This document shows positions 1-34,574 of a stretch of 34,574 nucleotides of DNA, one piece after another. A program made the position numbers and the translations under genes. The stretch spans positions 1-34,574 of the forward strand of contig CAIVQM010000017.1 in NCBI GenBank assembly GCA_903908025.1, written 5' to 3'. The notes under the pieces were generated by a model. It saw only the letters and a program-made list of their open reading frames with translations, searched no databases and had not been told where the DNA came from. The stretch is from an uncultured bacterium (lineage in GTDB: Bacteria > Actinomycetota > Actinomycetes > S36-B12). Every line of letters begins with the position of its first letter. Position 1 is the stretch's first letter.

Positions 1-147
1 CACCTGCTCAGCCAGGTTCCCTACGCGCCGCTCCCGCCTCAGGACACGAAGATGCCCCGGCCGCCGACTCCGCGTGGATACGTGGAGCCGGACGTGCCCG
101 TGCGTCGCGTTCCCACCCCGTTCTAGGCACGAAGAGGAAGAGGACTG

Positions 148-2838
148 GTGATGACCGAGAAGTGGTACGCGCTCTCGCCCGAGGATGTCGCCGAGACGCT
201 GGCCGTGGACCCTGCGAACGGGCTGTCGGCGGCGAAGGCTGCCGAACTGCTGAAGGCCAACGGGCCCAACGCTCTCCCGGCGGAGAAGTCCCCGCCGGCA
301 TGGCATCAGTTCCTCGCTCAGTACAAGTCCTACATGCAGATCATCCTCGTCGCTGCGGCGATCGCATCGATTCTCATCGGCCAGATCACGACCGGCGTGG
401 CGGTCCTGGTGATCACGGCGCTGAACGCGCTGGGTGGAATGCGGCAGCAGGGCAAGGCGGAGAGCGCCATGAACGCGCTGCAGTCGATGCTCAAGACCAC
501 GGCACGGGTACGTCGCGACGGCACCGAGGTGCAGGTCGATGCCGACCAGGTGGTCATCGGTGACGTCGTGCTGCTGGCGGCCGGTGATGACGTGTGCGCT
601 GACGGACGCATCATCCAGGCATCGTCCTTGCAGATCGACGAGTCGGCGCTGACGGGCGAGAGCGTTCCCGCCTCGAAGAGCGCCGACGTCATCACTGATG
701 CGAACCCGGTCCTGGGAGACCAGGTGAACATGGCGTTCATGAACACGCCGGTCACGCACGGAAACGGCATCATGATCATCACCGGGACCGGCGCGGACAC
801 CGCCGTCGGCAACATCTCGGGGATGCTGAAGTCGGCCCCGGCGCTGAAGACCCCGATGACCAAGCAACTGGACACGCTCACGCTGTGGATCGCCGCTGCA
901 GCCGGCCTGACCATCGCGATCATGTTCGCCCTGGGGATCTCTCGCGGAGAGTCCACCCAGGTCATCTTCACCACCGCCATCGCGCTGGCGCTGGCCGCCG
1001 TCCCGATGGCCATGCCGACCGTCCTGCAGGTGATCCTGTCCGGCGGGTCCCGGGATCTGGCCGCGCACGGCGCCGTCGTGAAGAGCCTCGACGCGGTGGA
1101 GACCCTCGGCTCCACATCCGCCATCAACTCGGACAAGACCGGGACGCTGACGATGAACCAGGTCACCGTCGTCGAGGTCATCGACCCCACGGATCATTTC
1201 ACGGTCAGCGGGATGGGCTACGGCCTCGAGGGGGAGGTCCATCACTCCGCCGGCAACACCAACACCATCGAGGCGGCGATCCTGCCGTTCCTGATCACCA
1301 ACGACGCCAAGCTCGTCGATGGGAAGGTCGTCGGCGACCCCACCGAGGGCGCGCTCCTGGTCCTGGGCCACAAGGCGAAGCTCGACATCGAGGGCACCCA
1401 GGCGGCCTATCCGCGGCTTGCCACCCTGCCGTTCGATCCCACCTACAAGCTCATGGCCGCCTTCTGCGACGCCACGGACGAGCAGGGCAACGCTGTCGTC
1501 CGCATCTTCGTCAAGGGTGCCGCCCCGGCAGTGATCGGCCGGGCCACGTCCGCCCTGGCGAAGGGCAAGAGCGTCCCGTGGACTGCCGACGCCGGTACCC
1601 GCACCGATGGCGAGATGGCGCGCCTCGGCGGCAAGGGACTGCGGATCATGGCCGCGGCCATGAAGGACATGGACCCCAAGGACTTCACCCCCGACGGCGA
1701 CCTGCTGTCGATGGTCCAGGGCCTGCAGATGACTGCCATCGTCGGGATGATGGATCCGCCACGGGCGGAGTCCCTTGACGCGGTCCGTGCAGCGCAGGAT
1801 GCGAACATCCGCGTCCGGATGGTCACCGGAGACGATGTGGTCACCGGAGCGGCGATTGCAAAGCAGCTAGGCATCCCCGGTGAGGCGATCCTGGGAACGG
1901 AGCTCGCGGCGATGTCCGACGAGGAGCGCCGGGACCGGATCGACAGCATTGGCGTTGTTGGCCGCGTGGCACCCGAGCACAAGGTACTGATGGTCGAGAC
2001 GCTGCGCGCGGAGGGAGACGTCGTGGCCATGACCGGCGACGGCGTCAATGATGCGCCGGCCATCAAGGCCGCTGATATCGGCATCGCGATGGGCACGGGC
2101 ACCCAGGTCGCCAAGAACGCCGGCAAGATGATCCTCACCGACGATAACTTCGCCACCATCGTGCGCGCGGTGTCGGTGGGCCGCAAGGTCTACGACAACA
2201 TGCTGAAGTACATCCGCTTCATGCTCGTCGCGCTTGTCACCTACGTCGTGACGTTCCTGATGGCGAGCCTGCTAAACATCGCCGGGGGCCAGCCGTTCAC
2301 GGCAGTGCAGATCCTGTGGATCAACTTCATCATCACCGCACCGGTCGGCATCGCCTTGGGCTTGGATCAGGCGACGCCCGGACTCATGAAGCGCAAGCCC
2401 CGACCCCGGTCCTCGAAGATCATGTCCCCGGCGGTCATGGTCACGGTGGGCCTTGCCGGAGTGTTCATGTCGGTGGCCATCAACCTGCTGATCATCCTCG
2501 GCGAGAATCATTACGACAGCGGCGTGATCGGCAGCACTATGGGCCTCGTGGCGTTCTCGCTCATGCTGGTGATCGCCGCGTTCGAGTCACGCGACGAGAA
2601 GGCGTCCGTCCTCACCTCGAAGACATTCGACAACAGGACCGTCAACCTCACCGCGATCGCCGAGGTCGTGCTGGCCATCCTGATCGCCGAGGGCGCGTTC
2701 CTTCCCCCGCTGCTCGGAACGACCCAGCTGACGGGCAACCAATGGCTGATCGGCGCCATGCCGGCCGTGGTCCTGCTCATCGGTTGGGAGTTCGGCAAGC
2801 TCATTGCCCGCCGTCGGGCGGCTTCGCCGCCCTCCTAG
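148..2838 (+). CDS. Cation-transporting P-type ATPase (P2-type, Ca2+/Mg2+-like)
   Basis: 896-aa ORF with an N-terminal cation-ATPase-N-like region. Carries the actuator motif LTGESVP, phosphorylation motif DKTGTLT, MVTGD, and hinge motif TGDGVNDAPAIKAADIGIAMG, plus multiple hydrophobic TM segments at both ends. Start is GTG 148 or ATG 151, preceded by purine-rich gaagaggaagagga. Stop is TAG 2836-2838. Confidence 0.9.
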   Translation: MMTEKWYALSPEDVAETLAVDPANGLSAAKAAELLKANGPNALPAEKSPPAWHQFLAQYKSYMQIILVAAAIASILIGQITTGVAVLVITALNALGGMRQQGKAESAMNALQSMLKTTARVRRDGTEVQVDADQVVIGDVVLLAAGDDVCADGRIIQASSLQIDESALTGESVPASKSADVITDANPVLGDQVNMAFMNTPVTHGNGIMIITGTGADTAVGNISGMLKSAPALKTPMTKQLDTLTLWIAAAAGLTIAIMFALGISRGESTQVIFTTAIALALAAVPMAMPTVLQVILSGGSRDLAAHGAVVKSLDAVETLGSTSAINSDKTGTLTMNQVTVVEVIDPTDHFTVSGMGYGLEGEVHHSAGNTNTIEAAILPFLITNDAKLVDGKVVGDPTEGALLVLGHKAKLDIEGTQAAYPRLATLPFDPTYKLMAAFCDATDEQGNAVVRIFVKGAAPAVIGRATSALAKGKSVPWTADAGTRTDGEMARLGGKGLRIMAAAMKDMDPKDFTPDGDLLSMVQGLQMTAIVGMMDPPRAESLDAVRAAQDANIRVRMVTGDDVVTGAAIAKQLGIPGEAILGTELAAMSDEERRDRIDSIGVVGRVAPEHKVLMVETLRAEGDVVAMTGDGVNDAPAIKAADIGIAMGTGTQVAKNAGKMILTDDNFATIVRAVSVGRKVYDNMLKYIRFMLVALVTYVVTFLMASLLNIAGGQPFTAVQILWINFIITAPVGIALGLDQATPGLMKRKPRPRSSKIMSPAVMVTVGLAGVFMSVAINLLIILGENHYDSGVIGSTMGLVAFSLMLVIAAFESRDEKASVLTSKTFDNRTVNLTAIAEVVLAILIAEGAFLPPLLGTTQLTGNQWLIGAMPAVVLLIGWEFGKLIARRRAASPPS

Positions 2839-2865
2839 GGCGGGTGACGAGATCCGTCGGGCGGC
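2812..2865. repeat. Left copy of a ~54-nt direct repeat (att-like), overlapping the last 9 codons of the ATPase
   Basis: cgtcgggcggcttcgccgccctcctagggcgggtgacgagatccgtcgggcggc matches 5775-5827 at roughly 48 of 54 positions (5 substitutions and a 1-nt indel, counted by eye). The core gggcgggtgacgagatccgtcg is identical in all copies. Confidence 0.8.
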
Positions 2866-2944
2866 AACATCTGCACGACCTCTGTCCCACGGGGATGACC
2901 CTGGCCGCGGAGATCTACCTGCGCGCGGTCAGCAGCAATGTTCG

Positions 2945-4144
2945 CTAGTCCAGTTGCCCCGCACGTTCGCGTTCGTAGAGCGGCGCGGATTCGATGATTC
3001 CGAATATCTCGTCGGCCAGCCAATATCGACGACGTCCGTGCCCACCGCGGACCTCCAGTGCGCGGATCCAGTCCCGCTCCTCCGCATCTCGGATGAGGTT
3101 TCGGGCTCCCTGGTTCGTCACCCCGAGGGCTCGCTCGACACGTCGCACCGTCAGGAACGGGTTGGCGAACATGAGAGGGATCAGTTCGCCGACTCGTGAT
3201 CGTGATCCGGTCGCGGAGGCGAAGTAGACCTCGCGCACCTTCACTAGTCGGGCCGCACGGTCGATACCGTCGAGCGCCTGCCGATGCACGGCGGTCAGGA
3301 AGAACTGAAGCCACTCCTGGATCTCGCCGCGCTCCCTCACGGCCTGGAGCCTCTCGTAGTACTCGCGGCGGTGGCTCTCCAAATAGCCCGATAGATAGAG
3401 GAGCGGCGTAGTCAGTCTGCCCGTCTGCTGGAGGTGGAGCCCGATGATGAGTCGACCGAGGCGCCCATTGCCGTCTAGGAATGGGTGGATGGTTTCGAAC
3501 TGGTAGTGCATGAGCGCGCAGTTCACCAGCGTCGGAAGCGTTGCTGGTTCGTTCACGAAGCGCTCCCAGTCGGCAAGCAGGTCACCGAGATGCTCGGGCA
3601 GCGGAGGAACGAAGAGCGCGGTTTCGGGGCTGTCGGTGGGTGAGCCGATCCAGACGGGGCTGCGTCTCAACTCCCCGGGCTGACGCTCCTCGCCCCGAAC
3701 ACCAGTCAGGAGCTCCTTGTGCACTTCAACGACGAGTCGTTGCGTGAGTGGCATGGACTTGATCCGCTCAAGGCCGACGTGCGTGGCCGTCACGTACGCC
3801 TCGACCTCGGCGATGTCGTCGTTCTGGACGGCTGGGTCGTCGCCCTCGGCACCGGCCTGGAGTACCTGAGCGAGCGAGGCCTGGGTTCCCTCAATCCGTG
3901 TACTCGCGAGAGCCTCACGGGTGATGTAGGGGCCGATCAGCAGCTGAGGATCCGGGATCAGGTGGCCAAGTCCCTGAAGCTGGCCGAGTGCAAGGTCGGC
4001 CTCAGAGAGGACGAGGACGGTCGCTGGATCCAAGTCCAGCTGCCTCGGGATCGGGGCCGGCTCGAAGTACCAGAAGGCCCACTTGTCACCCGGCCGCCGG
4101 GTGGGCTTTCCGAACGCATCGTTCGTGAACTTGCTTGGATCCAT
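2945..4144 (-). CDS. Fic family protein (class II, N-terminal autoinhibitory helix, C-terminal winged-HTH-like tail); putative AMPylase
   Basis: 399-aa ORF. The canonical Fic motif HPFLDGNGRLGR is encoded at 3452-3487. The inhibitory-helix motif (S/T)xxxE(G/N) appears as STRIEG at 3887-3904. The C-terminal segment LTVRRVERALGVTNQGARNLIRDAEE looks like an HTH. Confidence 0.88.
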   Translation of the reverse strand: MDPSKFTNDAFGKPTRRPGDKWAFWYFEPAPIPRQLDLDPATVLVLSEADLALGQLQGLGHLIPDPQLLIGPYITREALASTRIEGTQASLAQVLQAGAEGDDPAVQNDDIAEVEAYVTATHVGLERIKSMPLTQRLVVEVHKELLTGVRGEERQPGELRRSPVWIGSPTDSPETALFVPPLPEHLGDLLADWERFVNEPATLPTLVNCALMHYQFETIHPFLDGNGRLGRLIIGLHLQQTGRLTTPLLYLSGYLESHRREYYERLQAVRERGEIQEWLQFFLTAVHRQALDGIDRAARLVKVREVYFASATGSRSRVGELIPLMFANPFLTVRRVERALGVTNQGARNLIRDAEERDWIRALEVRGGHGRRRYWLADEIFGIIESAPLYERERAGQLD

Positions 4145-4475
4145 GTGGAGATACTACAACGCAAAAGGGTGTCGTGTTGGAGTAGTGAGGCCTGAGACCA
4201 ACCTCAGTTTGAGTTGCGGGCCTCTCAAGCAACGGAAGCCGGTCCGATTTGGTGTGAGGGCCGGCGCATCGCCGAACGTATGGACGAGCTGGTGCAGGAC
4301 CCCGGCAGTGTCCGAGGGATGAAGAGCCGGTCCACTCGACGATGCTCCAAATGAGCCATGCTGTCGTCGTTGTGATCGATTGAGCGGTAAGCGTTCACAA
4401 CAACTTGCATATCCGGGCAGCATACAGTTGCATAGTCGGGTATTAGAAGGTTGCGGATTCGGGTACGATCAACTC

Positions 4476-5726
4476 ATGGAGTATCGCCCGCGGGTCGCAG
4501 ACGCAGCCATGACTGACCTGTTGGCGGCGTTGGGCGGGGTTCTCGTCGAGGGTCCTCGCGGATGCGGGAAGACCACCACGGCGCTGCAGCACGCGCGCAG
4601 CCACGTCCGCCTGGACTCCGGTCCAAACGTGCTCGAGTTGGCTTCCCTCGATCCGTTGGGGCTGCTTACCGGTGCAGCCCCCCGGCTGGTGGACGAGTGG
4701 CAACTGGCTCCGACGCTGTGGAACGTCGTACGGCATGAGATCGATGCCCGGAGGGAACCAGGGCAGTTCATCCTGTCGGGATCGTCCAGTCCCGCGAGAG
4801 ACCCGTCGCGTCACTCCGGGGCCGGTCGCATCGGCCGCCTACGCATGCGGACCATGACACTGGCGGAATCGGATCGGTCCTCGCAGGCGGTGTCACTTGC
4901 CGACCTGCAGTCCGGCGAACCGATCTCTGGCAGGAGTCAGCTGACCTACCGCGATCTGGCCGAGGCGGCGATCGTCGGAGGCTGGCCCGCACTGCTGCGA
5001 GCGAGTCACCGCCAGGCCGTCGCGTTCAACCGTTCCTACCTCGATGACCTGTGCACCAGCGCGATTCCGCTTGCAACCGGGGTCAGGCACGACCCGGTGC
5101 GCCTGCGTCGCCTGCTGGAATCGGTGGCCCGGAACATCGCGAGCGAAGCGACGCTGGAGAGCCTGGCCGCTGACGTCTCCGCGGACGGTGGCGCATTCGA
5201 CCCGAAGACGGCTCGCACGTACCTCGATGCGCTCACGACAGTGTTCGCCCTCGATGAGCTCCCTGCGTGGAGTGTGGCCCTGCGCTCGAGGTCGCGGCTT
5301 CGCACGAGCCCCAAGCTTCACCTGGCCGACCCAGCACTGGCGTGCGCGGCCCTGGGGGTGAATGCCGACAGGCTCGCGAAGGACCCGGCGTTCTTCGGGC
5401 AGGTCTTCGAGTCGCTCGTCACCCGTGACCTGCGCAGCATGGTCGAAGCACGATTCGGCCGGGCTTACCACTACCGCGACAACACCGGCCTGGAGGTCGA
5501 CCTCATCCTGGAGTTCGAGGACAGGACGTGGGCCGCCATCGAGGTCAAGCTCGGCGGCTCCCGCATCGCCGAGGCCGAGAAGAGCCTGCTCATGCTTCGC
5601 GATGCACGGGTGGACCTGGCTCGAGTCGGGCCTCCGGTGTTCCTCGCCGTGGTTACTGGAACCGAGTACGCCTACACGCTGCCGACTGGAGTCCACGTCG
5701 TGCCTCTCGCGGCACTCGCATCGTGA
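4476..5726 (+). CDS. AAA-family ATPase with C-terminal DUF4143-like (PD-(D/E)xK nuclease-fold) domain
   Basis: Walker A GPRGCGKTT (4551-4577) and Walker B-like RLVDEWQ. The C-terminal GLEVDLILEF..AAIEVKLG (5493-5549) fits a D..ExK restriction-endonuclease-like motif. The track ORF starts at TTG 4380; ATG 4476 (MEYRPRV...) is the more likely start. Confidence 0.8.
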   Translation: MEYRPRVADAAMTDLLAALGGVLVEGPRGCGKTTTALQHARSHVRLDSGPNVLELASLDPLGLLTGAAPRLVDEWQLAPTLWNVVRHEIDARREPGQFILSGSSSPARDPSRHSGAGRIGRLRMRTMTLAESDRSSQAVSLADLQSGEPISGRSQLTYRDLAEAAIVGGWPALLRASHRQAVAFNRSYLDDLCTSAIPLATGVRHDPVRLRRLLESVARNIASEATLESLAADVSADGGAFDPKTARTYLDALTTVFALDELPAWSVALRSRSRLRTSPKLHLADPALACAALGVNADRLAKDPAFFGQVFESLVTRDLRSMVEARFGRAYHYRDNTGLEVDLILEFEDRTWAAIEVKLGGSRIAEAEKSLLMLRDARVDLARVGPPVFLAVVTGTEYAYTLPTGVHVVPLAALAS

Positions 5727-5774
5727 CCTGAACGTGAGTCCGCCTGTACGCCAGCCACCGTTTGGCCAATGAAG

Positions 5775-5870
5775 CGTCGGGCGGCTGCGCGGCTCTCCTG
5801 GGCGGGTGACGAGATCCGTCGAGCCGCTGCGCGGCTCTCCTGGGCGGGTGACGAGATCCGTCGAGCCGCT
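5775..5870. repeat. Right copy of the ~54-nt direct repeat, extended into a perfect 42-bp tandem duplication (units 5784-5825 and 5826-5867)
   Basis: The unit gctgcgcggctctcctgggcgggtgacgagatccgtcgagcc occurs twice back to back with no mismatch. The first copy, with its 5' flank cgtcgggcg, aligns to 2812-2865. Confidence 0.9.
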
Positions 5871-5891
5871 GCCACTCCGCGACGGATCTCG
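5852..5891. repeat. Perfect 12-bp inverted repeat (stem-loop) formed between the last tandem unit and flanking DNA
   Basis: cgagatccgtcg (5852-5863) and cgacggatctcg (5880-5891) are exact reverse complements separated by a 16-nt loop. Confidence 0.75.
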
Positions 5892-5906
5892 GCGTGTTTC
5901 CCATAC

Positions 5907-5950
5907 CAATGAAGAGGACCCCCCGGAACTACGGGGGGTCCTCTTCATTG
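5907..5950. terminator. Strong GC-rich hairpin immediately 3' of tRNA-Gly (likely terminator, usable from both strands)
   Basis: caatgaagaggacccccc (5907-5924) pairs perfectly with ggggggtcctcttcattg (5933-5950): an 18-bp stem with an 8-nt loop. It abuts and overlaps the encoded CCA end of the tRNA. Confidence 0.7.
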
Positions 5951-6022
5951 GAGCGGGTGACGAGAATCGAACTCGCACTGTCAGCTTGGGAAGCTGATGT
6001 TCTACCATTGAACTACACCCGC
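5949..6022 (-). tRNA. tRNA-Gly (anticodon CCC), CCA encoded
   Basis: The reverse complement reads GCGGGTG-TA-GTTC-AATGGTA-GAAC-A-TCAGC-TTCCCAA-GCTGA-CAGT-GCGAG-TTCGATT-CTCGT-CACCCGC-T-CCA. This gives a full cloverleaf with 7-bp acceptor, 4-bp D, 5-bp anticodon and 5-bp T stems. The T-loop is TTCGATT and the discriminator is U73, as expected for bacterial tRNA-Gly. Confidence 0.95.
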
Positions 6023-6033
6023 GGAACGCCCCG

Positions 6034-6039
6034 ATTATG
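6034..6039 (-). promoter_or_regulatory. Possible -10 element (CATAAT) for the tRNA-Gly gene
   Basis: On the minus strand, CATAAT lies 11 nt upstream of the mature tRNA 5' end. No convincing -35 was found. Confidence 0.25.
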
Positions 6040-6139
6040 ACGCAAGGGGGGCTGAGCGTGGTACATCGGCCACCTTTTCTTGGGCGCCAGCGCTCTCCAC
6101 AGCAGGCGATGCATCGTGTCACGGGCGTAGCCTCCCGGC

Positions 6140-7060
6140 ATGAGGCGGTTGCGGCTCGCGGGTCTCGTGGCCCTTGTTGTGTGCCTGGGTGTTCTGGCTG
6201 TGCCTGCGCAGGCCGCCGGGGAAAAGTCGGGTGGCCCCTGCTCGATTGCCGGCAATCGCATCCGCACCCACGGTGTCGTTCTCGTCTGTGTCAAGAAGGG
6301 CGCCCGCAAGGTGTGGGTGGTGGATCAGGGCGGTTCGACGAGCCCGGGTACCGCAGGGCCGGGGGGCGGAAGCGAGTCGGTCTCGACTGCCGGCCTGCCG
6401 TCCATAACGTCGTTTCGAACGGCGGGATCGGATCGCCTTCCGGTGGATATGAGCACCACGGCGGGCACGGCACCCTTCTATGGAACGGACTCGGAGACGC
6501 CCCATCCAGGCGTGCACGTCCTGTGGAGCAACTTGACCGGACGTTGGACAGCGGCGGGCGGCTCACATGTCGTGACTGCCTATCCCGCCCTCTATGCCGT
6601 GGCGGATGGGGTGGTGGCTCGTATCGACCCGAGCAAGCAGGTCGGACCCAACCAGGCTTATGAAGTCGACTTGGCCATTGCCAAGGACTCCGCCGGTCGG
6701 GTGTTCATGGTCAGTTACGGCCTTGAGCCGTTCGCGCAGGAGCCGTCGCGGGGCTTCTATGAATCCTTCATCAAGGTCAAGGTCGGCCAGAAGGTCAAGA
6801 AGGGCGCCATCCTCGCCTACATGTACGTACCGCCGGACTCGACGGGCTCCACGCACATGCATCTGCACCTCCAGGTGATGTCCTCGAGTGGCGGGTTCCT
6901 CTCGCCATCGATCTTCGCCCCCCCGGCAGTGGCCCAATTTGCGGCCGGCTACGCCACGCGAGATGGCCAGGCGACCGGCGTGACCGTGCCCGCCTGCATC
7001 GGCTGGAAGGTCAGCGCGGCCGAGAACCCCTACGGGACCGGCGCGGCTACCTGCCTGTGA
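6140..7060 (+). CDS. Secreted protein with degenerate M23/LytM-like C-terminal domain
   Basis: Sec-type signal peptide MRRLRLAGLVALVVCLGVLAVPAQA. The M23-like layout is YAVADGVVARI ... VKVGQKVKKGAILAYM ... GSTHMHLHLQV (HxH motif). No clear upstream HxxxD motif was seen. Confidence 0.5.
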   Translation: MRRLRLAGLVALVVCLGVLAVPAQAAGEKSGGPCSIAGNRIRTHGVVLVCVKKGARKVWVVDQGGSTSPGTAGPGGGSESVSTAGLPSITSFRTAGSDRLPVDMSTTAGTAPFYGTDSETPHPGVHVLWSNLTGRWTAAGGSHVVTAYPALYAVADGVVARIDPSKQVGPNQAYEVDLAIAKDSAGRVFMVSYGLEPFAQEPSRGFYESFIKVKVGQKVKKGAILAYMYVPPDSTGSTHMHLHLQVMSSSGGFLSPSIFAPPAVAQFAAGYATRDGQATGVTVPACIGWKVSAAENPYGTGAATCL

Positions 7061-7119
7061 GGTGAGCCGGGTCGTGGATCGCCACGTGCTCGAGGCGTGG
7101 GTTCCGATAGCCTGCGGCC

Positions 7120-7695
7120 GTGCTGCTCTCAGACCGCGACATCAAGGCGGAGATCGCTTCCGGACGAGTGGGCCTTGAGCCCTATGCCGAGGCGATGATC
7201 CAGCCCTCAAGCATGGACGTTCGCCTGGACCGCTGGTTCCGGGTCTTCGAGAACCACCGTTACCCGCACATTGACCCGAGCATCGAGCAGCCCGACCTGA
7301 CCCGGCTGATCGAGCCGGAGGCCGACGAGCCGTTCATCCTGCATCCGGGGGAGTTCGTGCTCGGCTCCACCTTTGAGGTCGTAACGCTGCCCGACGACAT
7401 CGCGGGCCGGCTTGAGGGCAAGTCATCTCTGGGCCGTCTCGGCTTGCTGACCCACTCCACGGCCGGCTTCATCGACCCGGGCTTCTCCGGCCACGTCACG
7501 CTCGAACTTTCCAACGTTGCGAACCTGCCGATCATGCTTTACCCCGGGATGAAGATCGGGCAGCTGTGCCTGTTCCGACTCTCCAGCCCGGCTGAGCATC
7601 CGTACGGCTCCGAGAAGTACGGCTCGCGCTACCAGGGCCAGCGCGGACCCACGCCGAGCCGCTCGTTTGCGAACTTCCACCGAACCGAGATCTGA
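7120..7695 (+). CDS. dcd: dCTP deaminase
   Basis: 191 aa. The N-terminus MLLSDRDIK, length and [10 protein letters not shown] / FIDPGF segments are typical of Dcd. GTG start. Confidence 0.88.
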
Positions 7696-7701
7696 TCCCG
7701 C

Positions 7702-8208
7702 GTGGGGATGCCACCGGAGGCTGAACTCGAGATCTTCACGTACGAGGATTTCGGCGTTGGTGTTCGCTGGCTGGCTGAGCAGCTCGTCGACCGCAACTGG
7801 ATCCCTGACGCGATCCTTGGAGTTGTCCGCGGCGGACTGTTCGTATCGACCGGTATCGCCTACGCGCTCGACATCAAGGATGTTCGCCACGTGAACGTCG
7901 AGTTCTACACCGACGCCGGCGAGACCCTGCCCGAGCCTGTTCTGATCGGCCAGGCGCCGCATCTCGCCGACCTCGGCGGCAAGCGCGTGCTCGTAGCCGA
8001 CGATGTCGCGGACACCGGAGCGACCTTGCAGTTCGTGCGAGCGATGCTGCCGGACGACGCGATCGTCCACGTCGCGGTGCTCTACGAGAAGCCGCACACG
8101 ACCTACGCGCCCGATCTCGCTTGGCGGTCCACGGACAAGTGGATCCGGTTCCCGTGGATCCAGGTGCCGCCCGTGCGTATCGCAGCGGCTGGTCGCTCCT
8201 CCGTATAG
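7702..8208 (+). CDS. Phosphoribosyltransferase family protein (purine PRT-like)
   Basis: 168 aa with the PRPP-binding loop KRVLVADDVADTGATL. Start is GTG 7702 or ATG 7708. Confidence 0.75.
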   Translation: MGMPPEAELEIFTYEDFGVGVRWLAEQLVDRNWIPDAILGVVRGGLFVSTGIAYALDIKDVRHVNVEFYTDAGETLPEPVLIGQAPHLADLGGKRVLVADDVADTGATLQFVRAMLPDDAIVHVAVLYEKPHTTYAPDLAWRSTDKWIRFPWIQVPPVRIAAAGRSSV

Positions 8209-8254
8209 GCAGCTACCTCTGGTGCAAAACGCGTTTCGGACCTAGCCTCCGACC

Positions 8255-8944
8255 ATGGCGCAGGCTCTGGTCCTCTCACCACGGCGGTTTCCTGCCGTCG
8301 TGATAGTCCCGGCCGCGGTGCTTGTCCTCGCTGGCTGGGTGGTGCTGGCCCTGGCGCGAGATCATGCGTCGGCGTCCACCTTCACGGCCATGTGGCTTGC
8401 GATGTCAGTGGCGATGATGATCCCTACAGTGGCCCGTCCGCTACTGAAGGCGGCCGAGGGCTCCGTTGGTCGGGCACTGGGATTTGTGAGCGGTTTCGTC
8501 CTCATCTGGGCGATCGCCGGCATTCCGTCCTTCGTCGTCATGAATGCGGTCGCGTGGACGACCGGCTGGATCGCTGCCATGTGGATCGCAGCCGGCGCGT
8601 ACCAGTTGACGCCGCTCATGCAGCGCCATGTCATCACCTGCCGCTCGATCCGCTTCGATGATGATCCGTTGCGTTACGGCTTGCGCCAGGGACTGCGCTG
8701 TGTGGCGTCATGCTGGCCGGTCATGATGGCCGTGATGCTCACGGCGATGGCGCTGCCGGGAACGGCTCTGCCGCTGCTCGCCTTGGTCGGCGTCACCGTG
8801 CTGTTGTGCTGGGAGAAGCGGCCGCAGACCACGACACGCTCCCTTGCTGCGGTCGGCATGGCCATGCTCCTCATAGCAACCGGCGGAGTCGTGCTGTTCG
8901 GCGGCGGCACCGTCCATCACTCAATGGGCTCGTCCAAGTCATAG
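8255..8944 (+). CDS. Multi-pass membrane protein, DUF2182-like (predicted metal-binding integral membrane protein)
   Basis: 229 aa with about 6 hydrophobic helices. The pattern GAYQLTPLMQRHVITCRS ... GLRCVASCWPVMM ... CWEK matches my memory of the DUF2182 Cys-containing signature. This was not verified by search. Confidence 0.55.
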   Translation: MAQALVLSPRRFPAVVIVPAAVLVLAGWVVLALARDHASASTFTAMWLAMSVAMMIPTVARPLLKAAEGSVGRALGFVSGFVLIWAIAGIPSFVVMNAVAWTTGWIAAMWIAAGAYQLTPLMQRHVITCRSIRFDDDPLRYGLRQGLRCVASCWPVMMAVMLTAMALPGTALPLLALVGVTVLLCWEKRPQTTTRSLAAVGMAMLLIATGGVVLFGGGTVHHSMGSSKS

Positions 8945-9459
8945 CCCCGCGCGATGTCGCCGACCTCGACCAGCGTGATGTCCGTTCGTTCGCGAAGAAA
9001 GCCTCGGGCTCCTTGGTCGCCTTGGGCATGCTCGCGGATCCCGTTCCAGTGCTTGCGGGTGAAGAGAACCGGGTGGCCGCGCTCGCCCTCGTAGGTCGCA
9101 ATAACGATGTCATCTGGGCACGCCACGACCCGGCGCACGGCATCTGCGGTGAGGCCCGGCAGGTCAACGAGGGTGATCGCGACGCGCTCCACTTCCGTCC
9201 TGTGCTCGAGCGCCGTCAGTCCAACGCGCAGCGACGATCCCATCCCCTCGGCCCAGTCGGCGTTCAGCGCCACTTCCGCGTCGGGCACGTCGCCGACCCA
9301 GGCACCAAGAACGACGACGACGGGATCACAGCCGACTTCCCTCAGCAGCCGAACCGCTCGGTCGACAAGGCGCTCCCCGTCCAAGACAACGGGTGCCTTC
9401 GGCTGGCCGTAACGGCTGCCCGCACCAGCAGCAAGGACAAGACCGGCGATGCCACTCAC
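8917..9459 (-). CDS. mocA: Molybdenum cofactor cytidylyltransferase (MobA-like NTP transferase)
   Basis: 180 aa. The N-terminal LVLAAGAGSRYG nucleotide-binding signature is that of the MobA/MocA family. Its GTG start overlaps the xdhC stop (GTGA). The context is an MCD-dependent CO dehydrogenase. Confidence 0.75.
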   Translation of the reverse strand: MSGIAGLVLAAGAGSRYGQPKAPVVLDGERLVDRAVRLLREVGCDPVVVVLGAWVGDVPDAEVALNADWAEGMGSSLRVGLTALEHRTEVERVAITLVDLPGLTADAVRRVVACPDDIVIATYEGERGHPVLFTRKHWNGIREHAQGDQGARGFLRERTDITLVEVGDIARGYDLDEPIE

Positions 9460-10562
9460 CGTGGCGCGCCCGGGTGGATCGGCCCGTCAGTGCCGGCCAA
9501 GTGTCGGCCGCTGCCTCCCCACCGTGCCTGGATGATCTCCGCGGCGATCGAGATCGCGGTCTCCTCGGGTGTCCGTGAGCCGAGGTCGAGCCCGATCGGT
9601 GAGTGCAGGCGGGATAGTTCGTCATCCGTGAGCCCCGCCTCCTTGAGGCGCGCGAGTCGATCCTCGTGCGTACGACGTGAGCCCATCGCACCCACGTAGC
9701 CCGCGTTTGTTCGCAGCGCCACGGTGAGCGCTGGGACATCGAACTTCGGATCATGCGTCAGCACGGCGATGACAGTGCGCTGGTCGACGTGCTGCTTCTC
9801 GAGCCAGCGATGAGGCCAGTCGACGACCACCTCGTCGGCCTCGGGGAAGCGCTTGCGCGTTGCGAAGACAGGCCGAGCATCGCAGAGGGTCACGCGGAAG
9901 CCGAGGAGTTTCCCGACCCGGACGAGCGCGGCCGAGAAGTCAATGGCGCCGAAAACGAACATCTGCGGTGGAGGCGCGTAGCTGGCAACAAAGACGTCGA
10001 GGCCCTCACCGAGACGTTCTCCCTCGGGGCCGTAGTGCAGGAATCCAGTGGTTCCCGAGGCGAGCATGCCGATGACGTCCTCGCGCACGGTGTCATCGAG
10101 ACGCTCGGTGCCCAGCGTTCCCTCGGCGTGATCGGGTCTGACCACGAGGTGGCGTCCTACGAAATGCGGACCGTGCACGATCGTCGCGATGGCAACCGGC
10201 TCCTCTGCCGCGAGGGATGCGGCGATGCCAGCCAGTTCCGGCCACGTCTGGTCATCGACCCGTTCGACAAATACTTCGAGGATGCCGCCGCAGGTGAGCC
10301 CAACGGCGAACGCATCGTCGTCGCTGACCCCGTAGGTCTCGAAGCGGGCCTGGCCGTCCGCGAGCACTTCCTGGCCCACCTCGAACAGTGCGCCTTCGAC
10401 GCAGCCCCCGCTGACGGAACCCACGGCCTCGCCTGCATCGGTCACGAGCATCGACGCGCCGGCCGGACGTGGAGCGGAGCGCCACGTTCGCACAACGGTT
10501 GCCATCGCTGCGCTTCCGCCTCGCTCTCGGATGGCGATCAGCTCCGCGAGAACCTCACGCAT
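9456..10562 (-). CDS. XdhC/CoxI family molybdoenzyme maturation chaperone
   Basis: N-terminal XdhC_CoxI-like region (AMATVVRTWRSAPRPAGASMLV) plus a Rossmann-like XdhC_C region (MFVFGAIDFSAALVRVGKLLGFRVTLCDAR). The track ORF extends to 10733, but ATG 10562 (MREVLAEL...) avoids overlap with moaE and fits the family length. Confidence 0.8.
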   Translation of the reverse strand: MREVLAELIAIRERGGSAAMATVVRTWRSAPRPAGASMLVTDAGEAVGSVSGGCVEGALFEVGQEVLADGQARFETYGVSDDDAFAVGLTCGGILEVFVERVDDQTWPELAGIAASLAAEEPVAIATIVHGPHFVGRHLVVRPDHAEGTLGTERLDDTVREDVIGMLASGTTGFLHYGPEGERLGEGLDVFVASYAPPPQMFVFGAIDFSAALVRVGKLLGFRVTLCDARPVFATRKRFPEADEVVVDWPHRWLEKQHVDQRTVIAVLTHDPKFDVPALTVALRTNAGYVGAMGSRRTHEDRLARLKEAGLTDDELSRLHSPIGLDLGSRTPEETAISIAAEIIQARWGGSGRHLAGTDGPIHPGAPR

Positions 10563-10623
10563 GCGGGCTCCCTCCCTGACAGTTCCGCAGGCCCGTTCGG
10601 GCCAAGGGGTCAATAATGGCCCG

Positions 10624-11046
10624 ATGGGCGACATCCGGCTGGTCGAAGTGAGCGATGCGCCCCTAGACGCGGCCGAGATCGAGCGGCTGGTTTCCGATGA
10701 TCGGGCGGGTGCTGTGGTCTCCTTCAGTGGCAACGTCCGCGATCACGATCACGGCCGGACCGTAGCCACACTGACGTATGAGGCGCACCCGTCTGCTGCG
10801 GCGGTCTTGAGGGAAGTCGCTCAGGAGATCGATACCCGCTTCGACCTCGTCGCCCTCGCGGTGGCGCATCGGGTGGGTCCGCTGGCGATCGGCGACGCGG
10901 CACTGGTGGCGGTTGTCGCGTCAGCGCACAGGGACGAGGCGTTCCGTGCGTGCGCCGCCCTGGTCGACCTGACCAAGGAGCGACTGCCCGTGTGGAAGCA
11001 CCAGGTGTTCGTGGACGGCACCGACGAGTGGGTGAACTGCGCATGA
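10624..11046 (+). CDS. moaE: Molybdopterin synthase catalytic subunit
   Basis: About 140 aa counted from ATG 10624 (MGDIRLVEVSDAPLD...). MoaE-like segments are GAVVSFSGNVRDHD and PVWKHQ. The stop overlaps the moaA start (ATGA). Confidence 0.85.
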   Translation: MGDIRLVEVSDAPLDAAEIERLVSDDRAGAVVSFSGNVRDHDHGRTVATLTYEAHPSAAAVLREVAQEIDTRFDLVALAVAHRVGPLAIGDAALVAVVASAHRDEAFRACAALVDLTKERLPVWKHQVFVDGTDEWVNCA

Positions 11047-12047
11047 GTGACACGCTCATCGACACGTTCGGGCGAGTGCACCGGGATCTGCGCGTGTCCG
11101 TCACCGACCGCTGCAACCTTCGCTGCACCTACTGCATGCCGCCGGACTTCTCCGACTGGATGCCCGGTGATCATCTCCTCAGCATCGATGAGTTGATGAC
11201 GGTGATCTCTGTGGCGGTCGAGCATGGGATCACGAGCATCCGGTTGACCGGTGGCGAGCCGCTCGTCCGACCTGACATCGTGGAGATCGTGGCGCGCATC
11301 AACGCGCTGCCGATGCCGCCTCGCATCACCCTGACGACCAATGCCCTTCGCCTCGCCGATCTTGCGCAGCCCCTTGCGGATGCTGGCCTCGAGCGGGTGA
11401 ATGTCAGCCTTGACACTCTTGATCGCGAACGGTTTGCGCGTCTGACGTTCCGCGACCGGTTCACTGACGTTCTCGCCGGGGTTGAGGCGGCGCTCGCGGC
11501 CGGCCTGCATCCTGTCAAGGTCAACACGGTCCTCATGCGCGGCATCAATGACGATGAGGCCGTTCCCATGCTGCGCCATGCTGTCGCGAATGGCTGGCAC
11601 CTGCGCTTCATCGAGCAGATGCCCCTTGATGCCCAAGGGTCATGGGAGCGCGGCGAAATGGTGACGGCTGCTGAGATCCATAACCTGCTGGAAGAGGTAT
11701 TCACCCTCACACCCATTCCCGGACGGGGATCGGCACCTGCTGAGGAATTCCTGGTCGACGACGGCCCCGCGACGGTGGGCATCATCGCCAGTGTCAGCAA
11801 GCCCTTCTGCTCAGCCTGCGACCGCCTTCGCCTGACGGCCGACGGTCAGATCCGCAACTGCCTGTTCGCTCGCGAGGAGACCGATGTGCGGGCGACGCTT
11901 CGCGACCCCTCCTTGACGGAGGTACAGCGACGACAGCGGATCGCCAGCTTGTTCGCGGCATCGACGTTGGCAAAGCTGCCGGGCCATGGGATCAACGACC
12001 CGTCCTTCGTCCAGCCCGACCGCCCGATGAGCGCGATCGGCGGTTAG
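11043..12047 (+). CDS. moaA: GTP 3',8-cyclase (radical SAM)
   Basis: Carries the CNLRCTYCMP radical-SAM cluster motif, a second C-terminal cluster region (CSACDRLRLTADG) and the C-terminal Gly-Gly typical of MoaA. ATG 11043. Confidence 0.92.
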   Translation: MSDTLIDTFGRVHRDLRVSVTDRCNLRCTYCMPPDFSDWMPGDHLLSIDELMTVISVAVEHGITSIRLTGGEPLVRPDIVEIVARINALPMPPRITLTTNALRLADLAQPLADAGLERVNVSLDTLDRERFARLTFRDRFTDVLAGVEAALAAGLHPVKVNTVLMRGINDDEAVPMLRHAVANGWHLRFIEQMPLDAQGSWERGEMVTAAEIHNLLEEVFTLTPIPGRGSAPAEEFLVDDGPATVGIIASVSKPFCSACDRLRLTADGQIRNCLFAREETDVRATLRDPSLTEVQRRQRIASLFAASTLAKLPGHGINDPSFVQPDRPMSAIGG

Positions 12048-12052
12048 GCCAG

Positions 12053-12577
12053 ATGGCTGTCCTGGTTGTTGTTGGCCCTCCGGCGGTCGGCAAGAGCACG
12101 GTGACGCGACTGCTTGCCAACGCACTGACGCCGTCGATACGTGTCGATGTCGACTACATCCGAGATGGGATGGTCGTGAACGGCGCGGTGCTTCCCCATG
12201 AAACATGGTCAAGTGCCCTTGTTGCACAACTCGCTGCCGCTCGCGCATCGGCGTGCGGAATCGCCCGCGCATACTCAGCGATCGGTTTCGACGTCGTAAT
12301 CGATGACTTCTACGACCCGCACAGCCGTCTCGAGGAGTACGCCGCGATCGACGACCTGAGGCCTCGCCGGGTCATTCTGGTCCCCGAGCGTGCCGTTGCT
12401 CAGGAGCGCAGCCGAGCGCGCGACGATGCGGCCGCTGCATTCATCGCTGCGGGAATCGACGAGGTGTACGCGCTCCTGCCGTCGGCGGAAGCCCTGGCGG
12501 CGGATGGCTGGGCGGTACTGGACACCTCGGATCTGACGGCGGAGCAGACACGGGACGTGCTTCTCGGCAGTACGTAG
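12053..12577 (+). CDS. P-loop NTPase / small-molecule kinase-like protein
   Basis: 174 aa with Walker A GPPAVGKST at the extreme N-terminus. Size and layout resemble AAA_33 / zeta-toxin-like kinases. Lies 5 nt downstream of moaA. Confidence 0.55.
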   Translation: MAVLVVVGPPAVGKSTVTRLLANALTPSIRVDVDYIRDGMVVNGAVLPHETWSSALVAQLAAARASACGIARAYSAIGFDVVIDDFYDPHSRLEEYAAIDDLRPRRVILVPERAVAQERSRARDDAAAAFIAAGIDEVYALLPSAEALAADGWAVLDTSDLTAEQTRDVLLGST

Positions 12578-12581
12578 GGGA

Positions 12582-12827
12582 TCAGCCGCCGGCGAACGGG
12601 GGCAGTACATCGACGCGGCTTCCCGACGCAATGTCGACATCACCGTGCGCGCTCACCCCATCGATCAGGTAACTGCAGCGCGGACGCACGGCGGTGAATG
12701 CCGGATGCTCCGACTCGATCTGGTTGAGGATGGCGGAGAGCGACCCTGCTGGCATGGACAAAACGGATGCTGAGACGGCCGCCCGGGCGGCCGCGAAGAG
12801 GTGAATCTCCACCGTGGTAGCTGCCAT
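12582..12827 (-). CDS. moaD: Molybdopterin synthase sulfur-carrier subunit (MoaD/ThiS family)
   Basis: 81 aa of ubiquitin-like size, ending in PPFAGG (C-terminal Gly-Gly). Confidence 0.8.
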   Translation of the reverse strand: MAATTVEIHLFAAARAAVSASVLSMPAGSLSAILNQIESEHPAFTAVRPRCSYLIDGVSAHGDVDIASGSRVDVLPPFAGG

Positions 12828-12981
12828 CCGTCGAGCCTATGCCGCGTCCGGTGAGTCCACCACCGCCGGTAATTGATTTCCCCTCGCGCATGCGTTCAGA
12901 CGGGTCTATGGTGACGCGCATCACGAACTTCGGTTCCCAGTTTCGCACCGAGTGAGCTGGCGCCCCTGTCCCGGAGGATCA

Positions 12982-13620
12982 ATGGAACTCGGGAATTCAT
13001 TTGTCGTGCCAGCCGATATCGACACGGCGTGGAAGACGCTCCTGGACGTGGAAGCCATCGCACCCTGCATGCCGGGAGCAAAACTCACCTCATTCGACGG
13101 CGACAACTTCACGGCCGACGTAAAGGTCAAGCTGGGCCCTGTGACGATGAACTTCGCCGGTGCCGGCAAATTCGTCGAGAAGGACGAGGCCAACCACAAG
13201 GCCGTCATTGACGCCACGGGCAAGGAGACCAAGGGAGCCGGCTCGGCGGCGGCCCTCATCACTGCGGTCCTAGTCGCGGAAGGCCCCAACAGCACGCGCG
13301 CGAACATCATCACTGATCTGACCGTCACCGGGAAGGCTGCACAGTTCGGCCGTGGTGTGATGGCGGATGTCTCCAAGCGGCTTATCGACCAGTTCGCCGG
13401 AAACCTTGAGCAGGTCATCGTCTCTCGGCAAGGCGTGGCGACGGCTGCGGCTGCGGGCGGCGAGCCGGTGGCAGCACCCCCTGCACCTGCACCCGTGCTC
13501 AACAACGATGCCCTCGACCTCGGCAATGCCGCGCTGGTTCCGGTCCTGAAGCGTGTTGTCCCCATCGTCATCGGCATTGCTGTCGTTGTCGGCGTCATCA
13601 TCTGGATCGCGAACCGCTAA
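12982..13620 (+). CDS. coxG: CoxG-like SRPBCC protein with Ala/Pro linker and C-terminal TM anchor
   Basis: ATG 12982 (MELGNSFVVPADIDTAWKTLLDVE...), preceded by ggagga. SRPBCC/CoxG-like core, then AAAGGEPVAAPPAPAP, then the hydrophobic tail VVPIVIGIAVVVGVIIWIA. Confidence 0.75.
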   Translation: MELGNSFVVPADIDTAWKTLLDVEAIAPCMPGAKLTSFDGDNFTADVKVKLGPVTMNFAGAGKFVEKDEANHKAVIDATGKETKGAGSAAALITAVLVAEGPNSTRANIITDLTVTGKAAQFGRGVMADVSKRLIDQFAGNLEQVIVSRQGVATAAAAGGEPVAAPPAPAPVLNNDALDLGNAALVPVLKRVVPIVIGIAVVVGVIIWIANR

Positions 13621-13697
13621 GCCGTCCGTCTCTGTGCATCGCCCAGTTCCACCCGTCAGATCCCCCGCACCATTCGCCGAGAGATAAGGGGTCACAG

Positions 13698-14567
13698 ATG
13701 CAAACACCCGCAGCTGTCGACTATGTCAGGGCCACTTCGGTAGCCAATGCCATCGCCCTGCTGAATGAGCATGGTGAGGACGCCCGGTTGCTGGCTGGTG
13801 GACACAGCCTGCTTCCGATGATGAAGCTGAGACTTGCCAGGCCCGACATCCTCATCGACATCAATGATCTCGACGAGTTGCGCGGAATCCGAGTGGAGGG
13901 CGACGAGCTGGTGCTCGGCGCAATGGTCACCCACGCCGAGGTGCTCTCATCGCCGATACTTGCCGAGCACTACGCGATCTTCCGCGAGGCTGAGAAGGTC
14001 ATCGCCGATCCCATCGTCCGCAATAAGGGCACCGTCGGCGGATCCATGTGTCAGGCCGACCCGTCTGAGGATCTCTCGGCCGTGGGCGCGGCACTCAAGG
14101 GCTCTGTGGTGATCCAGAACGCGACCGGGACGCGCACCGTGCCGCTTCGCGAGTTCCACGAGGGACCGTATGAGACGAAGGTCGCGGACGGCGAGATCCT
14201 TACCGAGGTGCGATTCCCCATTCGACCAAGAGCCGGGAGTGCATACGAGAAGGTCGAACGTCGGGTGGGTGACTGGCCCGTGTGCTCCGCGGGGGCGTAC
14301 GTGGTCGTCTCCGGTGGAGTTGTAACCGACGTCGGCATCGGCCTGACGGCCGTTGGGGCCGAGCATTTCTGCGCGCCGGAGGCGGAGGCCTTCCTGATCG
14401 GCAAGGCGCCGAGCGAGGAGAACTTGGCTGCTGCCGCCCAGTTGGCCGCTGACTCCTGCTCGCCCAACGCAGACCAGCGTGGCCCTGCCGACTACAAGCA
14501 GCATCTCGCCATGGAATTGACACTTCGTGCGCTTCGTCGCGCGGCCGCCTCGAGCCAGGGAGCCTGA
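13698..14567 (+). CDS. coxM: CO dehydrogenase medium (FAD-binding) subunit
   Basis: 289 aa with an FAD-binding molybdopterin-dehydrogenase domain (LLAGGHSLLPMMKLR). It is the first gene of an M-S-L arrangement. Confidence 0.85.
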   Translation: MQTPAAVDYVRATSVANAIALLNEHGEDARLLAGGHSLLPMMKLRLARPDILIDINDLDELRGIRVEGDELVLGAMVTHAEVLSSPILAEHYAIFREAEKVIADPIVRNKGTVGGSMCQADPSEDLSAVGAALKGSVVIQNATGTRTVPLREFHEGPYETKVADGEILTEVRFPIRPRAGSAYEKVERRVGDWPVCSAGAYVVVSGGVVTDVGIGLTAVGAEHFCAPEAEAFLIGKAPSEENLAAAAQLAADSCSPNADQRGPADYKQHLAMELTLRALRRAAASSQGA

Positions 14568-14568
14568 C

Positions 14569-15048
14569 ATGGAGATCACGATCACGATCAACGGCGAGCA
14601 GGTGACTCGCGACGTTGAGCCGCGCACCCTGCTCGTCCATTTCATTCGCGAGGACGCGGGGCTGCGAGGCACACATTGGGGATGCGACACGTCGAACTGC
14701 GGAACCTGCACCATCTGGGTCGACGAGAAGCCGGTCAAGAGCTGCACGATGCTCGCGGCACAGGCAGACGGACATTCGGTCACGACGGTCGAGGGACTGG
14801 AGAAGGGCGGCGTGCTGGATCCGATCCAGCAGGGCTTCATCGAGTGCCACGGCCTGCAGTGCGGATTCTGCACTGCAGGAATGATGCTGACCGGACGAGC
14901 ACTGCTCGACGAGAACCCGCACCCTTCAGATGACGAGATCCGCGAGGCAATCTCCGGCCAGATCTGCCGGTGCACCGGTTACAAGAACATCGTCAAGGCG
15001 ATCCAGTGGGCCGCCGACAACCCCGCCACAAGTGAGGTGACCGCATGA
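14569..15048 (+). CDS. coxS: CO dehydrogenase small ([2Fe-2S]) subunit
   Basis: ATG 14569 (MEITITINGEQV). Two cluster motifs: CDTSNCGTC and CGFCTAG...CRCTGY. The stop overlaps the coxL start (ATGA). Confidence 0.9.
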   Translation: MEITITINGEQVTRDVEPRTLLVHFIREDAGLRGTHWGCDTSNCGTCTIWVDEKPVKSCTMLAAQADGHSVTTVEGLEKGGVLDPIQQGFIECHGLQCGFCTAGMMLTGRALLDENPHPSDDEIREAISGQICRCTGYKNIVKAIQWAADNPATSEVTA

Positions 15049-17492
15049 CCGCTGTTGACGAGGCGCCGCTGAGCGCCGCAGGAAACCCGATCGGGTTCGG
15101 CTCGATGAAGCGTGTTGAGGATCAGCGCTTCGTGCGCGGGCAAGGCAACTACGTCGATGACGTGAACCTGCCGGGCATGCTGCACAGTGCGATTCTGCGC
15201 AGCCCGTTTGCGCATGCGCGCATTGTCTCCATCGACACCTCGGCAGCCGAGGCGCTACCGGGCGTGGTGGCCGTCATCACGGGGAAGATCCTTGAGGGCA
15301 TCCCGCGACCGTCGCTTCTTGGAGACAACTTCGCCTGGATGCCCACGCTGTCCTACGACACGCAGGCAGTTCTGGCCACGGACAAGGTTCGTTTCCAGGG
15401 CCAGGAGGTCGCATTCGTCATCGCGGAAAGCCGCTACATCGCAAAGGATGCACTCGAGCTCATCGATGTGGAGTATGAGCCCCTTGAGCCGGTCATGGAT
15501 GCCAAGAAGGCACTGGATGCCGATGCACCCATCATCCGTGATGACAAGGGACAGACGGACAACCGCATCACCGACGTCCACGGCAACCAGACCTGGGAGT
15601 CAGGTAACAAGGAGGCGACTGAGGCGGCTTTTGTGGCTGCAGCGGCGGATCCGAACTGCGTGATCGTCGAGGAGGACATCCTTTACCCGCGGGTGCACCC
15701 GGCACCGATGGAGACCTGCGGTTCGGTGGCGTACCTCGACAAGGTGACCGGGCAGCTGACTCTCTACACGACAAGCCAAGCGCCGCACGCTCACCGCACG
15801 GTCTACGCGATGGTCGCGGGGCTCCCTGAGCAGAAGATCCGCGTCATCAGCCCGGACATCGGTGGCGGCTTCGGCAACAAGGTCGGCGTCTACCCCGGCT
15901 ATGTCCTCTCGGTCATCGGCACCATCGTCACCGGAAAGCCGGTGAAGTGGATGGAGGACCGCAGCGAGAACCTGATGTCGACGTCGTTCGCGCGGGATTA
16001 CCACATGAAGGCGAAGATCGCGGCGACCAAGGACGGCAAGATCCTGGCTGTCGATGTGTATGTGCTTGCTGACCACGGCGCATTCAACGGAGTGGCCCAG
16101 CCGACGAACTTCCCGGCTGGATTCTTCAACATTTTCTCCGGTTCGTACGACTACCCGAACGCACATTGTCTGGTGGAGCCCGTCTACACCAACAAGGCGC
16201 CGGGTGGTGTCGCGTACGCGTGCTCCTTCCGCATCACGGAGGCCGCCTACGTCATCGAACGGCTCGTCGACTGCCTCGCGCAGGAACTCGAGATGGATCC
16301 GGCTGACCTGCGGCTGAAGAACCTGATCAAGCCGGAGCAGTTCCCGTACACCTCTCCTACCGGTTGGGAGTACGACTCCGGCCAGTACGAGAAGACGATG
16401 CGCGTGGCCATGGATATCGCCGGCTACGACGAGCTTCGCCGTGAGCAGGCGGAGAAGCGTGCCAAGGGTGAGTACATGGGCATCGGCATCTCGTTCTTCA
16501 CAGAGGGAGTCGGGGCCGGACCACGCAGGACGATGGACATCCTCGGTCTGGGAATGGCCGACGGCATCGAGCTGCGAGTGCATCCCACCGGCAAGGCGGT
16601 GCTGCGACTCTCAGTGCAGAGCCAGGGCCAGGGTCATGAGACGACGTTCGCGCAGATCGTCTCGCACGAGCTCGGCATTCCGCCGGAGGACATCGATGTC
16701 GTCCACGGCGACACCGACCAGACGCCGTTCGGCCTGGGCACCTACGGTTCGCGGTCGACGCCAGTGTCGGGTGCGGCCGCCTCGGTAGTCGCGAAGAAGG
16801 TTCGCGACCGCGCTCGGATCGTCGCAGCTGCGGCCCTCGAGTGCTCGCCGGACGATCTTGAGTGGGAGCTCGGCCGATGGTTCGTCAAGGGTGACAAGGA
16901 ACGCGGCAAGACGATCCAGGAGATCGCACTGCTGTCGCATAGCTCCCTGGAGTTGCCTGAGGGCGTTGAGGGACACCTCGACGCGACGGCGGTCTACAAC
17001 CCGCCGAACCTCACGTACCCGTATGGCTGCTACATCTGCGTCGTCGACGTGGATCCCGGCACCGGGCAGGTCAAGGTCCGTCGCTTCATCGCCGTCGACG
17101 ACTGCGGTGTGCGGATCAACCCGATGATCGTCGAGGGTCAGGTGCACGGCGGCCTGGCAGATGGCGTCGGCATGGCCCTGATGGAGCTCATCGCATTCGA
17201 CGAGGACGGCAACAACCTCGGCGGGTCCTTCATGGACTACTTGCTGCCAACGGCAGTCGAGTGCCCCGATTGGGAGTTGGGCGAGACGGTCACGCCGTCA
17301 CCGCATCACCCGATCGGTGCCAAGGGTGTCGGGGAGTCGGCCACCGTGGGTTCACCCGCGGCGGTCGTCAACGCGGTCATCGATGCGATCAGCCCATTCG
17401 GGGTGAGGCACGCTGATATGCCGCTGACGCCGGCGAATGTGTGGCGGGCCATTCAGGGTCGCAACGTCCGCACGGACATGGCTGTCGAGTAG
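15045..17492 (+). CDS. coxL: Form I aerobic CO dehydrogenase large (Mo-Cu, molybdopterin) subunit
   Basis: 815 aa of the aldehyde oxidase/xanthine dehydrogenase molybdopterin-binding family. Contains the form-I active-site loop AYxCSFR as VAYACSFR (16212-16232). Gene order coxM-S-L is characteristic of form I. Confidence 0.85.
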
Positions 17493-17541
17493 TCCGCTTG
17501 CGGGGGTTCTCCTCGCGATCAGAAGAGGAGACACTGGCGTC

Positions 17542-18435
17542 ATGACCACGCGGGCATTGCACGAACGGGCTGAGCGGCTTCGAGCCGACGGAATCCCCTT
17601 TGTGCATGCCCGCGTGGTGCTTGCCGAGCGTCCGACGTCCGCCAAGCCGGGCGACGAGGCCCTCGTGTTGGAGGACGGCAGTATCGAGGGATTCGTCGGC
17701 GGCCAGTGCGCTGAGGCGACAGTGCGGGCGCAGGGGCTCGCTGCGATGGCGTCGGGTGACACAGTGCTGCTGCGCATCTCGCCGTCGCCAGAGCCAGCCC
17801 AATCAGGCAAGGTCGTCGTGCACAACCCCTGCCTGTCCGGTGGGACTCTGGAGATCTTCATGGAGCCTGTTCTGCCCGCACCGATGGTCCGTGTCATCGG
17901 CCACAGTCCGATCGCAAATGCGCTCGCGACGGTCGGTGCCGCTCTGGGCTATCAGGTCGAGCCGTGGTCGCTCGCGGAGATGCGATCCACCGACGCCGTC
18001 GTCGTCGCGTCGCATGGGTTCGACGAGGAGAAGTCGCTCGTGGACGCCCTCGACGCTGGCATTCCGTATGTGGGCCTGGTGGCGAGTCCGAAGCGGGGTC
18101 GGGCGGTCATCGATTCACTTGATGTGGACGACGCCCTCAAGGCACTCGTTCACACTCCAGCTGGGCTCGACATCGGCGCACGGACGCCTGAAGAGGTGGC
18201 GCTGTCCATCTTCGCGCAGATCATTGAGGAGCGGTCGGCTCCGCATCGCATCCGCTCGCTGCCGCTCTTGACTGAGCCAACTTCGGTAACGGCGATCGAT
18301 CCGATCTGCAAGATGTCTGTTGCTGCCGCCCCGACATCGATCCATGTCGATGTCGATGGAATCCGCTATTACTTCTGCTGCCCCGGCTGCAAGGACACCT
18401 TCCTCGTCGACCCGACTAGCCACATCGGGGCCTGA
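17542..18435 (+). CDS. XdhC/CoxF-like maturation factor fused to a C-terminal YHS (TRASH-type metal-binding) domain
   Basis: ATG 17542 (MTTRALHERAERLRADGIPFVHARVV...). XdhC N-domain plus a Rossmann-like region (VRVIGHSPIANALATVGAALGY). The C-terminal DPICKMSV...GIRYYFCCPGCKDTF matches the YHS signature. Confidence 0.75.
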   Translation: MTTRALHERAERLRADGIPFVHARVVLAERPTSAKPGDEALVLEDGSIEGFVGGQCAEATVRAQGLAAMASGDTVLLRISPSPEPAQSGKVVVHNPCLSGGTLEIFMEPVLPAPMVRVIGHSPIANALATVGAALGYQVEPWSLAEMRSTDAVVVASHGFDEEKSLVDALDAGIPYVGLVASPKRGRAVIDSLDVDDALKALVHTPAGLDIGARTPEEVALSIFAQIIEERSAPHRIRSLPLLTEPTSVTAIDPICKMSVAAAPTSIHVDVDGIRYYFCCPGCKDTFLVDPTSHIGA

Positions 18436-18441
18436 GCACCG

Positions 18442-19326
18442 ATGTCTCTCGTTGATCTCGTTCCTGATGCCGCGTCTTTGACGAGTCAACTCGCAGAGCA
18501 TGACTACCTTGCGGAGCCGGGTCTCGCGACGGCGCTCTTCTGTGCCGTCCGTCTGCCGCAACCCCTGCTACTAGAGGGCGAGGCGGGAGTCGGAAAGACG
18601 CAGGCTGCCAAGTCCTTGGCGCAGATGCTGGATACTCCACTCATCCGACTGCAGTGCTTCGAGGGCATCGACGCATCAGAGGCCCTCTACGAGTGGAACT
18701 ACCCGCGGCAGCTCCTTGGTATCCGGGTGGCCGAGGCAAAGGGATCTGATCTTGCGGAGGACTCGCTGTTCTCGCGCGAGTACCTCATCGAGCGTCCGCT
18801 GTTGCAGGCCCTCGAGCACCCGGGGCCGCGGCCGGCGGTGCTCCTCATAGACGAGGTCGATCGCGCTGATGAGGAGTTCGAGGCCTTTCTCTTCGAGATG
18901 CTCGCGGAGTCCGCCGTGACGGTGCCGGAGATCGGCACCTTGACGGCGAAGGTTCCGCCCGTTGTGATCCTCACGTCGAACCGCACGCGCGATCTTCACG
19001 ATGCGCTGAAGCGCAGGTGCCTGTATCACTGGATTGATTACCCGGATCTCGAGCACGCCACCCGGATCGTGCGCCTGCGAGTTCCGGAGGCGCCACCGGA
19101 ACTGACGGCACAGGTGGCATCCGCCGTGCAGCGCCTGCGGGGGATCGACGTCCAGAAGCCACCGGGCGTGGCCGAGGCGATCGACTGGGTGCATGCAGCG
19201 ATGCTGCTCGGTATCTCGACGCTCGATGCCGCGACCGTGGAGCAGACGCTGGGATCGGTGCTGAAGTACCGAGAGGACCAGGACCTCGCGCGTGCCGAGG
19301 GCCTGGCTTGGGTCGCCGGATCCTGA
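18442..19326 (+). CDS. coxD: MoxR-type AAA+ ATPase (CoxD)
   Basis: 294 aa with Walker A GEAGVGKT and Walker B LLIDEVD. MoxR-like length, positioned immediately before a VWA protein. Confidence 0.85.
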   Translation: MSLVDLVPDAASLTSQLAEHDYLAEPGLATALFCAVRLPQPLLLEGEAGVGKTQAAKSLAQMLDTPLIRLQCFEGIDASEALYEWNYPRQLLGIRVAEAKGSDLAEDSLFSREYLIERPLLQALEHPGPRPAVLLIDEVDRADEEFEAFLFEMLAESAVTVPEIGTLTAKVPPVVILTSNRTRDLHDALKRRCLYHWIDYPDLEHATRIVRLRVPEAPPELTAQVASAVQRLRGIDVQKPPGVAEAIDWVHAAMLLGISTLDAATVEQTLGSVLKYREDQDLARAEGLAWVAGS

Positions 19327-19332
19327 TGCTCC

Positions 19333-20559
19333 ATGACTGACAATGTCTTCCCCGACATCGTCGCAACATTCGGGCACCTCCTGCACGCGGCGGGTGTTCC
19401 CGTGACACCTGAACGCAGCACGCGCTTCGGTGCGGCCATTTCCCTGGCCCGGCCGCAACGGCTCGATGAGCTGTACTGGCTCGGCCGGGTGACACTGCTG
19501 ACTGGACAGGCGCAGGTCGAGACGTACGACGCCGTCTTCCAGCAGGTATTCCGCGGGGTGATCGACCTTGCGGACTTTCGGGGTGACAGCAACGCTGTGG
19601 CACCGCCGTCTTCCATCCCCAGCGGTGAGCGTCAACCCGGGGATCCGCAGCGGACGGGTGACACCCCGACCGGACCGCGCGGCACCAGCGCGACACCGGG
19701 TCAACGTGCCGACGACGGCGAGCAGGAAGAGGACTCGCCCAGCGTTCTGGCAGCGGTGAGCGGGGATGAGCGGCTCGAGACCCGCGACTTCGCGCGCTGC
19801 TCGGAAGAGGAACTGGCTCTGATCCGGCGCCTTGTCGAGCAGTTGCCGCTGGTGCCACCGATGCGTCGGGGTCGTCGGCTGCGCCGGCACTCAGCCGGAT
19901 CTCGGCTGGACATTCGCGGCACCTTGCGTCGTGCCCACCGCACTGCCGGCGATCCTGTCGTTCTTGTGCAGCGTCGTCGCACTGAGCGGCCTCGCCGCGT
20001 CGTGCTCATCGCCGATGTGTCCGGCTCGATGGAGCCGTATGCACGCGTCTACCTCCATCTGATGCGAGGAGCGGTGCAGGCACTGCACGCGGAGGCCTTC
20101 GTCTTTGCGACCCGGCTGACCCGCCTCACGCGTGCGCTGTCCTCTTCGCATCCAGACGTCGCCTACCGCAAGGCCGCCCTGGCGGCCCCGGACTGGTCGG
20201 GTGGAACGCGAATTGGTCGGGCACTGGCCGGCTTCCTCGACGAATTCGGACGACGAGGTATGGCCCGCGGCGCGGTGGTCGTCATTGTGTCCGACGGGTG
20301 GGAGATCGACAGCCCAGCACTCGTCGGTCTGTCGATGGAACGTCTGTCTCGGCTGGCGCATCACGTCATCTGGGTCAACCCACGCAAGGCTGGTGAAGCC
20401 TACGAACCGCTCGTCGGCGGGATGGCCGCTGCACTGCCCTATGTGGACACGTTCGTCTCCGGGCACTCCCTCCGGGCCCTCGAGGATGTGATGGTCGCCA
20501 TCCGATCCGCCACGGAGCGGTCCACCACTGCTGGCCTTCGGCATAGGGTTCCGGCATGA
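19333..20559 (+). CDS. coxE: VWA domain protein (CoxE)
   Basis: 408 aa with the MIDAS motif DVSGSM inside a C-terminal VWA domain. Has a central low-complexity linker and the classic MoxR-VWA pairing in a cox cluster. Confidence 0.8.
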   Translation: MTDNVFPDIVATFGHLLHAAGVPVTPERSTRFGAAISLARPQRLDELYWLGRVTLLTGQAQVETYDAVFQQVFRGVIDLADFRGDSNAVAPPSSIPSGERQPGDPQRTGDTPTGPRGTSATPGQRADDGEQEEDSPSVLAAVSGDERLETRDFARCSEEELALIRRLVEQLPLVPPMRRGRRLRRHSAGSRLDIRGTLRRAHRTAGDPVVLVQRRRTERPRRVVLIADVSGSMEPYARVYLHLMRGAVQALHAEAFVFATRLTRLTRALSSSHPDVAYRKAALAAPDWSGGTRIGRALAGFLDEFGRRGMARGAVVVIVSDGWEIDSPALVGLSMERLSRLAHHVIWVNPRKAGEAYEPLVGGMAAALPYVDTFVSGHSLRALEDVMVAIRSATERSTTAGLRHRVPA

Positions 20560-21050
20560 CAACCGAGCAGCCGCTATCGCACCTGAACGCTCGAGGCGAG
20601 GCCCGGATGGTTGACGTAACGAGCAAGGACGTAACGGCGCGTTCCGCCACGGCGCGCTGCCGCGTCACGATCTCGGACGAGGTGGCCGGCCTACTGCGGT
20701 CGGGGGACATGCCGAAGGGGGATGCGCTGGCCGTTGCGCGCATCGCAGCGATCCAGGCGACCAAGCGGACTCCTGACCTGATCCCACTGTGCCATCCCAT
20801 TGCCGTGCACGGGGTCGATGTCGATGTGACGCTGGTCGACGGCGTCGCTGGGACGGTGGTCGAGATTCTCGCGACGGTTCGTACTGCGGACCGCACGGGC
20901 GTCGAGATGGAGGCCCTGACCGCGGCGGCCGTCGGAGGACTGACGGTGATCGACATGGTCAAGGGCCGCGATCGTACGGCCGCGATCGACGAGGTGGTGC
21001 TGCTGGAGAAGATCGGCGGCCGCTCAGGTCACTGGGTCCGAGAGTCGTGA
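20556..21050 (+). CDS. moaC: Cyclic pyranopterin monophosphate synthase
   Basis: 164 aa with MVDVTSK ... DLIPLCHPI ... TGVEMEALTA, typical of MoaC. ATGA overlap with the coxE stop. Confidence 0.9.
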   Translation: MTTEQPLSHLNARGEARMVDVTSKDVTARSATARCRVTISDEVAGLLRSGDMPKGDALAVARIAAIQATKRTPDLIPLCHPIAVHGVDVDVTLVDGVAGTVVEILATVRTADRTGVEMEALTAAAVGGLTVIDMVKGRDRTAAIDEVVLLEKIGGRSGHWVRES

Positions 21051-21541
21051 GCCGCACCGCGCGTGTGATCACCGCATCGACCCGTGCGGCAGCCGGAACC
21101 TGGACCGACACGTCGGGCCCCATCGTGGTCGACGGTCTGAAGGCGCTCGGCCTTGATGTCGGTGCGCCACTCGTGGTCGCCGATGGGGAGCCCGTCCTGG
21201 CGGCACTTCGTGAAGCCGTTGGCGCGAATGTCGACTTGATCATCACGACCGGGGGAACCGGACACACGCCTACTGATCTGACGCCGGAGATGACGTTGCA
21301 GGTGGTTGATCGGTTGTCGCCCGGCCTTGCTGAACTCGTCCGCGGGTACGGCGTTGCCAACGGTGTGCCGACTGCGGTGCTGTCGCGCGGAGTGGCGGGA
21401 ATCGCGGGGCAGACCCTGATCATCAATCTCCCGGGATCCAACGGTGGGGCTCGTGACGGCGTGGCTGCGCTGTCACCCGTGCTCCTCCATGCCCTCGACC
21501 AGATCCATGGCAGCGATCATCCGCGTACGCTCGACGTGTGA
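21047..21541 (+). CDS. moaB: MoaB/MogA family molybdenum cofactor biosynthesis protein
   Basis: The GTG 21047 start overlaps the moaC stop (GTGA). Contains ITTGGTGHTPTDLTPE and IINLPGS motifs of the MogA/MoaB fold. Confidence 0.8.
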   Translation: MSRTARVITASTRAAAGTWTDTSGPIVVDGLKALGLDVGAPLVVADGEPVLAALREAVGANVDLIITTGGTGHTPTDLTPEMTLQVVDRLSPGLAELVRGYGVANGVPTAVLSRGVAGIAGQTLIINLPGSNGGARDGVAALSPVLLHALDQIHGSDHPRTLDV

Positions 21542-22158
21542 CCCGCTACGTCGACGTCCATCCGGAGAACCCGCAGCCCCGCGCGATCGCGCAGTTGGCG
21601 GACCTTCTGCGTGCCGACGGCGTGATCGCCTATCCGACGGATTCGGGCTACGCACTGGGTTGCCTGACCGGCCGGGCCAAGGAGCTGGAGCGGATCAGGG
21701 ACATCCGGGGCCTTGACGAGCGGCACCACTTCACCCTGGTGTGCCTTGATGTGAGCCAGGCCAGCCAGTACGCGGCGATGGACAACACCGCGTTCCGGGC
21801 AGTGAAGGCGTGTACGCCGGGGCCGTACACGTTCATCTTGCCGGCGACGAAGGATCTTCCACGACGGCTGCTCCACCCGAAGAAGCTCACGGTCGGAATC
21901 CGGATCCCGGGTGGTGAGTTCCTGCGGGCGCTGCTGACCGAGGTCGGGGAGCCGCTGGTGTCGAGCACGCTGCTGATGCCAGGCGACGACGAGCCGATGA
22001 CGCAGGGCTGGGAGATCAAGGACCGGCTCGACGACCTCGTTGAAGCCGTTGTCGACGCGGGCGACTGCGGCAACGAGCCCACGACGGTTGTCGACCTGTC
22101 GGGGCCTGAGCCGGTTGTCGTTCGGGTCGGCGGCGGGGACCCCTCGCGCTTCGAGTAG
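21538..22158 (+). CDS. YrdC/Sua5-fold protein, YciO subfamily-like (not a canonical TsaC)
   Basis: 206 aa. IAYPTDSGYALGC, HHFTLVC, TPGPYTFIL and EPTTVVDL closely follow my memory of E. coli YciO. The KxR (KGRP) motif of TsaC/Sua5 is replaced by RGLDERHH. The GTG start overlaps the moaB stop. Confidence 0.65.
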   Translation: MTRYVDVHPENPQPRAIAQLADLLRADGVIAYPTDSGYALGCLTGRAKELERIRDIRGLDERHHFTLVCLDVSQASQYAAMDNTAFRAVKACTPGPYTFILPATKDLPRRLLHPKKLTVGIRIPGGEFLRALLTEVGEPLVSSTLLMPGDDEPMTQGWEIKDRLDDLVEAVVDAGDCGNEPTTVVDLSGPEPVVVRVGGGDPSRFE

Positions 22159-22175
22159 CGGCCCCGGTCGCGCGG

Positions 22176-24374
22176 CTACGGCTTGCTGGCGGCGAGGAGC
22201 AGGGTCGCGATGTCGACGACCTCGACGCCTTCGGCAATCCCCTCCGACTGGCGCGTGGTCACCGCGTCGTTCAGCATCACTGAGCAGAACGGGCAGGCGA
22301 CAGCAACCTTCGATGCACCGGTGCCGATGGCCTCGTCGCCGCGGTTCTGGTTGACGCGAGTGCCGATCTTCTCCTCCATCCACATGCGTGCGCCGCCGGC
22401 GCCGCAGCAGAAGGACTTGTCGCCGCGCCGCTCCATCTCAACGGTCGTAGCACCCGTAGCTGCGATGAGGTCGCGTGGCGGCACGTAGACGTTGTTGTGA
22501 CGCCCGAGGTAGCAGGGGTCGTGGTAGGTGACGGTCTGGTCAACGGGAGCAACCGGGGTGAGCCGGCCAGCCTTCACGAGGTCGTTGAGCAGCTCGGTGT
22601 GATGCACGACCTCGTAGTTGCCGCCCAGCTGCGGGTACTCGCGCTTGAGGGTGTTGAGGCAGTGGGGGCACGTCACGACGATCTTGCCGGCCTTGACCTC
22701 ATTGAGGACCTCGACGTTCTGCATGGCCTGCATCTGGAAGAGGAACTCGTTGCCGGCCCGGCGAGCGGGGTCGCCCGTGCAGGTCTCGCCCTCGCCGAGC
22801 ACCATGAAGGACACCCCAGCGATGGTGAGAAGTTCGGCGACGGACTTCGTGGTGCGCTTGGCGCGATCCTCGAAGGCACCCGCGCAGCCGACCCAGAACA
22901 GGTACTCGACGTCGTCGGGGATGGTGTCCTCGCCGTCCATGCCGAAGACCCGGACATCGAAGTCGACCTCAGAGATCCAGTCCATCCGGCCCGAGGCGTT
23001 CATGCCCCACGGGTTGCCCTTGGACTCGAGGTTCTTGAACAGTCCGTTGAGCTCGCTGGGGAATTCCGTCGCGATCATGACCTGGTTGCGGCGCATGTCG
23101 ACGAAGTGATCGATGTGCTCGATGTCGACGGGGCACTGGTTCACGCAAGCACCGCACATGGTGCAGGACCAGAGAGCGTCCTCGTCGATGATCGGAAGCT
23201 CGAGGCCCGTCGTGCGGTGGCCGTCGAAGGTGTAGCCGTCCTCGGTCGAGTGTTCGCTGCCCTCGCGAGAGCCGATGAACGGACGTTCGACCTCCGCGCG
23301 CACTTCCTCGCTCACCGAGGCGAGTGCCTGCTCATGCATCTCGCCCAGACCGGGGTGCTCGCCCTTGGCGGCGAGCAGGTAGGGCGCCTGCGCGAACATC
23401 GTGTCGCGCATGTTCATGATCATCAGCTTCGGGCTGAGCGGCTTGCCCGTGTTCCAGGCGGGGCACTGCGACTGGCAGCGACCGCACTCGGTGCACGCCA
23501 TGAAGTCGACGTAGTTCTTCCACGTGAAGTCCGCGATGTGGCCCTTGCCGAAGGTGGCATCGTCCGGCGGATCCTCGAAGTTGACCGGCTCGCCCTTGTA
23601 GTAGATGGGCAGCAGCGGGCCGAGGGCGTTGGGGCGACGCGAGGTGTAGACGTTCACCGGTGCCGCGCCGATGTGCAGGTGCTTGGAGTTCAGGACGATG
23701 ACCAGGAAGACAAGCACGACCGTGATCTGCGCCCAGATGCCGACGGTCTCGATCCACACCAGGGTCGTCTCGCTCAGCCCGCTCAGGAAGGAGCCGAGCC
23801 AGTCGGAGAAGAAGGCGCCGCTCTCGAACGGCAGGTTGCCGAGGGCCGACTGGGCAGCGCGGTACCAGAACAGCGTCGCGACGACCAGGAAGATCATGAA
23901 CAGGATCAGCCAGGCCCCCTTGGTGTGCGACCCGAAGAAGCGTGAGGCCCGACCCAGGTTGGCGGGGTTGTTCGTCAGCCGCAGGAACGCGAAGATCGCG
24001 ATGCCGACGAGGACGAGGAGCGCGAAGAGGTCCTCGAGGAAGCCGATGACGGGCCACCCGCCGACGATCGGCACACCGAAGTCGGCGATGAAGAGAGCGC
24101 CGTAGGTCTCCAGGATGGTGAGCCCGAGGACGAGGAAGCCCCAGAAGGCGAAGACGTGGGCCAGGCCGGGAACGGTCCACTTGAGCAGCTTCTTCTGGCC
24201 CAGGACCTCGGTGGCCTCCGCGGTGACGCGGGCGGTCGGGTCAACGAGGCGCCCGGTCGCGGGCTTGCCGGCCCGCGCGAGCGACACGAGGTACCACAGT
24301 CGCTTGCCGGCGAAGGCGAGGACGAAGACGGTGATGGCGATGCCGACGAGGGCACGCAGCAGCATGTAATCCAC
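22176..24374 (-). CDS. Membrane-anchored (Fe-S)-binding oxidoreductase, HdrD/GlpC-like with CCG domains
   Basis: 732 aa. N-terminal ~6 TM helices, two ferredoxin-type motifs (CTECGRCQSQCP and CTMCGACVNQCP) and CCG-type Cys-rich regions (FWVGCAG, SFCCGAGG). GTG start. Confidence 0.8.
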   Translation of the reverse strand: MDYMLLRALVGIAITVFVLAFAGKRLWYLVSLARAGKPATGRLVDPTARVTAEATEVLGQKKLLKWTVPGLAHVFAFWGFLVLGLTILETYGALFIADFGVPIVGGWPVIGFLEDLFALLVLVGIAIFAFLRLTNNPANLGRASRFFGSHTKGAWLILFMIFLVVATLFWYRAAQSALGNLPFESGAFFSDWLGSFLSGLSETTLVWIETVGIWAQITVVLVFLVIVLNSKHLHIGAAPVNVYTSRRPNALGPLLPIYYKGEPVNFEDPPDDATFGKGHIADFTWKNYVDFMACTECGRCQSQCPAWNTGKPLSPKLMIMNMRDTMFAQAPYLLAAKGEHPGLGEMHEQALASVSEEVRAEVERPFIGSREGSEHSTEDGYTFDGHRTTGLELPIIDEDALWSCTMCGACVNQCPVDIEHIDHFVDMRRNQVMIATEFPSELNGLFKNLESKGNPWGMNASGRMDWISEVDFDVRVFGMDGEDTIPDDVEYLFWVGCAGAFEDRAKRTTKSVAELLTIAGVSFMVLGEGETCTGDPARRAGNEFLFQMQAMQNVEVLNEVKAGKIVVTCPHCLNTLKREYPQLGGNYEVVHHTELLNDLVKAGRLTPVAPVDQTVTYHDPCYLGRHNNVYVPPRDLIAATGATTVEMERRGDKSFCCGAGGARMWMEEKIGTRVNQNRGDEAIGTGASKVAVACPFCSVMLNDAVTTRQSEGIAEGVEVVDIATLLLAASKP

Positions 24375-24421
24375 ATGCCGAGACTAGCGCGGACTGATTA
24401 GTCCGCACGGGGTGACGAGGC

Positions 24422-25750
24422 GTGTGGCAGTCTGGCGCGATGGCCGGTCGTTGGCGTGGCGTGATCAAGGTCGCGCGCGATGATCCGGCGGCATTCCTCG
24501 CGGTGTGGCTCGTCACGGATGTCGCGGCCCAGTTCGTCCTTGCGGTGCTCCCCGACGCGGCGGTGCTGGGGGGGCCCTCACTCGGTCTCGTCATTGCCCT
24601 GGCGGGCTGGGTCATCAGCCTCGTCCTGTGGATTCGCACTCGCGGCCCAGGACCCGCGACCGGGCTCCTCCGTGCCTTCCTCGTGGCACTGCTCCTGCTG
24701 TGGGCCTTCGTCACGGTGCTCGGCAATGTGCGGGGCGAGTCGGCTGGCATCAACTCCCTGATGGCGCCGGTCCTGCTGCTGATGCTCCTGGCGAAGCCAC
24801 CGACCGGTACGCGCGCAGTCAGGGCAGCCGATGCCTTTGCCTGGGCTCTGGTGGTTGCCGCGCTGGTCTCGCTCGTCCTTGAGGTCGCTCACGTGATCCC
24901 CAGCTGGTACGAGGTCGGTGTCGACTGGGACGCGCTGCGGCTCGCGGACTACCGGGCGCCGCTTCAGGCAATCGCACTGGAATCAGGCGAGAAGGCCAAC
25001 TACTGGGTGCCCTTGGCGAGTCTGCTCGGACTCGATGGTCGCTGGGCAGGTGCCTTCGTGCACCCGAATATCGCCGGACCTGTCGGGGTGTTCCTGCTCG
25101 TCTTCGGAGTAACACGAACCCGTGCCCGCCGCGTGTTCTTCGGGGGTACGGGCGCGCTGATGCTCGTGCTCACTTCCAGCCGGTCGTCTTGGGGTGCCGC
25201 ACTCGCTGGTCTCGGTGTCGCCGCCGCGGTGTGGTGGCTGCGTCGACCCAGTCGCCTCTCCGCCGGCTGGCGAGCGGTGATCGTCGCTCTTCCGGCGATG
25301 GGGTTCGTCGTCGTGGCCGTTGCCCTGAATCCCGGTCTCACCGGCCGATCAGAGGTCTGGCCGGTCTTCGCCGACCTGTGGCGGCAGGCCCCGTTCCTTG
25401 GCTTGGGCAATCAGGGGATATCCGATGCGATCGCTGCAGGGGACTTGCCGATGTGGGCGACCCATGCGCACAACGTGCCCTTCGACGCACTCGTGCGATA
25501 CGGAGTCCTGGGCTTCGCCCTGGTTGTCATCGTCCTGGGCATTGCTACCGCCCTTGGTATCGCGGCAGCCCGCTCAGGCCGTGGGGCTGCGGGCATCGCG
25601 ATCGTGACCGCGCTCGTCGTGGGCGGGCTCGCCGACACCACTATTCAGTGGGGCTTCTGGGTCAACACGACATATGCGCTGATCCTCGCAGCGTTGATCA
25701 GCGCGAGCCTGCCGCAGCGGCCAGCGAGCGGTCCCACACCAGTTCCGTAG
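24422..25750 (+). CDS. O-antigen ligase (Wzy_C)-like polytopic membrane protein
   Basis: 442 aa with at least 10 hydrophobic helices. A central loop with TSSRSSWGAAL and a later WATHAHNVPFDALVRYG is consistent with O-antigen ligase/polymerase-like proteins. The start is uncertain (GTG 24422 or ATG 24440). Confidence 0.55.
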   Translation: MWQSGAMAGRWRGVIKVARDDPAAFLAVWLVTDVAAQFVLAVLPDAAVLGGPSLGLVIALAGWVISLVLWIRTRGPGPATGLLRAFLVALLLLWAFVTVLGNVRGESAGINSLMAPVLLLMLLAKPPTGTRAVRAADAFAWALVVAALVSLVLEVAHVIPSWYEVGVDWDALRLADYRAPLQAIALESGEKANYWVPLASLLGLDGRWAGAFVHPNIAGPVGVFLLVFGVTRTRARRVFFGGTGALMLVLTSSRSSWGAALAGLGVAAAVWWLRRPSRLSAGWRAVIVALPAMGFVVVAVALNPGLTGRSEVWPVFADLWRQAPFLGLGNQGISDAIAAGDLPMWATHAHNVPFDALVRYGVLGFALVVIVLGIATALGIAAARSGRGAAGIAIVTALVVGGLADTTIQWGFWVNTTYALILAALISASLPQRPASGPTPVP

Positions 25751-27221
25751 CCGCCTCGAGTTCGGGTGCCAGGAACCGGTCGGGCCCAAGCCCGGGAACC
25801 GTCTCGCGGAGGCGAGCGATCGCGGCCGCCGTGGCAGGGGCCGGCGTCAGAGGCGCACGGAGGTCGATCGCGCGGGCCGACGCAACGAGCTCGATGGCGA
25901 GGATGTCGGCGAGGTTGGCGATCGCGAGCCGGAGCTTGCGCGCGGCATGCCACCCCATCGACACGTGGTCCTCCTGCATCCCGGAACTCGGGATGGAGTC
26001 GACGCTCGCGGGGACGGCCAGCCGCTTGTTCTCGCTGACGAGTCCGGCCTGCGTGTACTGCGCGATCATCAGTCCACTGTCGACTCCAGGATCATGCGCA
26101 AGGAATGGCGGCAGCCCATGGCTGCGGTTCTTGTCGAGCATGCGATCGGTGCGCCGCTCCGACATCGACCCGAGATCGGCCACCGCGATGGCGAGGAAGT
26201 CCAGTACGTAACCGACGGGGGCACCGTGGAAGTTGCCATTGCTTGAGATGGTGCCATCGGGAAGCACGACCGGGTTGTCGATCGATGCCTGCAGTTCGCG
26301 ACCAGCGACCAGACGCGCGTGCGTGATGGTGTCGCGCACAGCGCCAGTGACCTGAGGTGCGCAGCGCAGTGAGTAGGCATCCTGCACGCGGTCGTCGCCC
26401 ACCTTGTGTGATGCGACGATCGCGGAACCCGCGAGGAAGCCGAGCATGTTGGCGGCGCTGACCGCCTGACCGGGGTGCGGCCGAAGCTCGGTATGCAGGT
26501 CGGCGTGGAAGACGGCATCGGTGCCCAGCAGTCCCTCGACGCTCATCGAAGCGGTCAGGTCGGCGACATCGCAGAGGTGCTCGAGGTCGTCGATGGCCAT
26601 GAGCAGCATGCCGAGCATTCCGTCGGTGCCGTTGATGAGGGCCAGGCCCTCCTTCTCACGAAGTTCGACGGGCTCAATTCCTGCGGCGGCAAGCAGTTCC
26701 GGAACGGGGCGCTCGATACCGTCGCTGTCCGTCGCCCGACCCTCGCCCATGAGGACGAGCGCGCAGTGGGCGAGCGGCGCGAGGTCACCGCTGCAGCCGA
26801 GTGATCCGTACTCGTGGACCACGGGCGTGATACCGGCATTGAGCAGCGCGGCCATGGTCTGGGCCACGAGGGGACGAGCGCCCGTGCGACCGCTGGCGAG
26901 GGTCTTGAGTCGTAGCAGCATCAGGGCGCGCACGACTTCGCGCTCGACGGGCGCCCCCATGCCGGCGGCATGCGATCGGACGAGTGACCGCTGCAGGTGC
27001 ACGCGACTCTCCGCGGGGATGTGCCGGTTGGCCAGTGCGCCGAACCCGGTGGAGATGCCGTAGACGGGCTCAGGGGAGTTGGCGAGGGCATCAACCTGCG
27101 CGCGCGAGGCAGACATCGCGGCGATCGACTCGTCGGAGATCGTGACGGTTGCGCCCTCGCGGGCCGCGGCGATCACATCGTCGAGGGTCATTCCGGACGT
27201 GCGGATGCTGACTGTCGTCAT
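25698..27221 (-). CDS. hutH: Histidine ammonia-lyase
   Basis: 507 aa of the aromatic amino acid lyase family, with the MIO-region motif [18 protein letters not shown] overlap with the hutI stop. Confidence 0.9.
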
Positions 27222-28399
27222 GGGCCGACCTTAGGGGCGATAGGCGAACGCCAGACGCGATCGATGAGATCGACGCCGGGGCGGTAGGCCAGGTGGATGT
27301 GACTGGGCGCATTGAGACTGATGAGATCCGCACGTGCACCGGGGACGACTCGGCCGATGTCACTGCGTCGAAGTGCCCGAGCGCCGCCGGCGGTGGCGGC
27401 CCAGACGGCCTCGTCAGGTGTCAGGTGCATGTCTCGCACTGCGACGGCAATGCAGAAGGGCATGCTCGTCGTGTAGCTCGACCCGGGATTGCAGTCGGTG
27501 GCGACGGCGACGACGACACCAGCGTCGATCATGCGTCGCGCATCCGGATACGGGGATCGGGTGGAGAATTCCGCTCCTGGCAGGAGAGTGGCCACGGTGT
27601 TGCTGCCGGCTAGGAGTGCGAGATCTTCGTCGCTTGCGTAGGTGCAGTGGTCGGCCGAGGCTGCGTCGACCTCAACGGCCACGCGAATGCCGTCACCGTG
27701 CTGCAACTGGTTCGCATGGATGCGCGGCAGCAGGCCACGTTGCCTGCCCGCGTGCAGGATCTCGCGCGCCTGGTCAGCATCGAAGGCCCCGCGATCGCAG
27801 AACACGTCGATCCAGCGGGCGTAGGGCGCGCAGGCGTCGAGCATCTCGCCGGTGACGAGGGCGACGTAGCCATCGGGATCGTCTGAGTACTCCGCGGGGA
27901 CGACGTGTGCGCCGAGGTAGGTGGTCTCGTCCGTGAACTCACGGGCAATCCGCAGCGCGCGGGCCTCATCGTCGGTCGTGAGCCCGTAGCCCGACTTGGC
28001 CTCGAAGGTCGTGATGCCGGCACGCAGGAACTCGCCCGCCAAAGCGTCAACCCGTGCCCGCAGATCGTCGTCGCTTGCTGCACGCGTGTGCGCGACGGTG
28101 CTGCGGATGCCACCAGCCGAGTACGCCTGGCCGGCCATTCGCGCCGCGAACTCCGGTGCGCGATCGCCAGCGAACACCGGGTGGGCGTGGCTGTCGACGA
28201 AGCCGGGGAGCAGCGCACGACCGTCCAGGTCGATCACCGTGTCGGTCGCGTCGAGCTGCGACGCCGGGCCGACCCACGTGATGAGACCGTCTTTCATGAC
28301 GACGGCTGCATCCGTGATGAGGCCGAGTGGTCCGTCGCCAGCATCCGGGTCGTTGGTGACAAGCGACCCGATGTTCGTCAGTGCGGTGGTGTCAGACAC
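27218..28399 (-). CDS. hutI: Imidazolonepropionase
   Basis: Amidohydrolase fold with [10 protein letters not shown] and a later HCTY / DCNPGS. The track ORF extends to 28606, but GTG 28399 ([17 protein letters not shown]...) gives the family-typical ~393 aa and an 8-nt overlap with the hutU stop. Confidence 0.85.
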
Positions 28400-30068
28400 C
28401 TTCAGTGTCCAGCATCGGCACATGCACGTGCCGCTCGCGCGCAACGTCGATGGCCTCGTCGTAACCGGCATCGACGTGGCGGATGACGCCCATGCCGGGA
28501 TCGTTCGTGAGAACACGTGCGAGCTTCTGCGCGGCGAGCGGAGTTCCGTCAGCAACGCTGACCTGTCCGGCGTGGATCGAGCGCCCGATGCCGACGCCAC
28601 CACCATGGTGGATCGAGACCCATGACGCGCCGGACGAGATGTTGATCATGGCGTTGAGGAGCGGCCAGTCAGCGATCGCATCGGAACCATCGAGCATCGA
28701 CTCCGACTCGCGGTAGGGGGAAGCGACCGAGCCGCAGTCGAGGTGGTCGCGGCCGATCACGATCGGGGCGCTGACCTCGCCGTTGGCGACAAGATCGTTG
28801 AAAGCGAGCCCTGCCTTGTCACGCTCGCCGTAGCCGAGCCAGCAGATGCGCGCGGGCAGTCCCTGGAACGCGACGCGCTCCTGCGCCATCGTGATCCAGC
28901 GGTGGAGGTGCTCGTTGTCCGGGAAGAGCTCGAGGACGGCGCGATCGGTGCGGGCGATGTCCTTGGGGTCTCCGGAGAGGGCAGCCCAGCGGAATGGGCC
29001 CTTACCCTCGCAGAACAGCGGGCGGATGTAGGCGGGGATGAAGCCGGGGAAGGCGAAGGCCCGGTCGTAGCCACCCTTGCGCGCCTCATCGCGGATCGAG
29101 TTGCCGTAGTCGAAGACCTCGGCGCCCTTGTCCATGAAGCCGACCATCGCCTCGACATGCTTGGCCATCGATGCCTGTGCGCGGTCGGTGAACTCCTCGG
29201 GCTTCTTGTCCGCGTACTCGCGGGCATCGTCGAAATCGATGCCTTCGGGGATGTAGTACAAGGGGTCGTGCGCGGACGTCTGGTCGGTGACGATGTCAAT
29301 CGGCACGTCGCGTCGCAGCAACTCCGGCAGCAGGGTCGCGGCATTGCCGACGAGTCCGACGGAGACCGCCTTGCGCTGCGCCTTGTAAGCGAGGACGCGA
29401 TCGATGGCGTCGTCTAGGTTGTCGGCGATCTCGTCGAGGTATCGGTTCTCGACGCGACGCTGGAGCCGCGTCGGGTCGACGTCGATCATCAGGCAGACGC
29501 CCTCGTTCATCGTCACCGCCAGCGGCTGGGCGCCACCCATCCCGCCGCAGCCGGCGGTGACCGTCAGCGTGCCGGCGAGGGTTCCGCCGAAGCGCTTCGC
29601 TGCCACGGCCGCGAAGGTCTCGTAGGTGCCCTGCAGGATCCCCTGCGTGCCGATGTAGATCCACGAGCCCGCGGTCATCTGGCCGTACATGGTCAGGCCG
29701 AGGTGCTCGAGGCGGCGGAACTCCGGCCAGGTGGCCCAGTCGCCGACGAGATTGGAGTTGGCGAGGATGACGCGCGGGGCCCACTCGTGGGTCTGGAACA
29801 CGCCGACCGGCTTGCCGGACTGCACCAGCATCGTCTCGTCGTCCTTGAGATTGGTCAGGGTGCGGACCATGGCGTCGAAGCTGGCCCAGTTGCGCGCCGC
29901 CTTGCCGGTGCCGCCGTAGACGACGAGCTCATCGGGATGCTCGGCCACCTCGGGGTCGAGGTTGTTCATCAGCATCCGCAGTGCGGCTTCCTGCGGCCAG
30001 CCCTGCGCGGTGAGGGTGTTGCCGCGGGCGGCGCGGACGGGGCGGGGTCCGGACGTAGTCATGGTCAT
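28392..30068 (-). CDS. hutU: Urocanate hydratase
   Basis: 558 aa, the typical urocanase length. Contains [15 protein letters not shown] and other conserved blocks ([15 protein letters not shown]). Confidence 0.93.
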
Positions 30069-30149
30069 GGCGTCATTCCATCGGCCCAGCGGCCGAGGGG
30101 GAATACGCTGGCGCTCTTCTGAGTCTGAAATACGAGATTGAGGGCAGCC

Positions 30150-30920
30150 ATGTCAGGCAATGCACCGGCCGCGACCCGGGCCCTGTCGGCCCTGCGGCTG
30201 CTCGCGGCGGCGCCGGGCCCGGTGACAGCAGCCGCGCTGGCCCGTCAGCTGGGCATTCCGCGGTCCTCGACCTTCCACCTGCTCGCGGCGATGTCGGCGG
30301 CCGGCTTCGTGACCCACTACCCCGAGGAGGAGCGGTGGGGACTGGGCGTGGCGGCCTTCGAGGTCGGTGCCGCCTATCTGCGCCATGATCCGCTCGAACG
30401 GCTTGGCCGGCCGCTCCTGAACCGACTCGGGCACGACGTGGCAGCCCTTGTCCCGGCGGTCGCGCACCTCGGCGTCCTGCATGGCCGAGAGACGCTGTAC
30501 CTGGTGCGGGAGTCGCCCGCGACCCCGGTCACGGTCGTCGTGGACGTCGGCGTGCGCCTCCCCGCCGCGCTGACAGCAAGTGGCCGAGCCATGCTGGCCG
30601 AGCTGCCGGCGGCGCAGCTTCGGGCCCTCTTCCCCACGAAGGACGCATTCGTCGATCGGACGGGCGCCGGACCGACGTCCATGACCGCACTGACCCGCCT
30701 ATTGGCCGTCGAGCGGGCCCGCCATTGGTCGGAGGAGGACGGCTTCGTCGCCCCGGGGTTCGCATCGGTCGCGGCCGCCGCGCTTGATCGTTCCGGCCGA
30801 CCCGTGGCCTCGATCGGACTAACGTTTCGGTCGGAGCGAGCGGACGGCCCCTTGCGCGTCGAACTCGCTCGCGCGGCCATGCGGACGGCACGTGAGCTGT
30901 CTCGACGATTGGGAGCCTGA
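30150..30920 (+). CDS. IclR family transcriptional regulator (HutR-like by position)
   Basis: N-terminal wHTH ([19 protein letters not shown]) and a C-terminal IclR effector domain. Divergent from hutUIH. ATG 30150 has gaggg 6 nt upstream; the track start is TTG 30138. Confidence 0.8.
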
Positions 30921-31954
30921 TGTCGGACGGATACATCCTCGATACCTGGTACGTCGCGGCGTGGAGCACCGAAGTCGAGCGCACTCCTGTGCGCCGCGTC
31001 ATCTGCGAACTGCCGGTCGTCCTCTTCCGTACGCGCGCGGGTGCTGCGGTGGCGTTGGCCGATCGGTGCGCACACCGCGCGTACCCGCTTTCGGCCGGCC
31101 AGGTCATCGATGACGGAATCCAATGTGGATACCACGGCTTCGAGTTCGGCGCGGATGGCGCGTGCACGCGCATCCCGGCGCAGGCGATCATTCCGCCGCG
31201 TACACGTGTGTCCTCCTACGCCGTCGTCGAGAAGGACGGCTGGATCTGGGTCTGGCTCGGTGACCAGGACCGCGCGGACATCTCGCGAGTGCCCGACACC
31301 CATTACATGAATGATCCCGGCTGGGTCACCGTCACGCACTCGTTCCCCTTCGAATGTCGTGCCGAACTGATCAACGACAACCTTCTGGACCTCACACACG
31401 AGTCCTTCATCCATGTCACGACGGTGGGCGACGACTACATCTACGAGCACGGCCTGACCGTCACCGTCGAAGGCGATGTGGTGACGGCTGATCGGCTGAT
31501 GCCCGGTGTCGAGGCGCCGCCGCTGTACGCGAAGACGATGGCCACTGAGGGTCTCTACGACCGCTTCCACGCGACCGAGTTCCACGTCCCGAGTTTCCAC
31601 ATCCTGCACTCCGGCATCACTGCCCAGGGCCGACCGCGTGCGGAGGGCTACCTCATCAAGGTGCTCAACGGGATCACGCCGATCGATGCCCATAACAGTT
31701 GGTACTACTACGCCTTCTGCCGGAACTTCGGGATGGACTCTGTCGAGGCGACGGCCGACCTGGTCGAGGGTCTGCGGACCGTGCTGCAGGAGGATGCCGA
31801 TGCGCTTCGCCTGCAGGAGCAGGGGATGCAGGAACGTGCTCCGGGAGAGGCCGATGTGCTGATCGGTCAGGATGCGGGCATCGCGAAGGCCCGCAGGATC
31901 ACCGAACGCCTGCTCGCTGCTGAGCAGGACCGCCGGCAGGCGCTGACGATATGA
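30920..31954 (+). CDS. Rieske [2Fe-2S] non-heme iron oxygenase, VanA/phthalate-family (alpha subunit only)
   Basis: Rieske motif CAHRAYPL...CGYHGFEF (31067-31135) and mononuclear-iron motif NDNLLDLTHESFIH. The start overlaps the IclR stop (TGATG) and the stop overlaps the hutG start (ATGA). Confidence 0.85.
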   Translation: MSDGYILDTWYVAAWSTEVERTPVRRVICELPVVLFRTRAGAAVALADRCAHRAYPLSAGQVIDDGIQCGYHGFEFGADGACTRIPAQAIIPPRTRVSSYAVVEKDGWIWVWLGDQDRADISRVPDTHYMNDPGWVTVTHSFPFECRAELINDNLLDLTHESFIHVTTVGDDYIYEHGLTVTVEGDVVTADRLMPGVEAPPLYAKTMATEGLYDRFHATEFHVPSFHILHSGITAQGRPRAEGYLIKVLNGITPIDAHNSWYYYAFCRNFGMDSVEATADLVEGLRTVLQEDADALRLQEQGMQERAPGEADVLIGQDAGIAKARRITERLLAAEQDRRQALTI

Positions 31955-32850
31955 GTGTCTCGGAGGATCCCCTGTGGCCGCGGGCCAGCGGCTGGCTCAC
32001 CCCTGGTGACGGTCCGTGCGACGTCATGCTGCTTGGCGTGCCGGCGAACCGGACGTCCATCAGTGCAACGGGTGCGGATACGACGCCGGCCGCGATCAGG
32101 ACGGCCCTCACTCGGTACTCGACGTACTCCTGGGCGCACGACATCGACCTTGCCAGCCTGCACGCGTTGGATGCCGGTGATGTCGAAGGACCGGACGGGC
32201 CCGAGGGTGAAGCACGCGTCACGAGCCGCGTTCGCGAACTCGTCGAGCGAGCTCGGCTGCTCGTCGCACTCGGCGGAGACAACTCGATCACGTACTCCGT
32301 CGCTCGCGGTGTCTTCGCCGATGACGTGGCATCGGGTGGGCTGATCACCCTGGACGCCCACCACGACCTGCGCGACGGGGTGAGCAACGGTTCGCCCGTC
32401 CGACGGCTGGTGGCAGCCGGACTGGCCGGGGCGAACATCGTGCAGATCGGCATCGCCGACTTCTCCAACTCACGCGAGTACGCGGCCCGGGCGCGCGATC
32501 TGGGCATCACGGTCGTCACGCGCGATGCGCTGCGTCGTCGGCCCATCTCCGATGCGATGTCCGAGGCACTCGCGATCGCCGGTGGCGGGGGCGGTCCGAT
32601 CCACGTCGACCTCGATGTCGATGTCTGCGACCGCTCGGTGGTGCCCGGCTGCCCGGCGGCGGCCCCCGGTGGGCTGACGGCTGACGAACTCCGGCAGGTG
32701 GCCTTCCAAGCGGGCCGATCCCCGAGAGTGCATTCCCTGGACATCACCGAGATCGATGCCAGCGCGGATGCGCCGGACCAGCGCACCGTCCGGCTGGGGG
32801 CGCTGCTGGTGCTCGAGGCCGCCTGCGGCCTGGCCGCCCGCCCGCTCTGA
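31951..32850 (+). CDS. hutG: Formimidoylglutamase / ureohydrolase (arginase) family protein
   Basis: 299 aa with the Mn-binding blocks GGDNSITY, LDAHHDLRD and HVDLDVDVCD of the arginase fold. The hut context suggests formimidoylglutamase. Confidence 0.75.
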   Translation: MSVSEDPLWPRASGWLTPGDGPCDVMLLGVPANRTSISATGADTTPAAIRTALTRYSTYSWAHDIDLASLHALDAGDVEGPDGPEGEARVTSRVRELVERARLLVALGGDNSITYSVARGVFADDVASGGLITLDAHHDLRDGVSNGSPVRRLVAAGLAGANIVQIGIADFSNSREYAARARDLGITVVTRDALRRRPISDAMSEALAIAGGGGGPIHVDLDVDVCDRSVVPGCPAAAPGGLTADELRQVAFQAGRSPRVHSLDITEIDASADAPDQRTVRLGALLVLEAACGLAARPL

Positions 32851-32853
32851 CCC

Positions 32854-32915
32854 GTTGAGAGGCGGGCTGTGGGGGCTGAGGCGGCCCGATTCTCCCCCAC
32901 AACCCGCCACTCAAC
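32854..32915. terminator. Long imperfect hairpin downstream of hutG (probable terminator or structured element)
   Basis: gttgagaggcgggctgtggggg (32854-32875) versus cccccacaacccgccactcaac (32894-32915): 20 of 22 positions complementary, with an 18-nt loop. No U-tract follows. Confidence 0.45.
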
Positions 32916-32987
32916 GTGCGGCAGGAGTGACGTAGGTCACACTTCTGGCTGGAATGCCCGCGCCCGATGTCCCGTTGCAATGGTTAG

Positions 32988-34574
<1,587 letters not shown>

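Follow-up and report, generated by a model that had tools for sequence, protein, structure and literature searches.

A tRNA-linked islet in an actinobacterial genome carrying a SoFic-family Fic gene and a PDC-S01-type AAA_14-DUF4143 gene with an upstream 23-bp repeat array

The window analysed here is a stretch of 34,574 nucleotides from an uncultured actinobacterium, in which two genes transcribed away from each other lie between a P-type ATPase gene and a tRNA-Gly gene. One encodes a Fic protein and the other a P-loop ATPase carrying a DUF4143 domain (hereafter the AAA_14-DUF4143 protein). The locus raises the question of whether the two genes form one defence system, as was suggested in a preliminary description of this DNA, or are autonomous genes that share an integration site. 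The features of the locus, in positions of the window, are as follows.

148-2838, plus strand: P-type cation ATPase gene, the left flank (Pfam E1-E2_ATPase and Cation_ATPase_N/C)
2812-2865: direct repeat on the left, comprising some 1.3 copies of a 42-nt unit; its core (2838-2859) is a pseudo-copy of the 3' end of tRNA-Gly
2945-4144, minus strand: Fic gene, SoFic-type class II, 399 aa (Pfam, PADLOC, PDB matches, motif alignment)
4145-4404: Fic-proximal spacer, with the palindrome CTGAG-N6-CTCAG at 4192-4207 and an imperfect palindrome at 4366-4404
4405-4473, plus strand: three 23-nt direct repeats (starting at 4405, 4428 and 4451), each opening with the 15-nt TTGCnnAnnCGGGnA (3 matches against 0.01 expected)
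4476-5726, plus strand: AAA_14-DUF4143 gene, 416 aa, PDC-S01 candidate (Pfam, PADLOC, residue conservation, AF2 model)
5775-5872: direct repeats on the right, where the 42-nt unit occurs 2.3 times in tandem; their pseudo-tRNA cores lie at 5800-5821 and 5842-5863
5906-5951: hairpin with a perfect 20-bp stem, directly adjoining the 3' end of the tRNA (folding energy of -49.5 kcal/mol; z = -9.2)
5949-6022, minus strand: tRNA-Gly(CCC) (ARAGORN; Rfam tRNA, 72.9 bits)

Locus layout and origin of the islet

No genes other than the Fic and AAA_14-DUF4143 genes were called between the P-type ATPase gene and tRNA-Gly(CCC). The two are divergent and are separated by a 331-bp spacer (4145-4475) with a GC content of 0.56, compared with 0.65-0.66 for both the islet and the window. 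This is the layout given in the preliminary description, all features of which were found at or near the positions reported there. The start codon of the AAA_14-DUF4143 gene was set at 4476 by homologues of 416 aa. The Fic promoter presumably lies in the Fic-proximal spacer, which shows 92% conservation in L164, the islet's closest relative.

The final six or so codons of the P-type ATPase gene (from about position 2820) come from the left repeat copy. Similarity to the closest relative, L001, ends at position 2819 of the window, and the C-termini of the two ATPases differ (AASPPS versus PAVRV). The gene had been regarded as a core P-type ATPase; its identity as a P-type ATPase was confirmed but its core status is doubtful, as homologues of about 80% identity occur in many unrelated contexts and the left flank of L164 differs from that of the window.

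The direct repeat at 2812-2865 matches 5775-5828. Its 22-nt core occurs three times, where 0.02 occurrences are expected by chance, and has 13-17 nt in common with the tRNA-Gly of this genome, at the 3' end that faces the islet. The core co-varies with the tRNA-Gly of the same genome, reading GACGAGA in the window and L164 and GACGGGA in L001 and L163. Similarity between the window and L164 starts at the repeat core, and the core is kept at this boundary despite the different left flank of L164. At the right repeats, L164 is short of exactly two 42-nt units and L001 and L163 have one pseudo-tRNA core each, while the last core of the window (5842-5863) pairs with 5873-5889. The stem of the neighbouring hairpin (5906-5951) is kept with different sequence in the alignment with L164, L163 and L001, and the hairpin is probably a bidirectional terminator.

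In L001 and L163, elements that carry an integrase split the same tRNA-Gly at its anticodon loop; within this lineage, tRNA-Gly(CCC) is a hot spot of integration. By sequence, the repeats on either side of the islet are copied from the 3' end of tRNA-Gly, which makes them att-site remnants at this hot spot. As noted previously, the islet itself, with its two genes, has no integrase or excisionase and is considered a remnant; L001 and L163 do have integrases at this tRNA. The 2.9-kb segment beside the tRNA gene is a genuine islet of horizontal origin, and its earlier reading as accessory, tRNA-linked DNA bounded by repeats of about 54 nt was borne out by the match of the core to the tRNA-Gly 3' end and by the L164 boundary at the core. 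A small islet would have accreted at the hot spot between pseudo-copies of the tRNA 3' end, the integrase that delivered it would since have been lost, and its cargo would be a pair of autonomous modules of one gene each, lying back to back.

The two proteins and the upstream repeat array

The Fic protein contains the Pfam domains Fic_N (2e-21) and Fic (4e-16). Its catalytic motif HPFLDGNGRLGR (residues 220-231, including H220) is invariant at nine of 12 positions and at least 90% conserved at the others among 22 homologues, and the inhibitory motif STRIEG (residues 81-86, including E85) is invariant in 22 homologues except for T82, which agrees with its description as a class II Fic protein with an intact catalytic motif and its own inhibitory helix. 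The putative C-terminal wHTH gives a weak HTH_13 match (22.5 bits, below the cutoff of 26.1), and PDB alignments extend to residue 341 or so. The PADLOC SoFic profile is matched at 2e-104 over profile positions 7-359 of 361, and the best PDB sequence matches are the SoFic and EcSofic structures 3EQX, 9TCH and 9VJC (1e-31 to 7e-36). Identity to characterised or solved SoFic proteins is about 30%, and the score against the NCBIfam SoFic equivalog NF046030 is 158.6 bits, where the cutoff is 550. The protein is accordingly classed by profile as a homologue within the SoFic family and not as an equivalog, and at this identity and score its target may differ from that of SoFic. The nearest homologue among 5.8 billion proteins searched is 80% identical; by comparison, many homologues of the AAA_14-DUF4143 protein reach 91-97%. 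The closest homologues with genomic context lie after an integrase beside Wadjet genes (L246) and among other Fic genes (L247), and no recurrent neighbour was found at these two loci or in 80 loci of Fic homologues.

SoFic is a single-protein defence whose toxicity depends on the catalytic His, H194A being non-toxic (PMC12249575), and it AMPylates EF-Tu and binds its own promoter (bioRxiv 10.64898/2026.07.09.737422). By homology, the Fic protein of the window would form a dimer kept in check by E85, the inhibitory Glu, and its putative C-terminal wHTH would bind its own promoter; once unleashed, for example by phage infection, it would AMPylate a core target such as EF-Tu, with translation arrest and abortive infection as the expected outcome.

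The AAA_14-DUF4143 protein contains the Pfam domains DUF4143 (1e-33) and AAA_14 (1.6e-10), so that profile HMM searches returned all four domains named for the pair beforehand. The PADLOC PDC-S01 profile PDLC04790 is matched at 3.4e-73 by residues 1-414 over profile positions 8-417 of 422; this match and that of the Fic protein to SoFic, both obtained with PADLOC profiles, support the defence flavour attributed to both genes. Conservation among 79 homologues is at least 95% for the Walker A (GPRGCGKT) and Walker B (LVDEW) residues G26, G31, K32, T33, D73 and E74 and likewise for the nuclease residues E312, D342, E356 and K358 (E...D...ExK). In the AF2 model the C-terminus is arranged as alpha-beta-beta-beta-alpha-beta at pLDDT 87-98, the N-terminal half is of low confidence, and the middle region is helical and, with the fold matches, wHTH-like. 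The fold search with the whole model gave weak matches (best E = 7e-4, TM about 0.2), among them the PDB nucleases Card1 and Cdn1 and Orc1/Cdc6 on origin DNA. DUF4143 is listed as PD-(D/E)xK (PMC3424549), and the protein is predicted to be a P-loop AAA+ ATPase with a helical or wHTH middle region and a C-terminal PD-(D/E)xK nuclease, in line with the fusion recognised earlier from its motifs. PDC-S01 is an abundant single-gene PADLOC phage-defence candidate (COG1373). It has been described as a fusion of an ATPase with a PD-(D/E)xK domain and as the fourth most common defence type, and was nominated because it is embedded in defence systems (PMC12988326); a representative gave no protection against T4, T5 or T7 in E. 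coli (bioRxiv 10.1101/2024.09.26.614923).

The final 70 nt of the spacer are occupied by the array of 23-nt repeats, the last unit of which holds a -10-like TACGAT (4464-4469) 6 nt ahead of the ATG. An array of 23-nt period is present upstream of AAA_14-DUF4143 homologues in about 65 of 76 loci from bacteria and archaea, compared with three of 150 control regions. It contains two to 11 copies, abuts the core promoter and, in 53 of 58 arrays, keeps one orientation with respect to the gene. A degenerate core, nnTGAAAnnnnGCCAAATCaccc, is common to Actinobacteria through Archaea, and the repeat sequence drifts with the gene. The last unit includes a -10 TAnnnT box in Actinobacteria and a TATA box in archaea, and in Bacteroidota a TAnnTTTG box directly follows the array; since recognisable core promoter elements adjoin the array or fall within it in these three lineages, most of the array lies upstream of the transcription start. 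No mention of the upstream array was found in the literature searched.

Repeats with a 23-bp period resemble plasmid iterons. That the array follows the gene across bacteria and archaea suggests a family-wide iteron-like operator to which the AAA_14-DUF4143 protein itself would bind, by way of its middle wHTH, and on which it would oligomerise through its AAA+ domain. In the window the three repeats overlap the -10 box, and binding would repress the gene's own, probably leaderless, transcription; when triggered, the ATP-driven nuclease would act on foreign or cellular nucleic acid. As a tentative generalisation, somewhat less likely to hold than to fail, PDC-S01 genes may be two-part modules consisting of a phased 23-bp iteron array and the ATPase-wHTH-nuclease that binds it. 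If so, the array would be a cis element that defines the family and has so far gone unrecognised, and it could set autorepression or restrain the nuclease on "self" DNA and could explain the lack of phenotype in the cloned PDC-S01 representative.

One system or two modules

The locus is probably an accreted tRNA-Gly islet with two autonomous modules, a SoFic-family AMPylase and a PDC-S01-type protein with its array. The two genes could also be independent of each other and serve outside defence, the Fic protein as a toxin-like addiction or regulatory factor and the AAA_14-DUF4143 gene and array as a selfish or housekeeping module for DNA transactions, for instance with an Orc1/Cdc6-like, iteron-bound protein in element maintenance, partition or replication control. 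The immediate neighbours of AAA_14-DUF4143 homologues are mostly housekeeping and not defence genes, which makes a non-defence role of this gene possible. Homologues span bacteria and archaea at 40-64% identity, and some adjoin integrases. The iteron-like arrays, the presence of Orc1/Cdc6 among the fold matches and the failure of the PDC-S01 representative to protect against phages point the same way. However, homologues were found in 191 of 72,556 plasmid records, and all of the 30 matches listed are at least 23 kb, so the protein is not a general plasmid replication initiator; the conserved nuclease residues are more in keeping with an effector than with a protein that only binds DNA, the one-sided array is not that of a two-ended transposon, and PDC-S01 was nominated from its embedding in defence systems. 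A role of both genes outside defence is considered unlikely.

The preliminary description had interpreted the pair as an undescribed sensor/effector system of defence or abortive infection. In such a system the NTPase-nuclease would sense infection and release or activate the latent Fic toxin, or Fic would restrain the nuclease, under shared divergent control. The genes are adjacent and divergent across a 331-bp spacer on which the Fic wHTH could act, both families are linked to defence, and the pair or its remnant is present at the same locus in two related genomes. In L164 the AAA_14-DUF4143 gene is intact (95% aa identity) and the Fic gene is broken into four fragments of 19-45 codons; at the DNA level these fragments match the Fic gene of the window with 95-98% identity, which indicates that the pair is ancestral to at least two genomes. 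The pairing is nevertheless not maintained elsewhere. None of 80 loci of Fic homologues included an AAA_14-DUF4143 gene, positive controls being recovered, and a Fic-family gene was present in only three of 80 loci of AAA_14-DUF4143 homologues, at a distance of 4.5 kb in one and 3 kb in another and as the tandem neighbour in the third, in no case divergent; in substance, though not against a formal background, this is co-occurrence no more frequent than chance. The two families do not co-occur past loose clustering in defence islands, neither gene has a neighbour family that recurs in the loci surveyed, and neither protein matches a multi-gene PADLOC model. AAA_14-DUF4143 genes 95%, 97% and 83% identical in aa are present without Fic in L163, a further contig and L165, respectively, and pairwise dN/dS values of 0.10-0.12 against the three of the four relatives (L164 being the fourth named here) for which DNA is on file point to purifying selection on the gene in genomes in which Fic is missing or degraded. 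SoFic is also given as functioning as a single gene in the statement of PMC12249575 that cites Millman et al. 2022. The AAA-proximal spacer is the family-wide array in every context and is not specific to the pair. The two genes are separate, already catalogued single-gene modules, known or candidate, against phages and not a new two-gene system, which is a highly improbable reading of the locus; coupling in this lineage only, through the shared spacer, is much less likely than the array module.

The array-then-nuclease layout recalls ToxIN, and a tandem array of fixed orientation directly upstream of a nuclease gene could act as RNA, either a ToxI-like antitoxin of a type III toxin-antitoxin or a guide regulating the nuclease, but this is hardly credible given that the units are short (23 nt), that the array abuts or overlaps the core promoter in Actinobacteria, Bacteroidota and Archaea and is mostly upstream of the transcription start, that the fold of 4355-4415, reaching the first unit only, is not unusually stable, that the array matches no Rfam family, and that the protein has a wHTH-like middle region.

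Comparison with known systems

The islet resembles tRNA-linked islands with att-remnant accretion in that its cargo lies between direct repeats derived from the 3' end of the tRNA and relatives (L001 and L163) have integrase-bearing elements in the same tRNA. It differs from them in having no integrase, in its 42-nt unit, of which only about 19 nt are tRNA-like and which is tandemly amplified on the tRNA side, and in its left repeat, which overwrites the last codons of the adjoining P-type ATPase gene.

The SoFic proteins of S. oneidensis and E. coli are class II Fic AMPylases that constitute a single-gene anti-phage system in PADLOC and DefenseFinder. The Fic protein of the window shares their N-terminal helix, Fic_N with (S/T)xxxE(G/N) and Fic core HxFx(D/E)GNGRxxR and has a putative C-terminal wHTH, and its gene is preceded by an upstream region of about 300 bp as in S. 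oneidensis (bioRxiv 10.64898/2026.07.09.737422). It differs in that its identity to the proteins of solved structure is only about 30%, that it misses the NCBIfam equivalog cutoff and that it belongs to an actinobacterial host; with 106 nt to the stop codon of the convergent P-type ATPase gene, there is no room downstream for an AS1-like small antitoxin gene (PMC12249575).

The array and its gene are comparable to iteron/Rep and Orc1/Cdc6-ORB arrays, in which head-to-tail repeats of about two helical turns lie beside the gene of an AAA+/wHTH protein; the repeat likewise drifts with the gene, and Orc1/Cdc6 was among the weak fold matches. Unlike in those systems, there is no evidence of a replication function, homologues are rare on plasmids with no small plasmids among the matches listed, and the protein carries a conserved nuclease. 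The likeness is thus one of possible working, with the protein as the presumed binder of the array, and not of family membership.

The closest counterpart of the AAA_14-DUF4143 protein is PDC-S01 (PMC12988326), with which it shares the full-length profile match, the ATPase and PD-(D/E)xK domains, the stand-alone gene and the variable neighbours. No difference was seen between the proteins, and the conserved upstream 23-bp array is the addition made here, which may help explain how this widespread family works.

Gene content and family assignment

The islet lies between a P-type cation ATPase gene and tRNA-Gly(CCC), and the features of this part of the window are as follows.

148-2838, + strand, P-type cation ATPase, left flank
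2945-4144, - strand, Fic protein, 399 aa
4145-4475, spacer of 331 bp, GC 0.56 against 0.65-0.66 around it
4476-5726, + strand, AAA_14-DUF4143 protein (AAA ATPase), 416 aa
5949-6022, - strand, tRNA-Gly(CCC), 3' end toward the islet

The start of the AAA ATPase was placed at 4476, and the longest-ORF start at 4380 was set aside, because homologues have lengths of 416 or 405 aa and the N-termini MEYRPR or MTDLL. A contig identical at 99.95% was annotated independently, and its gene calls concur on the 4476 start and include no additional genes in the islet interval.

The genes, motifs, repeats and tRNA reported in the preliminary description were all confirmed in the sequence, and its domain calls were borne out by Pfam profile searches, which matched Fic_N (2e-21), Fic (4e-16) and, weakly, an HTH_13 tail in the Fic protein, and DUF4143 (1e-33) and AAA_14 (2e-10) in the AAA ATPase. 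The Fic motifs STRIEG (E85) and HPFLDGNGRLGR (H220) do not vary across 22 homologues. Among 79 bacterial and archaeal homologues of the AAA ATPase (40-100% identity), Walker A (G26, G31, K32, T33) and Walker B (D73, E74) are at least 95% conserved, as is each of the nuclease residues E312, D342, E356 and K358. DUF4143 is listed as a PD-(D/E)xK family (PMC3424549), and in an AlphaFold model the nuclease residues are borne by a C-terminal alpha-beta-beta-beta-alpha-beta unit with pLDDT 87-98; the model is poor over its N-terminal half. A whole-model PDB fold search returned weak, low-TM matches to Card1/Cdn1, Orc1/Cdc6 and archaeal AAA+ proteins, which are qualitative support for an AAA+/wHTH/nuclease layout and nothing more.

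The defence flavour attributed to both genes also held up against the PADLOC profiles, with full-length matches of the Fic protein to SoFic (2.3e-104) and of the AAA ATPase to the candidate PDC-S01 (3.4e-73), and with no match from either to a multi-gene model. By these profiles, both are members of already catalogued single-gene modules. The best PDB sequence matches of the Fic protein are SoFic and E. coli Sofic structures (1e-31 to 7e-36, approximately 30% identity), and it scores far under the NCBIfam SoFic equivalog cutoff, making it a member of the SoFic family and no orthologue. SoFic, a class II Fic protein, gives protection as a lone protein, with toxicity arising through AMPylation (PMC12249575), and as a dimer it binds its own promoter over the first ~100 bp (bioRxiv 10.64898/2026.07.09.737422). 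PDC-S01, a fusion of an ATPase and a PD-(D/E)xK domain, is an unvalidated defence candidate nominated through 'guilt-by-embedding' and is reported to be the fourth most common defence type of prokaryotes (PMC12988326); one representative did not protect against T4, T5 or T7 (bioRxiv 10.1101/2024.09.26.614923).

Association between the Fic and AAA ATPase genes

The preliminary description had proposed the divergent pair as a new two-gene sensor/effector defence system. A profile of AAA ATPase homologues was searched against 80 loci of Fic homologues at 48-72% identity, taken with ±6 kb from one genome of each species, and matched none of them; its positive controls, the window and a paralogue with 45% identity, were detected at 1e-162. 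In the reverse survey, a Fic profile and motif matching were applied to 80 AAA ATPase homologue loci (40-64% identity), of which three have a Fic-family gene (one 4.5 kb off, one 3 kb off and one tandem-adjacent), none in the divergent arrangement. The nearest neighbours (sets of 121 and 130 proteins) were clustered all against all and scanned with Pfam; neither gene has a recurrent partner, as no family occurred in more than approximately 5% of loci. Judged by raw locus counts, the two families in substance co-occur no more often than chance, and together with the single-gene PADLOC matches and the close relatives described below, these counts do not bear out the proposed system. An AS1-like small antitoxin 3' of the Fic gene was also considered and rejected, there being just 106 nt of room and no gene called.

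The nearest Fic homologue among 5.8 billion proteins is 80% identical, and the AAA ATPase has many homologues at 91-97%. Of the Fic homologues with usable context, the closest lie right after an excisionase and an integrase, beside Wadjet genes (locus L246), or amid other Fic genes (L247). A PRiA4_ORF3-domain gene (L081:5351-5899) directly adjoins the Fic homologue that is closest among species representatives (72% identity), and a separate one neighbours an AAA ATPase homologue with 97% identity, either by coincidence or, possibly, through a common type of mobile context.

Close relatives show directly that the AAA ATPase is retained in genomes without a Fic gene. The same islet occurs at the same tRNA-Gly/dcd locus in L164 (GCA_965061645.1), where the AAA ATPase is intact (95% identical at the protein level) and the Fic gene is reduced to four fragments corresponding to residues 1-36, 89-107, 135-161 and 313-357. 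In locus L163, the AAA ATPase (95%) occurs without Fic and resemblance to the window begins at 4356; in L165, it (83%) lies amid housekeeping genes; and the contig carrying the 97%-identical homologue has different neighbours, namely PRiA4_ORF3 and a Gp49/HTH pair. Pairwise dN/dS of the AAA ATPase against L164, L163 and L165 is 0.10-0.12. Sister genomes with Fic intact, fragmented or missing beside the same AAA ATPase constitute a natural experiment.

The shattered Fic pseudogene (L164:1819-2323, equivalent to window 2838-4248) has its fragments joined through clean internal deletions, and the att-like core, the spacer and the AAA ATPase gene are conserved around it. An 88-nt segment of the spacer (4237-4333), between 9-nt direct repeats AGCCGGTCC, is missing from L164, and this difference is an indel between short direct repeats. 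The neighbourhood of the islet holds several further variable segments: window 6140-7060, 8210-10613 and 12704-20530 are missing from the otherwise syntenic L164, and include an M23-like lipoprotein gene 5' of the tRNA and a block among molybdenum-cofactor genes.

Flanking repeats and the tRNA-Gly locus

The islet is an integrase-less remnant between att-like repeats, close to the horizontally acquired, repeat-bounded and tRNA-linked accessory segment guessed at earlier, and it is the tRNA-derived cores and the boundary seen in L164 that bear this out. Direct repeats occupy 2812-2865 and 5775-5828, the latter within 2.3 tandem copies of a 42-nt unit (5775-5872), of which L164 has exactly two fewer on the right side. 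The window has three copies of a 22-nt core, GGGCGGGTGACGAGATCCGTCG, where 0.02 would be expected. This core is a pseudo-copy of the 3' end of tRNA-Gly, with 13 nt in common, in the same orientation, with the window tRNA-Gly (TGGAGCGGGTGACGAGAATCGAAC). The equivalent core in L001, the locus with the closest relative of the P-type ATPase, and in L163 shares 17 nt with their tRNA, and the core co-varies with the tRNA at the sole differing position (GACGAGA versus GACGGGA). Similarity between the window and L164 starts at the left core, the left flanks being different, and similarity between the window and L001 stops at 2819, so that the last six codons of the P-type ATPase derive from the repeat.

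L001 carries a methyltransferase where the window has Fic and the AAA ATPase. In addition, elements that split the same tRNA-Gly(CCC) at the anticodon loop, with a tyrosine integrase first, are present in L001 (6026-13158) and L163 (3804-5118), and that of L001 contains a 45%-identical AAA_14-DUF4143 gene directly 3' of the integrase, together with a TrwC/MobF-like relaxase-helicase. From these differing boundaries and contents among relatives, the tRNA-Gly locus is an integration hot spot that occurs in at least four configurations.

The 'core' status given to the P-type ATPase is doubtful, because its ~80%-identical homologues occur in dozens of unrelated contexts. Homologues at 78-94% identity (L002-L080) come from many MAG lineages with no common neighbourhood, one of them (L025) lies on the opposite side of the same tRNA-Gly, and the gene may itself be horizontally mobile cargo. 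A perfect 20-bp hairpin (5906-5951, -49.5 kcal/mol) sits directly against the tRNA 3' end; L164, L163 and L001 have a hairpin at the same site with another stem sequence, and the differences look like compensatory change. In searches for structured RNA in the spacer and repeats, Rfam matched the tRNA alone, and neither the 42-nt repeat region nor the palindrome at 4355-4415 folds more stably than shuffled sequence.

A 23-nt repeat array upstream of the AAA ATPase

The 70 nt 5' of the AAA ATPase start contain three 23-nt direct repeats (4405-4473, starting at 4405, 4428 and 4451); the 15-nt motif TTGCnnAnnCGGGnA opens each of them and has 3 matches where 0.01 would be expected. The last unit includes a -10-like TACGAT 6 nt ahead of the ATG, which suggests a leaderless transcript; a sigma-70 consensus scan of the region found nothing, an uninformative result for a high-GC actinomycete. 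Just 5' of the array, an imperfect palindrome, GTCGTTGTGATCG-N13-CGTTCACAACAAC, spans 4366-4404; its 13-nt arms are perfect in L164, and L163 becomes similar to the window from a point 10 nt upstream of the palindrome.

The array is a feature of the family. The best period is exactly 23 nt in approximately 65 of 76 homologue upstream regions, significantly so in 51 of these (p ≤ 0.01 by shuffling), against only 3 of 150 control regions upstream of neighbouring genes. The AAA genes of L163-L245 and L001 are preceded by arrays, L230 being disregarded as its seemingly perfect array is a run of N. The arrays comprise 2-11 copies (median 3.6) and stop short of the start codon by a median of 38 nt, and they occur in Actinobacteria, Gemmatimonadota, Bacteroidota and Spirochaetes, and in archaea (Thermoplasmata, Methanomassiliicoccaceae and Nitrososphaerota). 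The unit sequence drifts among lineages around a degenerate core, nnTGAAAnnnnGCCAAATCaccc, and 53 of 58 arrays have the same orientation relative to the gene. Arrays overlap or abut recognisable core-promoter elements, namely a -10 box within the last unit in Actinobacteria, a TATA box within the last unit in archaea, and TAnnTTTG immediately following the array in Bacteroidota. No description of the array was found in the searchable literature. Since it travels with the AAA ATPase family, the array assigns the part of the 'shared' spacer next to the AAA ATPase to the ATPase module alone.

Iterons of a plasmid replication initiator were considered and rejected as an explanation: of 72,556 plasmid records, 191 (0.26%) carry an AAA ATPase homologue, and the plasmid records among the matches listed (n=30) are all at least 23 kb. 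Homologues are nearly absent from phages (only 6 phage records). The simplest inference from the sequences is that the middle wHTH region of the AAA ATPase binds its own array, where the protein would oligomerise via its AAA+ domain and repress its own promoter; its own protein is the favoured binder because the array follows the gene across two domains with differing host regulators. If the PDC-S01 protein does bind its own array, then validation constructs, system-boundary annotation and activation models should include it. The array is a concrete, testable handle on PDC-S01 and the most interesting residue of this analysis, and it concerns the whole family rather than the present locus.

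The observation in the preliminary description is thus confirmed and its interpretation partly supported, in the domains, the defence flavour and the tRNA-linked islet and not in the two-gene system. No new defence system is revealed; the locus is an att-bounded remnant in which a gene of the SoFic family and one of PDC-S01 stand back to back. It amounts to a miniature defence islet of two genes, both of catalogued kinds, and tRNA hot spots commonly carry similar islets.
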